From the NCBI GenBank assembly GCA_018826075.1, contig JAHKAJ010000035.1:15069-79068 (forward strand): a DNA stretch of 64,000 bases, given 5' to 3'. Positions within the stretch are counted from its first letter, which is position 1; each line of letters opens with the position of its first letter. The DNA is from Candidatus Omnitrophota bacterium. GTDB taxonomy: Bacteria; Omnitrophota; Gorgyraeia; Duberdicusellales; 4484-171. Below the pieces are notes generated by a model that saw only the letters and a program-made list of their open reading frames with translations, was not told where the DNA came from and made no database searches. The translations under genes and the position numbers were made by a program. This document shows, in pieces, positions 1 to 64,000 of this stretch.

Positions 1-7
1 GTGCGAT

Positions 8-277
8 ATGACTGCGGTGTCTGAAACTCCCAGCGGAGTTCCTGACCCGGTGGTAGAATATACTACTCAATCGATTGTTGAGTCAGCGTCTGATTGGATC
101 AACAACAAAGATACTAAGAAAAAATATACTATTTGGCTTAAGAATGCTAATATTGAGATTCGCGGCTTGGGTAGTTCTCCCAGCCTACTTAAACAGATAT
201 TTCCCAAAACAGTTCCCCGAGTCTCTCGGCACAATAAATTATTAGATATGTTTGGCCAATCCAAAAAAGTTTTTTAG
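8..277 (+). CDS. hypothetical protein; the reading frame is open to the window edge, so this may be the C-terminal part of a longer gene
   Basis: ORF track. No recognisable motif. The frame continues to position 2 without a stop. Confidence 0.25.
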
Positions 278-285
278 GTCATTAT

Positions 286-1971
286 ATGGAGAAAGCAAAA
301 ACTAATTCCAACTTTATCCGGGAGATCATCGACCGGGATTTAAAGGATAACAAAAATCAGGGCCGGGTCCATACCCGTTTTCCGCCCGAGCCTAACGGCT
401 ATCTTCATATCGGCCACGCCAAATCGATTTGCCTTAATTTCGGCATAGCCAGAGACTATCAGGGTAAATGTAACCTGCGTTTTGACGACACTAATCCGGC
501 TAAGGAGGAATCTGAATATGTTGAGTCGATAAAAAAAGATGTTGGTTGGCTTGGTTTTGAATCGGCAAGTAATGAATTTTATGCTTCGGATTATTTTGAC
601 CGGCTTTATCAATATGCCCGGGAATTGATCCAAAAAGGGAAAGCTTACGTATGTGAACTAAGTCCTGAGGAAATCAGGGATTATCGCGGCAGCTTGACAG
701 AAGGCGGCAAGAACAGCCCCTGTCGAGATCGGCTGGTTAAGGAGAGCCTTGACCTATTCACCCGGATGAAGGATGGCGAATTTCCCGAAGGTTCAAAGGT
801 CTTAAGGGCAAAGATCGATATGTCTTCGCCTAATTTTAATCTGCGTGATCCGGCTTTATACCGGATTAAAAAAGCCGGGCATCACCGCACCGGCAATAAA
901 TGGTGTATTTACCCGATGTATGATTTTGCCCATTGCCTTTCTGATTCCCTTGAAGGTATAACTCATTCGATCTGTACTTTAGAGTTTGAAAATAACCGCC
1001 CTTTGTATGATTGGATACTTGACCAGTTAGTAGTTCATCATCCTCGACAGATCGAATTTGCCCGCCTTAATCTTAGCCATACGGTTTTAAGCAAGCGTAA
1101 ACTTCTGGAATTGGTCGAAACCGGCCATGTCAGCGGCTGGGATGATCCCCGGATGCCTACTTTATCCGGGTTGCGCCGGCGCGGCTACACTGCTTCTTCG
1201 ATCAGGAGTTTTTGTGATACTATCGGGGTGGCTAAGTTTAACAGCATAGTGGATATGGTAGTTTTGGAGAATGCTATCCGTCAGGAGCTAAACAAAACCG
1301 TACAAAGAGTCATGGCAGTTTTACAGCCTTTAAAGGTAGTGATTGTTAACTATCCGGAAGGTAAGGCTGAAGAGCTTGAGGCAATAAATAATCCTGAAGA
1401 TCCTGCTATGGGTACAAGGAAGATCCCTTTTTCAAAAGTTTTATATATTGAGCAGGATGATTTTAAAGAGGACCCTCCCAAGAAATTTTTCCGCTTGGCA
1501 CCGGGCAGGGAGGTGCGCTTGCGTTATGCTTACTTCATCAAATGTCTGGAGGTGATTAAGGATAAAACTGGCCGGATAATCGAATTACATTGCAGTTATG
1601 ACCCGGCGACTCGCGGTGGTGATTCCCCTGATGGCCGTAAAGTAAAAGCTACTTTGCATTGGGTTGCGGCTGAAAAATCCTTAAAGGCTAAGATCAGGCT
1701 TTACGACTATCTTTTCACTGAACGGGATCCTAATAAGGCCTTAGATGGCCAGGATTGGAAAGCCGGCTTAAATCCTAAATCTTTAGAGGTCATTGATGAA
1801 TGTTATCTTGAGCCAAGCCTAAACAACGCTCAACCCGGCCAACGCTATCAATTTGAAAGAAAAGGCTATTTTTGCGTTGATTCACTTGATTCCCGGGATA
1901 GCAGCCTGGTTTTTAATCGAATTGTTTCTCTGAAAGATGAATGGGCAAAAATAGAAAAAAAGACAAATTAA
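286..1971 (+). CDS. glnS: glutaminyl-tRNA synthetase
   Basis: Class I aaRS HIGH motif ([15 protein letters not shown]), a VSKR-like LSKRK motif, and a GlnRS-type C-terminal anticodon-binding region. The 561-aa length fits. Confidence 0.9.
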
Positions 1972-1981
1972 AGGGGGCCTT

Positions 1982-2254
1982 ATGGATTGGAAGGTATTTT
2001 TAGCGGCTTTCGGAGCGATATTCCTGGCAGAGCTGGGTGATAAGACTCAAATGGCTAATCTTTGCCTGTCAGCTAAGTCAAAATCCTGGTTAACTGTATT
2101 TGTGGCTTCGGTAGCAGCTTTTGCGGTAGTCACTCTGATCACCGTTTCTTTAGGCAATATTTTAGGCAAGTATATCCATCCTGGGTATGTAAAGTATGCT
2201 TCAGCAGTGATTTTTATTGCTATTGGAGCCTTGATGCTGATGGGTAAGATTTAG
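1982..2254 (+). CDS. half-size UPF0016/GDT1(TMEM165)-family membrane protein carrying one E-x-G-D-K-T repeat
   Basis: Motif LAELGDKTQ at the start of a three-TM, 90-aa protein. This is the signature of the UPF0016 cation/H+ antiporter family. Confidence 0.55.
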   Translation: MDWKVFLAAFGAIFLAELGDKTQMANLCLSAKSKSWLTVFVASVAAFAVVTLITVSLGNILGKYIHPGYVKYASAVIFIAIGALMLMGKI

Positions 2255-2306
2255 CCATATAGGGTTTATCTAAAAATGGGGCATTTAGCCTCAAAAAAGA
2301 AAACTA

Positions 2307-2335
2307 TTGACAAAAGCAGCCTGATAGGGTACTAT
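2307..2335 (+). promoter_or_regulatory. sigma70-type promoter (TTGACA, 17-nt spacer, TACTAT)
   Basis: TTGACA at 2307-2312, a 17-nt spacer, and TACTAT at 2330-2335. Confidence 0.5.
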
Positions 2336-2375
2336 GTGGGCGTTGAAATATGGCTGTAGGAATGGATATCTTTGA

Positions 2376-2418
2376 GCCGCAAAGTTCCAAGATAGACTAA
2401 ACTTTGTGGCTTTTTTTA
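2376..2418 (+). terminator. intrinsic terminator-like hairpin about 45 nt downstream of the promoter above and 33 nt upstream of the FKBP gene start
   Basis: gccgcaaagtt (2376-2386) pairs with aactttgtggc (2400-2410) as an 11-bp stem with one G-U. A 13-nt loop is followed by a T7 run at 2411-2417. Confidence 0.55.
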
Positions 2419-2450
2419 TGTTTACTGCCCGGTAGGGCAAGAAAGAATAG

Positions 2451-2951
2451 ATGAAAAAATCGCTAAAATTTGCATTGGTCCTGGGGTTACTGATCGGGAT
2501 TGGCAGCTTAGGAGCCAGGGGCGAGGAAATGGCTATTAAAGACGGAAGCAAAGTATTTTTTGATTACAATTTGACTGTAGACGGCGAAGTCATCGATAGT
2601 TCCGATGGCCGTACACCTTTAGAATATATACAGGGACAAAACCAGATCGTGCCCGGACTGGAGAAAGCTCTTCTCGGTTTAAAAGCCGGAGATGAGAAAA
2701 CAGTAACAGTTTCTCCCGAGGAAGGTTATGGTTTGATCGATCCCGAAGCTCTACGTGAGGTCCCGAAAACATCTTTACCTCCGGAATTAGAACTGCAGGT
2801 TGGTATGGTACTTGGAATGCAAGGTCCTAGCGGCAGGCCCTTGCCGGTCAAGGTTTCCGAAATCAAGGATGAATCCGTGATTATGGATTTTAATCATCCG
2901 CTTGCGGGGAAAGAATTGAATTTCAAGGTGAAGGTTGTTTCGGTTGAATAG
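2451..2951 (+). CDS. FKBP-type peptidyl-prolyl cis-trans isomerase (SlyD/FkpA-like), secreted
   Basis: N-terminal signal peptide. FKBP domain with a long flap insertion (VFFDYNLTVDGEVIDSS...LIDPEALREVP...FKVKVVSVE). Confidence 0.8.
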   Translation: MKKSLKFALVLGLLIGIGSLGARGEEMAIKDGSKVFFDYNLTVDGEVIDSSDGRTPLEYIQGQNQIVPGLEKALLGLKAGDEKTVTVSPEEGYGLIDPEALREVPKTSLPPELELQVGMVLGMQGPSGRPLPVKVSEIKDESVIMDFNHPLAGKELNFKVKVVSVE

Positions 2952-3001
2952 TATTTAGGCCTAAAAGGTTAGGCCTAAGGTTTAGGAAAAAGGAGATTGG
3001 A

Positions 3002-3328
3002 ATGGAAGAAGAAAAGAAGGTTTACATTGGCAACTTGGAGTATGGCGTAGGAGAAGGGGATTTGAAAGCCCTTCTAGAAGAGAAAGGTTTAGCCGCAAAA
3101 GAGGTTTCGGTGATCATGGATAAATACACCGGACGCTCAAAGGGTTTTGGTTTTGCCGAATTTGAAACAGCTGATGACGCACAGAAAGCAATTGACGCTT
3201 TAAACGGTCAGGAACTGAACGGTAGGGCGTTAAAGGTAAATAAGGCCCAGAAGAGGAAACCTCGCAATGATTTTGGCGGAGGTTCAGGAGGCTCAAGCGG
3301 CCGCAACTCAAGAGACAGACGGTACTAA
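3002..3328 (+). CDS. RRM-type RNA-binding protein with a glycine-rich tail
   Basis: RNP-2 (KVYIGNL) and RNP-1 (KGFGFAEF) motifs. C-terminal GGGSGGSSGR tail. Confidence 0.8.
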   Translation: MEEEKKVYIGNLEYGVGEGDLKALLEEKGLAAKEVSVIMDKYTGRSKGFGFAEFETADDAQKAIDALNGQELNGRALKVNKAQKRKPRNDFGGGSGGSSGRNSRDRRY

Positions 3329-3346
3329 ACAAAAACGCTTAGCATC

Positions 3347-3386
3347 AAAAGGGCATAAGGAAAAATCCTTATGCCCTTTTGTTTTT
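3347..3386 (+). terminator. rho-independent terminator
   Basis: 10-bp perfect stem gggcataagg/ccttatgccc with loop aaaaat, followed by ttttgttttt. Confidence 0.7.
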
Positions 3387-3422
3387 ATCCTGATCTGATA
3401 TAATGGATTTGCCGGTTTTATT

Positions 3423-4097
3423 ATGAAAAGAGTTAAACTTTTTACCACCTTAGTTTTAATTTTTATAGTGGTTTTTGCCTTGCAGGGGTTATTCCGGCGC
3501 TATCTCAATGAGCGCAAAGTCTTGAAACAAGTCATCCAGCGCCTTCAGGCTGATTCCCGGGTAGCTGAAGTCCTGGTGACCGGCGTAAACTATGACGAGG
3601 ACAAAAAGAAGCTTTTTACCACCATTAAATTTTTAGAATACGGGATTGACCGAAAGCCTCTTGAGCCTAAATATTTTACTTTTTCGGGGAATATCATCCA
3701 GTTCCAGTCTTTAGTCATTCGCTTTAACGATGATTACGTAAGAGACGCTGATGCTTTAAGAGGTAAGAGCATCTTTCTGTTTTGGAAAGTGTTTATTCTT
3801 GATGGGGCTGATACCCAGGAGTATGAAATAACTAAAGTTAAGGAAATTCCCGAAGGTTATAAAATTGAAGGGTTAAGCAGCCCTTTTGAAAAAAAGCTTT
3901 GGCGCCAGTTTTGGAAATATGCTTTAGACCCTAAGCAAGGCAGCCAGCCGGGTATTAAAAATGCCCAGTTAGAGGCTCCCGGAACGATGTTTATTCCGGG
4001 GATAATTTACACCATTAAAATTGAACACGACGGGGGGTTACGTATTGACCCGGCAGTAATCCCTGAGGTTTTAAAAGGAGAAAAGATAATTAAATGA
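3423..4097 (+). CDS. hypothetical membrane-anchored protein
   Basis: N-terminal TM helix. An extended -10 (TGaTATAAT, 3396-3404) lies just upstream. No family recognised. Confidence 0.35.
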   Translation: MKRVKLFTTLVLIFIVVFALQGLFRRYLNERKVLKQVIQRLQADSRVAEVLVTGVNYDEDKKKLFTTIKFLEYGIDRKPLEPKYFTFSGNIIQFQSLVIRFNDDYVRDADALRGKSIFLFWKVFILDGADTQEYEITKVKEIPEGYKIEGLSSPFEKKLWRQFWKYALDPKQGSQPGIKNAQLEAPGTMFIPGIIYTIKIEHDGGLRIDPAVIPEVLKGEKIIK

Positions 4098-4119
4098 ATA
4101 CCATGAATTTTATTGAGGT

Positions 4120-5715
4120 TTGGTTATTATGTTAAAAGGATTTAAAGAACTAGGTTTATCCGAAAATACCTTAAAGGCCCTGGTTCGTAAAGGCTTTGAG
4201 GAGCCTACCGAGATACAGGAGAGAATCATCCCTTTATTTTTAAACAGCAGCCATGATTTAGTCGGCCAGGCTCAGACCGGAACCGGAAAAACCGCTGCTT
4301 TTGGCTTGCCCTTAGTTGAAAAGTTAACCCAGGACTCCTTGAGTGTCCAGACCTTGATTCTTGTGCCTACCCGGGAGCTGGCTGTCCAGGTAGCCGAAGA
4401 AATAAACTCTTTAAAAGGTGATAAGCACTTGGTGATTACGGCAATCTACGGCGGCCAATCCATAGACCAGCAGTTGCGCCGGCTTAGAAAAGGAGTCGAT
4501 ATCGTGGTCGGTACTCCCGGCAGGGTTAAAGACCATTTACAGAGGAAAAGTTTAAAAATTGATAAGATTTCCCATATGATCCTTGATGAAGCTGATGAAA
4601 TGCTGAATATGGGTTTCATCGATGACGTTGAGGATATTTTGGCTTATTCCGGAAAAAACAAACGGGTGCTTTTATTTTCAGCCACTATGCCGGCGCGGAT
4701 ACTGGAATTGGCTAAGAAATACATGACTGATTATAAGGTTTGCGCCCAAAAGGGAGAGCTGACTGTAAGTTTGACCGAGCAGATCTATTTTGAAGTTTCC
4801 TATTCCGACAAATTGGAGGCTTTAACCCGGATCATTGACAGTGAAGTCGGGTTTTACGGGCTGATCTTTTGCCGGACTAAGATCGACGTTGATGATGTTT
4901 CGCGCAAACTTTCCGATCGCGGCTATGACGTTGAAGGCCTTCACGGAGACATCTCACAACATCAGCGGGAGAGGATTCTTGGTAGATTTAAGCAGAAACG
5001 AATCAATGTTTTGGTGGCCACTGACGTTGCCGCCAGAGGGATCGATATTAATAATTTAAGCCATGTGATAAATTATTCCTTGCCTCAGGACCCGGAAAGA
5101 TATGTTCACCGTATCGGCCGGACCGGCCGGGCCGGAAAAGAAGGAACGGCTATAACTTTTGTTACTCCTGATGAGTATCGTAAACTTTCGGCTATAAAAA
5201 GGCTTACCAAGACCGATATTTTAAAGAAAAAACTTCCCGGGGTCGATGAGATTATCAGCTCCAAAAAAATCCGGATTAAAAAAGAAATTGTCGATTTAGC
5301 CTCTTCAGCCGAGAGCAATGAATATTTAGGCTTTGCCGAGGAGATTTTATCCGGTCTTGACCCGGCTCAAGCCGTTTCGGCTTTGATCAAATACAGCTTT
5401 GGCGATGAGCTTAGCCCGCGCAGTTATGCCAAGATCCGCGACGTCTCAATAGACACTAAAGGAACTTCCCGTTTATTCGTAGCCAAGGGAAAAATCGATA
5501 AGATGAGCCCGCCTAAACTGGTTTCGATGATCAACCAGATAGCCGGGGTTGATTCCCGCAAGATCCGCGATGTCCAGGTTTTGGATAAATTTTCTTTTAT
5601 CACTGTACCCTTTGAAGAAGCCGAGATAATTTTACGGGCTTTTAAAGAAAACCGGGGCAGCCGTAAGCCCCTGGTTGAACGGGCTAAAGAGAACAAGAGA
5701 AAATACCGCCGCTAA
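4120..5715 (+). CDS. DEAD-box ATP-dependent RNA helicase (DeaD/CshA-like) with a C-terminal extension
   Basis: Q motif, motif I (AQTGTGKT), PTRELA, DEAD, SAT and HRIGRTGRAG. Confidence 0.9.
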   Translation: MVIMLKGFKELGLSENTLKALVRKGFEEPTEIQERIIPLFLNSSHDLVGQAQTGTGKTAAFGLPLVEKLTQDSLSVQTLILVPTRELAVQVAEEINSLKGDKHLVITAIYGGQSIDQQLRRLRKGVDIVVGTPGRVKDHLQRKSLKIDKISHMILDEADEMLNMGFIDDVEDILAYSGKNKRVLLFSATMPARILELAKKYMTDYKVCAQKGELTVSLTEQIYFEVSYSDKLEALTRIIDSEVGFYGLIFCRTKIDVDDVSRKLSDRGYDVEGLHGDISQHQRERILGRFKQKRINVLVATDVAARGIDINNLSHVINYSLPQDPERYVHRIGRTGRAGKEGTAITFVTPDEYRKLSAIKRLTKTDILKKKLPGVDEIISSKKIRIKKEIVDLASSAESNEYLGFAEEILSGLDPAQAVSALIKYSFGDELSPRSYAKIRDVSIDTKGTSRLFVAKGKIDKMSPPKLVSMINQIAGVDSRKIRDVQVLDKFSFITVPFEEAEIILRAFKENRGSRKPLVERAKENKRKYRR

Positions 5716-5734
5716 AATTAAGGAGTTGCAGTTT

Positions 5735-6367
5735 ATGGGATTGTTGGGGCTTTTATTTAAAGATCCAGTAACCTTTGTTCTTTTAGTGCCTTTACTGCTT
5801 TATTCGGTGATCGCTCATGAAGTAGCTCATGGTTGGGTAGCTTCTTGGTTTGGCGATAAAACCGCTAAATACGCCGGCCGCCTGTCTTTGAATCCAAAAG
5901 ATCACCTTGATCCCATAGGCACCCTGGCTATTTTTCTGGTTGGTTTTGGCTGGGCCAAGCCGGTTCCGGTTGATTACCTAAGTTTGCGTTCCCGCCGGGC
6001 CATGATCTCAGTATCTTTAGCCGGATGCCTGGTCAATATTATTATCGCTACTTTAGCCATATTTTTACTTCAATTCACCTTTATCAGGACTAACCAATGG
6101 TTAGGGGTTATTTTTGTGATTACTGCCCGGATAAATATTACCTTAGGAGCTTTGAACCTTATCCCTATCCCGCCTTTAGACGGCTATCGCGTACTCAGTG
6201 AGTTCTTGCCTGTTGATTTCAAATACCGGTTGATGAGGTTGGAACCCTATGGATTTTTTATTATTATCGGGCTGCTTTGGCTGGGAATTTTAGGCCCGGT
6301 GATTAGTTTCGTTTATAACCTCATTTTGGGGTTGATTGGGATCCTTCTAAGTTTTACCGGTAGGTAA
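5735..6367 (+). CDS. site-2-protease (M50) family membrane metalloprotease
   Basis: HEVAHGW (HExxH) in a TM helix. Polytopic membrane protein. Start chosen at the ATG at 5735, which follows an AAGGAG RBS; the ORF track starts at 5675. Confidence 0.7.
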   Translation: MGLLGLLFKDPVTFVLLVPLLLYSVIAHEVAHGWVASWFGDKTAKYAGRLSLNPKDHLDPIGTLAIFLVGFGWAKPVPVDYLSLRSRRAMISVSLAGCLVNIIIATLAIFLLQFTFIRTNQWLGVIFVITARINITLGALNLIPIPPLDGYRVLSEFLPVDFKYRLMRLEPYGFFIIIGLLWLGILGPVISFVYNLILGLIGILLSFTGR

Positions 6368-6396
6368 ACAAACGAGCCCGGTCAAGGAGTACTAGC

Positions 6397-7644
6397 TTGG
6401 AAATTTATGATATTGCTGTAGTTGGTGGTGGTCCAGCCGGTATGATGGCAGCGATAACCGCAAGCACTCTTAAGCAAAAAGTAATACTTATTGAACGAAA
6501 CAGGTCCCTGGGCAAAAAAATGCATCTTTGCGGCGGCGGAAGATGTAACTTCACTAACAGTTCAGGCCTTGATACCTTTATTGAGGCTTTTGGAAAGCAG
6601 GGGCTGTTTTTACGGACTGCCTTTAAACAATTTTCCAACCGTGACTTGATCAAATTTTTTAAAGCCCATGGTGTTTTTTTTAAGGAAGAAGCCAACGGCC
6701 GGATTTTCCCTAAAAAAGGTAACGCTCATCTAATAGTCAGGACTTTGGAGAAGTGTTTAGTCCAAGGACAGGTTAAACTCTCTTACGATAGCCGCCTTAA
6801 GAATTTGGCTAAGCTTAAAGATTGTTTTCGTTTGGATATAGCCGCTAGCCGGATTTTTGCTAAAAAAGTCATCTTGGCTACCGGGGGAATTTCCTATAAA
6901 GAGACCGGTTCAACCGGCGACGGATTTATCATTGCTGAAAGAGTTGGCCATCGAATAACTTTTTTAAAACCGGGCCTGGTGCCGCTAAAAGTTGTTGAAC
7001 CCTGGGTCAGGCAGCTTTCAGGGGTAGCCGTGAGTAATGTTGTGGTTACTTTTTCGCCTGAAATACCCGACGGCAAAAAGCTAAAATCCGAGCCGGGCGA
7101 GATCATTTTTACTCATTTCGGAGTTTCCGGGCCGTTGATCCTTGATTTAAGCAGCCGGGTAGTCAGTTTCCTGCGGCCGGGAAAAAATATTTCTTTGTTT
7201 ATTGACTTTAAACCGGAGCTGAATCAGGAGGAGTTAAAGAAACTTTTGGTTCGAAAATTTTCCGGCAGCAAAAATAAACAGCTAAAAAATGTTTTAACCG
7301 GTTTTATACCCCAGAAATTAACTTTACCATTTTTAAATCAAGCTAAAATAGCGGTCAACCATAAAGTCAGCCAGCTTAGCCGCCGGGATTTTCATCAACT
7401 GGTGATTTATCTTAAAGCTTTTCCTTTAACCGTCAGCGCAACTTTGCCGATCGATCAGGCTATGGTTACTGACGGCGGGATTTTGACTAAAGAGATCAAT
7501 CCCCAGACTATGGAATCAAAAGTTTTAGCCGGCCTTTATCTTGCTGGTGAGATCATCGAAGGTTCAGGGATAAGCGGCGGCTATAATCTACAGCAGGCTT
7601 TTTCAACCGGTTACCTGGCGGCAAAAGGAGCTTGCAGTGATTAA
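6397..7644 (+). CDS. HI0933/BaiN-family NAD(FAD)-utilising flavoprotein
   Basis: N-terminal Rossmann motif YDIAVVGGGPAGMMAA and the family's typical C-terminal half. Confidence 0.75.
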   Translation: MEIYDIAVVGGGPAGMMAAITASTLKQKVILIERNRSLGKKMHLCGGGRCNFTNSSGLDTFIEAFGKQGLFLRTAFKQFSNRDLIKFFKAHGVFFKEEANGRIFPKKGNAHLIVRTLEKCLVQGQVKLSYDSRLKNLAKLKDCFRLDIAASRIFAKKVILATGGISYKETGSTGDGFIIAERVGHRITFLKPGLVPLKVVEPWVRQLSGVAVSNVVVTFSPEIPDGKKLKSEPGEIIFTHFGVSGPLILDLSSRVVSFLRPGKNISLFIDFKPELNQEELKKLLVRKFSGSKNKQLKNVLTGFIPQKLTLPFLNQAKIAVNHKVSQLSRRDFHQLVIYLKAFPLTVSATLPIDQAMVTDGGILTKEINPQTMESKVLAGLYLAGEIIEGSGISGGYNLQQAFSTGYLAAKGACSD

Positions 7645-8218
7645 AATAATCCTGGCTTCCCAATCAAAGGCCCGTTTAAAACTGCTTAGGAATTTCGGTT
7701 TAAAGGTCACTCCTAAACCTCAAAGAGTAGAAGAGAGCCAGAGTTTAAAAAACGGCCCGGCAAAATTAGTGGTAAACAACGCAGTGTTAAAGGCTAAATC
7801 CGCAGCCCGAAAACTTAAAACCGGGCTGGTAATCGGAGCCGATACGATAGTTTTAGCCGGTAGCAGGCTTATCGGAAAACCTAAAGATTTAGCCGATGCC
7901 GGAAAAACCATCCGACTACTTTCTCGTAAGCCGCATTGGGTTTATAGCGGGATCGCGGTGATCGGCCTTGATTCGGGAAAAACGCATACTGCCTGGGATA
8001 AGACTAAAGTTTATATGTCTTCCTTGGATGAGGCCCAGATAAAAAAATACTGCCGTAAATTCTCACCCCTGGATAAGGCCGGCAGTTTTGATATTCAGGG
8101 CCCGGGCGGCTTGCTGGTTGCACGCATTGAGGGTTGTTTTTATAATGTGGTAGGTTTACCCTTAGTTAAATTACTAAAGATTTTAAAAAAATCAGGGATC
8201 GATCTGTTTAGCCTATAG
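7637..8218 (+). CDS. maf: Maf-family nucleoside triphosphate pyrophosphatase
   Basis: IILASQSKARLKLL start, GADTIV and typical Maf length. Overlaps the upstream gene. Confidence 0.85.
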   Translation: MIKIILASQSKARLKLLRNFGLKVTPKPQRVEESQSLKNGPAKLVVNNAVLKAKSAARKLKTGLVIGADTIVLAGSRLIGKPKDLADAGKTIRLLSRKPHWVYSGIAVIGLDSGKTHTAWDKTKVYMSSLDEAQIKKYCRKFSPLDKAGSFDIQGPGGLLVARIEGCFYNVVGLPLVKLLKILKKSGIDLFSL

Positions 8219-9196
8219 ATGAAAAATGCTTTACTTTCCGGTTTTATTTTCCCCCGGGTAATTCTTGCACCATTGTCCGGCATCAGTTCTTTACCTTTCC
8301 GTAAACTTAACCGCAAATTCGGCTGTAAATTCGCCTACCTGGAGATGGTCGGCGCTCGTTCTATAAACTATTTAAGCCGCCGGACTAAACAGATGATAGC
8401 TGTTGATCCAGGCGACCGGCCTTTAGGAGTCCAACTTTTAGGAAAAGACCCGGATTATTTATCCCAGGCTTTGGAAAAGTTTAAACATTTTCCCTGCGAC
8501 CTGATAGATTTTAATGCTGCTTGCCCGCAGAAAAAAGTAACCCGTCAGGGTCAGGGAGCCGCCCTGCTTAAGGAGCCGGTAAAATTAGCCAAACTGTTAT
8601 CAGTAATGGTCAAGGAATCGCTTTTACCGGTGACAGTCAAACTCAGGCTGGGCTGGGACAGCCCCAAAGGCATAGTCGACCTTGCTAAACGAGTGGAGGA
8701 TTCCGGTGTCTATGCGGTTTGTTTGCACGGAAGGACTAAAATGCAGGGCTACAGCGGTTCAGTGGATTATCAAAGCATAAAGAAAGTAAAAGCGGCCTTA
8801 ACTATTCCGGTCATTGCCAGCGGCGATATCTGGTCGGGCGAACTGGCTAAAAAGATGTTTGACCTGACTTCTTGTGATGCAATAACTGTTGCCCGGGGAA
8901 GCTTAGGCAATCCCTGGATATTCAAGGAAATTAATGAATTCTTAGCCAAGGGTAAAGTTATTCCCCGGCCGGGTATTGAGGAAGTTATCAGAGTGATGAA
9001 CGAGCATCTAAATCTTTCAATTGATTTTTACGGTGAAAAAGCCGGAGTGACTAAATTCAGAAAATTTTTTATCTGGTATACCCGGGGATTCCTGCAGGCT
9101 AAGCCTTTACGGATAAAAGTGGCGGTTATAGTCAAACATTCTCAAATGCTTGAACTTATTGATGAGTTTTCAGCCCGGGCCTCAAGAAAAATATAA
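8219..9196 (+). CDS. dus: tRNA-dihydrouridine synthase
   Basis: Dus family TIM barrel (LAPLSGISSLPFR, catalytic C in NAACPQKKV, KLRLGWD). The start abuts the maf stop. Confidence 0.8.
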   Translation: MKNALLSGFIFPRVILAPLSGISSLPFRKLNRKFGCKFAYLEMVGARSINYLSRRTKQMIAVDPGDRPLGVQLLGKDPDYLSQALEKFKHFPCDLIDFNAACPQKKVTRQGQGAALLKEPVKLAKLLSVMVKESLLPVTVKLRLGWDSPKGIVDLAKRVEDSGVYAVCLHGRTKMQGYSGSVDYQSIKKVKAALTIPVIASGDIWSGELAKKMFDLTSCDAITVARGSLGNPWIFKEINEFLAKGKVIPRPGIEEVIRVMNEHLNLSIDFYGEKAGVTKFRKFFIWYTRGFLQAKPLRIKVAVIVKHSQMLELIDEFSARASRKI

Positions 9197-9294
9197 GCTT
9201 TTTATTAATCTTGCCTAAGCGCCGGTATTCTTATAAAATATTCAAAAGGGTTTAAGTAAGGCTAATAGGCGGATTTTATTAAGGTGGTGCGGCT

Positions 9295-10359
9295 ATGATC
9301 AAGAAAAAAATGCATTTTCCCAAGACTGAGATACTTCCTCCGGGAACACTTGTCTATACCGGTGAAAAAAAAGTTAACGGAGCAAAGATTACGGTCATCG
9401 ACTATGACGAGAAACAATTTCAGGAAAAAGTGATAAAAAGTGTTGAAGAGTGCCTGCCGTTTAAGGATACTCCCACAGTTACCTGGGTAAATATAGACGG
9501 CCTGCAAGATGTCGGTTTGATTGAGAAGATCGGCAGGGAGTTTAACATCCATCCTTTAGCTTTGGAAGATATCCTTATGGTCGGCCAGCGGCCGAAATAT
9601 GAGGATTTTGAAAAATATCTTTTTGTGGCTTTAAAGATGTTGATGCTCGATGAGAAAAACAGCGAAATCACCTCTGAACAGGTCAGTTTGATAGTAAGCT
9701 CTAACTTTGTTATTTCCTTTCAGGAGACTGAAGGCGATGTTTTTAATCCTATCCGCGCGCGTTTAAGAAACGCCAAAGGCCGGATCAGGAAAGAAGGGGC
9801 TGATTACCTGGCTTACAGTTTAATCGATACGATAGTTGATAATTATTTTTCGATTTTAGAGAAAATCGGCGAGGACGTAGAATCAATCGAAGAGGAGTTG
9901 GTGACTAATCCCACTCCCAAAACCCTTCAGATAATCCATGATTTAAAAAGGCAGACCATATCTTTACGTAAATCAGTCTGGCCGTTAAGAGAGATCATCA
10001 ATGGTCTGGAAAGAGGTGAGATCCCGGTGATTAAAAAAACCACCCGGATTTACCTAAGGGATGTTTATGACCATACTATTCAGGTTATCGATACTGTGGA
10101 GACTTTACGCGATATGATTTCCGGAATGCTGGATATTTATCTTTCCAGCGTAAGCAACCGGATGAATGAAGTGATGAAGGTTTTAACTATCATCGCCACT
10201 ATTTTTATACCGATTACCTTTATATCCAGCCTCTACGGAATGAATTTTAAATATATGCCCGAACTTAACTGGCATTGGGGTTATTTCGGAGCTTTAAGCG
10301 TTATGCTTGCAGTAGTAGTTGTAATGCTTTCTTATTTTAAGCGGAAACGCTGGTTTTAG
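9295..10359 (+). CDS. corA: magnesium/cobalt transporter CorA
   Basis: YGMNF (GMN) motif before the final two TM helices and a cytoplasmic N-terminal domain. Confidence 0.9.
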   Translation: MIKKKMHFPKTEILPPGTLVYTGEKKVNGAKITVIDYDEKQFQEKVIKSVEECLPFKDTPTVTWVNIDGLQDVGLIEKIGREFNIHPLALEDILMVGQRPKYEDFEKYLFVALKMLMLDEKNSEITSEQVSLIVSSNFVISFQETEGDVFNPIRARLRNAKGRIRKEGADYLAYSLIDTIVDNYFSILEKIGEDVESIEEELVTNPTPKTLQIIHDLKRQTISLRKSVWPLREIINGLERGEIPVIKKTTRIYLRDVYDHTIQVIDTVETLRDMISGMLDIYLSSVSNRMNEVMKVLTIIATIFIPITFISSLYGMNFKYMPELNWHWGYFGALSVMLAVVVVMLSYFKRKRWF

Positions 10360-10379
10360 GCAGGAGTAGATAGATACTT

Positions 10380-10958
10380 ATGTTTAGAGAGTTTTTGTTG
10401 GCTTTTGTCCCGGTATTCGTGGCAGTTGATGCTTTGGGGGTGCTTCCGATTTTCGTGACTTTGACTCAAGGCTATAACCAGAAAGAGAAAACCAAGATTA
10501 TCATCCAATCGATGATCACGGCAATCGGATTGGCAGTTTTCTTTGTCTTTTTAGGCCGGGCCGTATTTAGTTTTTTAGGGATCAGCGTAGCTGATTTTAT
10601 GATTGCCGGCGGAGTAATATTATTTTCTATCGCTATAATTGATATAGTCAATCCCGGTAAAAAACGAAGAATTCCCTCAAAAGAACTTGGCGCAGTGCCT
10701 CTGGGTACGCCTTTGATTGTCGGTCCGGCAGTCTTGACTACCTCATTGATGATTATTTCGGAATTCGGAACAACCATAACTTTGTTTTCAGTGGTAATCA
10801 ATGTTCTGCTGGCCGGGTTGATTTTTTCTTTATCCGGGTTTCTAATCAAAATTTTGGGTGAAGCCGGTTCAAAAGCTCTATCTAAAGTAACCAGCCTTCT
10901 TTTAGCGGCAATAGCGGTAATGATGATCAGGAAAGGGATTATCCAGCTGTTTGCTTAG
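10380..10958 (+). CDS. marC: MarC/UPF0056 family membrane protein
   Basis: Six-TM protein of about 190 aa with a MarC-like N-terminus (FVPVFVAVDALGVLPIF). Confidence 0.65.
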   Translation: MFREFLLAFVPVFVAVDALGVLPIFVTLTQGYNQKEKTKIIIQSMITAIGLAVFFVFLGRAVFSFLGISVADFMIAGGVILFSIAIIDIVNPGKKRRIPSKELGAVPLGTPLIVGPAVLTTSLMIISEFGTTITLFSVVINVLLAGLIFSLSGFLIKILGEAGSKALSKVTSLLLAAIAVMMIRKGIIQLFA

Positions 10959-10977
10959 GCTAAAAAATCCTCACTTT

Positions 10978-11535
10978 CTAATTAGCCCGTTCAATATACT
11001 CGCCGGTTTCGGTGTTTATTTTAATTCTGTCGCCTTCGCGGATAAATAGCGGGCAGGATACTTTTACCCCATTTTCACAGGTAACTGTTTTAAAAGAATT
11101 AGTTACGCTGTCGCCTTTTATAGCCTGGGGGGATTCGATTACTTTTAAGAATACATGTTTGGGCAGGATCAGTTGAACCGGGTTATGATTAAACAGGATT
11201 AACGTTACCGGTTCATTCTCAATCAGAAAATTTACTTTATCGCCTAGGGTTTCCTGGTTGGCATGGTATTGTTCGTAAGTTTCCTTGTCCATGAAATGAT
11301 AAGTATCATTGTCGCGATAGAGGTATTCAACAGCTACTTCGTTTACTGCAGCCGGATCAAACTGTTCGGAGGCAGTAAAAGTTTTCTGGACCAGTTGGCC
11401 GGTAAGCAGGTTCCTGATCACTGTACGCATAACTGCTTTGCGCATCTGCATCCGGTGGAATTGTCCGGAAACCACAATATAAGGGTTACCTTGATACATA
11501 AAAGCAACCCCGGGCTTTAAATCGGTGTAAGTCAT
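10978..11535 (-). CDS. efp: elongation factor P family protein with a non-canonical beta3-beta4 loop
   Basis: 185 aa. EF-P hallmarks are present: FMDKETYEQY, a C-terminal GEYIERAN, and the three-domain length. The KPGKG loop is replaced by HRMQMRK. Confidence 0.8.
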   Translation of the reverse strand: MTYTDLKPGVAFMYQGNPYIVVSGQFHRMQMRKAVMRTVIRNLLTGQLVQKTFTASEQFDPAAVNEVAVEYLYRDNDTYHFMDKETYEQYHANQETLGDKVNFLIENEPVTLILFNHNPVQLILPKHVFLKVIESPQAIKGDSVTNSFKTVTCENGVKVSCPLFIREGDRIKINTETGEYIERAN

Positions 11536-11592
11536 TTAATGAAACTTGGTTTTTTTGAAATTACTATTTTAAAAAAAACTTAGTTGAATTAA

Positions 11593-11627
11593 ACCCAGCA
11601 CTAATTTTACCAAAATTAGTGCTGGGT
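11593..11627. repeat. perfect 16-bp inverted repeat with a 3-nt loop in the divergent efp / hypothetical-gene intergenic region
   Basis: acccagcactaatttt-acc-aaaattagtgctgggt. Confidence 0.8.
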
Positions 11628-11736
11628 AAGTTCGGCTAAGCTCGCCTTCGGCGGACAAGCCTCACTTATTGTATCATATTCATAGAATTGTCAATAAGCT
11701 TGCTTAGTTTACTTTTTGCGATAAAATAGCCGGGAT

Positions 11737-12306
11737 ATGGATAGTCCAAGTAAAATAACCGAACAACGGGCCAAGGATTTAAAGGAAATCGGCATTGTCA
11801 TTGACAGCTGGGATGATATTTTTTCCGACTTTGACCCCCGGCCGCTAACCGAGCGGACAGTTTCCGAAGACTTTCTTGATGAGTTGAGGAAACGCTATAA
11901 AGAAACCCGTACTGGAGAGTTTATCATCACTATCTACGCCCCTTTTTCCTTAAAAGATGAAGCTTCGGAGAAGATGGTTATTCAAAGATTGAAGAAACAC
12001 TTTCGTCATAAATTGTTACAAAAAAAGAAGCTGATCGTAAAAATCCGCCTGCGCGGGGTTATTTTTGTTCTCATCGGTATCTGTTCCTTAAGTTTTTTAA
12101 CCTTGGCTACTTACTTTAAGTTTGCAACCGAGATAACTATCCAGATTATGGGTATTTTTCTTATGCCTTTGGGTTGGTTTGGTTTTTGGGAAGGGCTTTC
12201 TAAACTTATTGATACTTCTCCGGTAGTTATCCATGATGAAAAATTATTTCAGAAACTTTCCAAAGCGCGTTATAGTTTTAAATATATAACTGAGAATGAA
12301 GGGTAG
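11737..12306 (+). CDS. hypothetical protein with two C-terminal TM helices
   Basis: ORF track. No motif recognised. Confidence 0.3.
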   Translation: MDSPSKITEQRAKDLKEIGIVIDSWDDIFSDFDPRPLTERTVSEDFLDELRKRYKETRTGEFIITIYAPFSLKDEASEKMVIQRLKKHFRHKLLQKKKLIVKIRLRGVIFVLIGICSLSFLTLATYFKFATEITIQIMGIFLMPLGWFGFWEGLSKLIDTSPVVIHDEKLFQKLSKARYSFKYITENEG

Positions 12307-12347
12307 GCGTATATTACAGCGGGAATAAGTAAGGGGGGCAAGAGACT

Positions 12348-12782
12348 ATGAAAGGAATAGTTTGTAAAGTCTGTGGTTATATTTCGATAAATGGGAAAGC
12401 TCCCGAGAAGTGCCCGGTTTGCGGCGCTCCGGCTTCCGCCTTTAAAGAAGACCCCAAGGCTATCAAAACAGCCGAGGATGAGGTAAATTTAAGCGAAAAA
12501 CATACTCCGGTTATAACTATCGCCAGAAAGTGCGGCCTTATCCCTGAAGGTTGTCAGGATGTACATGCCAAAGTGGGCAAGATCCAGCACCCGATGCTTG
12601 TCGAGCATTATATTACTACTATCGATTTTTACCTGGATAAAGAGTTTTTAGCCCGGGTACATTTAACTCCCGAAAAACTCAATCCGGCAGCCGCCCTGCA
12701 CCTTAAAGCGGAAAGCGGAAAACTTTCGGTTGTCGAGCATTGCAATCTGCACGGCGCCTGGATTGCTGAAACTGACTTGTAA
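12348..12782 (+). CDS. superoxide reductase (desulfoferrodoxin/neelaredoxin family) with an N-terminal CxxC-x15-CxxC rubredoxin-like domain
   Basis: N-terminal CKVCG...CPVCG. SOR catalytic-domain motifs EKHTPVI, two His in HPMLVEHY, and the C-x2-H ligand pair (CNLHG). Confidence 0.75.
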   Translation: MKGIVCKVCGYISINGKAPEKCPVCGAPASAFKEDPKAIKTAEDEVNLSEKHTPVITIARKCGLIPEGCQDVHAKVGKIQHPMLVEHYITTIDFYLDKEFLARVHLTPEKLNPAAALHLKAESGKLSVVEHCNLHGAWIAETDL

Positions 12783-12788
12783 AGAAAA

Positions 12789-13478
12789 ATGTCAGGCAAT
12801 AGGATTCTGATAGTTGAAGACGATAAGCCTATTTCCCAGCTGGTCAAATACAATTTGGAAAAAGCTGGGTTCAGCTGCCTTACTGCGATTAGCGGCGAAG
12901 AAGCTATAGAGATCCTAGATAAGCAGGCCGTTGATTTAATCATTTTGGATATAATGCTTCCAAAAATCGATGGCTTTGAGACTTGTAAGCTGATTAAAGA
13001 AGACAAGCGGCTATCTTCGATCCCGATAGTTATGCTTACCGCTAAAGGTGAAGAAGTAGATAAGGTAGTGGGTTTTGAATTGGGGGCGGATGACTATATT
13101 GTAAAGCCGTTTAGCCCTCGGGAGCTCACTCTTAGGATAAAGGCGATTTTAAGGCGCCGGCGGATTAAAGAAGAAGTAAAAAATATTTTCACTGCTGACA
13201 GGCTAACCATAGATCTTTCCCGCCATAAGGTCATCTTGGATAAAAAAGAAGTAGTTTTGACCCAGATGGAGTTCAAGCTGTTAGTCAAGCTTATTCAGAG
13301 GAAAGGCCGGGTGCAGTCAAGAGATTCTTTGCTTGAAGAGGTCTGGGATATTGCTGCTGACGTTACCACCCGTACCATAGACACTCACATCAAACGCCTT
13401 CGGCAAAAATTAGGTAAAGCCGGTAAATTAATCGAAACCATCAGGGGTGTCGGTTACCGCTTTAGTGAGGAGGGTTGA
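12789..13478 (+). CDS. phoB: OmpR/PhoB-family response regulator
   Basis: Receiver domain (ILIVEDD, D in LDIMLP, K in IVKPF) plus a winged-helix C-terminal domain. Sits immediately upstream of the kinase and the pst operon. Confidence 0.85.
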   Translation: MSGNRILIVEDDKPISQLVKYNLEKAGFSCLTAISGEEAIEILDKQAVDLIILDIMLPKIDGFETCKLIKEDKRLSSIPIVMLTAKGEEVDKVVGFELGADDYIVKPFSPRELTLRIKAILRRRRIKEEVKNIFTADRLTIDLSRHKVILDKKEVVLTQMEFKLLVKLIQRKGRVQSRDSLLEEVWDIAADVTTRTIDTHIKRLRQKLGKAGKLIETIRGVGYRFSEEG

Positions 13479-13481
13479 TTT

Positions 13482-15248
13482 TTGAGGATAAGTATCCATT
13501 ATAAAATTACTTTTATTTTCGTAATAATTACTGCAGTCATTCTCTCCGGGGTTTATTTTTACCTCAATAGCAATCTGAAAAAATTTACCTATCAGCGTAT
13601 AAAAACTAACCTTGCTAAACAAATCGCTTTAAGCCGGACATATCTAGAGCTAGAGTCTTCGAAAAATATCACAACTTACGATTTAGATGTTGCCGCCGAT
13701 GATATCGGAAAAGATTTGGGCCTTAGAGCTACAATTATTGGGTTTGACGGCGTAGTTTATGGTGATTCTGAATTAGAGGGGGATTCTCTATTAAAGGTTG
13801 AAAACCACCTTTACCGGCCGGAAGTCCAGCAGGCCATTAAATCCGGAAGCGGCGAAAGCCGGCGTTTCAGTAATACCGTCAAAAAAGATTTGCTTTATAT
13901 AACTTCAGTTTACGGCCAAGGTTCTAAGCAGGGAATAATTCGTTTGTCTATTCCCCTTTCAGAGATAGGCCAGATATCCGATCGTTTGAGGCAGACTTTG
14001 ATCCTTTCGCTTTTATTAGCTTTCATCTTGGCGGTTTTGGTTAGTTTTTTGGCTTCCAACTTCATTTCCAACCCAATTCGGGAGATATCTCTTAAGGCTA
14101 AAGACATTTCCCGGGGCCATTTTAGTCAAAAGATAATTTGCCGGCTTAACGATGAAATTAGTGATTTAGCCGAGGCTATCAATAATATGTCGGAAAAGGT
14201 AAAAGCCAGGATCGAAGAGGTCAATTACAGCAAATCCCGCTTAGAGGCAGTATTCTTAAGTATGCTCGAAGGGGTCATGGTTGTGGATATCAAGGGTAAG
14301 ATTTTGTTAATGAACCAGGCACTTAAGGATTATTTAAAGATCGATGAGGATCCTTTGGGAAAAAAGCCGCTTGAGGCGATACGCAATATCGAGATTCAGG
14401 GAATAGTCGATATTGTTTTAAATTCGAACCAGGAACTTATCAGCCGGGAGATCTCGGTTTTGCTTCCCGAAGAAAGAGTTTTTCTGGTACACGCTGCAGC
14501 TATTGGTAAAGACAAAAACAGCGAAGGAGCAGTTTTAGTTTTCCATGACGTTAGCAATTTAAGAAAGTTGGAAAGGCTGCGCCAGGATTTCGTGGCTAAC
14601 GTATCGCATGAGCTGCGCACCCCGGTGTCGACGCTTAAGGGTTATGCTGAAACTTTGCTCCAGGGAGCGTTAGAGGATAAGAAAAATGCCAGAGATTTTT
14701 TAGAAATTATCCTTTCTGATTCCAATAGGCTGGCTAGTTTAATCGATGACCTCTTAGACCTTTCTAAAATTGAATCGGGTAAACTTATTCTGGATAAAAA
14801 TTCCTATAAACTTTCGGAGATTGTAAAAAAAGTTTTGGTTAATTTAAAAATAAAAGATAGATCATTGAAAGTCAGCATAGACATACCTGATGATTTGCCG
14901 AAGGTAGCAGTTGATGAAGCCAGAATAAAACAAGTATTGTTCAATCTCATAGATAATGCTGTGAAGTATAACCGTCCCCAAGGCCAGATAACCATATCCG
15001 CAGAAGACGCCGGAGAAGCTGTGAGAGTGAATATTTCTGATACCGGCATAGGTATTCCTCAAAAAGATTTACCCCGGATATTTGAACGTTTTTACCGCGT
15101 GGATAAAGCCCGCTCCCGCGAGCTTGGCGGTACCGGCCTGGGGCTTTCAATCGTTAAGCATATCATTCAAGCCCACAATGGCGAAGTTTTTGTTCAGAGC
15201 ATAGAAGGCCAAGGCTCTACTTTTAGTTTCATCCTCCCCAAGGCTTAA
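13482..15248 (+). CDS. phoR: sensor histidine kinase (PhoR-like)
   Basis: Two TM helices, HAMP, PAS, a HisKA H-box (SHELRTP) and HATPase_c N, G1 and G2 boxes (DTGIGI, GGTGLGL). TTG start. Confidence 0.85.
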   Translation: MRISIHYKITFIFVIITAVILSGVYFYLNSNLKKFTYQRIKTNLAKQIALSRTYLELESSKNITTYDLDVAADDIGKDLGLRATIIGFDGVVYGDSELEGDSLLKVENHLYRPEVQQAIKSGSGESRRFSNTVKKDLLYITSVYGQGSKQGIIRLSIPLSEIGQISDRLRQTLILSLLLAFILAVLVSFLASNFISNPIREISLKAKDISRGHFSQKIICRLNDEISDLAEAINNMSEKVKARIEEVNYSKSRLEAVFLSMLEGVMVVDIKGKILLMNQALKDYLKIDEDPLGKKPLEAIRNIEIQGIVDIVLNSNQELISREISVLLPEERVFLVHAAAIGKDKNSEGAVLVFHDVSNLRKLERLRQDFVANVSHELRTPVSTLKGYAETLLQGALEDKKNARDFLEIILSDSNRLASLIDDLLDLSKIESGKLILDKNSYKLSEIVKKVLVNLKIKDRSLKVSIDIPDDLPKVAVDEARIKQVLFNLIDNAVKYNRPQGQITISAEDAGEAVRVNISDTGIGIPQKDLPRIFERFYRVDKARSRELGGTGLGLSIVKHIIQAHNGEVFVQSIEGQGSTFSFILPKA

Positions 15249-15285
15249 AATTTAGCCTATTTTCCCTAAAATCCGGCCAATAAAA

Positions 15286-15324
15286 TTCACCAAAATTTCA
15301 CATTTTTGTAATCTTATCTTCACA
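15286..15324 (+). promoter_or_regulatory. candidate Pho box: TTCAC(C/A) hexamers phased at 11 bp
   Basis: TTCACC at 15286, TTCACA at 15297 and TTCACA at 15319, giving an 11/22-bp register. Lies downstream of phoR and upstream of a small ORF, the porin and pstS. Confidence 0.45.
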
Positions 15325-15381
15325 TAATTTTTGTATATTTTTATTGGCAATAAAGCAAATACAAAAATAAAGGAGGTGAAG

Positions 15382-15573
15382 ATGAAGATTAGTAAGAAGA
15401 TCTCAGGATTACAAAAGGATTACATTGCCAGCTATTTGCGTTCGCAAATCTCCAACTTGCAGACAGTATTAGATTATTTAGAGAAAGAAGATTATTACTG
15501 CCAACAAGAACTTTTTGAGCGGTTGCGAAAGGTAAGGCGAGGGTTCTACCAGTTTAGAGATTCAAGTAATTAA
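15382..15573 (+). CDS. small hypothetical protein (63 aa) with a strong RBS
   Basis: AAGGAGGTG lies 7 nt before the ATG at 15382. The ORF-track start at 15331 has no RBS. Confidence 0.3.
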   Translation: MKISKKISGLQKDYIASYLRSQISNLQTVLDYLEKEDYYCQQELFERLRKVRRGFYQFRDSSN

Positions 15574-15587
15574 TTTGGAAAGGAGGT

Positions 15588-16862
15588 TTGATGATGAGAA
15601 AAATAATTTTACTTGTAGCCAGCGGGTTGATCTTGGCCGGGTTCAGCGCTTATCCAGCCTGGGCCGGTGAGATTGATATCTTGGTTGAAAAACTGGTAGA
15701 AAAAGGGGTGATCAGCCACGGTGAGGCCCGCCAGATCTTAACCGAGACCCAGGAGGAAATGAAGGCTCAGCTTGCTCAAGGAAAGAGCGAGGCATTACCT
15801 GCTTGGGTTCAGGCCATTAAATTAAAAGGAGATTTTCGTTTAAGGGGCCAGGAAAAACACCAAAAATCAGCCAATAATTACAACAAAGATACGACTATCG
15901 GCCGTGTCCGTTTACGCCTGGGACTGGAAGGCAAAGTAAATGAAAAGCTTTTAGCCGGAGTAGGCATAGCCAGCGGCAGCGGAGACCCGCGCTCTACCAA
16001 TGTAACCCTTGGTGATAGTAATCTTAAGAAAGCCCTGGTACTTGATTATGCTTACGCAAAATACAGCCCATTAAGTTGGTTCAATCTTGTAGGAGGAAAA
16101 ATGCTTTTGGCTGATGCGCTTTGGATGCCTACAGATTTAGTCTGGGATTCGGATATCACCCCTGAAGGAGTAATATCCCAATTTAATAAAGAACTCGGCT
16201 CAAATACCCAGGGCTTTTTGAATGCCGGCGTATTGCTGGTTGATGACGATTCCAGCTCAGATTACGACGCTCCGATGGCCTATATTATTCAGCCGGGGAT
16301 AAGCCACAAAATTAATGACAATCTATCTTTAAAAGGCGCGGTTTCTCTTCAGGCCTTTCATAATCTTAAAGGCCACGTAAGCAGCGGTTATTCAGCGGAG
16401 AGCAATACCGGAAACACCGATAACGGAACAACACCATACACCTATGATTACCAGATGATTAATCCGGCATTAGAAGTTAAAGTGATACAGCCTTTTAATG
16501 CGCTGGGATTGAATGTTGAGTCACTTAAGTTGTTAGCCGAATATGTTAATAATTTTGATGTTTCCGAGAAGGCCAGCGGTTTTTCTGCCGGGTTTAAGCT
16601 GGGCCATGAGAAAATTAGTAAATGGGGGGATTGGCAGCTTAAGTATATCTATGCCATGCTGGGTAAAGACGCGGTGCTCGATGTTTTGCCTGATTCTGAC
16701 CGTTACGGCGGTGCAACAGCTATAAGAAGCTATGAAACAGAGTTGAGTTTTGGGTTAGGCAAGAATACTTCTTTAGGTATAGATGTATACCGTTCTGAAA
16801 AAATAGGAATGGCCAAGGCTCCTGAAACTTTGGTCCAGGTTGATTGGAATGTGAAATTTTAA
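15588..16862 (+). CDS. outer-membrane beta-barrel porin, possibly phosphate-selective
   Basis: Signal peptide ending PAWA. C-terminal ...VDWNVKF. Beta-strand-like alternating pattern. Position between the Pho-box-like repeats and pstS. Confidence 0.45.
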   Translation: MMMRKIILLVASGLILAGFSAYPAWAGEIDILVEKLVEKGVISHGEARQILTETQEEMKAQLAQGKSEALPAWVQAIKLKGDFRLRGQEKHQKSANNYNKDTTIGRVRLRLGLEGKVNEKLLAGVGIASGSGDPRSTNVTLGDSNLKKALVLDYAYAKYSPLSWFNLVGGKMLLADALWMPTDLVWDSDITPEGVISQFNKELGSNTQGFLNAGVLLVDDDSSSDYDAPMAYIIQPGISHKINDNLSLKGAVSLQAFHNLKGHVSSGYSAESNTGNTDNGTTPYTYDYQMINPALEVKVIQPFNALGLNVESLKLLAEYVNNFDVSEKASGFSAGFKLGHEKISKWGDWQLKYIYAMLGKDAVLDVLPDSDRYGGATAIRSYETELSFGLGKNTSLGIDVYRSEKIGMAKAPETLVQVDWNVKF

Positions 16863-16881
16863 TTAAAAGAAGGAGGAAGAA

Positions 16882-17694
16882 ATGGTTTGGGTTAAAAAAA
16901 TATTTTTGTTAACAGCCGCAGCTACGGTGTTTCTGACACCCTGTTTTGCTGAAAGCCTTACGATTAAAGGGTCAACTACCGTGCTTCCGATTGCTCAAGC
17001 CTGTGCGGAATCTTTTATGGACGATAATTCGGGAGCCGATATCTCGGTTCAGGGCGGCGGCTCAAGCGTGGGTATCGCGGCGATCATTGACGGGACTACT
17101 GATATCGGTAATGCTTCACGGCCGATTAAAGACAGCGAGTTAGCTCAGGCAGCCAGCCGGGGAGTTAGCCCTAAGGCTCATGTCGTGGCTATGGATGGGA
17201 TCGTGGTAATCGTTCACCCTTCGAATTCTTTAACCGCTTTGACCAAAAGTCAGATTAAGGATATCTATACCGGAAAAATATCTCATTGGTCATCGCTTGG
17301 CGCTTCTGGCGGCAAGATAGTGGTTATCGGCCGCGATTCAGCTTCCGGTACTTTTGAGGCTTTCACCGAGCTGGCTTTGTCTAAAGCTAAGACCCGTCCT
17401 GATGCTTTGTTGGAAGCTTCTAACCAGGCTGTGGCTACTGTTGTAGCTAAAACCCCGGGGGCAATCGGCTATGTCGGTTTAGGCTTTGTTACTGATAAGG
17501 TAAAGGCTTTAACCGTGGGGGGTATCGAGTGCTCAAAAGAGACAGTTCTTTCCGGAGAATATTCTTTGGCCCGGCCGTTGTTTATGTATACTAACGGTAA
17601 GCCTCAAGGGTTAGTCAAAGAGTTTATCGAATTTGTGACTGGTGAGATAGGGCAGCATCTAGTTGAGAAAAATGGTTACGTAGGTTTAAAGTAA
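16882..17694 (+). CDS. pstS: phosphate ABC transporter substrate-binding protein
   Basis: Signal peptide and PBP-like fold motifs (SGTFEAF, GAIGYVGLG). Followed by pstCAB. Confidence 0.9.
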   Translation: MVWVKKIFLLTAAATVFLTPCFAESLTIKGSTTVLPIAQACAESFMDDNSGADISVQGGGSSVGIAAIIDGTTDIGNASRPIKDSELAQAASRGVSPKAHVVAMDGIVVIVHPSNSLTALTKSQIKDIYTGKISHWSSLGASGGKIVVIGRDSASGTFEAFTELALSKAKTRPDALLEASNQAVATVVAKTPGAIGYVGLGFVTDKVKALTVGGIECSKETVLSGEYSLARPLFMYTNGKPQGLVKEFIEFVTGEIGQHLVEKNGYVGLK

Positions 17695-17730
17695 ACAATT
17701 AACTGTTCATTTAATTTTTCCTTTGGTGTT

Positions 17731-17763
17731 AGGGGCAGGACAGGCATTCTCTGTCCTGCCCCT
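17731..17763 (+). promoter_or_regulatory. intercistronic 13-bp perfect stem-loop between pstS and pstC
   Basis: aggggcaggacag-gcattct-ctgtcctgcccct with no U tract. Likely an mRNA-stability or processing element. Confidence 0.6.
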
Positions 17764-17782
17764 GGTTCAATAAAGGGCGGCT

Positions 17783-18661
17783 ATGGGCAAATCGGATATT
17801 CATAAAAAGATTTTTGCGGTTTTGGCTTTTTCTTCGTTAGTCTTTCTAATCGGGATCACTATTGTCCTGTTCAAAGAAGGCCTGCCGATTTTCAGAATCG
17901 TAAAACCGCTGAATTTTCTTTTCGGTAAGTATTGGTACCCGACTTATGACCCGCCGGATTTCGGAATTTTACCGTTGATTTTAGGTTCTTTATGGGTTAC
18001 TGCCGGGGCTCTTTTGGTTTGCGTTCCTTTGGGTATAGGCAGTGCTCTGTATCTGAATGAATTGGCCGGTCCAAAACAAAGAGCTTTTTTAAAGCCGGCC
18101 ATCGAGATCTTAGCCAGCATCCCTTCTATTGTTTTTGGTTTTTTTGGCATGGTAGTAGTAGCCCCTTTCTTGCAGAAATTACTTAACATTCCGGTAGGCC
18201 TTACTGCCTTTACCGGCAGTTTGATTTTGGGGGTTATGGCTACTCCTACGGTTTGCAGTATTGCCGAAGACGCCTTGAGTTTTGTTCCCAAGAGTTTTCG
18301 CGAGGCCTCGTTTGCCGTGGGTGCTAACCGCTGGCAGACTTTAGTCAAAGTAACATTACCGGCAGCCGGTTCAGGCATTTCCACCGCGGTTATTTTGGGG
18401 ATGAGCCGGGCAGTAGGAGAAACTATGACTGTATTGATGGTTTGTGGCGGCGCAGCAGTAATCCCTAAGTCTTTTTTTGAGCCGGTACGGCCGATGACCG
18501 CAACTATTGCCGCTGAGATGGGCGAAGCAGTAACCGGCAGCCCGCATTTTCAGGCTTTGTTTGCCATCGGGATGATTTTGTTTCTGGTGACTTTAGTTTT
18601 TAATATAGCCGCTGAGATAATCAGCCGCCGCTTCCGTTTAAAACTGGGGTTGGGCCGATGA
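17783..18661 (+). CDS. pstC: phosphate ABC transporter permease PstC
   Basis: Six-TM permease with an EAA-like loop. Confidence 0.9.
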   Translation: MGKSDIHKKIFAVLAFSSLVFLIGITIVLFKEGLPIFRIVKPLNFLFGKYWYPTYDPPDFGILPLILGSLWVTAGALLVCVPLGIGSALYLNELAGPKQRAFLKPAIEILASIPSIVFGFFGMVVVAPFLQKLLNIPVGLTAFTGSLILGVMATPTVCSIAEDALSFVPKSFREASFAVGANRWQTLVKVTLPAAGSGISTAVILGMSRAVGETMTVLMVCGGAAVIPKSFFEPVRPMTATIAAEMGEAVTGSPHFQALFAIGMILFLVTLVFNIAAEIISRRFRLKLGLGR

Positions 18662-19515
18662 AGATGAATAAGAGCTTAGACCAGAAAATAGGCTTTAGTT
18701 TGATTTTTTCGATGATGCTGATCACTTTATTTTTTCTCGGTTCCTTAGTATACTTTATTGCTGTCCGGGGGGCCGGGATAATTTCCTGGCAGTTTTTGAC
18801 TGATGTGCCCCGGGAAGCGATGACTAAAGGCGGCGTAGCCCCGGCAATCGTAGGCACCTTTTACCTCATGCTGGGTTCAGTGCTGGTAGCTTTGCCTTTA
18901 GGGGTGGCTTGTGCGATCTATCTTTGCGAATACAGCCCCAAAAAGACAATCGTCAACCTTATCCGGATAAGTATCAACAATTTAGCCGGAGTACCTTCAG
19001 TGGTTTTTGGCCTTTTTGGCCTGGCGGTTTTTGTAAAGTTTTTTGGCTTCGGCGTTTCGATTCTTTCCGGATGCCTTACATTAGGGATAATGGTTTTACC
19101 TAACATTATCTCGGCTTCCCAGGAGGCTTTGATAGCGGTTCCCCAATCTCACCGTGAAGCTTCCCTGGCTTTGGGCGCGACCCAATGGCAGACTATAAAA
19201 AAGGTAGTGCTTCCCGGCTCTTTGCCCGGTATTTTAACCGGCGTTATTTTAAGTATCGGCCGGGTGGCTGGAGAAACCGCACCGATTCTTTTCACCGCCG
19301 GCACTTTCTATATGCGGGGTTTTCCCAAATCGCCGCTATCTGAAACCATGGTTTTACCTTACCATATCTACGCTTTAATGACTGAAGGGGTACATCCTGA
19401 ATTTCAAGTTAAGATTGCTTATGGCTGCGCTTTTATTTTATTAATTCTGGTATTGTTAGTTTCGTCTTTCGCCATCATTTTACGTCAACAACAAAGGAGT
19501 CGTTATGGAATCTGA
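18658..19515 (+). CDS. pstA: phosphate ABC transporter permease PstA
   Basis: Permease paralog. Overlaps the pstC stop. Confidence 0.9.
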
Positions 19516-20266
19516 GTTAAAGATCAGGCTGGAAACAGTCAATTTTTTTTATGGTAAACAGCAGGCTTTGAAAGATATTAGTTTTGAGGTCTATAAAAAT
19601 AAAGTCACCGCGGTCATCGGGCCTTCGGGCTGCGGTAAATCTACTTTGATCCGGCTGTTTAACCGGATGAACGAGCTTATTCCTAATACCCGCTTGGAAG
19701 GAAAAATCCGCCTGGACCGACAGAATATCTACGAGCCGCAGGTCGATGTGGTCGAATTGCGCCGGCGAGTAGGGATGGTTTTTCAAAAGCCCAACCCTTT
19801 TCCCAAGTCGATCTTTGAAAATGTCAGTTATGGCCTGGCCGTCAACGGCATAAAAGACCGGGACTATCTGGCCGAAAAGGTAGAACGCAGCCTTAAGGAT
19901 GCGGCTTTGTGGAAAGAGGTCAGCGGCCGTTTGTACAAAAGCGCTTTAGCTTTATCCGGCGGCCAGCAGCAGCGGCTTTGCATTGCCCGGGCTTTGGCAG
20001 TCGAACCGGAGGTGATTCTTTTTGACGAGCCCTGTTCGGCTTTAGACCCCACGGCTACTTTAAAAATAGAGGAGTTGATCCAGAGGCTAAAGGAAAAATA
20101 TACCATTATTATCGTAACTCACAATATGCAGCAGGCTGCCCGGATTTCTGATCAAACTGCTTTTTTAATGCTTGGCGAATTAATAGAATATGATTTAACC
20201 AATAAGATTTTTACTAGTCCTTCTAAAAAAATAACTGAAGATTATATTACCGGGAGGTTTGGTTGA
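19505..20266 (+). CDS. pstB: phosphate ABC transporter ATP-binding protein
   Basis: Walker [18 protein letters not shown] and Walker B ILFDEP. Confidence 0.9.
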
Positions 20267-20267
20267 G

Positions 20268-21380
20268 ATGAAAGAAATTATAATACTGTTTGTCTGCGTT
20301 GAGAATTCCTGTCGCAGCCAGATGGCTGAGGGTTGGGCTAAGGAGTTTAGCCGTCAGGCAGGTTTAGATTTTATTAAAGCTTATAGCGCCGGCTCAAACC
20401 CTTCAGGTAAAGTTAATCCTGAAGCAGTTAAAGTGATGCAGGAAGCCGGAGTGGACATCAGCGGAGCGTTTTCTAAAGGGTTCGCCTATTTAGCCCAAAA
20501 GGATATAGATATAGCAGTTACTCTTGGCTGTCAGGATACGTGCCCTTATTTACCGTCAGATAAACATTTGCAGTGGGACGTCGAAGATCCCAAAGCTAAG
20601 AATATCGATAGTTTTCGTCAGGTCCGTGATATAATTAAAGAGAAAGTTAAGACTTTAATCAAAGAGTTGTTTTATCAAGCTCAATCAGGAGGAGAGATTA
20701 TGGAACGCAGTTTTGACGATGCTTTGAACAAGTTAAACGATGATATTTTAAAAATGGCTGCTTTAGCTGAAGAAGCGATTTATAAATCAGTTGAGTCGTT
20801 AAAAAACCAAGATAAAAAACTGGCCCAAAAGGTCGTCGATGACGATCAAAAGATTGATGAATTGGAGATTGCGGTTGAAGAGGAGGCCATTGATCTTTTA
20901 GCGCTTCAGCAGCCAATGGCTAGAGACCTAAGGTTTATTACTACCGGCATGAAGATTAACGCTGAACTTGAGCGGATTGCTGACCTGGCAGTTAATATCG
21001 CCCAGAGGGTTTTAGATGTCGTTGATAAACCCTTAGTTAAACCTTTAATCGATATACCTAAATTGGCTGAAGTCAGCCGGAAAATGGTTAAAGGAGCAAT
21101 CGATGCTTTTGTTAAGCGCAGTGAAGATTTGGCCCGGCAAGTTATTATGATGGATCCAGAAGCTGACTGCCTGCGTAATAAAATTTACGATGAACTTATT
21201 AATGATTATATGATTAAAGATGGGGCAACCGCCCCTCGGGCAGTTCCACTTATCCTGATTGCCAGGCATTTAGAAAGGATTTGTGACCACGCCGGCTATA
21301 TCGCCGCTGATGTTATCTACATGATTAAAGCTAAGGTAGTGAAGCATCATCCTGAACGCTTGAAAAATAACCATTCCTGA
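20268..21380 (+). CDS. phoU: fusion protein: an N-terminal ArsC/low-molecular-weight phosphotyrosine-phosphatase-fold domain joined to full-length PhoU
   Basis: The N-terminal domain (about 140 aa) has the CX5R P-loop CVENSCRS, a DP loop (DVEDP) and extra Cys residues (CQDTC). The C-terminal domain (about 225 aa) is PhoU with two repeats. An internal AGGAGG RBS and ATG lie at 20687-20702, in frame. The ATG at 20268 is preferred over the TTG at 20259. Confidence 0.75.
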   Translation: MKEIIILFVCVENSCRSQMAEGWAKEFSRQAGLDFIKAYSAGSNPSGKVNPEAVKVMQEAGVDISGAFSKGFAYLAQKDIDIAVTLGCQDTCPYLPSDKHLQWDVEDPKAKNIDSFRQVRDIIKEKVKTLIKELFYQAQSGGEIMERSFDDALNKLNDDILKMAALAEEAIYKSVESLKNQDKKLAQKVVDDDQKIDELEIAVEEEAIDLLALQQPMARDLRFITTGMKINAELERIADLAVNIAQRVLDVVDKPLVKPLIDIPKLAEVSRKMVKGAIDAFVKRSEDLARQVIMMDPEADCLRNKIYDELINDYMIKDGATAPRAVPLILIARHLERICDHAGYIAADVIYMIKAKVVKHHPERLKNNHS

Positions 21381-21450
21381 AACTTTTGAACCTGATTTTT
21401 TTCCTTGACAGGATTGTGAATAGTGTTACTATTTATAAAAAGGTAATACT

Positions 21451-21918
21451 ATGCCGAAGGTAAACCCCGTTAGAAAAAAATCCCCTCGAAAGAAAAATCC
21501 ATTTTCTAACGGGGTAAAACGATTTGGCGTTTCTTTGGAAGAGGATTTGTTGAAGGAACTGGACGCTTTGGTAAAAGCCCATAAATTTCCCAACCGCTCG
21601 CAGGCAGTCCGTTCTTTGATCAGAAATAGTGTTGTGGTCCAGAATTGGGAAGATAATAAAGAGGTCGCCGGCTGTCTGGTCATTGTTTACGATCATCACA
21701 AGCGCGACCTGATGAATAAATCGGTAACTTTGCAACATGCCTATGAAGAGTTAGTATTGTCGGTCCAGCATGTCCACTTAGACCACCACAATTGCTTAGA
21801 GATGGTTGCACTTAAGGGTAAAGCCAGCAAATTAAAAGAATTGGCCGATAAGCTAATCGCTCTCAAAGGAATTAAACACGGGCAGCTGGTAATGAGCAGT
21901 GTAGGTAGCGTCAAATAA
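21451..21918 (+). CDS. nikR: nickel-responsive regulator NikR
   Basis: Ribbon-helix-helix (RFGVSLEEDLLKELD...NRSQAVRSLI) plus a C-terminal His/Cys-rich metal-binding domain (HVHLDHHNCLE). Confidence 0.8.
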   Translation: MPKVNPVRKKSPRKKNPFSNGVKRFGVSLEEDLLKELDALVKAHKFPNRSQAVRSLIRNSVVVQNWEDNKEVAGCLVIVYDHHKRDLMNKSVTLQHAYEELVLSVQHVHLDHHNCLEMVALKGKASKLKELADKLIALKGIKHGQLVMSSVGSVK

Positions 21919-21955
21919 TTTTTTTCATTTGGTTTATAAATAATGGAGGTGAGGT

Positions 21956-22873
21956 ATGCATATTCCTAATGCTATGTTACAGGGGCAGATTTGCCCGGTT
22001 ACTGCGGTGGCCAGTGTTATCGGTATTGGCTTAGCAGCTTGGAAGGCTTTTTCATCTAAAGAGAAACCGGCAGCTTCCCGATTCGCAGCAATCACGGCTT
22101 TAATTTTTGCTGTTCAAATGATGAATTTTTCGATTAGTGGAGGTACTTCCGGACATTTACTTGGCGGTGTGCTCGCGGCTGCGTTGCTGGGTATTCCCTT
22201 TGGTATTTTATCTATAGCGCTTGTGGTAACGACACAATGTTTAGTTTTTTCTGATGGGGGATTTATTGTATTGGGTGCAAATATACTTAATATGGCTATT
22301 ATTGGTGCTGGCCTGGGAGGGCTTATTCAGGCGTTTCTTAGTAAAGGTTTGCCTATAAAATCGGTCCGACAAGCAGCTAGCCTTGGACTTACCAGTTGGC
22401 TTGCGGTGATGATGGCAGCTTTAGCCTGTAGTATCGAATTAGCGGTTTCAGGAACAATTCCTTTCTTCAAAGTTGTCGGAGCGATGCTTGGTACCCATGC
22501 TTTTATCGGTATCGGCGAAGGGTTGATTACTGTCGCGGCCTATTATGTTTTTACTTCTGAACCAGGAAGAGTTTCTCAGAGAAGATCGGCCACGGTTCCT
22601 TTGCTGGCCGCCGGCATAATCGCGTTTGTATTAAGCCCTTTTGCTAGCGGTTTTCCTGATGGATTAGAGTGGGTTGCCGGAAAATTCCAGTTTCTTCATG
22701 AATCATCACCGACTTTTATCAGCCCTTTGTCTGATTACATAGTTCCGGCTGTCAGCAATGAAATGTTAGCTACTGGTTTGGCAGGATTGGCGGGATTAAT
22801 GATTACTTTTTTTATTGCTTGGATAGTCGCCCGCCTACTGGTAAAGCCGGTAAAAATTGGGGTAAGTTCTTAA
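21956..22873 (+). CDS. nikM: NikM/CbiM-family ECF-transporter substrate-capture component with a C-terminal PDGLE domain
   Basis: N-terminal MHIPNAM (the Met-His metal-ligand N-terminus of CbiM/NikM). C-terminal GFPDGLEW. Directly downstream of nikR. No Q (T) or O (A) components nearby. Confidence 0.7.
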   Translation: MHIPNAMLQGQICPVTAVASVIGIGLAAWKAFSSKEKPAASRFAAITALIFAVQMMNFSISGGTSGHLLGGVLAAALLGIPFGILSIALVVTTQCLVFSDGGFIVLGANILNMAIIGAGLGGLIQAFLSKGLPIKSVRQAASLGLTSWLAVMMAALACSIELAVSGTIPFFKVVGAMLGTHAFIGIGEGLITVAAYYVFTSEPGRVSQRRSATVPLLAAGIIAFVLSPFASGFPDGLEWVAGKFQFLHESSPTFISPLSDYIVPAVSNEMLATGLAGLAGLMITFFIAWIVARLLVKPVKIGVSS

Positions 22874-23184
22874 TTTTTTTCACTGGTGGCAATCACAGGG
22901 TTTAGAGATTAGTTTTATACTTGGGTAGTTTTAATACTGCTACAATGCCTGCCTATGAATATTCCCATAACGACTTTTAGCCGGCCGTTACCGCCTTATA
23001 TACGTAAGATGAAGAGAATAACTTAGATCCGGGTGTGTGAGGTAGGGGCTGTCTTATCCCGCCTCGGCTAAATATGCGGTAAATTCTCTTCGATAATTTT
23101 CCGCAACCTCGGCGGGATTAATTCGGCCTAATATTTTTTTGTGCTCTTTCAGCTTGAAAAAATATTGGCCTCATTAAAAAATAC

Positions 23185-23231
23185 TTGACAGAGTAGCGTA
23201 TCTGGGTATAATTGATAACGGAAACCATTTC
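23185..23231 (+). promoter_or_regulatory. fur promoter (TTGACA, 16-nt spacer, TATAAT) with an overlapping Fur-box-like operator
   Basis: TTGACA at 23185-23190, TATAAT at 23207-23212, and operator-like tGATAACGGAAACCATTTC at 23213-23231. Confidence 0.55.
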
Positions 23232-23247
23232 TATTAAGGAGAAATAA

Positions 23248-23721
23248 ATGCCAAGAGGTAATTGCCAAGGACAAGGGTGGTGGCATGGAAAATTCAAGGG
23301 TTGTGGATACAGACTCACGGCTGGCCGGGAGGCTATCCTTGATATCTTGTCTAAATCCGAAGGCCACTTAAGCGCTGAAGATATCTACATGAAGATTCAT
23401 TCCCGCTATCCTAATGTTGGGCTTACCACTATTTATAGGACATTGGAGGTGTTGTCTAACCTTGGCATGGTGCATAAGCTTGATTTTGGGGATAGAAGAG
23501 CGCGTTATGAGTTAGCTGAAGGGCCTGAAGGCGCGCATCATCACCATCATTTAGTTTGCACCGATTGCAACAAAGTGGTTGATTATACGGACTTTATCGA
23601 TGAAGAGGTAGAACTCTTAAGAGAAACCGAGAAAGGTTTAGGCGCTAAATATAATTTTCAGATTACTAATCACGTTATCCAATTTTACGGCTTATGCGGC
23701 AAATGTAGCGGTAAGAAATAA
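23248..23721 (+). CDS. fur: Fur-family metalloregulator
   Basis: Winged helix (TTIYRTLEVLSNLGMV), a His-rich metal site (HHHHHLVC) and C-terminal CxxC pairs (CTDCNK...CGKCSG). Confidence 0.8.
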   Translation: MPRGNCQGQGWWHGKFKGCGYRLTAGREAILDILSKSEGHLSAEDIYMKIHSRYPNVGLTTIYRTLEVLSNLGMVHKLDFGDRRARYELAEGPEGAHHHHHLVCTDCNKVVDYTDFIDEEVELLRETEKGLGAKYNFQITNHVIQFYGLCGKCSGKK

Positions 23722-23739
23722 CCGCTATATTTTTTTCTC

Positions 23740-23759
23740 TGATAATGGAAATGGTTTTC
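23740..23759 (+). promoter_or_regulatory. second Fur-box-like site upstream of the DUF5320 gene
   Basis: tGATAATGGAAATGGTTTTC matches the Fur box GATAATGATAATCATTATC at 14 of 19 positions and shares TGATAAYGGAAAY with the fur promoter site. Confidence 0.45.
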
Positions 23760-23781
23760 ACTAACTAAACGGAGGTGCAAT

Positions 23782-24132
23782 ATGCCGGGTTTTGACGGAA
23801 CAGGTCCTATGGGGCAAGGTGGGATGACAGGGGGTGGAAGAGGGTATTGTGCGGTTAATCTAAACGGCACAGGCGCAAGGCAAGGAGTTGAGCGTGGATT
23901 CTTCAGAAGAGATGGCGGCCGCGGGCACAGGAATTGTTTTTACGCAACAGGTTTTTCGGGATGGATGAGGGCTCAAAGAGGCATGCAGGCGTTTGGCGGT
24001 TTTGGCCGCATAGGATTAAAGGAGAATGAATTAGCGATTTTTAAAGATCAGGCCGATTATCTTAAAGATGAGCTTGAGGCTGTACAGGCACGTGTCCAGG
24101 ATCTAGAGGGTAAACAAGAAGCGGGGAAATAG
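23782..24132 (+). CDS. DUF5320-like glycine-rich protein with a C-terminal coiled coil
   Basis: MPGFDGTGPMGQGGMTGGGRGYC N-terminus plus a C-terminal coiled coil. This arrangement is typical of DUF5320 proteins encoded next to NifX-like genes. Confidence 0.5.
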   Translation: MPGFDGTGPMGQGGMTGGGRGYCAVNLNGTGARQGVERGFFRRDGGRGHRNCFYATGFSGWMRAQRGMQAFGGFGRIGLKENELAIFKDQADYLKDELEAVQARVQDLEGKQEAGK

Positions 24133-24168
24133 TTGTTTTAAAGATTAATTAAGGAAGGAGATTGAAAT

Positions 24169-24546
24169 ATGAGAGTTGGAGTTGTGTTAGAAGATGAGAA
24201 TGGTGTGCAGGGTAATGTCTGTGCGCATTTTGGACAGTGCAAATTTTTCTTCTTGGCCGATATTGATGAGGATAAGAAGAAGATTACAGGTACTCGCATT
24301 GTGCCGAATACCGCTTCGCATGGCGGAGGTGGATGTGTAGCGGTGGATGAGATATTGAAGTACAAAGTTACCCATGTTATTGCTGGAGGCATGGGGATGG
24401 GTGCCCAGCAGAAATTTTCGCAAGCCGGGGTACAGGTATTCGGCTATTCCGGTAATGTGCAAAAAGCTATTGATGATTTTATGAACAATACCTTAGGAGG
24501 CCTTGACGCTTGTAAGGATCATGGCCTTGGCGAAAGCTGTTATTAA
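24169..24546 (+). CDS. NifX/NafY-type (dinitrogenase iron-molybdenum cofactor biosynthesis domain) small protein
   Basis: HFGQCKFF...IAGGMGMGAQQKFSQAGVQV, the fold signature of the NifB/NifX/NafY C-terminal domain. No nitrogenase genes in the window. Confidence 0.7.
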   Translation: MRVGVVLEDENGVQGNVCAHFGQCKFFFLADIDEDKKKITGTRIVPNTASHGGGGCVAVDEILKYKVTHVIAGGMGMGAQQKFSQAGVQVFGYSGNVQKAIDDFMNNTLGGLDACKDHGLGESCY

Positions 24547-24560
24547 AAAGGAAGGTTTAA

Positions 24561-24935
24561 ATGAAAATATGTATTACTTCAGAAGGTAAAACTTTGGATT
24601 CCAAAGTTGACCCTCGCTTCGGCCGGTGCCAGAATTTCATTTTTTTCGATATTGATAACGGTAATTTTGAAGCGCAGGAGAATGCAAACGCTCAGTTTCA
24701 GGGTGGAGCTGGTATTCAGTCAGGTCAGTTTGCGGTATCCAAAGGAGTCAAGGTCGTTATTACCGGAAACGTCGGGCCCAACGCGCATCAGGTCTTATCA
24801 GCCGCAGGAATCAGTATATACACCGGAGTTTCCGGAACGGTAAGAGAAGCGATCGACGGCTACAAAAACGGAAAATATAAACCCGCAGCTGCTCCGAGTG
24901 TGGGTTCAAAATTTGGCATGCCGCCAAAAAAATAG
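24561..24935 (+). CDS. NifX/NafY-type small protein, paralog of the gene above
   Basis: RFGRCQNFIFFD...VITGNVGPNAHQVLSAAGISIY. Confidence 0.7.
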   Translation: MKICITSEGKTLDSKVDPRFGRCQNFIFFDIDNGNFEAQENANAQFQGGAGIQSGQFAVSKGVKVVITGNVGPNAHQVLSAAGISIYTGVSGTVREAIDGYKNGKYKPAAAPSVGSKFGMPPKK

Positions 24936-24997
24936 AAAAAGAAAGTATGAATTGTCCTAAATGCGGTACAACAATAATAAGAGAATAAAGGTAAACA

Positions 24998-25609
24998 TTG
25001 GAAAAAGAAGTTTTAGAAAACCATCAGAGGTATTTAGAACGGAAAGCCTTATATAAAAGTTTTGGCTGCGATATCGATAAAGAACGCGAATTTATTATTG
25101 CCAAAGCCCAGCCTCTTTACGGAGATATTTTAGAAGCCGGAACCGGTAAAGGGCATTTTGCGTTTAGCCTGGCCAGGCAAGGTTATAAGTTTACTACTTT
25201 CGATATTTCCGAGGAAGAACAGAATTTTGCAAAACTTACTTTAAAGTATTTTGATTTAGATAGCTTTGTTGAATTCAAGATCGAGAACGGCGAAACTTTA
25301 AGTTTTGAAGATGGAATATTTGATATTATTTTTTCTATAAATACACTCCATCATCTTATAAATCCATATAAGGTTATCGATGAAATTATCCGCGTGCTTT
25401 CTTTTGAAGGTAAAATTATCTTGAGTGATTTTACCAGGGAAGGTTTTCAACTAATGGATAAAATACACAAAAATGAAGGCAATATCCATCAAGTAAGTAA
25501 AGTTACCTTAGCAGATATAGAGAAATATTTGAGTACCAAAGGCTTTAGAGTAGAAAAATATAAAAGCCGATTTCAGAAAGTTTTAATTGCCTACCAACAA
25601 TTAGTATGA
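24998..25609 (+). CDS. class I SAM-dependent methyltransferase
   Basis: Motif I ILEAGTGKGHFAFSLA. TTG start. AT-rich relative to the upstream genes. Confidence 0.65.
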   Translation: MEKEVLENHQRYLERKALYKSFGCDIDKEREFIIAKAQPLYGDILEAGTGKGHFAFSLARQGYKFTTFDISEEEQNFAKLTLKYFDLDSFVEFKIENGETLSFEDGIFDIIFSINTLHHLINPYKVIDEIIRVLSFEGKIILSDFTREGFQLMDKIHKNEGNIHQVSKVTLADIEKYLSTKGFRVEKYKSRFQKVLIAYQQLV

Positions 25610-26460
25610 TTATTTCAGTAGCCAGCGGTAAAGGCGGGACCGGTAAGACCACGATAGCTGTAAATCTTGCCCTATCTATAAAAGGAGAGGTGCAGTTTTT
25701 AGACTGCGATGTAGAAGAACCGAATGCCCATATTTTTTTAAAACCCGAAATAACAGAAACCAAAAAAGTTTATATCCCGGTTCCGGAAATTGACCAGAAT
25801 AAGTGTAACTATTGCGGTAAATGCCGCGAGGTTTGCGTCTATAACGCTATCGCGGTTATAAAAGGAACTGTAGACAAAAAGGGTAGTATCTTGGTTTTCT
25901 CAAATCTTTGTCATGGCTGCGGGAGCTGTTCCTATTTCTGTCCGGAAAGCGCGATAAAGGAAGTAAATAAGGAAATAGGCGAAATTGAAATAGGCACAGC
26001 TGGAGCTATTCAATTTATACACGGGCGATTGAATATAGGTGAAGCGATGGTTCCGCCGGTCATAAGGCAAATAAAAAAACATATTAATCCAACGCGTACA
26101 GTCGTTATTGATGCCCCTCCCGGTACATCATGTCCTGTAGTCGAAACGATAAAAAGAAGCGATTTTTGCGTACTGGTTACCGAACCGACACCGTTTGGCT
26201 TGAACGATTTAATGCTGGCCGTGGAAGTCTTACGTAAGCTCAAAGTGCCTTTTGGAATCGTGATTAACCGCTCGGATTTGGGCAATGAAAAAACAGACGA
26301 GTATTGCGAAAAGGAGGATATTCCTATTCTTATGCGTATACCCTTTAAAAAGGAGATAGCAGTTGCCTATTCTAAAGGTGAACCGATTGTGAAAACGTTT
26401 CCCGAATACAGAAAAGATTTTGAAGAGCTTTTTAATAAGATTAAAGGTTTATTAAATTAG
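25606..26460 (+). CDS. MinD/ParA/Mrp-superfamily P-loop ATPase with an inserted 4Fe-4S ferredoxin domain
   Basis: Deviant Walker A SGKGGTGKTT, then CNYCGKCREVC and CHGCGSCSYFCP, then the remainder of the ATPase core. Confidence 0.75.
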   Translation: MIISVASGKGGTGKTTIAVNLALSIKGEVQFLDCDVEEPNAHIFLKPEITETKKVYIPVPEIDQNKCNYCGKCREVCVYNAIAVIKGTVDKKGSILVFSNLCHGCGSCSYFCPESAIKEVNKEIGEIEIGTAGAIQFIHGRLNIGEAMVPPVIRQIKKHINPTRTVVIDAPPGTSCPVVETIKRSDFCVLVTEPTPFGLNDLMLAVEVLRKLKVPFGIVINRSDLGNEKTDEYCEKEDIPILMRIPFKKEIAVAYSKGEPIVKTFPEYRKDFEELFNKIKGLLN

Positions 26461-26461
26461 A

Positions 26462-27313
26462 ATGAAACAAATTGTTGTCATAAGCGGAAAAGGTGGAACC
26501 GGCAAGACTGTGATTACGGGCGCGTTCGCGGCGCTGGCGAAGAATAAAGTTATGGCTGACTGTGATGTGGACGCGGCCGATCTATATCTTTTGCTGAAGC
26601 CGTCTATCAAAGAAAAGCATGAATTTAGAAGCGGCAAAACAGCAGTTATCGATAAGGCTAAATGCATTCAGTGCGGTAAATGTATTGAATTATGCCGTTT
26701 TGCTGCCATAAGTAAGGATTTTATTATCGACCCTATTTCTTGTGAAGGTTGTGCCTTTTGTAGTTTTGCTTGTCCGGCAGGCGCTATCAGGATGGAAGAA
26801 AATACTTCAGGCGAGTGGTTTATCTCTGATACTCGTTTTGGCCCGATGGTTCACGCTAAGCTGGGTATAGCCGAGGAAAATTCAGGCAAGCTTGTTTCTT
26901 TGGTGAGAAAACAGGCAAAAGAATTAGCAGATAATAGTAATTGCGATTGGGTCATTGTTGATGGTGCCCCGGGGATAGGTTGTCCGGTCATAGCGTCTCT
27001 TTCGGGTGTAGATTGTGCTGTAGTTGTTACCGAGCCAACATTGTCAGGTTTGCATGATGCCGACAGGGTTATTAAACTAGTTAAACATTTTGGAATTTCA
27101 GTCAAAGTAGTTGTAAATAAATATGATCTTAATTCAGAGATGACCGATAAAATTGAACAGTATTGCCAGGATAACAATATCGATTTAATTGGAGAAATTC
27201 CTTTCGATAAAGCAGTAGTGGAAGCTATGGTTGAAGCTAAGACTATTATTGAATATAAGGATACGGCAGTTAAGGATGAGATTCGCAGAATTTGGGAAAA
27301 ATTACAAGTTTAG
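26462..27313 (+). CDS. second MinD/ParA-type ATPase with an inserted 4Fe-4S ferredoxin domain (paralog)
   Basis: SGKGGTGKTV, then CIQCGKCIELC and CEGCAFCSFACP. Confidence 0.75.
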   Translation: MKQIVVISGKGGTGKTVITGAFAALAKNKVMADCDVDAADLYLLLKPSIKEKHEFRSGKTAVIDKAKCIQCGKCIELCRFAAISKDFIIDPISCEGCAFCSFACPAGAIRMEENTSGEWFISDTRFGPMVHAKLGIAEENSGKLVSLVRKQAKELADNSNCDWVIVDGAPGIGCPVIASLSGVDCAVVVTEPTLSGLHDADRVIKLVKHFGISVKVVVNKYDLNSEMTDKIEQYCQDNNIDLIGEIPFDKAVVEAMVEAKTIIEYKDTAVKDEIRRIWEKLQV

Positions 27314-27325
27314 AATAAGGATTTT

Positions 27326-28300
27326 ATGGATAGACGGGATATCCATGTACTAAAATATTTTTCATCTTTTGTGAGCGTCTCGCATGGGAAGGTTATTAAT
27401 ATTACCGAGCCAACACTTGCTTTTTGCCCACTGGCAGAACATCTATATAAGGATTTTAGTGGTATTCGGGTTAACGATAAGGAAGCTATTAAAGATTCGA
27501 TAAAAAAAGTGATTGAGTCAAAAATAAAAGACTATGGTTTCTTTACCGATGAGAGAAAAATTTCATTTGATGATGTTGCGATTCGGTATGGCGCCTCAGA
27601 GATGCTCATGTTTGCGTTAAAAAAAGGCGCGATAGACGCTGCAGTTGTAGTTTGTGAAGGGGCGGGGACGGTTATTACGAATAAACCGGAAATTGTCCAG
27701 GGTATAGGCGCCCGAATGAATAGCCTATTGTTAACTTCACCCATCCAAAGGATCATTAAGAAACTTAAAACTGTTGGCTGCCAAGTGATATTTGAAAACG
27801 CGCTTATCGATCAGGTGCGGGGAGTTAAGGAGGCGATAAAAGCAGGATATAAAACCATTGCTGTTACTGTATGTGGTAATTCAGCTGAGGATTTAAAAGC
27901 ATTACGTTTGTTGGAGAAAGAAAGCGGCGTTAGAATAATTTTATTGGTAGTATGTACGACCGGCCTGGCTAAAGATAAGATAACTTTGGTACGCGATTAC
28001 GCTGATTTGGTGTGGAGTTGTGCTTCTTTCGATATAAGACAGATGATTGGGCCTTTAGCCAAATGTCAGCTTTCCGAGCAAATACCTGTTTTTGTCTTGA
28101 CGAAAGCGGGAATGGACTTTGTTTCTGCTTACGCTGACGAAAGCGGCGTAGTTAAAAACCTGGATATTAGAAAACAATACCTTTTTTCAAATAAGTCTGG
28201 CGGGCAATGCGTTCATTTAGGAAGTTATAAAGTGTTTATCAGCGAGTCTAAATTACCGGTTAATACCCGGAATATGCCGATTTTCCAGGATAAAAACTAA
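27326..28300 (+). CDS. uncharacterised conserved protein; from memory, the VCEGAGTVIT block resembles DUF2099 / methanogenesis-marker-8-type proteins
   Basis: 324 aa with alpha/beta character. Gly-rich VVVCEGAGTVITN and GIGARM blocks. Confidence 0.3.
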   Translation: MDRRDIHVLKYFSSFVSVSHGKVINITEPTLAFCPLAEHLYKDFSGIRVNDKEAIKDSIKKVIESKIKDYGFFTDERKISFDDVAIRYGASEMLMFALKKGAIDAAVVVCEGAGTVITNKPEIVQGIGARMNSLLLTSPIQRIIKKLKTVGCQVIFENALIDQVRGVKEAIKAGYKTIAVTVCGNSAEDLKALRLLEKESGVRIILLVVCTTGLAKDKITLVRDYADLVWSCASFDIRQMIGPLAKCQLSEQIPVFVLTKAGMDFVSAYADESGVVKNLDIRKQYLFSNKSGGQCVHLGSYKVFISESKLPVNTRNMPIFQDKN

Positions 28301-28345
28301 TACACATCTGTGTAGACAAAGAATCGCTGGCGGGAATATACCCAT

Positions 28346-28741
28346 ATGGAAAATGAGAATAATAAAGAAAAAACTATCGGCTATCCTAAAGAGGTGATCA
28401 ATCTTTTAAATGATCCGAGGTTTTTCGGCAGGATGAATGATCCTACTGGTTCAGCCTACTTAAAAGGGCCGTGCGGGGATTCGATGGAGTTTTATTTGAT
28501 AATCGAAGATGACAGGATTGCTGATATCAAATATTACACAGAAGGCTGTGGTGCTACAAGGGCTTGTGCTGCGATGGTTGCCTATTTAGCTTATAATAAG
28601 GCTATTAATCAAGCTTTGGATATTTCAGCCGGTGAGGTTATCCAGCAGTTAAAAGGTTTGCCCGAAGACCATTTGCACTGTTCAATACTTGCAGTAAGCA
28701 CTCTTTATCGGGCAATAGCCGATTATTTATTACGTTTTTGA
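28346..28741 (+). CDS. IscU/NifU-N-type Fe-S cluster scaffold protein
   Basis: GCGDSM...C...HC cysteine pattern (PCGDSMEF, EGCGATRACAA, HLHCSILA). Confidence 0.75.
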   Translation: MENENNKEKTIGYPKEVINLLNDPRFFGRMNDPTGSAYLKGPCGDSMEFYLIIEDDRIADIKYYTEGCGATRACAAMVAYLAYNKAINQALDISAGEVIQQLKGLPEDHLHCSILAVSTLYRAIADYLLRF

Positions 28742-28771
28742 AATATTAATCAATTTTAAAAGGAGGTAGAG

Positions 28772-29131
28772 ATGGAGCAGAAGGCATTCGGGTATGAACT
28801 GATTATGGACTTGTATGATTGTGATTTAAAAACTATGAAGTCTAAGAAAAAAATTAGAGAATATGTCGATCGTCTTTGTAAATTAATCGATATGGAGAAA
28901 TACGGTAAATTGCATCTTCCTTATTTTGGCTTACAAAAAGCTCAGACCAAGGGCTATTCACTTTTACAATTTATTGAAACCAGTTCGATAACCGGGCATT
29001 TTAGCGAACACTGGCGCGTTTCTTATCTTAATGTTTTTTCCTGTAAATCTTTTGACCATAAAATTGCTTTAAAATTCACTAAGGAATTTTTTGCCGCGAG
29101 CCGCGTAAAGTCAAAATTTCTGGTGCGTTGA
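28772..29131 (+). CDS. speH: S-adenosylmethionine decarboxylase proenzyme, small bacterial/archaeal type
   Basis: GYELIMDLYDC at the N-terminus and an autoprocessing serine site FIETSSITGHF. About 120 aa. Confidence 0.7.
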   Translation: MEQKAFGYELIMDLYDCDLKTMKSKKKIREYVDRLCKLIDMEKYGKLHLPYFGLQKAQTKGYSLLQFIETSSITGHFSEHWRVSYLNVFSCKSFDHKIALKFTKEFFAASRVKSKFLVR

Positions 29132-29255
29132 TGTAGGCAAAATTAGATGAAAACCTATTTAGGTTACATCCCTTATTTTTTCAGGCAGGTTTTGGGAAGG
29201 GTGGTTTTGTAGTAGTAAGCGCTCAAAAGTTAAGTAGCTGCCGGTTTTAAATTAC

Positions 29256-29284
29256 TCCACAAATTAAAGCATTCCTGTTATAAT
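29256..29284 (+). promoter_or_regulatory. extended -10 promoter module, copy A (TCCACA, 17 nt, TGtTATAAT with spacer ...GCATTCC)
   Basis: TCCACA at 29256-29261 and TGTTATAAT at 29276-29284. Near-identical modules lie at 40340-40368 and 35278-35306. Confidence 0.5.
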
Positions 29285-29334
29285 ATCCGCCTAATCGGGT
29301 TTTCTGGATTCACCCGATTTTTAAATTTTAAAAC

Positions 29335-30747
29335 ATGAACAATGCCCGTTTGCGTAAGGTAAATGACAGTATTACCAAAGGCAATCTGCGATTGTCGCTT
29401 TGGAAGCTGGCCGGACCGATGATAGCCAGCGCTCTTTTACATGATTTATTCAGCCTGGTAGACCTTTTCTTTGTCGGGCGCCTGGGTTATGTGGCTGTAG
29501 CGGCTTTGTCTATTTGCGGGGTGATCATTGCCATCATCATGATGATGGCAATCGGTATTTCCACCGGAACCACGGCTTTAGTGGCTCACTTTACCGGTAA
29601 AAAAGATTATCTTAGCGCTGATAATGTACTTTTCCAGACTATTGCCATTAGTGTTATCTGTTCTTTGGTCATGGTTTTTACCGGGATTTTCGGGACCACT
29701 TGGCTTTTACGGATATTCGGGGCAACCCCTGAGATTATTCCAGTTGCTTACGGCTACCTTAAAATAAGTTTTGTCTGGTCTATTTTTATATTTCTGTTTG
29801 TCGGCTTTACCCAGTCTTTGAGAGGGTCCGGAGACGTAGTAGTGCCTTTAAAGGTCCTTATTTTCGCCAACCTGCTCAATATTATTCTTGATCCGTTGTT
29901 TATCTTTGGGATCGGTTTTTTCCCGGGAATGGGGGTCAGCGGTTCAGCTGTAGCTACAGTTATCAGCCAGGCCGCCGGAGTATTAATTCTTTTAGGGCAT
30001 CTTATTTTCGGCCATTCCAGCCTGCATTTTAGCAAAAAAGCTTTTAAGATTAATTTTGGCGTTATCGGCCGGATGGTCAGGATAGGGTTCTTCGCTTCTT
30101 TTGAAGTATTGCTGCGTCAGGTATCACTTCTTCTCTTGGTCCGTTTAGTGGCTTCCTTCGGAGCAGCAGCCTTAGCCGCTTTCGGGATAGCCTTGAGATT
30201 ACGAATGGCAGTGATGATGGTGGGTATGGGTATGGGTATAGCCACCGCAGTCTTGATCGGCCAGAACATGGGTGCTGGCCAGCCCCAGAGGGCTATGCAG
30301 TCAGGCAAAGACACTTTAAAATATTACCAGTTGATCGTGATCCCGGCGGCAGTTTTGTTTTTTATTTTCGCCCCCCAAATAATTGGAGTTTTTAATAATC
30401 ATCCCGAGGTAATCAAAATCGGAACTAGCCTTTTACGTTTTGTTGCGGTCACCCTGCCTTTTTTAGCTTCAGCCTTGATTCTTGGCCGGGGCATGACCGG
30501 AGCCGGAGACACCATTGCTCCGGCAGTAATGACCGGGATTACTCAGCTGGGTTTACGTATCCCGATCGCCTACATATTGGCTTTAGCGGTTGGCATGGGG
30601 ACTAACGGTATCTGGCTGGGGATAAATGCTTCTGATGTTGTCCAGGGAGTGGCGATGTTCTGGTATTTTCGGAAAGGCTTTTGGCAGAAAAGATATCATA
30701 AACACCGGGCTATTCTGGAGGAAGTGGCACCGATTACTATTGCTTAA
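29335..30747 (+). CDS. MATE-family multidrug efflux transporter
   Basis: Twelve-TM protein with a two-fold repeat and MATE-like length and motifs. Confidence 0.85.
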   Translation: MNNARLRKVNDSITKGNLRLSLWKLAGPMIASALLHDLFSLVDLFFVGRLGYVAVAALSICGVIIAIIMMMAIGISTGTTALVAHFTGKKDYLSADNVLFQTIAISVICSLVMVFTGIFGTTWLLRIFGATPEIIPVAYGYLKISFVWSIFIFLFVGFTQSLRGSGDVVVPLKVLIFANLLNIILDPLFIFGIGFFPGMGVSGSAVATVISQAAGVLILLGHLIFGHSSLHFSKKAFKINFGVIGRMVRIGFFASFEVLLRQVSLLLLVRLVASFGAAALAAFGIALRLRMAVMMVGMGMGIATAVLIGQNMGAGQPQRAMQSGKDTLKYYQLIVIPAAVLFFIFAPQIIGVFNNHPEVIKIGTSLLRFVAVTLPFLASALILGRGMTGAGDTIAPAVMTGITQLGLRIPIAYILALAVGMGTNGIWLGINASDVVQGVAMFWYFRKGFWQKRYHKHRAILEEVAPITIA

Positions 30748-30880
30748 ATATTTTTTTCTTATACAATGTTTTTTGCAGCCGAGGTCGTTTGGAAACTTTT
30801 TGGCGGCATATCCACATATCATGAGAAGGCTTTTGAAAAATGGCCAGCACACCGTTCGGATAGTAAAATAAGGTAAAAGT

Positions 30881-31858
30881 ATGGAAATTATTTTATTGGG
30901 CTTAACGCTTCTCTGCGGGGGGTATATCGGCTGGGCTATCGGTGCAAATGATGCTGCCAACTGCGTAGGTGCAGATATTGGTTCGGGCAAGATGACTCTT
31001 AAGCAGGGAATAGCTATTACCTGCGTTTTTAGCTTTTTAGGGGCAATACTTTTAGGCTCGAAAGTAATCAAGACAGTAGGTAAAGGTATAGTTGCTTTGG
31101 ACCAATTGGAGCCCCAGCTGAGTTTATTGGTTGCTTTAGCCGCCTGTTTTGGTGCGGGTACCTGGGTAATCATAGCTACTATGCGCGGCCTGCCGGTTTC
31201 AACCAGCCACTCTATAGTAGGCGCAGTAGGAGGAGCCGGGTTGGCCATCGGAGCACCGGTTATCTGGAAGAAATTACTGGATATTTTTATTTGCTGGTTT
31301 CTTACGCCGATCGGCGCGGCAATACTTTCCTATCTTTTATTCAGGCCTTTCCGTAGGCTATTTTATATGGTTGTGCCCAGGAAGTTCCATGATCCGGTGG
31401 TAACCTTTTTTATATTTGCCACTAGTATTTATTTAGCTTTTACCTGGGGCGGAAACGACGTTGCCAATGCTACTGGGGTGCTTGCCGGAGTTGGAATAAT
31501 GAGCTCAAAACAGGCAGCAGCTTTCGGAGCGATTGCGATAGTCATTGGAATTATAACTTTGGGCCGGAAAGTGATTCAGACAATCGGATTTAAAATTACC
31601 CGATTAACTCCCTTAATGACTATCGTGGCTGAGATAGCCAGCGGGATAAATGTACATGTCTATACAATTTTTGGGATACCGGTTTCAACCAGCCACTCTA
31701 TTATCGGAGCAGTCGCCGGTGTAGGCTTGGTTAAAGGCATAAAAATGATAAATAAAAGATTGATTGGCGAAATAATCCTGGTTTGGAGCCTTACTCCTTT
31801 AGCCAGCGGTATTTTGTCGTACTTGACTATAAGGTTTATTAAATTGTTTTTTAGATAA
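30881..31858 (+). CDS. pit: PiT-family inorganic phosphate transporter
   Basis: GANDAAN and GGNDVANA signature repeats. Confidence 0.85.
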   Translation: MEIILLGLTLLCGGYIGWAIGANDAANCVGADIGSGKMTLKQGIAITCVFSFLGAILLGSKVIKTVGKGIVALDQLEPQLSLLVALAACFGAGTWVIIATMRGLPVSTSHSIVGAVGGAGLAIGAPVIWKKLLDIFICWFLTPIGAAILSYLLFRPFRRLFYMVVPRKFHDPVVTFFIFATSIYLAFTWGGNDVANATGVLAGVGIMSSKQAAAFGAIAIVIGIITLGRKVIQTIGFKITRLTPLMTIVAEIASGINVHVYTIFGIPVSTSHSIIGAVAGVGLVKGIKMINKRLIGEIILVWSLTPLASGILSYLTIRFIKLFFR

Positions 31859-31872
31859 AAGGAGGAGTTGAA

Positions 31873-32541
31873 ATGGAAAGGCCTAAAAACATATTCGGAT
31901 GGTTTGGGATGAAGCAGGAGGAATTGGTTTTAGAAGATGCCAAGAAACATGTGGAAATTACTTATCAGACTGTAGACTGGTTTAAAAAGGCAATTTCAGC
32001 CTTTGTTGCCGGTAATAACCGGGAAAAAAACGAAGCCATTGAAAAGGTAAGCGAGTGCGAACGCCAGGCCGATGAACTTAGAAAAAAAATGGTTAATGAA
32101 TTGTCGGAGGGTTTATTAGTTGCTCCTGACCGCGAGGATTTAATGCATTTTGTTAAGTCTTTGGACAGGATAGCCGATTGGACCAATGGAGCGGCCCGCT
32201 TACTGGGGTTTATTGAACAGAAACTTCCTGACAATGTATTGGAAAATATTTCTTTGGCTACGGATTTGATTTTCAACTCTATTACCAAACTTAGAGAGGC
32301 TATCCAATCATTAATCAGTAATGATTTTAAGAAATCTCTTAAGGATTGTGAAGAGGTAGACCATATAGAGCATTCTGCCGATGAACAAAAAAAAGTTTTG
32401 ATTGGGGTAATTATCCATGCGCGGCTTGAGCCGACCAGTCTTCTTTTGACTTATCAATTGGCCGAGTATTTAGAAGGAGTGACTGATAAAATTGAAGACG
32501 CCGCTGATTTTATTAAAGTTGTGGCTGTAAGAGTAAACTAG
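31873..32541 (+). CDS. DUF47 / PhoU-like Pit accessory protein
   Basis: About 220 aa, helical and PhoU-like. Immediately downstream of pit, the canonical pairing. Confidence 0.7.
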   Translation: MERPKNIFGWFGMKQEELVLEDAKKHVEITYQTVDWFKKAISAFVAGNNREKNEAIEKVSECERQADELRKKMVNELSEGLLVAPDREDLMHFVKSLDRIADWTNGAARLLGFIEQKLPDNVLENISLATDLIFNSITKLREAIQSLISNDFKKSLKDCEEVDHIEHSADEQKKVLIGVIIHARLEPTSLLLTYQLAEYLEGVTDKIEDAADFIKVVAVRVN

Positions 32542-32551
32542 GTTAGTTTAT

Positions 32552-33511
32552 ATGGCAATTTCGATATCTCTGTTCAGTATTGGTTTTGTTTTGCTAGTCA
32601 AGGGAGCTGATTTTCTGGTTGAAGGTGCAAGCTTCCTAGCAAAAAGATTAAAAGTTACGGATTTGGTAATCGGCTTGACTGTAGTAGCCTTCGGCACGTC
32701 TACCCCGGAGCTGTTTGTAAATCTATTTGCCAGCATACAGGGGAATTCCGGGATTGCTATCGGGAATATATTGGGAAGCAACATTTTTAACTTACTTTTT
32801 ATTCTGGGCGTAGCTTCTTTGATTTATCCCCTGACTGTTGCCAGAGGCACGGTTTGGAAAGAGATTCCTTTCAGCCTTCTTGCGGCAGTCATCCTGGGGG
32901 TAGTGGCTAATGATGTTTTGTTTGATCAAGGAAATTCTTCCCTGATTAGTTGGATAGACGGTTTTATTTTTATGTCTTTTTTTGGAATTTTTATCTATTA
33001 CCTTGCGGCGATAGCCAGAGATTCCCGAAATAACCAGCAAGCCGATAAAGATAAAAAGAGCCTGGTTAAAATTTTTGCCGCGCTCACAATCGGCCTTTTG
33101 GGATTAGCCTTCGGGGGTAATTTAGTAGCCAGGGGGGCTGTAGATATTGCCAGCCGTTTAGGAGTCAGCCAGTCGTTCATCGGCTTAACCATCGTTGCTA
33201 TAGGAACATCTCTGCCGGAGTTAGCCACTTCAGCGGTTGCCGCCTGCAAGAAAAATTCCGATATCGCCGTCGGCAATATTATTGGTTCAAACATTTTCAA
33301 TATCTTTTTCATTTTGGGAATTTCGGCATTAATCAAGCCTCTGCCGTTAACCGGGCAGATCAATACGGATATTTTAGTGTTGATAGGGGCAAGTTTACTT
33401 TTGTTCTTTTTTATGTTTACCGGCAACCGGCGTACTCTTGACCGGTGGGAAGGGGTAGTTTTTATTTTACTTTATATCGGTTATCTGGTTTTTTTGATTG
33501 AGAGGGGATGA
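32552..33511 (+). CDS. CaCA-family Na+/Ca2+ exchanger (YrbG-like)
   Basis: Alpha repeats GTSTPELFV and GTSLPELATS. Confidence 0.8.
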   Translation: MAISISLFSIGFVLLVKGADFLVEGASFLAKRLKVTDLVIGLTVVAFGTSTPELFVNLFASIQGNSGIAIGNILGSNIFNLLFILGVASLIYPLTVARGTVWKEIPFSLLAAVILGVVANDVLFDQGNSSLISWIDGFIFMSFFGIFIYYLAAIARDSRNNQQADKDKKSLVKIFAALTIGLLGLAFGGNLVARGAVDIASRLGVSQSFIGLTIVAIGTSLPELATSAVAACKKNSDIAVGNIIGSNIFNIFFILGISALIKPLPLTGQINTDILVLIGASLLLFFFMFTGNRRTLDRWEGVVFILLYIGYLVFLIERG

Positions 33512-33536
33512 ATTACCAAAATATAGGAGGTGCCTG

Positions 33537-34121
33537 ATGAAGATCAGAACGGTTTTGTTTTTGCTTCTGGTTGTTTTTGCTTTTTCCGGATGTGCTACCA
33601 TTAAGAAAGCCCGCAGGGTAGACACATTGGAAAGAGAACTTTCAGAGTTGGAAATGGCTAAGCGTGAATTGGAAAACTCGCTCAAAAAAGAAATTGGAAA
33701 TTATAAGGCTAAATTGGAGATGACTGAACGCGGCCTGGTAGTTACTTTTCTTTCTGAGGTGTTTTTCGATTCCGGCAAAGACTTGATTAAAGAAGAGGGT
33801 AAAGAATCAATTCGTAAAGTTGCCGAAGTCCTAAACCGGGATGTTCCTGCCTCTGCCGTGGCAGTTGAAGGTCATACTGATGATGACCCTATAAAATACT
33901 CCGGCTGGAAGTCAAACTGGGAGCTTTCTTCGGCCCGAGCCTTGGCAGTTCTGCATTTCCTTATTGATGAATGTCAGGTTGCTCCTGAGCGGCTTTCGGC
34001 TAATGCTTATGGTGAATATCACTCGGTTGAGCCTAATGATTCTCCGGAAAACAAGGAAAAAAACCGCCGGGTTGAGATCGTAATCTTGCCCTCTAAATTA
34101 AGTAAACAGAAAGCAGAGTAG
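33537..34121 (+). CDS. OmpA/MotB-domain lipoprotein
   Basis: Lipobox FSGC. An OmpA-like C-terminal domain (NRRVEIVIL). Start moved to the ATG at 33537, which follows an AGGAGG RBS. Confidence 0.75.
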   Translation: MKIRTVLFLLLVVFAFSGCATIKKARRVDTLERELSELEMAKRELENSLKKEIGNYKAKLEMTERGLVVTFLSEVFFDSGKDLIKEEGKESIRKVAEVLNRDVPASAVAVEGHTDDDPIKYSGWKSNWELSSARALAVLHFLIDECQVAPERLSANAYGEYHSVEPNDSPENKEKNRRVEIVILPSKLSKQKAE

Positions 34122-34166
34122 GGGCCAGGTTTAATACCGCGCCCAGCTGTTAAATCGTATATTTGC

Positions 34167-35246
34167 ATGAATGATATTCCCTGTCAAGAACGCCGCTTAA
34201 GTTTTTTTGAGCGATACCTCACGCTTTGGGTGGTTGGTTGTATCGGGTTTGGTATCCTGTTGGGTAAATTATTCCCTCAGCTGGCAGTGACTCTCGACCA
34301 ATTTTCGATATATCAAGTTTCAATCCCTATAGCGATCTGTCTTTTCTTTATGATGTATCCGATAATGGTCAAGATTGATTTTGCTGAGGTAGTCAAGGCC
34401 GGCAAGACTCCAAAACCGGTTATTCTTACTTTGTTTGTGAATTGGTGTATAAAACCGTTCACTATGCTGGCCATCGCTATGTTTTTCCTTGGGTTTTTGT
34501 TTAAAGGGTGGTTGCCGGGAGTGGAGATTGTTAAAGGCGGGGCAGAAGTGGAATTATTCAGGTCATATATCGCCGGATGTATTCTTTTGGGTATTGCTCC
34601 CTGTACGGCAATGGTTTTGATCTGGGGGCATCTTTCCAAGGGTAACGACGGTCACACCTTGGTAATGGTGGCGATCAATTCTTTGACTATGCTATTTTTA
34701 TATGCGCCTTTGGGAGGATGGCTTTTAGGTGTGAATAAGATGCAGATCCCCTGGCAGACGATTATTTTGTCAGTGATTATCTATGTGGGCTTACCGTTGT
34801 TTCTGGGGTACCACTCAAGAAAATGGTTAATCGCCAGAAAGGGGATCGGGTGGTTTAAGGAAAAATTTCTGCATTACCTGACCCCGGTTTCAATATCGGC
34901 TTTACTTCTTACTTTGGTTTTGCTTTTTTCTTTTAAGGGCGAGTTGATCATCAACCAGCCGCAGATAATTTTTTTAATCGCCATACCGCTGTTTATCCAA
35001 ACTTGTCTTATTTTTGCTATAACCTACTGCATGGCTAAATGGTTAAAATTACCTTATCGAGACGCCGCACCTTCGGCTTTGATCGGAGCCAGCAACCATT
35101 TTGAGGTAGCCATAGCAACCTCAACCATTCTTTTTGGCATATCTTCCGGCGCTGCCCTGGCAACCGTTGTCGGGGTGTTGATTGAAGTTCCGGTAATGCT
35201 GATGCTGGTCAGGGTTTGCCTGAAGACTCAGAACTGGTTTAAATAA
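34167..35246 (+). CDS. acr3: ACR3-family arsenite efflux permease
   Basis: [11 protein letters not shown]-terminus, ten TM helices, and the conserved Cys in the [10 protein letters not shown] helix. Confidence 0.85.
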
Positions 35247-35277
35247 CCAGCTGACCCAAACCGTATTCAAATAGTTA

Positions 35278-35306
35278 CCTCATCCGGTCACATTCCTGTT
35301 ATAATG
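35278..35306 (+). promoter_or_regulatory. extended -10 promoter module, copy C (..CATTCCTGTTATAAT)
   Basis: TGTTATAAT at 35298-35306 with the shared CATTCC spacer end. The -35 box is weak. Confidence 0.4.
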
Positions 35307-35357
35307 TCTACTGAAGGCGGTATTTGTTAGTATAGCAGATTCCTTTAAGTCAAAAAT

Positions 35358-36953
35358 ATGCTTGATACAGCAAAAAAAAGATGTCGTTTAAGGATCATAA
35401 TCCCGGCTTATCCGGCTTTCAATATCTATTCCCGCGTCGCCAGAGGGACTACGTCTTTGGGCCCAGTGTGCGTCGCCAGCGCCGCCAATAAAATGGAAAA
35501 ATGGGATGTTGAGGTTATCGATGAAAATAATCTTCGCAGATACGGCCCTAAAGGTAATGTCAGTGGAGCCGATCATGAATTTCTTCAATCTTTAAGGCCG
35601 GCGGACGTAGTGGGGTTTTACGGCGGCCTGACCAGCACTATACCCAGGCTATATAAGATAGCCAGATTTTACAAAGATAGAGGCGTTATAACTGTTGCCG
35701 GCGGACAGCATTTTGCAGAGGAGAATGTTCCCGAAGCACTTAATTCAGGAGTTGATTACATAGTTATTGGCGAAGGCGAGGAAGCCATAGGAGAACTTTT
35801 AGAGGTTTTTGAAGGCAGGCGCCAGCTAAACACGGTTAAAGGTATAGCTTATCGGGATAACAACAGAGAAATTGTCTATACCGCGAAAAGAGAACCAATC
35901 ATTGATTTTGACAAATTACCTATACCGGATTTTTCTTTAGTGCGTTATGCCAAGATTAAACTTTATCCGGTTGAAAGAATAAGGGGCTGCGGCATGGATT
36001 GTGAATTCTGTACCGTTAAAGGTAAGCCAAGATATTCTTCAGTTGAGCGGATGATAGAACGGATAAGCCTTATTTTGGAGACAAAGGATGCCCGGCATTT
36101 TTTCATTGTTGATGACCTTTTCGGCCAGCAAAGAGATGAGACGATACGGTTTTGCAATCTGCTCAGGGATTATCAAAAAAATATAAGAAAAAGACTGGAT
36201 TTTAGCGTTCAGATACGGTTAGATAAGGCTAATGATCATGAGCTGCTTTTGGCTATGCGCCAGGCTGGCATAAATACAGTAGCCATTGGCTTTGAGTCGC
36301 CGATAGAGGAAGAGTTAAAGGCTATGCGTAAACGCATCAGGCCGGAAGATATATTGAAACTTACAAAAACCTTTCATAAATTCGGATTTTTAATCCACGG
36401 AATGTTTATTTTTGGTTACCCTATGAAAGAAGGCGTATCCTTCAGCATGCCGGCCAAAGAGAGGGTAAAACGCTTCAGGAATTTTATTAAGAAAGCAAAG
36501 CTGGATACCATACAGGTTCTTTTACCCGGGCCTTTAGCCGGAACAGAGCTGTATAAAAGGCTGATGCGGCAAAACAGGGTATACCCTACAAGTGAGGTGG
36601 GCTGGGAATATTACGATGGTAATTTCCCGCTTTTTGAGCCCGATAAACCATTGAGCGCGGAAGAGATGCAGGACTCGGTTAGGAAAATCATGGGCAATTT
36701 TTACCACTTTAAGCACCTGTTTAGAATTGGCCTAAATATATTTTCTTTTCCGGCCCTGGTTTTTTTTATGCATGATATTACCTACGGCTGGAGGATTTGG
36801 TATCGGTCCTGGCGTAATGATCTGCTGCGTTTTGGCGGCTGGCTTACCATCAAAGAATGGGCTACAAAATTCAGAAAAGACCCGTTTTTGCAAAAGTTAC
36901 AGCAGGCAAAAAAACATATAAAAGACACTCAAGAGAAACAGGTTAATCACTAG
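35358..36953 (+). CDS. B12-binding (class B) radical SAM protein
   Basis: N-terminal cobalamin-binding Rossmann domain. Radical SAM CxxxCxxC (CGMDCEFC). C-terminal helical extension. Confidence 0.8.
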   Translation: MLDTAKKRCRLRIIIPAYPAFNIYSRVARGTTSLGPVCVASAANKMEKWDVEVIDENNLRRYGPKGNVSGADHEFLQSLRPADVVGFYGGLTSTIPRLYKIARFYKDRGVITVAGGQHFAEENVPEALNSGVDYIVIGEGEEAIGELLEVFEGRRQLNTVKGIAYRDNNREIVYTAKREPIIDFDKLPIPDFSLVRYAKIKLYPVERIRGCGMDCEFCTVKGKPRYSSVERMIERISLILETKDARHFFIVDDLFGQQRDETIRFCNLLRDYQKNIRKRLDFSVQIRLDKANDHELLLAMRQAGINTVAIGFESPIEEELKAMRKRIRPEDILKLTKTFHKFGFLIHGMFIFGYPMKEGVSFSMPAKERVKRFRNFIKKAKLDTIQVLLPGPLAGTELYKRLMRQNRVYPTSEVGWEYYDGNFPLFEPDKPLSAEEMQDSVRKIMGNFYHFKHLFRIGLNIFSFPALVFFMHDITYGWRIWYRSWRNDLLRFGGWLTIKEWATKFRKDPFLQKLQQAKKHIKDTQEKQVNH

Positions 36954-37086
36954 CTGCCCGGCTACACTTTTCTTATTAAATAATATTTTTTTGCTATAAC
37001 GTCTAAATTTGAAATGGCAATTTAAACGTTCAGGGGAGGTCCTGGGTGGTAACCAAGAGTTTTGAAATGCGAAGAATAGGAATAAG

Positions 37087-38898
37087 ATGAAAAATTACGA
37101 TTACGCGATTATCGGTAATTGCACTAGCTCTGCTTTGATCTCCAGCGATTGCAGTATAGATTGGCTGTGCCTTCCTTTTTTTGATTCCCCATCGGTATTT
37201 GCTAAGATTCTCGATGAGAATAAGGGAGGCTATTTTAAAGTATCCGCCGCAAAGCTAATAAAGATAGAACAGCACTATGTTGTCCACACGCCGATTTTAC
37301 GGACTATCTTTACCACCGAAGACGGGGTTTTTGAGTTGAGGGATTATATGCCTCGTTTCCTTACTTTAAGAGATGAGTATTACTGTCCGCCTGAGATCCA
37401 TCGGGATATCTTACTTATTTCCGGCAATCCAGAGATTATCGTTGAGTTGAAACCAAAACCTAATTATGCCTTAAGTGACAGTGAGTTGATTTTAGAAAAT
37501 AACCACCTAAAGATCACTTCCCAGAAAGGTGAATATGCAAGCTTCTATTTGTATAGTAATTTAGACTATAACAAAATTATTAAATCAGAGCCAATCAAGC
37601 TAAAAGGAACCTCTTTTTTGGTTTTTTCTTATCACGAAAAACTCCAAGACGTAGACACAGATAAGATATACATCGAATATGAAAAAACCAAGACTTACTG
37701 GCTGGATTGGGTATACCGGACAAAGGTTCCTTCAAAATATAAAGATCTGCTTATCCGTTCGGCCATCACTCTTAAGCTGCTTACCTATCAGCGTTCGGGA
37801 GCGGTTATTGCGGCACCGACAACATCATTACCGGAGATAATCGGTAAAGACCGGAATTGGGATTATCGATATTGTTGGATTAGGGATGCTTCGATGATCG
37901 TCGATCTGTATACTAGGATCGGCCATATGCGTTCGGCCCAGCGCTATATGAATTTTGTATTAAATCGAAGGTTGTTAAAACACGAGAACATATCGGTTAT
38001 GTACGGAATAAACGGGGAAAGGTTATTAACTGAAAAAACCTTAGAGCATTTAAGCGGTTACCAGGGGTCTAAGCCGGTGCGAATTGGTAACGATGCCTAT
38101 AAACAGGTGCAAAATGATATCTATGGCCAGCTCATCGAGGCCATCTATACCTATCTTATAACTAACCGCAGAGGCCGGATCACTATAGACGAAGAGATTT
38201 GGACAGTGGTCAGGGATTTAGCTAATAATGTGATAAAAAAATGGCGCCAGCCGGATAACGGGATATGGGAACGCCGGGGGGAATTAAGGCACTATGTCCA
38301 TTCCAAAGTGATGAGTTGGGTGGCTATGGACAGGGCGGCCAAGATCGCCAGTTTTATCGGAAGGCCTAGCAATACCGAAAAGTGGTTAAAAATAGCTTCT
38401 GAGATCAAACAAGACATATTAGAAAATGGTTGGGACCAAGAACGAGAGTCATTTGTTATGTATTATGGCAGCCAGGAGTTGGATGCCGCCAATCTTTTGA
38501 TGCTGCATTATGGTTTCCTTGATAAGAGTGATCCTAGGATGGTCAGTACAGTGAAAAAGACCCATGAGGAATTGACCCGGTCCGGTTTTACTTTTCGCTA
38601 CATCTCCGAGGATGAATTCGGCCAGCCGGAAAATGCCTTTATCGTCTGCACCTTTTGGATGATTAATGCTTTGTGTCTAATCGGAGAAGAAAAAAAGAGC
38701 CGGGAGATGTTGGAGAATATTTTGCGTTGTTTAAATAAATTCAATCTTTTTTCTGAAGACGTAGAAATCAATTCCGGCCGTTTGACCGGCAATTTTCCGC
38801 AAGGGTATTCACACCTGGCTTTGATTCAGACTATTCTGCTTTTGGAAACGAATTATAACTGGAGTGACGCTTCAGCAATACAAAATTTTAACATATAA
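37087..38898 (+). CDS. glycoside hydrolase family 15 (glucoamylase/trehalase-like)
   Basis: N-terminal beta-sandwich plus an (alpha/alpha)6 barrel carrying RYCWIRDAS. Confidence 0.75.
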   Translation: MKNYDYAIIGNCTSSALISSDCSIDWLCLPFFDSPSVFAKILDENKGGYFKVSAAKLIKIEQHYVVHTPILRTIFTTEDGVFELRDYMPRFLTLRDEYYCPPEIHRDILLISGNPEIIVELKPKPNYALSDSELILENNHLKITSQKGEYASFYLYSNLDYNKIIKSEPIKLKGTSFLVFSYHEKLQDVDTDKIYIEYEKTKTYWLDWVYRTKVPSKYKDLLIRSAITLKLLTYQRSGAVIAAPTTSLPEIIGKDRNWDYRYCWIRDASMIVDLYTRIGHMRSAQRYMNFVLNRRLLKHENISVMYGINGERLLTEKTLEHLSGYQGSKPVRIGNDAYKQVQNDIYGQLIEAIYTYLITNRRGRITIDEEIWTVVRDLANNVIKKWRQPDNGIWERRGELRHYVHSKVMSWVAMDRAAKIASFIGRPSNTEKWLKIASEIKQDILENGWDQERESFVMYYGSQELDAANLLMLHYGFLDKSDPRMVSTVKKTHEELTRSGFTFRYISEDEFGQPENAFIVCTFWMINALCLIGEEKKSREMLENILRCLNKFNLFSEDVEINSGRLTGNFPQGYSHLALIQTILLLETNYNWSDASAIQNFNI

Positions 38899-38993
38899 AA
38901 AACCGCGCCTAAGGATGATGTTCCCATCCCTCCCAGTGTTTAGAGCCAGCCTACTCCCCAAGTGTACATAAGGGTTAAATATTAATTTTTTTC

Positions 38994-39033
38994 TTGACAA
39001 ATTTACATCTATTGTCTATCATATCTATAGACA
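38994..39033 (+). promoter_or_regulatory. promoter (TTGACA, 17 nt, TATCAT) with an overlapping 7-bp inverted repeat; likely an Rrf2 auto-operator
   Basis: TGTCTAT-N7-ATAGACA at 39013-39033 overlaps the -10 box. Confidence 0.45.
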
Positions 39034-39055
39034 AACTATACGAATGGAGGTTTAA

Positions 39056-39457
39056 ATGAAATTAACTACCAAAAGTGAATATTCATTGTTAGCGCTTATT
39101 TATGTCGCACGTAATGAGGGGCAGGGTTTTATCAAGATCGAAGATATCTGCAAGGAATATAGTATTTCCAAAAAATATTTAGAGCAGATATTCACTTCTT
39201 TAAGGCAGGCCAGATACATTAAAACTAAAACCGGCTCAGGTGGTGGTTATAAGTTGGCTAAGCCGGCTAAAAAGATAAGCGTGGCTGAGGTGATAAGGTT
39301 GATGGATGGTGCTTTAGCGCCGACTCTAGCAGTCAGTAAATACTTTTTTGAGCATACGCCGTTGGAGAAGGAAAGAAAAGTAATGCGGTTTTTTAGAGAA
39401 ATCAGGGATTATGTTTCAAACAAAGTGGAACGGTTAAAGATTTCCGATTTGGTATAA
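39056..39457 (+). CDS. Rrf2-family transcriptional regulator (a cluster-less type with a single Cys)
   Basis: Rrf2 wHTH (SEYSLLALIYVA...SISKKYLEQIF). Confidence 0.75.
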   Translation: MKLTTKSEYSLLALIYVARNEGQGFIKIEDICKEYSISKKYLEQIFTSLRQARYIKTKTGSGGGYKLAKPAKKISVAEVIRLMDGALAPTLAVSKYFFEHTPLEKERKVMRFFREIRDYVSNKVERLKISDLV

Positions 39458-39470
39458 CCAGGAGGAAAAA

Positions 39471-40319
39471 ATGATTTTCGAGTTGTCGTTAGGTTTCATT
39501 GTTAGTTTGATCGTAGTCGCTTTTTTCTGTGAATATATCGATTCTACTTTAGGCATGGGCTACGGAACAACCTTGACTCCCTTGCTTTTGATAGTGGGGT
39601 ATAATCCGTTGCAGATTGTTCCGGTAGTTTTGATTTCAGAGTTGTTCAGTGGTTTGCTGGCCGGGTTTCTGCACCATCGCGAAGGCAATGTCGACCTTAA
39701 GCCGAAAACCTTAGATATTTATATAATTGGCCGAAAACTTAAAGAGTTGGGTTGTATAGAATGCTACAAGCGGGGCGTCCCTAAGCATTTGAAAGTAGCT
39801 TTACTTTTAGCTTTATGCAGTATAGTCGGCACGGTAGCTGCGGTGTTTCTGGCAGTCAACCTTCCTAAACTTTGGATAAAATTGTATATCGGAGTTTTAG
39901 TCCTGGCTATGGGAGTCACTATCATTATTTGTTTCAATAAGAGCTTCAAATTCTCCTGGAAAAAAATCGTCGGCCTGGGGTTGTTAGCTTCCTTTAACAA
40001 GGGCGTCAGTGGCGGTGGATACGGCCCGGTAGTCACCAGCGGACAAATCCTTTCCGGGGTAGAAGGTAAAAGTGCCGTAGGGATAACTTCCTTAGCCGAA
40101 GGTTTGACCTGTGCCGTAGGCATCATTACTTACATTTTTGTTTCTCATAAACCTTTAGATCTAAGGTTAGCTCCTTTTATCATTGTTGGAGCAATCCTGT
40201 CAGTTCCGTTTTCAGCTAAAAGTGTTAAAAAGATCACCGAGAAAAAAATAAAGATTGCTATTGCTATTCTGACTATAGTTCTGGGGGCATTCACTCTTAT
40301 CAAAACCGTAAGCGGCTAA
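39471..40319 (+). CDS. TauE/SafE-family anion (sulfite) exporter
   Basis: Two 4-TM repeats with the family's Gly-rich motifs. Confidence 0.7.
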   Translation: MIFELSLGFIVSLIVVAFFCEYIDSTLGMGYGTTLTPLLLIVGYNPLQIVPVVLISELFSGLLAGFLHHREGNVDLKPKTLDIYIIGRKLKELGCIECYKRGVPKHLKVALLLALCSIVGTVAAVFLAVNLPKLWIKLYIGVLVLAMGVTIIICFNKSFKFSWKKIVGLGLLASFNKGVSGGGYGPVVTSGQILSGVEGKSAVGITSLAEGLTCAVGIITYIFVSHKPLDLRLAPFIIVGAILSVPFSAKSVKKITEKKIKIAIAILTIVLGAFTLIKTVSG

Positions 40320-40339
40320 CCGCCATCTCGCTAAACCAC

Positions 40340-40368
40340 TCCACAAACTCTGCCATTCCTGCTATAAT
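40340..40368 (+). promoter_or_regulatory. extended -10 promoter module, copy B (TCCACA, 17 nt, TGcTATAAT)
   Basis: 29 of 38 nt are identical to copy A, including ACTCCACAAA and GCCATTCCTG. Confidence 0.5.
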
Positions 40369-40376
40369 ACCTGTCT

Positions 40377-40439
40377 ATGTCTAAAATCTACATCCGAACA
40401 CTCGGCTGTCAGGTAGTAGATTGGAGGAGGCAATTATGA
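40377..40439 (+). pseudogene. remnant of a methylthiotransferase (MiaB/RimO family) 5' end: MSKIYIRTLGCQ then unrelated sequence
   Basis: 30 nt (40383-40412) match the start of the intact miaB (42162-42191) with 3 mismatches. Homology ends right after the GCQ codons. Confidence 0.45.
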
Positions 40440-41200
40440 AGCAATGGTATGAGTCATTATTTGAGAATTATGCGAAAAAATATGACCAGGAGTGTTTTGT
40501 CCAGGGAACGCTTGGCGAATGCGATTTTATTGAACAGGAAATAAATCACGATAAATCCTTAAAGATCATCGATATCGGCTGCGGCACCGGCCGGCATTCT
40601 ATTGAATTGGCTAAAAGAGGCTATGAGGTTACAGGGATAGATTTATCGGAATCCCAACTGGCCTGGGCAAAAGAGAAAGCAAAACAAAACAATTTTAACA
40701 TTGATTTTCGCAAACACGACGCCAGAAACCTCCCCTTTAAAGCCGAATTTGACCTGGCGATAATGCTTTGCGAAGGCGGTTTTTCTTTAATGGAAACCGA
40801 TGAGATGAATTTTGAAATATTAAAGAACGCGACAAAGGCGTTAAAAGATAAGGGTAAGTTTATATTCACGACATTGAACGGGTTATTTCCGCTTTTTCAT
40901 TCGGTCAAAGAATTTTATGAGTCCGCGGCCAAAGAAGGTAATTCAGCGTGTAAAAATTGTTCTTTCGATCTGATGACCTTCCGGGACCACAACACCGTCG
41001 TGTTCGAGGACGATGCCGGAACTAAAAAGGAATTAACCTGTAACCAGCGTTACTATGCGCCAAGTGAACTGACATGGCTTTTAAAGACGCTGGGGTATAA
41101 AAAAATCGATATTTTCGGCGCCAAACTCGGGGCTTTTTCAAGAAACGATAAACTGACGACTGAAGATTTTGAAATGCTGGTTATTGCGGAAAAATTATGA
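40436..41200 (+). CDS. class I SAM-dependent methyltransferase
   Basis: Motif I IIDIGCGTGRHS. GGAGGAGG RBS. Start at 40436. Confidence 0.75.
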   Translation: MKQWYESLFENYAKKYDQECFVQGTLGECDFIEQEINHDKSLKIIDIGCGTGRHSIELAKRGYEVTGIDLSESQLAWAKEKAKQNNFNIDFRKHDARNLPFKAEFDLAIMLCEGGFSLMETDEMNFEILKNATKALKDKGKFIFTTLNGLFPLFHSVKEFYESAAKEGNSACKNCSFDLMTFRDHNTVVFEDDAGTKKELTCNQRYYAPSELTWLLKTLGYKKIDIFGAKLGAFSRNDKLTTEDFEMLVIAEKL

Positions 41201-41280
41201 AAATTTTTATTAAGACGTATGGCTGCCAGATGGAAACGTCTCTACATACCGATTTTACATTTATTGGGAGAGGCGTATAG
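41197..41280 (+). pseudogene. second methylthiotransferase N-terminal remnant (MKIFIKTYGCQME...), AT-rich
   Basis: The ATG overlaps the methyltransferase stop. A KI(F/Y)I(K/R)T(Y/F)GCQM block is then lost after about 14 codons, with a stop at 41278-41280. Confidence 0.35.
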
Positions 41281-41388
41281 CCATAGATAACTGGTTATAA
41301 AATAGAGGGTTACAAAAAGTATCCTTGACAGAACCGAACGTAAGCGAAAAATTATCTTTTTGCTTTTTAATAAAATATTTAAGGAAAA

Positions 41389-42141
41389 ATGGATTTTTAC
41401 AGTATTTTCATTGTATGCATCGTTTCCTTTATAGCTAGTATCGTAGGTGTTTCTATAGGGGGAACATCGCTTATTACGATTCCTGTTCTTATCTGGCTTG
41501 GCATGATACCGAATAAAGCTGTGGCAACTAATATGTTTGCATTGATTTTTCTAAGTATAAGCGGAACAATAGGGTTTAGGAAACAAAGCAAGGTTGCACA
41601 TCATAAGCTTATATTTTTATTTGTGATCATAACCATTGCCGGTTCATTTATAGGCGCAAATATAGTCGCAGGTCTTAATGCCGATATATTAAGAAGAGTA
41701 ATAGCGATTGTTATTTGTTTGATAGCAGGATCCTTTATTTTAAAAAAAGATTTAGGCATACAGGAGAAAAAACAGCGACTAACGGTTATAAAATTAATAG
41801 TCGGTACTTTGTTGGTTTTTATTTTGGGTATCTATGGAGGTTTTTTTAGTGGAGGGTATGTTACCCTTTTAAGTTACGTTTTTATATTAATTTTCGGTTT
41901 TAATTTTCTTCAAACTGCATTTATCACAAAAGTATTTAACACATTCTCTTCTTTAGTTGCTTGTATTTTATTTTACCATTACGAATTAATCGATTTTTCT
42001 ATTGGTATTCCATTGGCTATATCAATGTTTTTTGGTGCGCTTTATGGTTCTAAAATGGCTATTTTAAAAGGGAATAAGTGGATTAGAAATTTGTTTATTA
42101 TATTTGCTGTTGGTTTAGCTACCAAATTAATATTTTTTTGA
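41389..42141 (+). CDS. TauE/SafE-family exporter (second copy, markedly AT-rich)
   Basis: Eight-TM protein. Roughly 30% GC by eye against about 45-50% in the flanking genes. Confidence 0.65.
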   Translation: MDFYSIFIVCIVSFIASIVGVSIGGTSLITIPVLIWLGMIPNKAVATNMFALIFLSISGTIGFRKQSKVAHHKLIFLFVIITIAGSFIGANIVAGLNADILRRVIAIVICLIAGSFILKKDLGIQEKKQRLTVIKLIVGTLLVFILGIYGGFFSGGYVTLLSYVFILIFGFNFLQTAFITKVFNTFSSLVACILFYHYELIDFSIGIPLAISMFFGALYGSKMAILKGNKWIRNLFIIFAVGLATKLIFF

Positions 42142-42152
42142 AGAGGAGAAAT

Positions 42153-43265
42153 ATGCCAAAAAAAATCTACATCCGCACCTTCGGCTGTCAGATGAACGTT
42201 CGCGATTCAGAAGCACTGTTGGGGTTGTTTTTAGAGAGGGGTTATCAGGCAGCCAAAGACGAAAGCCAGGCTGATATTATTTTGGTCAATACCTGTTCGG
42301 TCAGGGCGCATGCTGAAAACCGGGCCCTTTCTTATTTGGGCAGCTTAAAAAAATTCACTGAACGGCGCAGGACCCGGGGAGCTAAACGCAAAGTCATCGG
42401 GCTTATCGGCTGTATGGCTAAAAATCTTGGTGAAGAAGTTTATCAGAGAATGTCTCATGTTGATTTGATCTGCGGCCCGGCCAGTCTGGCTAAGATTCCA
42501 GTTTATTGTGATAAGATCAAAAAAGACAACATCCGAATAATCGATTTAGATGATGACTTGCGTGATGAGGAGTTCTACCGTTCGAGTTTTCGCCTTCAGC
42601 CGGATCATGCTCAAGTAGTGATTTCGACCGGTTGTTCAAACCATTGTTCTTATTGCGTGGTTCCTTTTGTTCGGGGAGAATTGCGCCTTAGGAGGCCAGA
42701 AGATGTTATAGTGGAGGTTAAGCGGAATATTGATCTGGGGATAAAGAAAATTACCCTGCTTGGGCAAAACGTCAACGATTATCCCAATTTTATTGATTTA
42801 TTATCTAAAGTCGAGAAAATAGCAGGAATTGAGGAGTTAAATTTTATAACCTCTCAGCCGCGGAATGTGCCAGAAGGGTTGTTTGAATTTATGGCAAGGT
42901 CGGGAAAAATCTCAAAACACCTGCATTTGCCGTTTCAGTCCGGTTCAAACCGGATTCTAAAGAAGATGAACCGCGGCTATACCCGCCAGAATTACTTGCA
43001 ATTGGTGGATAGTTATAAGAAAATAGTAAAAGGAACTTTAAGTACTGATGTTATTGTTGGTTTTCCTACTGAGGCTGATAAGGATTTTTTAGCCACCAAA
43101 GATATCCTGGAAAAGGTTCGGTTTAGAAAAGCTTATATTTTTAAATATTCGCCGCGGCCGCGGGCTAAAAGCAGCAAGATGGTTGACGATGTGTCCGATG
43201 AGCTAAAGGTAAAACGGCATAAGATATTACTGGATTTACAAAAGAAGATCTCTTTAAACAAATGA
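42153..43265 (+). CDS. miaB: MiaB-family tRNA methylthiotransferase lacking the C-terminal TRAM domain
   Basis: MTTase N-terminal domain (IYIRTFGCQMNVRDSE) and radical SAM CSNHCSYC. Only 370 aa, with no TRAM domain. The ATG at 42153 follows a GAGGAG RBS. Confidence 0.8.
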   Translation: MPKKIYIRTFGCQMNVRDSEALLGLFLERGYQAAKDESQADIILVNTCSVRAHAENRALSYLGSLKKFTERRRTRGAKRKVIGLIGCMAKNLGEEVYQRMSHVDLICGPASLAKIPVYCDKIKKDNIRIIDLDDDLRDEEFYRSSFRLQPDHAQVVISTGCSNHCSYCVVPFVRGELRLRRPEDVIVEVKRNIDLGIKKITLLGQNVNDYPNFIDLLSKVEKIAGIEELNFITSQPRNVPEGLFEFMARSGKISKHLHLPFQSGSNRILKKMNRGYTRQNYLQLVDSYKKIVKGTLSTDVIVGFPTEADKDFLATKDILEKVRFRKAYIFKYSPRPRAKSSKMVDDVSDELKVKRHKILLDLQKKISLNK

Positions 43266-44011
43266 AAAACCGCTTAACAAAGATCCTTTTGGTATATGGT
43301 TTATTGTCTACAGCTTATGGTTTGAATTTTTCCTATGCACTTTCTTTAAAGGATGCACAGCGGGATTACCTGGCCGGCAACTACGAGGAATCGATAGCTA
43401 AAGCTAGCCGTTTACGTGAGAACGATGAAGTTCTTTATTTTTTAGCTTTAGTTCACATGAAGAATTCCGATTACCAACAGGCGAGAAGCTATTTGGATAA
43501 GTTGATCCAGCGTTTTCCCAATTCCAGCTTTCATGATCTAACGATATTTAAGCTGGCTGATATTTATTTTTTAGAAAAGGATTATGAACAAGCACAAGGC
43601 CTTTATCAGCAATTAGAGTTGAATTGTCCCAAACTTGGAAACAAATCTTTACTTTTTTTGCGTTTAGCCCAAGTTGCCAGCCGTCAAGGAGATTGGGAAG
43701 CAAAAAACAAATATATCCGGTTGATCAAAGAAAAATATTCTCGAGGTCCGGAGGCAAAATTCGCAGAAACTTTGGAAAGTTATGGGGATTTTTTTACGGT
43801 TCAGGTTGGTGCCTTTACCGAAAGGAAAAATGCCCTTTCGCTTAGTGAAGAGTTGATTGCTAAAGGTTACGACAGTTCAATAGTCGAAGATGAGCAGGGA
43901 GCCTATTTTTTATATAAGGTAAGAATCGGCAGGTACAATAGCCGTTATGAGGCTCAAAAGATTTCCTCTCAACTTTCCAATGACGGATACCCTGCCAAAA
44001 TCTACCCTTAA
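43262..44011 (+). CDS. TPR-repeat plus SPOR-domain protein, secreted
   Basis: Signal peptide and TPR-like helical repeats. C-terminal SPOR domain (FFTVQVGAFTERKNA...YKVRIGRYNS). Confidence 0.6.
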   Translation: MKNRLTKILLVYGLLSTAYGLNFSYALSLKDAQRDYLAGNYEESIAKASRLRENDEVLYFLALVHMKNSDYQQARSYLDKLIQRFPNSSFHDLTIFKLADIYFLEKDYEQAQGLYQQLELNCPKLGNKSLLFLRLAQVASRQGDWEAKNKYIRLIKEKYSRGPEAKFAETLESYGDFFTVQVGAFTERKNALSLSEELIAKGYDSSIVEDEQGAYFLYKVRIGRYNSRYEAQKISSQLSNDGYPAKIYP

Positions 44012-44013
44012 CT

Positions 44014-44934
44014 ATGCATCCGGTTATTTTTATAGTCGGCCCGACTGCCAGCGGTAAAAGCGATGTCAGCTTGTTGTTAGCCCAAGGGCTTAATGCTGAA
44101 ATAATTTCGGCTGATTCGATGCTGGTCTACCGGGAACCCTCGATCATTACTTCTAAGCCTTCCGGCGCGATGCTTAACAAAGTAGCGCATCATTTCGTGG
44201 GAACGATTTCGGTGAGGGAGATCTACAGCGTATTCGATTATTTTCGTTCCAGCACCGAGTTGATCCGAAGCCTTTATTTTAAAGGTAAGCCGGTCATTGT
44301 CTGCGGCGGAAGCGGCCTCTATATTAAAGCCATAATTGACGGGATCTTTGAGGGTTCCGGCCGTAATGATAAGTTACGCCAGGCACTTCAAAAGTCAGCC
44401 GATATTTACGGTAAACAATATTTATATCAGGAGTTGGAAAAAGTGGACCGCTCGGCGGCAAAAAGAATTTCACCCGGTGATCTAAGGCGGATAATCAGGG
44501 CTTTGGAAGTTTACTATCAGACCGGAATGCCGATCTCTCAAAAACAAAGCCTTTCCTTTGGGCTTTGGGGAGACCTACCGATCAGGATTTTCGGTCTGCG
44601 CCTCAACCGCCGTAACCTTTATCGCCGGATCGAAGAAAGGGTCGATCGGATGTTTGCTCAAGGGGCAGTGGATGAAGTTGAGGCTTTAAGGCAGCAAGAC
44701 TTAAGCCTTACCGCCGGAAAGATCATTGGGGTAAAAGAAATCGGAGAGCTCTTGGAAGGTAAGGTTAATCAAGATCAAGCCCGGCTAAACATGAAAAAAA
44801 ATACCCGTCATTTAGCCAAACGCCAGATCACCTGGTTTAAAAAAGACAAGCGCATCGAATGGATAGATATCGATGATTTAACGCTTGAAAATATTAATGA
44901 TGAGATCCTGCGAAGAATAAACACTGATGTATGA
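44014..44934 (+). CDS. miaA: tRNA dimethylallyltransferase
   Basis: P-loop GPTASGKS and typical MiaA length and motifs. Confidence 0.9.
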
Positions 44935-46204
44935 AACTACCCAAAAAGAAACTGCGCTTTTAGTCGTAGTCAAAGAGCCCAAAGAGCACTGGCTGTCTGA
45001 GGATCTAGCTTTGGAATTTGAGGCTTTGGTCCTGTCTTCGGGAATCCAGCCGGCCCGGACCATCATCGTAAAGTTGGTTCAGCCCAACCCAGCGCTTTAT
45101 ATCGGAAAAGGAAAAGTAGAGGAGCTAAGGCTTATCCGGGAAGAGCTCAAAGCCGATGTCGTGATTTTTAACGCCAATCTTAAATTTACCCAGCAGAGAA
45201 ATTTAGAGGAAATATTGACGGTTAAGACCATCGACCGCACCCAGCTTATCCTGGATATTTTTGCCAAACATGCCCATAGCCAGGAGGGAATCTTACAGGT
45301 CGAATTGGCCCAGCTTCAATATCTCTTGCCGCGCCTTAGAGGTAAAGGCATTGCCCTTTCGCGTTTAGGCGGCGGTATCGGAACCCGCGGCCCGGGTGAA
45401 AAAAAGCTTGAAGTCGACCAGCGAAAAATTTCCGACCGGATAACCAGGATCAAAGAAGAATTAAAGGGCTTGGGCCAGCACCATGATGTAATGCGCAAGA
45501 AGCGCGACAAAGCTAAAGAGTATATGTGCTCTTTGGTCGGCTACACCAATGCCGGTAAAACTACCTTGTTTAATAGCTTAGCCCAGGCTGATCAGATAGA
45601 GTCATCAAGCTTGTTTACTACCCTTGATACAGTAGCCAGAAAGTTTTTGTTAGATTCAGGACAGCAAATAGTTTTATCGGACACAGTGGGTTTTATCTAC
45701 AATCTGCCGCCTAATTTAATTGAAGCTTTTAAAACTACGCTTGATGAACTTCAATATGCCGATGTTTTACTGCACCTAATCGATTCCAGCAGTAAGAATT
45801 TGCTGCAGCATAAAAAAGCAGTTGACCATATCCTAGCTGATTTAAAGCTGGATTCAAAACCGATCCTTACGGTTTTTAACAAGATCGACCTGATAGCGCC
45901 AGCAGAAGCAGAATTTTTGAGGAAAGATTACCCCCAAGGGATTTTTATCTCGGCCAAACAAGGCATAGGTTTGCTTGAGCTTAAGCAGGCGATAGCTTCA
46001 GGCGTGGAGAAGGGCGCTTTGGAAGTAGTGGTTAAAGTCCCTTTTAACCGTATGGAAATTATTAGCTATTTGCATAAAAGCTGCGAAGTTTTGAAAAACA
46101 CCTGTGATCAAAAAGAGTCAGTATACTGGTTACGTCTTAAACAGGATAAACTTGACTACATAAAAAAGCAGGGGTTTATTGTAAAAGAGTTAAAAAAACA
46201 CTAA
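44927..46204 (+). CDS. hflX: GTPase HflX
   Basis: HflX N-terminal domain plus G1 [14 protein letters not shown] and NKID. Confidence 0.9.
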
Positions 46205-46234
46205 AAAATAATTTAAAAGTTTTTAAAAAATAAC

Positions 46235-46263
46235 TTGACAAATTTTAAAAGATATTGTATATA
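46235..46263 (+). promoter_or_regulatory. sigma70 promoter (TTGACA, 17 nt, TATATA)
   Basis: TTGACA at 46235-46240 and TATATA at 46258-46263. Confidence 0.5.
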
Positions 46264-46280
46264 TGAAGTGGAGGAAAAAG

Positions 46281-46559
46281 ATGATTTGGGAAGAGCTTGA
46301 CTCCCAGTTTGAGATTGAGATACCGCCCGATGAGCCGGTGTACCCGGTTAACGTGGTCTGCGATCTTTTGCATATGCAGTATTATTTACTTCATGAGATC
46401 ATGCGTGAAGGGGTATTAAGGCAGCGAAAAAAAGAAAAGGCTAAAAAGCTTTTTTCCAAAAAAGACTTAAAGGTGCTTAGATATGTGCAATATCTTATTG
46501 AAGAAAAGGGTGTTAACGTCAAGGGAGTCAAGGTTATTTTAGAGATGCGGGAAGTCTAG
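46281..46559 (+). CDS. hspR: MerR-family heat-shock repressor (HspR-like)
   Basis: HTH YPVNVVCDLLHMQYYLLHEIMREGVL plus an HspR-like ...VLRYVQYLIEEKGVNVKGVKVILEM. Start at 46281, which follows a GGAGG RBS. Confidence 0.6.
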   Translation: MIWEELDSQFEIEIPPDEPVYPVNVVCDLLHMQYYLLHEIMREGVLRQRKKEKAKKLFSKKDLKVLRYVQYLIEEKGVNVKGVKVILEMREV

Positions 46560-46577
46560 GTTTTTTTTGAGGTTAAT

Positions 46578-46604
46578 TTAGCAGTCTAGCGCGCAGAGTG
46601 CTAA
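46578..46604 (+). promoter_or_regulatory. CIRCE operator (HrcA binding site) upstream of hsp20
   Basis: TTAGCAGTC-N9-GAGTGCTAA. Confidence 0.75.
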
Positions 46605-46650
46605 ATTAGGTAAAGATAGAGGTAGAGGTAAAGATCAAGGAGGGAGGAAG

Positions 46651-47088
46651 ATGAAGTTAGTAAGGTATAAGCCGCTTAGTTTATGGGCAAATCCCTGGCA
46701 GGATTTGGGCCGGTTGTTCGATCTTACTTTTGATAATAGCTTAGGCCTGGGTAATGATGTTCTTTCGCCAAGTTTGGATATCAGCGAAGACAAGGAGAAT
46801 ATTTATCTGGAAGCTGACCTTCCGGGATTTGAACAGAAAGACATCAAGGTGAAGATCAAGGGTGACATTCTTAGTATTAGCGCCAAACGCCAGGAAACTA
46901 AAGAGGAGAAAGGAAAAAATTTCTTTCGTAAAGAAAGGTTTGAGGGCAGTTTTTACCGGACCCTGCAGCTTCCGGCAGGCGTTGACGCCTCAAAGGTCAA
47001 TGCTGATTATCAGAAAGGGGTGCTTAAACTGGCTCTTTCTAAAAAGGAAGAAGAAAAGGAAAAAGAGATTCAGATCGATTTGAATTAA
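46651..47088 (+). CDS. Hsp20/alpha-crystallin small heat-shock protein
   Basis: Alpha-crystallin domain (LDISEDKENIYLEADLPGF...GVLKLAL). Confidence 0.9.
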   Translation: MKLVRYKPLSLWANPWQDLGRLFDLTFDNSLGLGNDVLSPSLDISEDKENIYLEADLPGFEQKDIKVKIKGDILSISAKRQETKEEKGKNFFRKERFEGSFYRTLQLPAGVDASKVNADYQKGVLKLALSKKEEEKEKEIQIDLN

Positions 47089-47106
47089 GCAAATTTTTAG
47101 CTTAGT

Positions 47107-47227
47107 TTTCAAAATAGCGATTTTGCGTGCACACATCCCTAAATATTGCTGTATCAACCTAGTTGAATGGGCCCCTTCGGGGCCTGCTTCGGCTCGTTGC
47201 GCGCGCAAAAATCGCTATTTTGAAAAT
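47107..47227 (+). other. structured element of about 120 nt: a 19-bp perfect long-range stem enclosing two UUCG-type hairpins; a terminator or cis-regulatory RNA
   Basis: ttttcaaaatagcgatttt (47107-47125) pairs with aaaatcgctattttgaaaa (47209-47227). Inner hairpins ggcccc-ttc-ggggcc and gc-ttcg-gc. No U tract. Confidence 0.5.
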
Positions 47228-47285
47228 CAATAGTTGCCAGATGGCGGATTTGCGGTAGAATTGGTGTTTAAACACAGGAGTCCAA

Positions 47286-47642
47286 ATGAGAATCGATGTA
47301 TCTTTTAAGTATCTGGAAAAGAGCGATTTTATTGACAACATTCTAGAAGGTAATTTCAGAAAGATCGAGCGGCGCCTTAAAATGTTCCGGCGGCAAGACC
47401 CGGTGCACATTTCAGTGCATCTGGAAAAGAATCCTCACAAGGAACAGTATTTTTGCCGTTCTCATGTGTATTTGCCTTCTTCTAAAGTTGTAGCTGCCGA
47501 CGAAAACGGCCGAAATATTTCCCTGGCTGTAAACAAGGCTTTTTCGGCTATAAGCAAGCAATTGGATAAGGAGAAGCATAAGTGGGAAAAGCAAAGAAGG
47601 CAGAGCCGGCAGAAACGCTTGAAGAACGATTTTGGGGAGTAA
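47286..47642 (+). CDS. hpf: ribosome hibernation promoting factor (RaiA/HPF family, short form)
   Basis: S30AE-family fold motifs (MRIDVSFKYLEKSD...HISVHLEK...VAADENGRN). Confidence 0.7.
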   Translation: MRIDVSFKYLEKSDFIDNILEGNFRKIERRLKMFRRQDPVHISVHLEKNPHKEQYFCRSHVYLPSSKVVAADENGRNISLAVNKAFSAISKQLDKEKHKWEKQRRQSRQKRLKNDFGE

Positions 47643-47649
47643 GTTTGGC

Positions 47650-47707
47650 TTGACTCAAGATTAGCCTTATGTTAGGATACCTGGCACTCTCAGTTTAAGA
47701 GTGCTAA
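47650..47707 (+). promoter_or_regulatory. hrcA operon promoter with CIRCE, and an overlapping CTTGAcTCAAG palindrome
   Basis: TTGACT at 47650-47655. CIRCE tgGCACTC-N9-GAGTGCTAA at 47681-47707. Palindrome at 47649-47659. Confidence 0.6.
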
Positions 47708-47722
47708 AGGTATGGTGAAACA

Positions 47723-48460
47723 GTGAGACATGCTGATAATCGAGAAAGAGAAAAAGAAATTTTAGGGCTGATTATCGAGAGCTACATTAAGGAATCCCGC
47801 CCGATCAGCTCAGGATTTCTTTGCGAACAATGCCGCCTTAACTGCTCTCCGGCAACCGTCAGGAACATAATGCTTTCTTTGGAGCAGCAGGGGTTGGTTT
47901 CTCATATCCATACTTCTTCAGGCAGAGTCCCTACTAAAGAAGGTTTTAAACGCTATGTAGAAAGCCTGACTGAAGAAGAGATCGGCCGTCAATACCCGGT
48001 TTCCCTGGAGTCTTATGCTTTGGTCGATTCAAACATTGACGATATCATCAGCTTTTCTTTGGATAATTTAGCCCGCTTAAGCGGTTATGCTTCTTTGATC
48101 GCGGTTTCCGGCCGAGAAGATAGTTTTTCCTACAAAGGGATGCGCTTCATCCTGGAACAGCCGGAATTTGAAGACATTGAACGCTTAAGGCATATTTTTT
48201 ATGCCCTTGAGGTAAGGATGGGTGATTTTCAGCATCTGCTTTTTGATTGTTTTGATGAGAAGATGAAGATACTGATCGGTGATGATATCGGTTTTGAGGA
48301 GATTTCCGACTGTTCGCTGGTTATTTCGGGTTTACGCCAAAAAAATTTAGGCCTGTCTTTAGCGCTTTTAGGGCCGATGAGGATGAATTACGCTAAAGCT
48401 GTTTCCTGCTTAAATTCAGTAAGAAACCAGCTTAAAGAAGCGGTTGAGGGCTATCTATGA
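47723..48460 (+). CDS. hrcA: heat-inducible transcription repressor HrcA (short, 245 aa)
   Basis: HrcA N-terminal wHTH (ILGLIIESYIKESRPISSGFL...ATVRNIMLSLEQQGLV). Operon position before grpE. GTG start. Confidence 0.8.
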   Translation: MRHADNREREKEILGLIIESYIKESRPISSGFLCEQCRLNCSPATVRNIMLSLEQQGLVSHIHTSSGRVPTKEGFKRYVESLTEEEIGRQYPVSLESYALVDSNIDDIISFSLDNLARLSGYASLIAVSGREDSFSYKGMRFILEQPEFEDIERLRHIFYALEVRMGDFQHLLFDCFDEKMKILIGDDIGFEEISDCSLVISGLRQKNLGLSLALLGPMRMNYAKAVSCLNSVRNQLKEAVEGYL

Positions 48461-49062
48461 TCAAGAAACATGGTAAACATTCAGAAGAAAATAAGCCGGA
48501 AAACGATTTTGGGGTCGAAGGAGACCAAGCAGCCGGCGAAAAAAAGCAAAATGATCTATCAGAGTTGGAAGATAAATATTTAAGGCTTCAGGCCGAATTT
48601 GATAATTATAAGAAACGCACCTTTAGGGAGAAAACTGAATTTATCAAATTCGCTAACGAAGGTCTGATCATTGAGTTGTTGGGTATTTTGGATAATTTTG
48701 AACGGGGGGTTAAAGCCGCTGACCTAACCAAGGATTTCAGCCTTCTGCATAAGGGGGTCGACATGATCTCTAAACAGCTGCACGCACTTTTGGAGACCAA
48801 GGGGTTAAAGAGAATCATCACTATCGGCGAAACCTTTGATCCGCACCAACATGAAGCTATGGAGGTTGTTGAAGACGACAATCTCATCCAGGACACCGTG
48901 GTCGAAGAATTACAGCCGGGTTATTTCTTGAATGACCGGATAGTGCGCCCGGCAAAAGTCAAAGTGGCTAAGGGTAAAATCGAAGAACCAAAAAGTGAAA
49001 AGGTAGAAGAAGCCAAGAACGAAGATCAGGAAAATAATAAGCAAGAAGAAGAGATAGGATAA
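48457..49062 (+). CDS. grpE: nucleotide exchange factor GrpE
   Basis: Coiled-coil N-terminus and a GrpE core (LQAEFDNYKKR...). Confidence 0.9.
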   Translation: MIKKHGKHSEENKPENDFGVEGDQAAGEKKQNDLSELEDKYLRLQAEFDNYKKRTFREKTEFIKFANEGLIIELLGILDNFERGVKAADLTKDFSLLHKGVDMISKQLHALLETKGLKRIITIGETFDPHQHEAMEVVEDDNLIQDTVVEELQPGYFLNDRIVRPAKVKVAKGKIEEPKSEKVEEAKNEDQENNKQEEEIG

Positions 49063-49082
49063 GGTAAAACGGAGGTATAGTA

Positions 49083-50984
49083 ATGGCACGTGTAATTGGA
49101 ATTGATTTAGGAACATCTAATTCGTCAGCGGCAGTCATGGAAGGCGGCCGGCCGGCGATTATCCCGTCAGCTGAAGGCGCCGGAGTGGCCAGCGGAAAGG
49201 CCTTTCCTTCGGTAGTCGCTTTCACCAAAGACGGCACTCGCCTGGTAGGCGAGCCGGCTAAACGTCAGGCTTCGGTTAATCCCGAAGGTACGGTTTTAGC
49301 CGCTAAGCGTAAGATCGGAACTAATTTTAAATTTGAAGTTTACGGTAAGGAATATACGCCACAGCAGATTTCGGCTTTTATCTTGCAGAAAATAAAGCAG
49401 GATGCTGAAAGCTACCTTGGCGATACAGTGAAGGAAGCAGTGATCACTGTCCCGGCATATTTTAATGACAACCAGCGCCAGGCTACCAAAGATGCCGGAG
49501 CGATCGCCGGATTGGAAGTTTTAAGGATCATCAACGAACCTACAGCGGCTTGCTTGGCTTATGGGCTAAATAAAGTCGGCAAGGAATTAAAGATCATGGT
49601 CTTTGACTTAGGCGGCGGAACTCTTGATGTAACTGTCATGGAAATGTGGTCAGAAGGCGGCTTTAAAGTTCTTTCGACTTCCGGTGATACACATCTTGGC
49701 GGAACCGATATGGATAAGATTTTGATTGACTATGTAGCTGATGATTTTAAGAAACAGACCGGAATAGATTTACGCAATGACAAGATGGCAGTGCAGCGCC
49801 TGCGGGAAGGAGTGGAAAAGGCAAAAATAGAGCTTTCCAGCACTCTGACTACGGACATCAATCTTCCTTTTATCACTGCTGATCAGACCGGGCCTAAACA
49901 TCTTACTACTACGCTTAACCGGGCTAAGCTCGAAGAATTGATCACACCGATAATCGACCGCTGTCGGACACCGATGCATCAGGCTTTGGGCGACGCTAAA
50001 CTTAAATCCAGCGAGATCGATAAGATTATCATGGTCGGCGGGCCTACCCGCATGCCGATCGTCCAGAAATTCGTTGAAGATTATGTCGGTAAAAAAATCG
50101 AGCGGGGAATCGATCCGATGGAATGCGTTTCTATGGGCGCTGCGGTCCAGGGTTCGATCATCAAAGGCGAGACCAAAGATGTTTTGCTGCTTGACGTTAC
50201 GCCACTTTCCCTGGGCATTGAAACTTTAGGTGGAGTTTTCACCAAGCTTATTGACCGTAACACTACGATTCCCACTAAGAAGGGCCAGGTTTTTTCAACT
50301 GCTGATGACAATCAGCCGGCAGTTACCATTCGGGTTCTTCAGGGCGAGCGGCCGATGGCCAGTGACAATATTGAGCTGGGCCGTTTTGACCTGGTGGGCA
50401 TACCTCCGGCACCAAGAGGAGTCCCCCAGATAGAGGTCACTTTTGATATCGATGCTAACGGTATAGTCCATGTTACGGCTAAAGATAAGGGTACTGGCAA
50501 AGAGCAGTCAGTTCGGATAACTGCCCCGGACAAACTATCGGAAACTGACATCGATAAGATGGTCAAGGAAGCCGAAAAGTATGCCGATGATGATAAAAAG
50601 CGCAAAGAAGCCGTGGAATTAAAAAACAAGGCTGATGGTTTAGTTTACGCTACTGATAAATCACTTAAGGATTACGGCGAAAAGATTTCTGAAGCCGACA
50701 AAAATGATATCCAGAGTAAGCTTGATTCCCTTAAGGAGACCTTAAAACAAAACGATGCCAGCGCTGACCAGATTCAAAAAGGAATCGATGAACTGACTAA
50801 AGCTTCTCATAAGTTAGCCGAGCAGGTCTATAAAGCCCAAAGCGCTGCTCAACAGGCTGCTCCTGGAGCAGATCAGGCTCAAGCTGAACCGAATGCTTCA
50901 GGCGGCCCCCAAGAGGATGCCGGCTCTAAGCCTAACGGCGAGAATGTGGTTGATGCCGAGTACAAAGAAGAAGACGGCAAATGA
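49083..50984 (+). CDS. dnaK: chaperone DnaK (Hsp70)
   Basis: [18 protein letters not shown] and the rest of the full Hsp70 signature set. Confidence 0.97.
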
Positions 50985-52078
50985 TGAGTACCGCCCGAGA
51001 TTACTATGAGATCTTAGGATTATCTAAAGGGGCTACGGTTGATGAAGTCAAAAAGGCTTATCGGCAGGCGGTGATGAAGCACCATCCTGACCGGGTGCCT
51101 CCTGAACAAAAAAAAGCCGCCGAAGAAAAATTCAAAGAGATCTCCGAAGCCTATGCGGTCTTAAGCGATCCTCAGAAAAAGCAGCTTTACGATCAATACG
51201 GGCATTCGGGCATAGATTCGCGATATTCCACTGAAGATATTTTCCGGGGTGCTGATTTTTCAAGTATTTTCGGCAACCGGGGAGGCAGCTTCGGTGATAT
51301 CTTTGAAAATTTATTTTCCGATTTCGGGATGTTCGGTTCGGGTGCATCAGCCCGCGGCGGTCGGCGTTCCGGCGAAGACCTTCAAATTCAGATCGCTATC
51401 GATTTAGAAGATGCTTATCGAGGTGCCGAAAAGGATATTACTTATTCCCGTTATGAAGATTGTTCATCTTGCCGGGGCAGCGGTGCTGAAGCTGGTTCGC
51501 CAAAAACCGTCTGCAATACTTGTCGTGGCCGGGGAACAGTGACCAGCGGCCTAGGCTTTATTAATTTTTCGCAAACTTGTCCTAATTGTCAGGGTGAAGG
51601 TAAGATAATAAAGAACCGCTGTAAGAAATGTTCAGGTCTTGGCAGGTTAAAGGTCAGGAAAAATCTCAAAGTTACCATTCCTCAAGGGGTAGATAACGGT
51701 TCAATATTACGTTTAAGGCAGGAAGGTAATTTTGGCCCCGGCGGATACGGAAGCTTATTTATCTATATTGAAGTCAGGCAGCATCCGGTATTTCATCGCC
51801 AGGCTGATACAGTTCTTTGCACGGCGAAGATAACCGTTGCCCAGGCAATACTGGGAACCGAGATAAAAGTTTCTACCCTGGACGGCCAAGTTACCATGAC
51901 TATTCCGGCCGGGACCCAGCCCGATGCCGTATTCAGGCTAAAAGGCAAAGGTATGGTCAATTTACATTCTAAGCGTCCCGGAGACCAGCTGGTGGAAGTA
52001 AAAGTAGAGATACCTAAAAAAATCTCAACCCGGGAAAGAAAGCTGGTTGAAGAATGGGCCAAGCTGAGGAGAGATTAA
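50981..52078 (+). CDS. dnaJ: chaperone DnaJ
   Basis: J domain with HPD, a G/F region and four CxxCxGxG zinc-finger repeats. Confidence 0.95.
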
Positions 52079-52081
52079 GTT

Positions 52082-52351
52082 ATGCCTACCTATGATTATA
52101 AGTGTTTGGAATGCGGAAATGATTTTGAAGTTTTTCAAAGTATGAAAGATGCCCTGGTTAAAACTTGTCCGAAATGCGGCGGTAAGGTCAAACGTTTGAT
52201 CGGCACCGGTTCAGGGTTGATCTTTAAGGGCAGCGGGTTTTACGCCACTGACTATAAAAAACAAAGTCCGTCTTCTGCTTCTGGGCAAACACCCTGCTCT
52301 GGCTGTAAAGATGCTCCTAAATGCAGCCAGGAGAAAAGCAAAAAGAAGTAA
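52082..52351 (+). CDS. FmdB-family zinc-ribbon protein
   Basis: MPTYDYKCLECGNDFE...CPKCGG. Confidence 0.6.
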   Translation: MPTYDYKCLECGNDFEVFQSMKDALVKTCPKCGGKVKRLIGTGSGLIFKGSGFYATDYKKQSPSSASGQTPCSGCKDAPKCSQEKSKKK

Positions 52352-52357
52352 GCTAAA

Positions 52358-53563
52358 ATGAACCAAACCATAAAACCGTTCAAGGCCACCTATTACAACC
52401 CAGCATCAGTTAAGGATTATTCAGCGGTTACCTGCCCGCCTTACGATGTGATTAGCAGCCAGCAGTTAAAAGCCCTTCGCCGGAAATCTCCCGATAATTT
52501 TTCCTGGGTGCTTATCGCTGATAACGGTAATTATAAGCAGTCAGCTCAGTGTCTTAACCGTCTGTTGAAAGATAAGATCTTAATTGATGACGATCAGGAT
52601 AGCTTATATCTTTATGAACAAACCTTTAAAGTTAAAGGAAAATCTTTGCGGCGCTTCGGTATCCTCTCACTTTTAAAAATGGATAAAAAAGGTATTTTTC
52701 CTCACGAATACACTTTAAGCGCTCCTAAAAAAGACCGCAAAAAGATAATTGCTTCGACCAAGGCTAACCTAAGCCCGATATTTGTTATTGCCACTAAACA
52801 CCTGTTTCAGCTGGAAAAAATTTACCAGGCTTATCGTAAGACTAAACCGTTTTTTAAATGTTTCGACCGGGATTCAAATCTTAACAAAGTATGGAAAATT
52901 TCTCAGCGCCAGGAAATTGATAGGCTTTGCCGGGAGATCTCAGCTTCGAAAATGGTTATTGCCGACGGCCATCACCGCTTCGAAATTACTTTTGATTACT
53001 TTAAAAAGAATAAAAACCGTTTTAAAGATTTAAATTATATTCTGGCTTACCTGACCGGCCCGCAGGAAGGGCTACTGATCTTGCCGACTCACCGGATCAT
53101 CAACATCAACCAGAACACTGATTCTATCTTTAAAACTTTACAGTCCTATTTTCATATCCAAAAAGTTTCTCAAGGCGTTTTGGAAAAACACCTGGATTCC
53201 CAAGGGCAGTTTTGTTTCGGAATCTTTCATAAAGGTAAGTTCTTTTTTTTAAAGTTGAAAGATAAGAAGATTTTAGATAAAATAGAAAATAAACTTTATC
53301 GTGGCTTGGATGCGTATGTGTTTCACCAGGCGGTTTTGCCGCTTTTTAAATCGGCCGGCCAGATCCAGTATTCTCACAGCATTGACGAGTCTAAAGCCAT
53401 AGCCGGTAAAAGTGATACCGCTTTTATTTTAAGGGCGGTACCTTTGGAGACAGTCCTTGAGATATCGCGTAAGGGTTTCCGGTTTCCTCAAAAATCAACT
53501 TACTTTTATCCTAAACTTTTGTCGGGGTTAGTGATCAGGCGTTTTAAAAATCTATCCCGATAG
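52358..53563 (+). CDS. DUF1015-family protein
   Basis: About 400 aa with the conserved VIADGHHRFE block. Confidence 0.45.
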   Translation: MNQTIKPFKATYYNPASVKDYSAVTCPPYDVISSQQLKALRRKSPDNFSWVLIADNGNYKQSAQCLNRLLKDKILIDDDQDSLYLYEQTFKVKGKSLRRFGILSLLKMDKKGIFPHEYTLSAPKKDRKKIIASTKANLSPIFVIATKHLFQLEKIYQAYRKTKPFFKCFDRDSNLNKVWKISQRQEIDRLCREISASKMVIADGHHRFEITFDYFKKNKNRFKDLNYILAYLTGPQEGLLILPTHRIININQNTDSIFKTLQSYFHIQKVSQGVLEKHLDSQGQFCFGIFHKGKFFFLKLKDKKILDKIENKLYRGLDAYVFHQAVLPLFKSAGQIQYSHSIDESKAIAGKSDTAFILRAVPLETVLEISRKGFRFPQKSTYFYPKLLSGLVIRRFKNLSR

Positions 53564-53604
53564 TAATCGGGATTTCGCTAAATAATTCATTAAGGTGCTC
53601 AAAA

Positions 53605-54441
53605 ATGAAAATATTTAAAAAACCTTTCGGCGGGTTACGTAAACAGAAGAAGAATATTCCTGACGGCCTTTGGAGTAAATGTCCCAGCTGCTCACAGCTG
53701 ATTTTTAATAAAATCCTGGGAGATAATTTAAAAGTCTGCCCTAAATGTAACTATCATTTTTTACTTACTTGTTGGGAGCGGGTAGACTTGCTTGCTGATG
53801 CTGACAGTTTTAGTGAAATAGCTTCTGAGCTTAATTCTCTCGATCCTTTAGAGTTTTCCGGGCCGAAGACTTATAAAGAGAAATTAGAGCAGGCGGTTGA
53901 GGAAACCGGTTTAAAAGAGGCAGCGGTGGTAGGTGAAGCTAAAATCAATGGTTCTTCGGTTGCTTTGGGAGTTACCGACTCCCGGTTCATTATGGGCTCT
54001 ATGGGTTCGGTGGTGGGAGAAAAAATAACCCGCTTAGCCGAGATAGCTTTAGAAAAGCATATACCGTTAATGGTTGTTTCCGGTTCAGGCGGCGGGGCCA
54101 GGATGTATGAAGGGATGTTTAGCCTTATGCAGATGGCTAAAACCAGCGGTATCCTGGCTAAACTTAAAGAAGAAAATATCGTTTTTATTTCGATCCTAAC
54201 TAACCCGACTATGGCCGGAGTTATGGCTTCATTTGCCGGTTTAGGCGATGTGACTATTGCTGAGCCAGGGGCCCTGATCGGATTTACCGGGCCGCGGGTG
54301 ATAAAACAGACCATAAAACAGGATCTTCCTAAGGGGTTTCAGACTTCTGAATTTAATTTAAAACACGGGCTCATAGATATGGTTATTCACCGAAAAGATT
54401 TAAAGAATGCTTTGGTTAAATTGATTTACTATTTATCTTGA
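53605..54441 (+). CDS. accD: acetyl-CoA carboxylase carboxyltransferase beta subunit
   Basis: N-terminal Zn ribbon (CPSC...CPKC) plus a carboxyltransferase domain. No accA adjacent. Confidence 0.85.
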   Translation: MKIFKKPFGGLRKQKKNIPDGLWSKCPSCSQLIFNKILGDNLKVCPKCNYHFLLTCWERVDLLADADSFSEIASELNSLDPLEFSGPKTYKEKLEQAVEETGLKEAAVVGEAKINGSSVALGVTDSRFIMGSMGSVVGEKITRLAEIALEKHIPLMVVSGSGGGARMYEGMFSLMQMAKTSGILAKLKEENIVFISILTNPTMAGVMASFAGLGDVTIAEPGALIGFTGPRVIKQTIKQDLPKGFQTSEFNLKHGLIDMVIHRKDLKNALVKLIYYLS

Positions 54442-54466
54442 CAGAGGTCCTTTGAGAATTTACAAT
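54438..54466 (+). promoter_or_regulatory. sigma70 promoter (TTGACA, 17 nt, TACAAT) overlapping the accD stop
   Basis: TTGACA at 54438-54443 and TACAAT at 54461-54466. Confidence 0.5.
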
Positions 54467-54474
54467 TTTAACTT

Positions 54475-55578
54475 ATGGCAGAAGTAGTTTTAAAAAATAT
54501 CACTAAGTCTTATCCTAATGGTTCAGCCGCAGTCAGGGATGTTAACCTGAAGGTGCAAGACAAAGAGTTTGTGGTTTTAGTCGGCCCTTCTGGCTGTGGT
54601 AAATCAACCACCTTACGAATGATCGCCGGCTTGGAATATCCGACTAAGGGTGAGGTTTATGTAGGCGACCGGTTGGTCAATGATGTTCCCTCCAAAGACC
54701 GCAATATCGCCATGGTCTTTCAGAATTACGCCCTTTATCCTCATATGAATGTTTATCAGAATATGGCTTTTGCTTTGAAACTGCGTAATTATTCTTCGGA
54801 AGATATCGACAAGCGGGTCAAAGAAGCCGCCCAGATTTTAGGGATAAGCCAGTTAGTCAGCCGCCGTCCGCGGGAGATCTCCGGCGGAGAGCGCCAACGG
54901 GTAGCGGTGGGCCGGGCAATAGTGCGAAAACCCCAGGTCTTTCTTTTCGACGAACCCTTAAGTAACCTTGATGCTAAGATGCGCGTTCAGATGCGCACCG
55001 AGATCCACAAACTTCACTTAAAGATCCAAACCACAATGATCTACGTGACTCATGACCAGACCGAAGCTATGACTTTAGGCGACCGGATAGCGGTGATGAA
55101 GGACGGTGAGATCCTGCAGTTTGATACACCCTTAAATGTTTATGATGATCCGGTAAACAAATTCGTAGCCGGGTTTATTGGTTCGCCGCCGATGAATTTC
55201 ATGAAAGGCAAGATTGTCAAAACCGGCTCAGGCCTCTATTTTGACGAAGGAACTTTCAGGGTTAAAGTCTTAGATGAGATGGCGGTTAAATTGGACAGCT
55301 ATATCGATAAAGAAATTATTTTCGGAATACGCCCGGAGAATATTTACGATAAATTATTTGCCTCTTATGCCACGACTGACAATACTTTAACTGTTTTATG
55401 CGATGTTATTGAGACAATGGGCTCAGAGAATTACATCTATTTTTCCACCGGCAAGCACACCTTAATTGCCGTAGTCGAAGCCACAAACAAACCTCCGATT
55501 GGCGGCATGGTCGAAGTTGTTTTTGATATGAAGAGGGTCCATTTCTTCGACCCTCAAGAAGAATTTACCATTGTATAA
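54475..55578 (+). CDS. MalK/UgpC-type ABC transporter ATPase with a C-terminal TOBE domain; orphan
   Basis: Walker [18 protein letters not shown] and FDEPLSNLD. No permease or substrate-binding genes nearby. Confidence 0.85.
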   Translation: MAEVVLKNITKSYPNGSAAVRDVNLKVQDKEFVVLVGPSGCGKSTTLRMIAGLEYPTKGEVYVGDRLVNDVPSKDRNIAMVFQNYALYPHMNVYQNMAFALKLRNYSSEDIDKRVKEAAQILGISQLVSRRPREISGGERQRVAVGRAIVRKPQVFLFDEPLSNLDAKMRVQMRTEIHKLHLKIQTTMIYVTHDQTEAMTLGDRIAVMKDGEILQFDTPLNVYDDPVNKFVAGFIGSPPMNFMKGKIVKTGSGLYFDEGTFRVKVLDEMAVKLDSYIDKEIIFGIRPENIYDKLFASYATTDNTLTVLCDVIETMGSENYIYFSTGKHTLIAVVEATNKPPIGGMVEVVFDMKRVHFFDPQEEFTIV

Positions 55579-56830
55579 AAGTGGTATCCTCACAACTTTA
55601 CTTTTCCTGATATTAACTTGCCTTCTTTTTATTTTTTTACCGGGCGGCGGAATAATTTTTTTGGTCCCGGCCCTGGCCGTCGCCGGAGTATTTCTGTTAA
55701 TAGGTAAAATCAAATCTTTGATTTTTTCAAAATACCAAGGTGACTTTGACCTTTGGGAAGAAAAAATAAACCTCTTAAATGAGAGTATAGCCGAAAAAGG
55801 CAAGCTGCTTGAGACTTTGCCAGCTAAAGAAGAACGGGTTTCTTTTCTTTTTGAGATCTCTCAAAATTTGATCGAGCTGATCGATTTTGAAAAGATCATT
55901 GATCTACTGATCGATACCCTGGAGAAAATTTTTCCCACCGCCGACAACATTTTATTTTTTAATTTTGACAAGGAAGGAGATAAACTGATTTTAAACCGTT
56001 GTTTAAGGCGCAAAAACGATACCATCAGTAGTAAAAAAGGCAATGCTTTAGATAAATGGGTTCTTCATCAGAACCGTTCTTTGTTGATTGATGACATTAC
56101 CAAGGATTTTCGTTTTGACTACAGTAAACTTCCGGCTTACCAGGAACGAAAGGTGCATTCTTTTATTTTGAGTCCGCTTTCCGTCGGGCATAAGTCCTTA
56201 GGGGTGTTGCGGATTGAAGCAAAATCGCCGGGGTTGTTTTCTCTCGATGATTCAAGGCTCCTGCGTAATATTTCTGATTTGGGAGCGGTTGTTTTAGAAC
56301 GGGCTTTGCTTTTTCAGAGAGCCCAGGATTTGGCGATCAAGGATTCTTTGACCGGTTTGTTTGTACGAAGTTATTTTTCTCAATACCTGAGCCGTTCGTT
56401 AAAAGATGCCGCAGCCAAGCGGCAGGCCGTAGGTTTGATCATGTTGGATATTGATGATTTTAAAAAGATAAACGATAGCTACGGCCACGTAGTCGGGGAC
56501 TTGGTTCTAATGAACTTAGCCGGCATTTTAAAAGAAAATATCAATGAGCAAACCGGGATAGTCTGCCGTTTTGGCGGTGAAGAATTTGCTTTAGTGGTAA
56601 CGAAATCCAGCCGGATTGAAATCATAGCCTGCGCTGAAAATATTCTTAGCGCGGTCAGGAAAACCGTATTGGCTTTTCGCAGGAAAAAAGTCAGTTTTAC
56701 GGTTTCGCAAGGTTTGGCCTTTTATCCCGACGATTGTGATTCAGCTTCGGTTTTGATCGAACAGGCCGATGTTTTATTATATAAGGCCAAGCGGGAAGGG
56801 AAAAATAAACTATGCTATTCTGGGCAGTAA
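55571..56830 (+). CDS. membrane-anchored GAF-GGDEF diguanylate cyclase
   Basis: Two TM helices, a GAF-like domain and the GGEEF active site (RFGGEEF). Confidence 0.85.
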   Translation: MYKSGILTTLLFLILTCLLFIFLPGGGIIFLVPALAVAGVFLLIGKIKSLIFSKYQGDFDLWEEKINLLNESIAEKGKLLETLPAKEERVSFLFEISQNLIELIDFEKIIDLLIDTLEKIFPTADNILFFNFDKEGDKLILNRCLRRKNDTISSKKGNALDKWVLHQNRSLLIDDITKDFRFDYSKLPAYQERKVHSFILSPLSVGHKSLGVLRIEAKSPGLFSLDDSRLLRNISDLGAVVLERALLFQRAQDLAIKDSLTGLFVRSYFSQYLSRSLKDAAAKRQAVGLIMLDIDDFKKINDSYGHVVGDLVLMNLAGILKENINEQTGIVCRFGGEEFALVVTKSSRIEIIACAENILSAVRKTVLAFRRKKVSFTVSQGLAFYPDDCDSASVLIEQADVLLYKAKREGKNKLCYSGQ

Positions 56831-57780
56831 TAAGTATCTTTAGTGCAGTTTTTTTAACTCAGGCGATAACCTATCTGATCAGTTTTCGTAATTCCTGTTT
56901 TAAAAAGAAAACACAACTTTCTTCGGAAAGCAGCCGTTTGGAAGCTAAAGAGCTAAAAGTAAAGCGAGAAGTCGAGAGTTTAGAAAGAGTTTTGGCTGAA
57001 CGTTTTTTATTTTACGATCTTACCTGCCGGATAGCTCCCTTGCTGGATAAGAACGATCTTTTTGCCAAGTTTATTCAGGAGATCCATTACTTGGGGCCGA
57101 TAGAGGAAGCCAAAATCAGCGGTTATGGGTCGTTTGAACAGTATCGTAAATTTGAGTTAGGCCGCGGCATAAAGGAAGCACTTTACATTAAAACATCTTC
57201 AAATGAAGTTATCGAATACCTGCCTTATTTTGTAAAAATTTTAGGCCTTTGTTTGGAGAGGATACGCCTCTATGAGAAGCTGCAACAGTTATCGATTTAT
57301 GATCCCTTGACTAAGATCCATAACCGCCGTTATTCTATGGAAAGGTTTAACGAGGAATTCCGGCGGGCTAAAAGGTTTAACCATAACTTATCATACCTGA
57401 TGATCGATGTTGACCATTTTAAAGAAATCAACGATAACCATGGACATTTAGTCGGCGATGCAGTCCTGAGGGAGGTGGCTCGTTTGATCAAAGTCAATAT
57501 CCGCAAGATTGATTTAGCAGCCCGTTACGGCGGTGAGGAATTTTCGGTAGTCTTGCCGGAGACCAATAGAGCTGGAGCGATTATGCTGGCTGAGCGTATT
57601 AACCGCCAGGTTTGCCGCCAGCCGATAGCTGCTTTTGACGAAAAGATTTCAGCCAGCGTAAGCATCGGCCTGGCAGCCTATCCTGAGAACAGTATCCATC
57701 CTGATGTTTTGCTGGAAACTGCTGACAAAGCTCTTTACAAAGCTAAAATGTCCGGCCGCAACCGCGTCTGTTGGTTCTAA
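56812..57780 (+). CDS. membrane-anchored GGDEF diguanylate cyclase
   Basis: TM helix, coiled coil and RYGGEEF. Confidence 0.85.
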   Translation: MLFWAVISIFSAVFLTQAITYLISFRNSCFKKKTQLSSESSRLEAKELKVKREVESLERVLAERFLFYDLTCRIAPLLDKNDLFAKFIQEIHYLGPIEEAKISGYGSFEQYRKFELGRGIKEALYIKTSSNEVIEYLPYFVKILGLCLERIRLYEKLQQLSIYDPLTKIHNRRYSMERFNEEFRRAKRFNHNLSYLMIDVDHFKEINDNHGHLVGDAVLREVARLIKVNIRKIDLAARYGGEEFSVVLPETNRAGAIMLAERINRQVCRQPIAAFDEKISASVSIGLAAYPENSIHPDVLLETADKALYKAKMSGRNRVCWF

Positions 57781-57790
57781 CGATTCCAGA

Positions 57791-57837
57791 CACCCCCGGG
57801 GTGACCCTGAGCGAAGCGAAGGGGCTCCCCGGGGGTG
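57791..57837 (+). terminator. GC-rich 11-bp perfect hairpin following the GGDEF operon
   Basis: cacccccgggg ... ccccgggggtg with an internal gagc/gctc pair. Weak U tract. Unusually GC-rich for this genome. Confidence 0.4.
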
Positions 57838-57934
57838 GCGAAGCCGGTTTATAAAGGTTTGGAAAACCATTGTTTTGGCGGTATAATATTGGTGTTATTA
57901 AGTGTAGAATAATTGATAATAGCGGAGGTGAGCA

Positions 57935-58186
57935 ATGGTGCCAGATAATTTAGAATTCCAGCTCAAGGAAATCATCTCAAAAGTTGTTGAGATGGAGCCT
58001 GAGAAAATTCTCCCCGACGCTGATTTCATGAATGATTTAGGTATTGATTCTTTAAAAGCCATTGAAATAACCGGAGCCATCGAAAAAGCTTTCAGGGTAG
58101 TCGTGCCCGAAGAACAAATCCGCAATATCCGCACACTGAATCAGGCTTTAGCTTTAACTAAGCAATTATTAGAGGATAAGGATTAA
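57935..58186 (+). CDS. acyl carrier protein
   Basis: DSL phosphopantetheine attachment motif (LGIDSLKAIE). Confidence 0.75.
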   Translation: MVPDNLEFQLKEIISKVVEMEPEKILPDADFMNDLGIDSLKAIEITGAIEKAFRVVVPEEQIRNIRTLNQALALTKQLLEDKD

Positions 58187-58192
58187 CCGCTA

Positions 58193-59482
58193 ATGTCCGA
58201 AAAAAGAATAGCTATTACCGGCTTAGGCCCTTTAACTCCCATCGGAGCAGGTAAAACTGCCCTTTGGGATGCCTTGTTAAAGGGAAAAACTAATTTAAAA
58301 CTAGAAGAATGTTTTATTGACGGAGAGCTTTGGGAGAAATTCTACTTACATAAGATTGATAATTTTGACATTAAGAGTTTCGGTATCGATAAACAAACCC
58401 TTAAGGAAATCAAAACATGGAAAGAAGGCCAGGAAATCATAGATTTATATTATCTCTTGGCTTCAATAAAATTAGCCTTAGATGACAGCAAATTAGAATA
58501 TGATTTAGAAGATAATGATATTGCTTGCGTAGTCGCCCATGAGAACGCCGGCTTAGAGCAGTATATTTCTCAATGCATTGACTCTTTTGATAGCTTGAGA
58601 AAGGAATCTTCTTCAATTACCAAAAAGGGTCTTTCCGAAAAATACCACTACGCTACTATTAAAAGCGCCTACGACTTACAAACCTTTATGGTTATGTTCC
58701 ACGTTCTAAGGGCTTTTAAAATCCACGGTTATTCTTCAATTATAAATAACGCTTGTGCTTCCGGGTTATACGCTTTAGAGACAGCCAGCCAGATAATTAA
58801 AAGCGGCAGAAGTAAAACAGTGATTGTAGCCTCTTCAGATTATCCCCGGATATATAAGTATTTATGGTTTAAAGACCTGAACATGTATTCTTCCGATGGC
58901 TTAGTAAGGCCCTTTGGTAAAGATGCTAATGGCATTGTTTTTGGAGACGGCGGCTGTGGTTTAGTGATGGAGGATTTAGAGCAGGCTAAAAAAAGAAAAG
59001 CAAAAATTTATGCAGAATATTTAGGTGGAGGATTTTCTCAGGAAGGCTGGAAGGTAATTTATCCTAAGATCGGAAGTAATTTTTATCAAAAAGCCATAAA
59101 AGAAGCTTTAAAGTTTGGCAAGGTTAACAAAGAAGAAGTTGATTTGGTCTGCGCTCACGGAGTAGGAAATGTAGTTATAGATAGTTATGAGGCTAAAGCA
59201 ATCACTGATGTTTTTGGCCCTAACCCTAAAAACCCTTTAATTACTGCTTTTAAGCCTTACATTGGACATAACCTAGGTGGGAGCAATTTATTAGAGACTG
59301 CTATACTCATGCTTTGTTTAGAAAATAATCTAGTATTGCCGGTTTTAAACGTCAAGGAAACTCATCCTAAAATGCAAATGGATGTAGTAAAAGAAAAAGT
59401 CTCCAAAGATTTAAAAACCGTCCTGAAAACATGTTGTGCTTTTGCCGGCTATAATGGAGCAGCTGTCTTTAGAAAGATTTAA
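58193..59482 (+). CDS. beta-ketoacyl-ACP synthase (KAS I/II-like, divergent)
   Basis: Active-site Cys in NNACASGLYA and downstream His residues (CAHGVG, IGHNLGG). Confidence 0.75.
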   Translation: MSEKRIAITGLGPLTPIGAGKTALWDALLKGKTNLKLEECFIDGELWEKFYLHKIDNFDIKSFGIDKQTLKEIKTWKEGQEIIDLYYLLASIKLALDDSKLEYDLEDNDIACVVAHENAGLEQYISQCIDSFDSLRKESSSITKKGLSEKYHYATIKSAYDLQTFMVMFHVLRAFKIHGYSSIINNACASGLYALETASQIIKSGRSKTVIVASSDYPRIYKYLWFKDLNMYSSDGLVRPFGKDANGIVFGDGGCGLVMEDLEQAKKRKAKIYAEYLGGGFSQEGWKVIYPKIGSNFYQKAIKEALKFGKVNKEEVDLVCAHGVGNVVIDSYEAKAITDVFGPNPKNPLITAFKPYIGHNLGGSNLLETAILMLCLENNLVLPVLNVKETHPKMQMDVVKEKVSKDLKTVLKTCCAFAGYNGAAVFRKI

Positions 59483-59491
59483 AACAGCAAT

Positions 59492-61522
59492 ATGAATTTT
59501 GTATTTTCTCTTCTAGGGTTGATATTAGGCTTAACCTGTTCGGCATTAGTTATTATCCTAACGCTATACCGGAAAACCAGAATTCATTTTATCTGGCTGT
59601 TCTTTAATGTTGTAGTAGCGATTTGGGGATTTGGCGCTTTTTTTATTGGAAGGGCAACCAGCCCCCAAGAAGGGATAATTGCCTGGAGATTATCGCATAT
59701 TGGGGTAATTTTCATCGCTGTGCTCTTTTTTCACACCGCTTGCATTCTTTGTGATATTGAAAGCAAGCTTAAAAAAGTAATTCTTTTTGCTTACCTGCAG
59801 GGCGCTTTTTTTCTGTGCCTTAATGCCACACCTTTATTTATTTCCAAGACCAGAATAATTTTCGACTCTATTTATTACAACCAATCCACCGGTTTATTTT
59901 ATCCGGTTTTTTTCTTTATCTGGGTGGTTTTGGTTATTTGGGGCCATATCGAATTAATCCGGCATTACCGAATAGCTTCCGGCCTTAAACGAAATCAAAT
60001 ACTCTATTTTTTTACCGGTATGTTAGTAGGATTTTCCGGGGGAACGACTAATTTTTTCCCGATGTTTAAATTAGATATTTTTCCTTTCGGCAATATCACC
60101 ATCCCGATCTACTGCATTATTGTTACCTACGCTATATTAAAATATCGCCTGATGGATATAAAACTGGCTATTACCCGGGTAGGTATATTTATTTTAGTTT
60201 ATCTTTTTGCCTTAGGCATACCTTTATTTTTAGGCTATAAATATAATAGTTGGAAATTATCTACTTATTTAGCGATCATATTAGCTTCAATAAGTTCTTT
60301 CGCCTATGATTATTTGCGCCGGAGAGCCGAAAATATCCTTTTACATGAGCAGAATCGTTATCAACGGGCCTTAAAGGATTTTTCATCAACCCTTATTTTT
60401 ATCCGGGATATTGAGGAGCTTTCCCAGAAGGTGGTTATTAAGATAATGGATGCGGTAAAGTTGGATTTTTGCGCTATATATTTAAAGCAAGACGGTGTAT
60501 TTTCTTTGCGCAGTAAAAAGGCTATGAATCATCCGCAGTTACCTTCGGCAATTGAAGGTAGCAGCCAATTTGTAAATTCTTTTAACAACACAAATGCACC
60601 GGTATTAGGCGACTATCTTCCGCGTTTAGAAAATGTCCGGCTGGGTTTAGTTTCGCCATTATTTCTTAATCAGAATCTCTACGGTTTTATTGTTTTAGGC
60701 CCGAAAGAAAAGGACGCCTTATTTACCGATACTGACATAGACGCCTTCAGTATTGTTTCTAACCAGACCTCTTTAGCCTTATCCGAGATCTATTATTTCA
60801 ATGAGTTTCAGAAGGCAACCGAAGAAAAATACAAGTTATTAGTGGAAAAAGAACGCCTGCAAAGCGCCTTTGAAATCGCCGAGGCCTACCGCCACGAGCT
60901 GGGAAATATTCTTAATATCATCTCAACCTCTTTAGGTAATCTTATGTTTATCGGAGATACCACTCCTACCAAAGAAGAAATAGAGCAGACTAGAAAATCT
61001 ATCAATAATAATGTTAAGAGAGGCCATAAAATATTCAGCGCTATAAGCGAATATAACGAGAGCTCTAAGTTAGAGCCTAAAGAAGCAAGATTGGACGAAC
61101 TAATAAAAGCGGCAATCAACGATAAGGAAGAGGATTTATCTAAAAATAATATCAGCCTTAAGGCAGACATAGGAGAAAATATAGCCTTGCTGGCTAATGA
61201 TAACCTTATCTCTGCTTTAAGGTATTTCTTAGAAGGCGCAATTGGCGCTATAGAGTATGTTAATCCTAAAGTCCGGCTTATAGATATAAAGCTCAAAAGT
61301 CAGGACGGTTTGGCTGAGCTTATTATTTCCGATACCGGCGGTGATGCCACTGCTGATAAGTTGTACACCGGAATCGGTATTGAAAGAGCTAAAGAAGGTG
61401 GCATACTTTACTTTATCGCCCGCCGGATCATCTTTGACCATCAGGGGAAACTGGAAATGGTTTCTTTTGATAACGGCAAAGGCACAAGCTTTCTGATAAA
61501 AATTCCTTTAAAAAAAGTTTGA
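59492..61522 (+). CDS. multi-TM (7TMR-type) plus GAF sensor histidine kinase
   Basis: About 280 aa of TM helices, a GAF-like region, an H box RHELGN and a C-terminal HATPase_c (GKGTSFLIKIPL). No response regulator adjacent. Confidence 0.6.
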   Translation: MNFVFSLLGLILGLTCSALVIILTLYRKTRIHFIWLFFNVVVAIWGFGAFFIGRATSPQEGIIAWRLSHIGVIFIAVLFFHTACILCDIESKLKKVILFAYLQGAFFLCLNATPLFISKTRIIFDSIYYNQSTGLFYPVFFFIWVVLVIWGHIELIRHYRIASGLKRNQILYFFTGMLVGFSGGTTNFFPMFKLDIFPFGNITIPIYCIIVTYAILKYRLMDIKLAITRVGIFILVYLFALGIPLFLGYKYNSWKLSTYLAIILASISSFAYDYLRRRAENILLHEQNRYQRALKDFSSTLIFIRDIEELSQKVVIKIMDAVKLDFCAIYLKQDGVFSLRSKKAMNHPQLPSAIEGSSQFVNSFNNTNAPVLGDYLPRLENVRLGLVSPLFLNQNLYGFIVLGPKEKDALFTDTDIDAFSIVSNQTSLALSEIYYFNEFQKATEEKYKLLVEKERLQSAFEIAEAYRHELGNILNIISTSLGNLMFIGDTTPTKEEIEQTRKSINNNVKRGHKIFSAISEYNESSKLEPKEARLDELIKAAINDKEEDLSKNNISLKADIGENIALLANDNLISALRYFLEGAIGAIEYVNPKVRLIDIKLKSQDGLAELIISDTGGDATADKLYTGIGIERAKEGGILYFIARRIIFDHQGKLEMVSFDNGKGTSFLIKIPLKKV

Positions 61523-61603
61523 TTTTAGTTTTTAAGAAAGCGTAATTTTTAGTTGTCAGATAGCGCTTTTTGTGGATAATGTAGGTTTAAGCAAACTTCA
61601 AAA

Positions 61604-63037
61604 ATGACTGAAATTTTACAAAAGTATCTTTTAGAGGCCGTTGGGAAAAACCGCCAGGATTTACCGGAAACTAACATTTATCGGGAAATCGGTTTTGACG
61701 GTAACAGTAAACGCTTGGGTTGGGTTAAACCGGCTTCTTTTAGCCGGATAAAACAGTCGCTTCAGGATATTTTGCCGATCCTAGAGGGTAAAGAGATTTT
61801 TATTTTTGTGGGCATGGGTGGTTCGATAAACGGGATCAAGCCGTTGATATCGCTTTTGGGCCCTGAACAATGCTATGTTTTAGATAATTTAGACCCCCGG
61901 GCGATCTCCTCATTGGCTGCTGGTTTAAAAAATTTTTCAAAAACGTTAGTGGTTTTGATATCTAAATCGGGAACCACCAAGGAAACTCAGCTACTGGCTA
62001 AAACTTTACAGGAGTTATTTTGCGCCCAAGCACCAGGAGAACGGCAAAAAAATTTCCTTTGGTTGAGCGACCCCTCATCATTCGATAAACTTAATTCTTT
62101 AGGCTGGCAGGAGGTAGCTAAAGCCGCGATCCAGTTTGATTCCCAAAGCGATATCGGCGGAAGGTTTTCTTCACCGAATACCCTGATATTTTTTCTACCG
62201 TTATTTTTACTGCTAAAAAAAGATTTTAGCCGGCTGGAGAAAACATATAACCTTTTTTTAAGTTTTGAGAAGGCAATTAAAGAGGAAGCTTATCAAAAAG
62301 CCTCTGCCTGCAAGGATAAGCCGGAAGCTTATTTTTCTCCCTTGATCGACCCTTGTCTGGGTGAGTCATTTTCTTCATGGATAATCCAGTTGTTTCAGGA
62401 GTCTTTAGGTTCAAAAGACCCTAAACTTTCAGTTAAGACTATACCCAATTTAAAAGGCCAGGGCCGGTTCTGTCCTTTGAAACTTGATTTAAAAATAAAC
62501 GATAAATCAGTTGAACTTATAGCCCAGATGTATTTTTTCCAGGTGTTTATCGCCTATTATTCAGCTTTTAAGAAAATTAATTTTGTTTCTCAAGACTATG
62601 TCGAGGAGTATAAGCAGCAAATGCGCCGGCTGGAAGGGGAAGCCCGAAAAGAGCTGAAAATCCAAGCTGAAGATTTAGCCAGCCTTGCCCGGAAAATTAA
62701 ACCCTGTCTTAGCAAAGATTTTTCCTTTATTGAAGTGGTGCTTTATTTTGATCCTCAGCCCGGCCAGGCAGAAGCTATCAAGGATTTTTTGGAAAAAGAA
62801 TTCAACGATAAACAGGTCTTAGTTTTTATCGGCAGCGATTGGAATCACCAGTCATATCAGGCAGCTTTTGGCGCTAAAGATACTTTTTACCTGCTGCTAG
62901 TTTTAAGCGACTATCCGAAGTCGCTGGTTTCGTTACCTGATGAGATTTTAGACCGTAACATAGAAGCTTTAAGATTGATTGCTCAGGCCACCTATCTTAC
63001 TATTAAAGATAAGTCAGTTCTTGCGGCCTTAAAATAG
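61604..63037 (+). CDS. pgi: glucose-6-phosphate isomerase, short and divergent
   Basis: PGI signature DIGGRFSS, SKSGTTKET and an FVGMGGS SIS-domain motif. Confidence 0.6.
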   Translation: MTEILQKYLLEAVGKNRQDLPETNIYREIGFDGNSKRLGWVKPASFSRIKQSLQDILPILEGKEIFIFVGMGGSINGIKPLISLLGPEQCYVLDNLDPRAISSLAAGLKNFSKTLVVLISKSGTTKETQLLAKTLQELFCAQAPGERQKNFLWLSDPSSFDKLNSLGWQEVAKAAIQFDSQSDIGGRFSSPNTLIFFLPLFLLLKKDFSRLEKTYNLFLSFEKAIKEEAYQKASACKDKPEAYFSPLIDPCLGESFSSWIIQLFQESLGSKDPKLSVKTIPNLKGQGRFCPLKLDLKINDKSVELIAQMYFFQVFIAYYSAFKKINFVSQDYVEEYKQQMRRLEGEARKELKIQAEDLASLARKIKPCLSKDFSFIEVVLYFDPQPGQAEAIKDFLEKEFNDKQVLVFIGSDWNHQSYQAAFGAKDTFYLLLVLSDYPKSLVSLPDEILDRNIEALRLIAQATYLTIKDKSVLAALK

Positions 63038-63051
63038 TTAAAGGAGGAGAC

Positions 63052-63999
63052 ATGGATAAAGTTATTCAAAGATTAAGGGAACGGGCAAAAGTCGATCCTC
63101 GGGTAATAGTTTTTCCGGAAGCTGACGATGAGAGAGTAGTCGAGGCAGTCAAACGGATCGAGGAGGAGGGGATAGCTAAGCCACTCCTGCTTACTCAGGA
63201 TAATCTTGAGCCTGAGCGCCAGGAGGAGTTTGCCAATCTTTTTTTTGAACGCAAACAAGCCAAGGGCGTAACTTTCGAGGAAGCCAGGGAGTTAATGGAA
63301 AATCCCTTGTATTACGGCACAATGTTGACTCGTTACGGACATGCTGAAGGATTTGTTGCCGGGGCAAAGTTCACCACTTCTTCGGTCATCCGCTCTGCCT
63401 TAAGCTGTTTGGAAGTCGATAAACAGGCCGGGATAGTTTCCAGTTGTTTTATCATGGCAGTGCCTAATTGTTCTTATGGAGAAAGGGGAGTTTTTATCTA
63501 TGCTGACTGCGGAGTGATTCCTTATCCTACCAGTGAACAGTTAGCCAATATTGCTATTTCCTGTGCTCGTTTTTCCCGGGATGTTTTAGAGATTACCCCC
63601 AGAGTTGCCCTGTTGAGTTTTTCCACTAAGGGTAGCGCTGAAGGACGCTGGGTGGATAAGATAAAAGAAGCTGTAGAAATAGCTAAGGGAAAAAACAGCG
63701 GTTTTTTGATTGACGGGGAGTTGCAGGGTGACAGCGCGTTGGTTGAGTCAGTGGCTGCCCGCAAACTGGGAGAAAGTCAGGTTGCCGGAAAAGCCAATGT
63801 TCTGATTTTCCCTAACTTAGATGCCGGTAATATTTGTTATAAATTGACCCAGCGCTTGGCCAATGCCCGGGCAATCGGCCCGATCGTTTTAGGGACTTTG
63901 CAGCCTTGCAGTGACCTTTCCCGGGGCTGCGAAGTAGAGGACATTATCGACTGCGCTGCAGTTACTGTAATTCGGGCCCAGAAAAGAAACAAACCATGA
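63052..63999 (+). CDS. pta: phosphate acetyl/butyryl transferase (Pta_PtaB family, short form)
   Basis: Short-form Pta motifs (VIVFPEADDERVV, ...GPIVLG...). Confidence 0.8.
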   Translation: MDKVIQRLRERAKVDPRVIVFPEADDERVVEAVKRIEEEGIAKPLLLTQDNLEPERQEEFANLFFERKQAKGVTFEEARELMENPLYYGTMLTRYGHAEGFVAGAKFTTSSVIRSALSCLEVDKQAGIVSSCFIMAVPNCSYGERGVFIYADCGVIPYPTSEQLANIAISCARFSRDVLEITPRVALLSFSTKGSAEGRWVDKIKEAVEIAKGKNSGFLIDGELQGDSALVESVAARKLGESQVAGKANVLIFPNLDAGNICYKLTQRLANARAIGPIVLGTLQPCSDLSRGCEVEDIIDCAAVTVIRAQKRNKP

Positions 64000-64000
64000 A

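Follow-up and report, generated by a model that had tools for sequence, protein, structure and literature searches.

The window analyzed here, a stretch of 64 kb from an Omnitrophota metagenome-assembled genome (MAG), contains a phosphate uptake cluster in the order phoB-phoR-porin-pstSCAB, and the last gene of the pst operon is an arsC::phoU fusion (Table 1). We built the comparison of operon contexts on homologous loci of the fusion protein. The PhoB-type regulator reaches 245 bits with TIGR02154, under the equivalog cutoff of 296, and a phoB-type gene occupies the same position in five of these loci (L001, L003, L004, L006, and L007). The sensor kinase exceeds the cutoff of NF046044 (427 versus 400 bits), and its counterparts in homologous loci have a HAMP-PAS-HisKA-HATPase architecture. 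The porin gene keeps this position in relatives. The Pho-box-like array lies upstream of the porin-pst genes in a window where such hexamers have a background of 2.9 per kb; same-type hexamers stand in the same place in L003, L006, and L007 (offsets 0/11/33) and in L001 (offsets 0/21/32), and PhoB would be expected to bind at this candidate site. A promoter and terminator scan of positions 12300 to 21700 was uninformative, with counts at or below shuffle expectation, and gave no convincing terminator 3' of arsC::phoU.

Table 1. Features of the pst cluster, the fused gene and its parts, and the arsenite efflux gene in the 64-kb window
Feature	Positions	Strand	Basis or remark
phoB-type response regulator, first gene of cluster	12789..13478	+	TIGR02154 best match
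phoR-type sensor histidine kinase	13482..15248	+	PnpS/PhoR-type models best
Pho-box-like array TTCACC/TTCACA/TTCACA	15286..15324	+	direct repeats at 0, 11, 33 nt
Outer-membrane porin (Porin_5), co-oriented with pst	15588..16862	+	PF16930, E 2e-46
pstS phosphate-binding protein	16882..17694	+	PBP_like_2 in orthologues, tblastn synteny
pstC permease	17783..18661	+	BPD_transp_1 in orthologous loci
pstA permease, overlapping pstC and pstB	18658..19515	+	ORF, synteny
pstB ATPase	19505..20266	+	ABC_tran in orthologous loci
arsC::phoU fusion gene (370 aa)	20268..21380	+	single ORF, LMWPc + PhoU x2
ArsC-type LMW-PTP domain (residues 1 to ~131)	20268..20660	+	PF01451, PDB matches, fold
CX5R P-loop CVENSCRS, residues 10-17 (C10 nucleophile, R16)	20295..20318	+	alignment to pI258 ArsC
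Resolving pair C88-x3-C92 (GCQDTCP; CQDTC residues 88-92)	20529..20543	+	alignment to Cg_ArsC1'
D107-P108 general-acid loop	20586..20591	+	aligns with DP of pI258 ArsC
Interdomain linker (residues ~132-144)	20661..20699	+	former arsC 3' end and intergenic junction
Internal SD AGGAGG, 7-nt spacer, in-frame ATG 20700	20687..20702	+	ancestral phoU start
Complete PhoU (226 aa if separately made)	20700..21380	+	TIGR02135, fold, homologues
ACR3 arsenite efflux permease	34167..35246	+	TIGR00832, 406 bits vs cutoff 283

The fused gene follows the pstB TGA (20264-20266) after a gap of 1 nt and reads without interruption from its ATG to a stop codon at 21378-21380; a TTG at 20259 is an alternative in-frame start upstream. 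Its product is composed of an ArsC-type LMW-PTP domain, a flexible linker of about 10 residues, and a full two-repeat PhoU, with Pfam placing LMWPc at residues 6 to 130 (E about 1e-23 to 1e-24) and recognizing two PhoU repeats (E 6e-43). An identical protein entry, also from an Omnitrophica MAG, exists at NCBI. An earlier reading of the sequence alone had described an ArsC/LMW-PTP-fold domain in frame with PhoU in the last pst gene, and the single 370-aa open reading frame confirms that description. The origin of the sequence from a MAG and the mostly unfused state of its relatives raise the concern that an erroneous base at the stop codon or a frameshift joined two genes, but the fusion is not an assembly error, because an independent contig from a separate JGI metagenome (L093) has the same junction and frame. 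That contig encodes a 370-aa fusion that is 93% identical to the window protein (87% at the nucleotide level) and shares the junction QSGGEIMERSF, and a more distant fusion (L091, 64% amino acid identity) likewise has the junction GGE(I/V)M. About 16 ArsC-PhoU proteins besides that of the window are on record at 53 to 65% identity. The frameshift or lost-stop error that the sequence-only reading had wanted checked is thereby ruled out by L093, L091, and more than 15 fused homologues from different assemblies; the artefact reading is effectively refuted, and we give it next to no weight. The fused gene is under purifying selection, with a dN/dS against L093 of 0.05 (0.21 for the ArsC part and 0.02 for the PhoU part).

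Within the N-terminal domain, C10 and R16 align with C10 and R16 of pI258 ArsC, C10 aligns also with C88 of Cg_ArsC1', and C88 and C92 match C162 and C166 of Cg_ArsC1' residue for residue. The latter two are among the catalytic cysteines of that enzyme (PMC6514093). The P-loop, the DP loop, and the additional cysteines reported from the sequence are all present at these motifs, and the cysteine triad C10/C88/C92 is intact when aligned to pI258 ArsC and Cg_ArsC1'. Across 15 fused and unfused relatives C10, N13, R16, and S17 are invariant; C88, C92, and D107 are likewise invariant in fused and unfused relatives, and P108 is conserved in at least 90%. The best PDB matches of the domain are pI258 ArsC (1e-20), Synechocystis ArsC, and Cg_ArsC1', and its fold agrees better with pI258 ArsC (1LJU; TMt 0.84) than with LMW-PTPs (about 0.67 to 0.76).

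The first description had left open whether this domain is an arsenate reductase or a phosphotyrosine phosphatase. The ArsC half of that alternative stands: the NCBIfam ArsC models give 92 to 96 bits versus 17 bits for Wzb (NF007520, cutoff 243), and together with the fold these scores indicate that the domain is ArsC-like rather than Wzb/PTP-like. An identity as an LMW protein tyrosine phosphatase of the Wzb/Ptp type was rejected because of the HMM scores, the better fold match to ArsC, and the presence of a conserved pair of redox cysteines, and neither kinase nor capsule genes, the usual partners of such enzymes, occur in the homologous pst operons inspected. An identity as a YwlE-type arginine phosphatase was also rejected; that sequence match is confined to residues 6 to 69 (E 2e-10), and the fold similarity (TMt 0.75) is below that to ArsC. 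Because the domain falls below every NCBIfam ArsC equivalog cutoff (TIGR02691, 93 to 95.5 bits versus 174.3; TIGR02689, 92 to 95 versus 157.6; NF010053, 94 to 96 versus 215), it is best called a divergent ArsC-like subfamily. Its nearest tested relative is Cg_ArsC1', at just ~35 to 40% identity, and its free-standing homologues carry the name ArsC at NCBI and JGI.

The C-terminal part is a complete two-repeat PhoU, as had been proposed. TIGR02135 (phoU_full) scores 197 bits on the fused protein and 199.5 bits on residues 145 to 370, far above the cutoff of 130.25, and the match spans model positions 2 to 211 of 212; both PF01895 repeats are present. This part is 75 to 78% identical to the free-standing 226-aa Omnitrophota PhoU and superimposes on Aquifex aeolicus PhoU (1T72/1T8B) with a TMt of 0.96 and an rmsd of 1.0 A, and in the AF2 model residues 147 to 354 are helical with pLDDT mostly above 90. 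PhoU proteins have a conserved E/D-xxx-D motif in each repeat, and 14 fused proteins show no variation in the corresponding E235-R236-x-x-D239 and E336-R337-x-x-D340. The PhoU gene of the fusion lies directly 3' of pstB, an arrangement found in all homologous loci examined.

Between the two domains the AF2 model is poorly defined (pLDDT below 50 for residues 141 to 147, pTM 0.58 for the whole fusion), so that the interdomain orientation is not interpretable; the flexible linker and low pTM support no defined interdomain interface in this model. Unfused relatives have a stop codon at the position of the linker. The AGGAGG at 20687-20692 lies exactly 7 nt upstream of ATG 20700, the in-frame codon with which MERSFDDALNKL begins, so the position and spacing noted from the sequence are exact. 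With a duplex energy of -10.3 kcal/mol this Shine-Dalgarno (SD) sequence equals the SDs of unfused phoU genes in strength, and it evidently marks the old phoU start site. The region 20678-20767 is 99% identical in nucleotides between the window and L093. Among fused genes examined at the DNA level, the SD is kept in all three that keep the Met (window, L091, and L092) and is gone together with the Met in both L001 and L003; fused genes in general thus do not conserve the internal start site. That the window gene yields free PhoU alongside the fused form is plausible.

Loci with separate genes in the order pstB-arsC-phoU (L006, L007, L009 to L011, L095, L097, L116, L151, and L163) point to the origin of this arrangement. 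Their arsC and phoU genes are 1 to 10 nt apart, with the phoU SD within the 3' end of arsC. Insertion of arsC between pstB and phoU is the more basic feature and fusion a secondary event, in which this lineage lost the arsC stop codon and PhoU gained the ArsC-type domain at its N terminus. The idea that arsC is a core gene of Omnitrophota pst operons was rejected, as its occurrence there is sporadic (7 of 76 close PhoU loci); for the same reason arsC is not essential to Pst/PhoU function.

Public databases contain many proteins that join an ArsC-type LMWPc domain to PhoU, in either domain order and from several phyla (at least three), all annotated as PhoU alone. The cultured Thermoflexus hugenholtzii has an LMWPc-PhoU protein in RefSeq (WP_448595614.1). 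A profile search of representatives at 50% identity revealed a reverse-order PhoU-LMWPc family of at least 120 clusters in Myxococcota-type MAGs (Myxococcales/Deltaproteobacteria), with the CX5R motif in 118 and a cysteine pair in 107 of 120 members. This family, which comprises many clusters at 50% identity and maintains the fusion throughout, is large and old. N-terminal fusions were missed by this search as single full-length hits, probably due to collapsed clusters. Five reverse-order representatives (P0246, P0287, P0292, P0302, and P0348) are without the nucleophilic Cys or Arg, and for P0246, P0292, and P0348 the loss suggests a noncatalytic role in their lineages. In Omnitrophota, Thermoflexus, the reverse-order locus L004, and the reverse-order Myxococcales/Deltaproteobacteria MAGs, the fused gene is always last in pstSCAB. 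Fused forms are scattered as tips between unfused ones in the PhoU tree, implying that fusion happened several times. The fusion is not unique to the window, and our literature searches found no publication on ArsC and PhoU fusions or on arsC in pst operons; a hit on Accumulibacter proved irrelevant.

The ACR3 permease of the window, predicted earlier to have no arsC or arsR beside it, was borne out on both counts by its model score (Table 1) and its neighbors. Next to it are genes for an OmpA-like and a radical-SAM protein and neither arsC nor arsR, so the gene does not belong to an ars operon; it lies 13 kb from arsC::phoU, and tblastn across the 64-kb window found no second LMWPc domain. 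In 22 of 80 GTDB loci, ACR3 and an ArsC relative of the GCxDxCP subfamily (41 to 48% identity) are less than 4 kb apart. ACR3 is presumed to be the outlet for the reductase product.

Arsenate enters cells mainly via phosphate transporters, which are opened widest under phosphate starvation. The reading that we favor, with moderate confidence, is that the fusion serves as an arsenate reductase that is under Pho control, stays at the Pst transporter, and feeds the ACR3 pump. In some Omnitrophota, a thioredoxin-coupled, LMW-PTP-fold arsC would have entered the pst operon ahead of phoU and behind pstB, and the lost stop would have placed the reductase at the PhoU N terminus via the flexible linker. 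Under phosphate limitation PhoB would activate porin-pstSCAB-arsC::phoU from a promoter with the Pho-box-like repeats, and arsenate would also enter through the induced transporter; Pst transporters carry As(V) (PMC11084836). The ArsC domain would be made from the same transcript, and docking of PhoU to PstB/PhoR would keep it next to the transporter on the cytoplasmic side, consistent with reports that PhoU bridges PstSCAB and PhoR (PMC13577022, PMC9239213, PMC4423584). Reduction of arsenate would proceed via C10, then C88, then C92, with thioredoxin recycling the domain and arsenite leaving through ACR3. The PhoU moiety would keep its normal job, and the retained SD and ATG may also give free PhoU. 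Pho regulation, arsenate reductase activity, docking to Pst, hand-over to ACR3, and internal initiation are the inferred steps of this scheme. Counterpoints to it include the absence of ACR3 within 8 to 10 kb of the fused gene in the other fused loci examined, the scores of the ArsC domain under the equivalog cutoffs (93 versus 174 and 92 versus 158), the sporadic presence of arsC in pst operons, and the loss of catalytic residues in a few reverse-order representatives.

The main rival, possible although rather unlikely, is that the ArsC-like domain reports arsenate, or the oxyanion or redox state of the cytoplasm, to PhoU. Its P-loop would bind or react with arsenate or phosphate, oxidation of C88-C92 by arsenate would cause a conformational change, and the redox state of this pair would thus tune the action of PhoU on PstB/PhoR, shutting down Pst upon arsenate entry. 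Such a role fits a fusion partner that is a signaling protein rather than a pump or part of an ars operon, and the five reverse-order representatives that lost Cys or Arg and yet retain the domain fit a binding or structural function. Also in its favor, disulfide formation in pI258 ArsC rearranges the cysteine-bearing segment. How PhoU senses its signal is itself unresolved (PMC9239213, PMC10055408), which leaves room for such an input. However, the Omnitrophota group shows no variation in the catalytic set, whose CX5R motif is also kept by 118 of 120 reverse-order members, the ancestral ArsC was separate and had no covalent link through which to transmit a conformation, and the model predicts a disordered linker. 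Catalytic and sensing roles of the domain are not mutually exclusive.

The fusion could also be selectively neutral, because genes 1 to 10 nt apart fuse easily; loss of a stop codon would then have joined two co-transcribed, translationally coupled genes, with the link adding nothing and membership of arsC in the operon alone being adaptive. We regard this as unlikely. It accommodates the spacing of the unfused neighbors, the placement of the phoU SD in the last part of arsC, the rarity of fusion in close relatives (one fused versus five unfused), the scattered tips in the PhoU tree, the flexible linker, and the still intact internal start site of the window gene. Neutral joining accounts less well for fusions in both domain orders and at least three phyla or for the large, old reverse-order family that keeps the fusion throughout, and lineages without the internal SD and ATG depend on the fused protein as the PhoU of the operon.

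Dephosphorylation of a Pho-pathway protein (pTyr, pArg, or another residue on PhoR, PhoB, or PstB), which had been offered as an alternative from the sequence, is improbable and is not favored by the HMM, fold, and cysteine-pair evidence. In its favor, the Pfam family is LMWPc, the CX5R and Asp loops are common to phosphatases, and there is some, if weak, similarity to YwlE over residues 6 to 69; ArsC enzymes of the LMW-PTP fold moreover keep low phosphatase activity. Against this stand the Wzb score of 17 bits beside 92 to 96 bits for ArsC, the best sequence and fold matches, which are all to arsenate reductases, the invariant C88/C92 pair, a redox relay feature that phosphatases do not need, and the linkage of the GCxDxCP subfamily to ACR3 elsewhere. 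Neither a tyrosine nor an arginine kinase was found in any pst operon examined, including those of Thermoflexus and the reverse-order loci.

Each half of the window protein has well-known counterparts. The N-terminal half shares its fold, CX5R P-loop, Asp loop, and three-cysteine relay with Staphylococcus aureus pI258 ArsC, Bacillus subtilis ArsC, and Cg_ArsC1', and with the last of these, from Corynebacterium glutamicum, also the GCxDxCP motif and the equivalence of C88/C92 to C162/C166. Unlike these thioredoxin-coupled enzymes, which are encoded in arsR-acr3/arsB-arsC operons, it is divergent (~35 to 40% identical and below the NCBIfam equivalog cutoffs), lies in a pst operon, and is covalently joined to PhoU. 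The C-terminal half resembles PhoU of Escherichia coli and Salmonella, A. aeolicus (1T72), and Pseudomonas aeruginosa (4Q25) in its full two repeats, fold (TMt 0.96), E/D-xxx-D motifs, and location after pstB. Canonical PhoU, in contrast, is a stand-alone protein of ~225 to 240 aa, whereas the PhoU of the window has a 144-residue N-terminal domain of enzyme type.

Fusions of ArsC have been described with Acr3 in Mycobacterium and with ArsR in Actinobacteria (PMC6514093). As in those proteins, an LMW-PTP-type ArsC is tethered to a component of the same oxyanion traffic, in the case of Acr3 a transporter. Their partners are an arsenite exporter and an arsenic repressor, whereas that of the window protein is the regulator of a phosphate/arsenate importer, which would put the reductase where arsenate comes in and not where arsenite goes out. 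If so, ArsC fusions would include a new class whose place is the importer, not the exporter or repressor. Phosphate acquisition is also coupled to arsenic metabolism genomically in arsenic islands with embedded pst/pho genes (Li et al. 2013, PMC3834237) and regulatorily through PhoBR control of arsenite oxidation (PMC4563254). Arsenic islands hold extra pst/pho copies, whereas the window has a single arsenic gene in what is apparently the main Pho-regulated pst operon, fused to its regulator.

An arsenate reductase encoded in the pst operon and repeatedly fused to a transporter-bound protein would be a compact answer to arsenate entry, and the recurrence of the fusion indirectly supports a shared site of action for PhoU and ArsC. 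Under the sensing alternative, the fusions would be natural oxyanion-sensing PhoUs and would reveal the face of PhoU that receives the signal, a long-open point in Pho signaling. Hundreds of database proteins named PhoU alone carry a second, probably enzymatic, domain, and the cultured carrier T. hugenholtzii makes direct testing of the idea possible. Its LMWPc-PhoU and the Myxococcales/Deltaproteobacteria PhoU-LMWPc proteins share with the window protein the same two Pfam domains, the last position in pstSCAB, and a mostly intact CX5R motif and cysteine pair. They are nevertheless independent events that differ in domain order or ArsC subtype, with the motifs TVCD...CP or TLCxEExC versus GCxDxCP in the window protein.

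The sequence-only reading had placed an in-frame fusion of an ArsC-like domain to PhoU at the end of the pst operon, and arsC::phoU is indeed one open frame whose product carries LMWPc (residues 6 to 130, E 1e-23) followed by a pair of PhoU repeats (E 6e-43) in Pfam. Both domains come from well-known families. The pstB stop codon (TGA, 20264 to 20266) is followed 1 nt later by the fusion ATG, ahead of which stands GGGAGG, and NCBIfam assigns residues 148 to 357 to phoU_full with 197 bits against a cut-off of 130. The three N-terminal motifs and the internal ribosome-binding site that the reading had picked out were all found (see the table).

Features of the fusion gene, its operon and flanks, and homologous loci
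Feature	Location	Strand	Remark
Hexamers TTCACC/TTCACA/TTCACA	15286-15324		just downstream of phoR, upstream of porin-pst genes; offsets 0, 11, 33 nt
Hexamer array, L001	4791-4828		offsets 0/21/32
Hexamer array, L003	4853-4891		offsets 0/11/33
Hexamer array, L006	2854-2892		offsets 0/11/33
Hexamer array, L007	2858-2896		offsets 0/11/33
63-aa ORF	15382-15573	+	strong RBS (AAAGGAGGTGAAG)
arsC::phoU	20268-21380	+	370 codons
CVENSCRS motif	residues 10-17		fusion protein
CQDTC motif	residues 88-92		fusion protein
DP motif	residues 107-108		fusion protein
AGGAGG	20687-20692		7 nt ahead of in-frame ATG 20700, which begins MERSFDD
nikR unit	21405-22873	+	promoter TTGACA, 16 nt, TACTAT with TG
305-aa ORF	21956-22873	+	unannotated, hydrophobic-rich
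PHO4/PiT-family transporter	30881-31858	+
PhoU_div/DUF47 protein	31873-32541	+	right after PHO4/PiT gene
ACR3	34167-35246		TIGR00832, 406 bits vs cut-off 283
Thioredoxin	L001 12645-12971		two genes downstream of arsC::phoU
Second pstS(-CAB) set	P0015 contig; L007 15070-16441		soon after fusion or arsC-phoU
Tandem pstB-like genes	L099, L115, L131, L135, L136, L139, L141, L145, L149, L154, L162		right before phoU

The fusion is real. A frameshift or lost stop codon introduced by assembly, which the earlier reading had raised, is unlikely, as L093, a contig of a different assembly retrieved from JGI metagenomes with the PhoU part as the query, has the same junction (...FYQ(A/T)QSGGEIMERSF...), Shine-Dalgarno (SD) sequence and ATG at 87% nucleotide identity, and encodes a 370-aa protein 93% identical to that of the window. 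The more distant protein P0002 of locus L091 (64% identity) likewise has GGE(V/I)M at the junction, with the codons GGA GGA GAG in common, approximately 16 ArsC-PhoU proteins with 53 to 65% identity come from independent assemblies, and an identical protein, named PhoU alone, is already on record for a Candidatus Omnitrophica MAG. Both parts are under purifying selection, given dN/dS values against L093 of 0.21 for ArsC and 0.02 for PhoU.

The N-terminal domain could, from its motifs, have been an arsenate reductase or a phosphotyrosine phosphatase, and alignment places it on the ArsC side. Its 144 residues match three NCBIfam arsenate reductase models at 92 to 96 bits, all below the equivalog cut-offs, versus just 17 bits for the Wzb tyrosine phosphatase model. 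The best sequence relatives of solved structure are all arsenate reductases (pI258 ArsC at 1e-20, Synechocystis ArsC, Corynebacterium glutamicum Cg_ArsC1', and Bacillus subtilis ArsC). A protein phosphatase role is unlikely; YwlE and LMW-PTPs gave far weaker and partial sequence matches. In the AF2 model of the fusion protein (mean pLDDT, 85), the N-terminal domain superimposes on pI258 ArsC with a TMt of 0.84, versus 0.67 to 0.76 for LMW-PTPs and 0.75 for YwlE, and the C-terminal domain on Aquifex aeolicus PhoU with 0.96; structure comparison found no solved chain spanning both domains. The suspected cysteine triad also aligns: C10 pairs with C88 of Cg_ArsC1', and the pairing of TLGCQDTCP with TMGCGDVCP puts C88 and C92 opposite C162 and C166. 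Cg_ArsC1' is thioredoxin dependent, and these three cysteines are its catalytic residues (PMC6514093). C10, N13, R16, S17, C88, C92, P93, and D107 are invariant across 15 fused and free-standing relatives. Among relatives of the GCxDxCP subfamily (41 to 48% identity), ACR3 lies within 4 kb in 22 of 80 GTDB loci, mainly in Actinomycetota and Bacteroidota. Based on these sequence and fold matches, the invariant residues, and the proximity of some subfamily relatives to ACR3, we regard the domain as a thioredoxin-type ArsC, divergent but putatively catalytically equipped.

The nearest free-standing homologues of this domain (128 to 146 aa, 57 to 64% identity) point to how the fusion arose. Around two of them, at L006 and L007, the gene order is phoB-phoR-porin-pstS-pstC-pstA-pstB-arsC-phoU, with arsC and phoU as separate genes 1 nt and 9 nt apart, respectively; three GTDB MAGs (L009 to L011) and five JGI contigs also have the separate arrangement. 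At unfused loci, a stop codon directly precedes the phoU ATG, and the phoU SD lies within or just past the 3' end of arsC. Because the window keeps the SD and ATG without the stop, the fusion arose by stop-codon loss between translationally coupled neighbors, and the internal RBS and start are the ancestral phoU initiation site.

Three fused genes (window, L091, and L092) retain both the methionine and a strong SD (duplex energy, -9.5 to -10.3 kcal/mol), inside the range of unfused phoU genes (-4.3 to -13.3 kcal/mol), which makes dual products, fused and free PhoU, plausible in the window genome. In L001 (..RNERH..) and L003 (..KTGRH..), the methionine is replaced and the SD is also gone (-3.3 and -4.1 kcal/mol, respectively); at the protein level, the methionine is kept in about 10 of 15 N-terminal fusions. 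In other lineages, the fused polypeptide is the sole operon-encoded PhoU and must itself work as one. Divergence between the window and L093 is mosaic across the gene (20268 to 21380 versus L093 41 to 1153): identity is 99% over the 90 nt that surround the internal start (20678 to 20767) versus 76 to 86% in the PhoU core, and dS (synonymous divergence) is 0.29 for ArsC as a whole versus 1.31 for PhoU. As a cause of the low divergence, constraint on the start site is no likelier than recombination.

Of the closest PhoU loci in JGI metagenomes, 76 could be classified, and pstB directly precedes phoU in 69 of them, so arsC is an occasional passenger of the pst operon and not a core gene. An unfused arsC stands between pstB and phoU in 5 loci, arsC follows phoU in 1, and 1 (L093) is fused. 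Many Omnitrophota-type pst operons have two tandem pstB-like ATPase genes right before phoU, and Pst systems are duplicated around the fusion or arsC-phoU genes in some relatives. In a neighbor-joining tree of PhoU domains, fused proteins are dispersed among unfused ones, and therefore several independent fusions are indicated; the nearest neighbors of the window PhoU are unfused (distance, 0.19). Proteins in reverse order, with PhoU ahead of ArsC, occur as well (P0016, P0036, and P0064), and the adjacency of P0016 to the ArsC-PhoU protein P0011 (distance, 0.20) suggests that domain order changed within one lineage.

Surveying PhoU homologues for N-terminal extensions, as the earlier reading had proposed, recovered such proteins well beyond the window, including a 389-aa LMWPc-PhoU protein in RefSeq from the cultured Chloroflexota member Thermoflexus hugenholtzii. 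A profile search over 1.8 billion representatives, clustered at 50% identity, gave about 20 fused clusters among the best 150 matches, chiefly in reverse order. With a profile of those clusters, all of the best 120 matches carried both Pfam domains and were labeled PhoU, from Deltaproteobacteria, Myxococcales, and 'Burkholderiales' MAGs; CX5R is kept in 118, W..DP in 115, and a TLCxEExC-type cysteine pair in 107. The catalytic Cys or Arg is gone in a few reverse-order representatives. Five PhoU-LMWPc proteins (P0246, P0287, P0292, P0302, and P0348; alignment A4) lack the P-loop Cys and/or Arg together with the downstream cysteine pair, and their ArsC-like domain appears to be a pseudoenzyme. 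In every context examined, the fusion is the final gene of pstSCAB.

PhoB/PhoP-type regulators bind direct repeats in 11-bp phase. The hexamers downstream of phoR resemble such repeats, recur at the equivalent position in four homologous loci against a window background of 2.9 per kb, and are likely a Pho-box array for the Omnitrophota PhoB, suggesting that the Pho regulon includes the porin-pst-arsC::phoU unit. Generic scanning for promoters and terminators was uninformative. A 63-aa ORF lies between these repeats and the porin gene, and tblastn matched it to peptides of 33 to 36% identity at the corresponding position in L006 and L003. Directly 3' of the fusion gene, a good sigma-70-like promoter precedes nikR (NF003381, 163 bits) and a further ORF; this separate, unrelated transcription unit shows where the pst operon ends.

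The ACR3 pump noted earlier is genuine, and no arsR or arsC was found among its neighbors, nor was a second LMWPc domain found in the 64-kb window. A Pst-linked arsenate reductase feeding this pump is the best-supported reading of a function that we infer. Low phosphate would induce Pst, which would admit some arsenate; As(V) uptake depends on Pst in lactobacilli (PMC11084836). The cotranscribed ArsC would reduce it via a C10, C88, and C92 relay and thioredoxin, and ACR3 would export the arsenite. Because PhoU links PstSCAB to the PAS domain of PhoR (PMC13577022, PMC9239213, PMC4423584), the fusion would hold the reductase at the importer's cytoplasmic mouth. A sensing role is the main rival: arsenate would oxidize the ArsC-like domain and thereby modulate PhoU. 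Catalytically degenerate fusions count in its favor, and the ancestral separate-gene state and the predicted disordered linker count against it. A purely neutral covalent link, with operon membership alone mattering, is argued against by the size and age of the reverse-order family and by the loss of the internal start in some lineages.

The L001 thioredoxin gene (P0010 locus) may supply reductant for the ArsC domain, or its position may be coincidence. The PHO4/PiT and PhoU_div/DUF47 genes lie upstream of ACR3 at a distance of about 1.6 kb, or two genes. PiT-type carriers are another entry route for arsenate, so a second module for importing phosphate or arsenate sits near the arsenite pump.

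The ArsC-PhoU fusion is real, recurrent, and testable. Full-text searches of the literature found no report of an ArsC in a pst operon fused to PhoU, but such proteins are abundant in databases under the name PhoU. Known ArsC fusions have Acr3 and ArsR as partners (PMC6514093), pst/pho genes are known within arsenic islands (PMC3834237), and arsenite oxidation is known to be under PhoBR control (PMC4563254). Further multidomain ArsC architectures are P0269 (456 aa), a single polypeptide with three ArsC-like LMWPc domains in tandem, and P0304 (460 aa), with an ArsR-like N terminus followed by two LMWPc domains.

Follow-up and report, generated by a model that had tools for sequence, protein, structure and literature searches.

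Gene content and conservation of the locus

The locus lies in a Candidatus Omnitrophota MAG, within a window of 64 kb (the whole stretch of DNA that was analysed) in which genes are tightly packed on one strand throughout. It comprises ten ORFs, co-directional on the plus strand and separated by −4 to 62 nt, where a preliminary description of the DNA had placed them: fur, a DUF5320 gene, two genes for NifX-like proteins, a methyltransferase (MTase) gene, two ATPase genes, a DUF2099 gene, an IscU-like scaffold gene and a gene annotated as speH. At the MTase/ATPase A/ATPase B junctions, the stop codon of one gene overlaps or touches the start codon of the next. Families were assigned with Pfam and NCBIfam profiles, each NCBIfam score being read against its curated cut-off, and the earlier calls of NifX-like, ferredoxin-bearing ATPase, DUF5320, NifU_N, Fur and methyltransferase families were all upheld.

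Of 58 related loci from different species, about 45 keep the order fur-DUF5320-NifX-NifX-MTase-ATPase-ATPase-DUF2099-IscU, in line with the expectation that the neighbourhood recurs, and the linkage of the genes is far above chance. It persists while DUF2099 identity drops to about 44% and variable genes insert within the row. The cluster genes are conserved together as a unit, with a Fur-family regulator attached to it. Iron, sulfur or SAM chemistry is the common theme of the accessory genes in the relatives: EncFtn-like ferritin genes (within the cluster in 12 relatives), CoA-disulfide-reductase-like genes, HydG (within the cluster in seven; TIGR03955, 457.6 bits against a cut-off of 312), a 263-aa radical SAM protein (in 20) and MetK (in four). 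The present 64-kb window has none of the HydG, radical SAM and MetK genes, and the related loci showed neither HydE nor HydF. Neither nif nor hydrogenase genes occur among the 30 window ORFs that were scanned (of 36 with at least 250 aa), which agrees with the earlier statement that the NifX-like proteins cannot serve a nitrogenase encoded there. Likewise, a cysteine desulfurase gene was found neither in the cluster nor among these scanned ORFs.

At the edges the association is loose. The genes nikR and cbiM stand directly upstream, but their linkage recurs in only one or two of the 58 loci, so that nikR-nikM, as the pair had been called, is not a consistent neighbour of the cluster. At the downstream end, the supposed speH (28772–29131, +) encodes a divergent AdoMet_dc-family protein (PF02675, 59 bits) that reaches just 26.5 bits with the AdoMetDC equivalog (cut-off 75.65). 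The family assignment stands; SpeD homologues of Omnitrophota include ornithine decarboxylases (PMC10407285). With a position near or adjacent to the cluster in only seven of 58 loci, the gene probably lies outside the conserved unit.

Regulator, operators and the hairpin behind fur

A sigma-70-type promoter precedes fur (23185–23212, +; TTGACA, 16-nt spacer, TATAAT), matching the consensus at 12 of 12 positions, and nearly all related loci have a TTGACA box and a TATAAT-like −10 element similarly placed ahead of fur. The fur product (23248–23721, +; 157 aa) is a Fur-family repressor (PF01475, 114.8 bits). Its top NCBIfam match is the Bacillus-type Fur, at 133 bits below the cut-off of 220, and its nearest solved structure is Fur 9ire (107.7 bits), with PerR 2fe3 at 81.8 bits. 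The HHH motif and both CxxC pairs are invariant, and D112 is kept in 30 of 35 sequences; in the alignment with solved structures, the regulator shares an Asp with PerR at a position that is Glu in the three Fur structures aligned.

Two copies of the Fur-box-like palindrome TAATGGAAAnnATTTTCATTA are present, one by the fur promoter and the other shortly upstream of the DUF5320 gene. Predicted operator 1 (23216–23236; TAACGGAAACCATTTCTATTA) begins 3 nt past the −10 element and differs from TAATGRAAANNNTTTYCATTA at two positions, and predicted operator 2 (23743–23763; TAATGGAAATGGTTTTCACTA), with one mismatch to the family consensus, follows the fur stop codon by 21 nt and precedes the DUF5320 start codon by 18 nt. 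The latter is the site that had been proposed at 23740–23759, which is real and now has a second copy. Sites with at most three mismatches are present at the operator 1 position in 27 and at the operator 2 position in 26 of 30 distinct loci, with both in 24, while the motif is near-absent elsewhere in these loci (74 such sites in total across all loci, 954 kb). The 64-kb window contains no strong sites of this type but these two, against 0.54 expected by chance. Iron-responsive control, as suggested in the preliminary description, goes beyond these observations: Fur is the nearest match of the regulator and the operator is of the Fur type, but iron as the signal is only what we infer from this relationship, and the Asp is PerR-like.

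Contrary to the earlier view that no intrinsic terminator separates fur from the next gene, a terminator scan detected a hairpin followed by T7 that overlaps the fur stop codon (23704–23736, +), a candidate leaky terminator with a 9-bp stem and an 8-nt loop (23704–23729; T7 at 23730–23736) for which RNAfold gives a dG of −11.9 kcal/mol (z −4.4). Among 27 orthologous regions, a fold of −5 kcal/mol or lower is present in just ten, and a TATA-T7 tract past the fur stop codon is retained in nearly all. An intrinsic terminator after fur is plausible and could split fur from the remaining genes in the present genome. In two relatives the fur-DUF5320 gap is merely 11–23 nt, which forces co-transcription there.

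Proteins encoded in the cluster

The DUF5320 protein (23782–24132, +; PF17253, 60.4 bits, E=4e-16) combines a cationic N-terminal part rich in Gly, Arg and aromatic residues (residues 1–78: pI 11.4, 24 Gly, 10 Arg, 10 aromatic) with an acidic, coiled-coil-like C-terminal helix (pI 4.5). The N-terminal parts of 26 orthologues typically contain 21–33% Gly, 9–16% Arg+Lys and 7–17% aromatic residues at a pI of mostly 9.3–11.8, and a single Cys, C23, is invariant (26/26). Both NifX-like proteins match PF02579 (Nitro_FeMo-Co). NifX-like protein 1 (24169–24546, +; 68.3 bits) is acidic, with invariant H20, C24 and C115 and a near-invariant H118; its best solved relative is PH0822 (2yx6, E=2.6e-8). NifX-like protein 2 (24561–24935, +; 87.1 bits), of the orange-protein type, is basic (pI 9.4) and has an invariant C23 and a short Pro/Lys tail. 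It matches TM1816 (1RDU, E=1.7e-21), the D. gigas orange protein (2WFB, E=7.1e-19) and MTH1175 (E=2.6e-18).

The class I SAM-dependent methyltransferase (24998–25609, +; Methyltransf_11, 69.3 bits) reaches the cut-off of no NCBIfam equivalog, and its gene is found in 35 of 58 loci. ATPase A (25606–26460, +; CbiA, ParA (NUBPL), Fer4) and its paralogue ATPase B (26462–27313, +; CbiA, ParA (NUBPL)) are of the MinD/ParA/Mrp type, share 32% identity over their full length and carry the same 2×[4Fe-4S] ferredoxin insert, with two CxxCxxCxxxC motifs each, past the Walker A motif. Invariant in ATPase A are the Walker A sequence GKGGTGKT, the eight ferredoxin Cys, C176 and C234 (C34 in 35 of 37), and in ATPase B C34, the eight ferredoxin Cys and C174 (C235 in 41 of 42).

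The 324-aa protein that had been left with no assignable function proved to be the rare DUF2099, or methanogenesis marker 8 (27326–28300, +; PF09872, E=6.5e-79), scoring 239.4 bits with TIGR03275 (cut-off 232.7). Four Cys are invariant (C34, C110, C210, C232). The structure model, of moderate confidence, predicts an FrhB-like fold, in which the N-terminal 36 residues, including C34, have a pLDDT below 50. In P0205, DUF2099 is fused to a homologous methyltransferase, on a single 2-kb contig. The IscU/NifU-N-type scaffold (28346–28741, +; PF01592 (NifU_N), 89.3 bits; 96.7 bits with the Clostridium-type NifU equivalog, below its cut-off of 187.9) has invariant C43, C68, H111 and C112, with C74 in 29 of 30, and its gene adjoins that of DUF2099 in 35 of 58 loci. 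The invariant Cys and His residues of the cluster proteins are candidate metal ligands.

Discussion

The ATPase and NifX core corresponds to the published ORP cluster, which the preliminary description did not name, so that the label uncharacterised does not wholly hold for this part of the locus. Five proteins of the Desulfovibrio ORP system form a complex, Orp3 and Orp4 have two [4Fe-4S] motifs each, MrpORP passes Fe-S clusters to Orp proteins in vitro, and the orange protein binds a [S2MoS2CuS2MoS2] cluster (PMC6345978). The complex has no settled function, a cell-division role having been proposed first (PMC6345978, PMC8359166) because its ATPases are MinD-like. With the D. vulgaris Hildenborough system (orp3-orp4-orp5 and orp7-orp8-orp9, DVU2103-2109), the present cluster shares two paralogous MinD-like ATPases with two [4Fe-4S] ferredoxin motifs each, small proteins with the NifX fold (one of them of the orange-protein type), restriction to anaerobes and one dedicated local regulator. 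It differs in having a single co-directional operon where D. vulgaris has two that diverge, in lacking the MrpORP fusion protein, whose model is matched in its separate domains by the ATPases and by the NifX-like proteins, and in adding DUF2099, the IscU-like scaffold and the SAM methyltransferase; a Fur-family repressor with two operators replaces control by sigma-54, OrpR and IHF. ORP-like clusters of Peptoclostridium acidaminophilum (DUF134-NifX-ATPase-ATPase-MrpORP) and of a Chloroflexota record (HTH + DUF5320 / NifX-ATPase-ATPase-DUF59, DUF59 being an Fe-S factor) likewise have a tandem ATPase pair, with 42–44% identity of ATPase B to these pairs, a neighbouring NifX-like gene and a local regulator, and the latter also shares DUF5320. 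However, their regulators belong to other families, and MrpORP or DUF59 is present instead of DUF2099, the IscU-like gene and the methyltransferase.

For the regulatory arrangement, the Escherichia coli suf operon offers a parallel: an Fe-S assembly operon that is repressed by Fur via a Fur-box operator and expressed under iron limitation. The proposed Fe-S assembly operon described here has a Fur-box-type operator as well, but its proteins are wholly different, without SufBCD and SufS, and the regulator is operon-encoded and apparently dedicated. DUF2099 has only 15–17% identity to the FrhB/FdhB family (F420-reducing hydrogenase beta subunit, HCAR, N-terminal half of Fsr), its four invariant Cys may differ from the ones that serve the FrhB cluster, and its locus has no hydrogenase or F420 context. 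Outside Omnitrophota it occurs in quite different neighbourhoods, adjoining ribK-ribB in Methanocaldococcus, and its role may therefore be independent of the ORP part.

We propose, and put the chances at about even, that the locus is a lineage-specific expanded ORP cluster of anaerobes, organised as a single operon, headed by a Fur-family repressor that is dedicated to it and controls its own gene, and serving ATP-driven assembly and transfer of Fe-S clusters or metalloclusters. The gene content is consistent with the ATP-driven handling of such clusters suggested earlier. In a hypothetical sequence of steps, (i) the IscU-like protein would build simple Fe-S clusters; (ii) the paralogous deviant-Walker-A ATPases, which would hold two [4Fe-4S] clusters apiece besides three more conserved Cys, would pair as an ATP-dependent heterodimer and pass on electrons or clusters; (iii) the two NifX-like proteins and their cationic DUF5320 partner could act as carriers or a buffer of Fe-S or metal-sulfide species; (iv) the FrhB-like DUF2099, perhaps together with the SAM methyltransferase, might supply or remove reducing equivalents; and (v) the repressor, bound to operators at its own promoter and ahead of the DUF5320 gene, would be released by a change in a metal or redox signal. 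Against this proposal stand the absence from the present cluster of MrpORP, the sole ORP component with shown cluster transfer, the lack of a cysteine desulfurase gene there and among the scanned window ORFs, the hairpin behind fur, the other neighbourhoods of DUF2099 outside Omnitrophota and the moderate confidence of its structure model.

Among the other explanations, an Fe-S store or buffer resembling IssA of Pyrococcus furiosus appears unlikely. IssA is a NifX-like (IPR003731) protein with a 70-residue Gly-rich, aromatic and cationic tail of pI 10.7 (PMC5524996); accordingly, the NifX-like proteins would nucleate a thioferrate-type anionic polymer, DUF5320 would be the counterpart of the tail, and the ATPases and DUF2099 would load or mobilise the store. 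The shared IPR003731 domain, the composition of the disordered cationic segment across the 26 DUF5320 orthologues, the match of NifX-like protein 2 to MTH1175, the structural template used for IssA, and the EncFtn-like ferritin genes in the clusters of 12 relatives all fit such a store. Yet the likeness of the segments is one of composition, not homology, the segment here being part of a separate protein with a conserved Cys and an acidic helix, and the regulatory logic differs: under a classical Fur repressor the operon would be expressed at low iron, whereas a store for excess iron would have to be made at high iron. Moreover, the invariant Cys of DUF5320 and the NifX-like proteins point to defined ligation rather than electrostatic binding, and no such ATPase requirement has been reported for IssA. 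We also consider it improbable that the cluster makes or matures one specific organometallic or modified metallocofactor for an enzyme whose gene lies outside the locus, for instance an [FeFe]-hydrogenase, with SAM-dependent steps by the methyltransferase and, in relatives, by radical SAM enzymes, HydG and MetK. The HydG genes above the curated cut-off, the radical SAM and MetK genes, the methyltransferase-DUF2099 fusion and the known function of NifX-family proteins as cofactor carriers argue for it; however, these accessory genes are missing from the present window, HydG is confined to a minority of the loci, none of which showed HydE or HydF, none of the genes linked to the cluster encodes a target enzyme, and the fusion is known from that one short contig.

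Detoxification or trafficking of heterometal sulfides, such as thiometallates of Mo, W, Cu or Ni, with the orange protein as model, seems quite unlikely: NifX-like protein 2 is closest to this carrier of the Mo-Cu cluster (PMC6345978) and nikR and cbiM are directly upstream, but that linkage is rare, the regulator and operator are of the Fur and not the ModE or NikR type, and it is uncertain whether the Mo-Cu cluster matters physiologically. A role in cell division or spatial positioning, as first proposed for the ORP complex, is very unlikely. The weak matches of the ATPases to MinD models (TIGR01969, 67 bits; TIGR01968, 60 bits) speak for it, but they are far below the cut-offs of about 202–213 bits, all other operon genes belong to metal, Fe-S or redox families, and the operon includes a Fur-type regulator and an IscU-like scaffold. 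It is equally unlikely that the ORP-like genes and the DUF2099-IscU pair are two separate modules that merely adjoin in a compact genome, with fur serving itself only. One-strand gene packing throughout the window, the hairpin after fur and the other contexts of DUF2099 outside Omnitrophota would agree with this, but the order is kept across species despite sequence divergence and insertions within the row, a second operator is conserved directly ahead of DUF5320, and the MTase and ATPase genes are joined through their start and stop codons.

Composition of the gene row

The ten co-directional open reading frames (ORFs) within 23248-29131 on the plus strand, with intergenic gaps of -4 to 62 nt, belong largely to the families named in the preliminary description. 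Profile searches confirmed a Fur-family regulator (PF01475), a DUF5320 protein (PF17253, E=4e-16), two Nitro_FeMo-Co/NifX-like proteins (PF02579; NifX1 and NifX2), a class I SAM methyltransferase, a NifU_N/IscU-type protein and an AdoMet_dc-family protein. The two ATPases, A and B, are of the CbiA/ParA(NUBPL) type; in each, an insert with two CxxCxxCxxxC motifs separates Walker A from the remaining fold. The 324-aa protein, previously regarded as unassignable, matches DUF2099 (PF09872, E=6.5e-79) and, above the cut-off, TIGR03275 (methanogenesis marker 8). The last gene had been named speH; its product carries the Pfam AdoMet_dc domain (59 bits) but scores only 26.5 bits with the AdoMetDC equivalog model TIGR03330 (cut-off 75.65). 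SpeD homologues of Omnitrophota include demonstrated ornithine decarboxylases (PMC10407285). The reported lack of nitrogen fixation genes was borne out: among the 30 larger window ORFs scanned there are no hydrogenase genes and no nifHDK, nifEN or nifB that could provide nitrogenase partners for the NifX-like proteins. The GC content is even across the cluster region and thus does not suggest a recent insertion. Scanning the window for Rfam families and tRNAs gave no match, which speaks against a riboswitch or other RNA element in the cluster.

Relationship to the orange protein complex

Gene clusters of the orange protein (ORP) type are widespread in anaerobes, and the core of the Omnitrophota row is a system of this known kind. 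The neighbourhood had been described as uncharacterised, a view that does not hold for its most striking part. The ORP complex of Desulfovibrio vulgaris contains the similar proteins Orp3 and Orp4 with two [4Fe-4S] motifs each, together with Orp5, a homologue of a [2Fe-2S] protein, the orange protein homologue Orp8 and Orp9 (MrpORP), and Fe-S cluster transfer from MrpORP to the Orp proteins has been observed in vitro (PMC6345978). The Omnitrophota cluster likewise encodes a paralogous pair of MinD/ParA-type ATPases with two [4Fe-4S] ferredoxin motifs each, and NifX2 is of the orange protein type, comparable to Orp8: it matches the D. gigas orange protein 2WFB over residues 2-113 (E=7.1e-19, 71.4 bits), as well as TM1816 and MTH1175. 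As a second small protein and possible counterpart of Orp5, the row has NifX1. ATPases A and B are full-length paralogues (32% identical) that retain the deviant Walker A motif GKGGTGKT, and all eight ferredoxin cysteines are invariant in each. Three extra conserved cysteines per protein (C34, C176 and C234 in A; C34, C174 and C235 in B) may be ligands of a further cluster or metal, perhaps where two subunits of a dimer meet.

The two systems differ in composition and in control. The window lacks MrpORP/Orp9, in which an Mrp/NBP35 ATPase is fused to a NifX-like domain: the NCBIfam model NF041136 matches the ATPases and NifX-like proteins one domain at a time, never entire, with partial scores of 42-56 bits (cut-off 450), and no additional P-loop ATPase of the MrpORP kind was found among the window ORFs. 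Whereas the ORP genes form divergent operons (orp5-orp4-orp3 and orp7-orp8-orp9) that depend on sigma-54, IHF and the redox-sensing activator OrpR (PMC8359166), the Omnitrophota genes form one co-directional row with a perfect sigma-70-type promoter and Fur-type operators, and no gene for an enhancer-binding protein adjoins the cluster. The Omnitrophota version also adds DUF2099, the IscU-like scaffold and the methyltransferase to the ORP core. Annotated records of other phyla hold the same ATPase pair at 42-44% identity, in the order DUF134-NifX-ATPase-ATPase-MrpORP in Peptoclostridium acidaminophilum and, in a Chloroflexota record, as NifX-ATPase-ATPase-DUF59-peroxiredoxin divergent from an HTH regulator and DUF5320. 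Judged from these arrangements, the DUF5320/NifX/ATPase-pair module is a recurring ORP-type unit placed under different local regulators by lineage.

Conservation of the cluster

The closest 120 relatives of the window DUF2099 carry mostly the names Candidatus Omnitrophota or Omnitrophica. Scanning one genome per species gave 59 loci, 58 of them with DUF2099, which were annotated using the window proteins as queries. The order fur-DUF5320-NifX-NifX-(methyltransferase)-ATPase A-ATPase B-DUF2099-IscU was seen in about 45 of the 58 DUF2099-bearing loci; it is retained down to approximately 44% DUF2099 identity and is also present in one Auribacterota MAG. Among the 58 loci, ATPase B was found in 46, ATPase A in 38, IscU and the methyltransferase in 35 each, fur in 34 and DUF5320 in 30, many of the absences being contig ends. 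The AdoMet_dc gene lies near the cluster in just 7 of 58 loci and was rejected as a member of the unit. The same applies to nikR-cbiM, whose linkage recurs in one or two loci only (nikR-cbiM-fur in locus L029, cbiM-fur in L014).

Relative to its relatives, the window has a minimal form of the row. Elsewhere the row contains an ARMT1/DUF89 phosphatase (22 loci), a third ATPase or a 263-aa radical SAM protein (20 loci each), a CoA-binding protein with a CoA-disulfide-reductase-like (CoADR-like) flavoprotein (14-16 loci), an EncFtn-like ferritin (12 loci), HydG (7 loci: L004, L007, L013-L016 and L050) or MetK (4 loci); a search of the window found no CoADR-like, HydG, radical SAM, ARMT1, EncFtn or MetK gene. 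HydG (e.g., L007 5577-7028) scores 457.6 bits against a curated cut-off of 312, and neither HydE nor HydF was seen beside it in those seven loci. Locus L007 also exemplifies the other inserts, with EncFtn-like, CoA-binding plus CoADR-like, radical SAM and ARMT1/DUF89 genes at 1403-1663, 3814-5561 and 11905-13574; other loci have equivalent genes. A conserved ORF of 71-79 aa that belongs to no family precedes the methyltransferase in 26 loci. At L050 9001-9733, DUF2099 is made up of two short ORFs, which may reflect a pseudogene or an assembly error.

The Fur-family regulator and its predicted operators

The regulator has a Fur-family fold (114.8 bits with PF01475). The four cysteines of its structural zinc site, C104, C107, C150 and C153 (two CxxC pairs), and H99 and H101 of the His-rich regulatory motif are present in 35 of 35 orthologues. 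Its best curated Fur model, NF051892, gave 133.3 bits, below the cut-off of 220, and the PerR model 87.6 bits (cut-off 180); the nearest structure match is Fur (9ire, 107.7 bits), with PerR (2fe3) at 81.8 bits. Residue D112 (30 of 35 orthologues) corresponds to an Asp in PerR 2fe3, and the Fur structures 9ire, 6d57 and 2w57 have Glu at this position. Iron would be the likeliest signal of this regulator, but with the PerR-like Asp in place of the Glu of Fur, peroxide or another metal may act instead.

The aligned regions upstream of fur share a conserved TTGACA, a TATAAT-like -10 element approximately 17 nt further on and, directly after it, a 21-bp palindrome with the consensus TAATGGAAAnnATTTTCATTA (TAATGGAAAcCATTTtCATTA in the alignment of upstream regions). 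This palindrome is similar to the classical Fur box; in locus L049 its sequence comes close to the classical GATAATGATAATCATTATC. With its outer TG...CA, the 7-1-7 core would fit recognition by Fur better than by PerR, going by established work on the Bacillus Fur paralogues. We predict two Fur-box-like operators in the cluster, one at 23216-23236 after the -10 element of the fur promoter (two mismatches) and one at 23743-23763, about 20 nt past the fur stop codon and directly before the DUF5320 ribosome-binding site (one mismatch). These are the only strong sites in the window, for which 0.54 would be expected by chance; its three further matches have three mismatches each. Counting sites with at most three mismatches among 30 distinct loci, the first occurs in 27, the second in 26 and both in 24, while all loci together (954 kb) contain only 74 such sites. 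From this distribution, the regulator looks dedicated to its own gene and this operon. Four loci (L027, L030, L033 and L044) carry a second Fur-family gene a few kb downstream of the cluster. Their genomes thus have two or more Fur paralogues, as would suit a specialisation of the cluster-linked Fur.

Contrary to the preliminary description, in which no terminator was seen after fur, a terminator-like structure overlaps the fur stop codon. It comprises a 9-bp stem at 23704-23729 (dG -11.9 kcal/mol, z -4.4 versus shuffles) and a T7 run at 23730-23736, and is plausible as a terminator in the window genome. As a conserved feature it was rejected, since only 10 of 27 orthologous fur-3' regions fold to -5 kcal/mol or below; the TATA-T7 tract is retained in nearly all of them. 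A search of the fur-DUF5320 gap for a sigma-70 promoter revealed a conserved TATATT (23726-23731 in the window) as a possible -10 element and no -35-like hexamer at the right distance. In loci L008 and L034 this gap measures only 23 and 11 nt, respectively, and the second operator is absent in both, so that the operon must be read there from the fur promoter. In the window genome, transcription may pass through a leaky terminator or start at a second promoter between fur and DUF5320. Either way, the repressor predicted to stand before the structural genes is the same.

NifX-like, DUF5320 and IscU-like proteins

In the orthologue alignments, H20, C24 and C115 of NifX1 are invariant and H118 is nearly so; NifX2 and DUF5320 each keep a C23. 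The N-terminal parts of the DUF5320 proteins typically contain 21-33% Gly, 9-16% Arg+Lys and 7-17% aromatic residues, with a pI of about 10-11.8, and are followed by an acidic helix. The NifX-like thioferrate storage protein IssA of Pyrococcus has a thioferrate-binding tail of the same composition (PMC5524996). In IssA, however, the NifX-like domain bears its own long cationic Gly/aromatic tail, whereas the tail of NifX2 comprises about 20 residues and the corresponding composition is found on the separate DUF5320 protein. By comparison with IssA, the resemblance is one of analogy, not homology. A tblastn search with DUF5320 against plasmids gave no match, and essentially nothing was found in the literature on COG1149/DUF5320.

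The IscU-like protein has the three canonical cluster-ligand Cys of such scaffolds, together with their conserved Asp and His, in the motifs PCGDS (C43, D45), GCG (C68) and HCS (H111, C112), with the Cys and His residues present in 30 of 30 sequences, and also retains C74. With 96.7 bits it remains below the cut-off of the equivalog model TIGR03419 (187.9). No class V aminotransferase that could act as a partner cysteine desulfurase was found in the cluster or the scanned window ORFs.

DUF2099, a rare family beyond methanogens

The DUF2099 protein passes both curated cut-offs, with 265.2 bits against 25 for Pfam and 239.4 against 232.7 for TIGR03275. The family is very small: among 1.84 billion, 282 representatives reach E<=1e-3 and 185 reach E<=1e-10. 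To our knowledge, the name "marker" goes back to the premise, stated in the TIGRFAM description, that TIGR03275 is confined to methanogenic archaea. The family is not restricted to methanogens: the closest 120 relatives of the window protein are mostly named Candidatus Omnitrophota, and others come from Bathyarchaeia, Asgard archaea and Methanocaldococcus. Sequence searches against solved structures returned chance-level matches only, and a fold search was required; the borderline match to Pfam FrhB_FdhB_N is consistent with an FrhB-like fold. The four cysteines C34, C110, C210 and C232 are all invariant.

In Bathyarchaeia, DUF2099 follows genes for a corrinoid protein and an MttB-like methyltransferase, and in an Asgard archaeon HdrA-like genes lie nearby. 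A 502-aa protein encoded on a 1994-bp Logan contig (P0205) fuses a class I SAM methyltransferase (33% identical to that of the window) to DUF2099 (44%), which hints, from this single short contig, that the two proteins may act together. It is the sole informative fusion; in ten longer DUF2099 members, the N-terminal extensions contain no Pfam domain. A search of the literature on DUF2099/Mmp8 yielded essentially nothing. In Methanocaldococcus fervens (locus L064, 6875-8846), DUF2099 is located directly after ribK (CTP-dependent riboflavin kinase) and ribB (DHBP synthase), an order repeated on an independent metagenome contig (L065). This linkage fits a flavin-related DUF2099.

Possible function and significance

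We propose, with roughly even chances of being right, that the cluster encodes an ORP-type system for the ATP-dependent assembly and transfer of Fe-S clusters or metalloclusters, which has its own scaffold and redox partner and is switched by a dedicated Fur-family repressor. The suf operon of Escherichia coli is repressed by Fur, and by this parallel it is a reasonable guess that the operon would be expressed under iron limitation.

Storage of Fe-S material in the manner of IssA, to which the composition of DUF5320 bears its analogy, is in our opinion unlikely. A further reading, on which we would likewise place little weight, is an unrecognised ATP-dependent system for Fe-S storage and delivery under a dedicated regulator, in which DUF5320 would be the free-standing counterpart of the IssA tail beside the NifX-like carriers, and DUF2099 an FrhB-like redox enzyme for the loading or mobilisation of the stored cluster. 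If true, this reading would place three orphan families, namely DUF5320, the ferredoxin-bearing MinD-like ATPases and DUF2099/Mmp8, in a functional context for the first time, and could indicate a main route of Fe-S supply in Omnitrophota. Maturation of a specific organometallic cofactor draws on the HydG, radical SAM enzymes and MetK of relatives, genes that the minimal row of the window does not have, and is similarly improbable. The handling of heterometal sulfides appears more doubtful still. For the ORP complex, the only physiological role in the literature is a putative one in cell division (PMC6345978, PMC8359166); we consider such a role very unlikely here. Equally slight is the chance that genes whose order recurs across so many loci are merely adjacent and do not form one unit.

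The function of the ORP system has stayed unsettled for more than a decade after its first report. The Omnitrophota variant adds an IscU-like scaffold, a likely redox partner in DUF2099 and a simple repressor-operator switch, and therefore makes concrete experiments possible. The literature searched seems to contain no description of the Fur-type control, of the fixed association with DUF2099/Mmp8 and IscU, or of the conservation across the phylum Omnitrophota. The cluster could serve as a simple regulatory handle and sets three orphan families in a context, among them a very rare one labelled as a methanogen marker and tied here to bacterial iron-sulfur genes. Omnitrophota are an uncultured phylum with small genomes, and a nearly phylum-wide operon with a regulator of its own probably matters to their physiology.

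Genomic surroundings

The neighbouring genes comprise a pst/phoU phosphate operon, nikR-cbiM, a MATE pump, Pit and other housekeeping functions. The pst operon includes a PhoR-like kinase (13482-15248), a porin, PstS and ORFs at 18658-20266 in the positions of PstC, PstA and PstB, assigned by place, and ends with an ArsC-like LMWPc low-molecular-weight phosphatase domain fused to two PhoU domains (20259-21380). The CbiM/NikM gene 3' of nikR (21956-22873) encodes a C-terminal PDGLE domain. In the cbiM-fur spacer (approximately 23057-23141), a long-range inverted repeat, ATCCCGCC...GGCGGGAT, for which Rfam gave no match, precedes a T-run and may be the cbiM terminator. A 477-aa ORF at 61604-63037 has no Pfam match at E<=1e-8. 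The window has 67 ORFs of 90 aa or more, 66 of them on the plus strand, and the GC skew is positive throughout 1-64000; the window is therefore probably part of one replichore whose genes strongly favour one strand.
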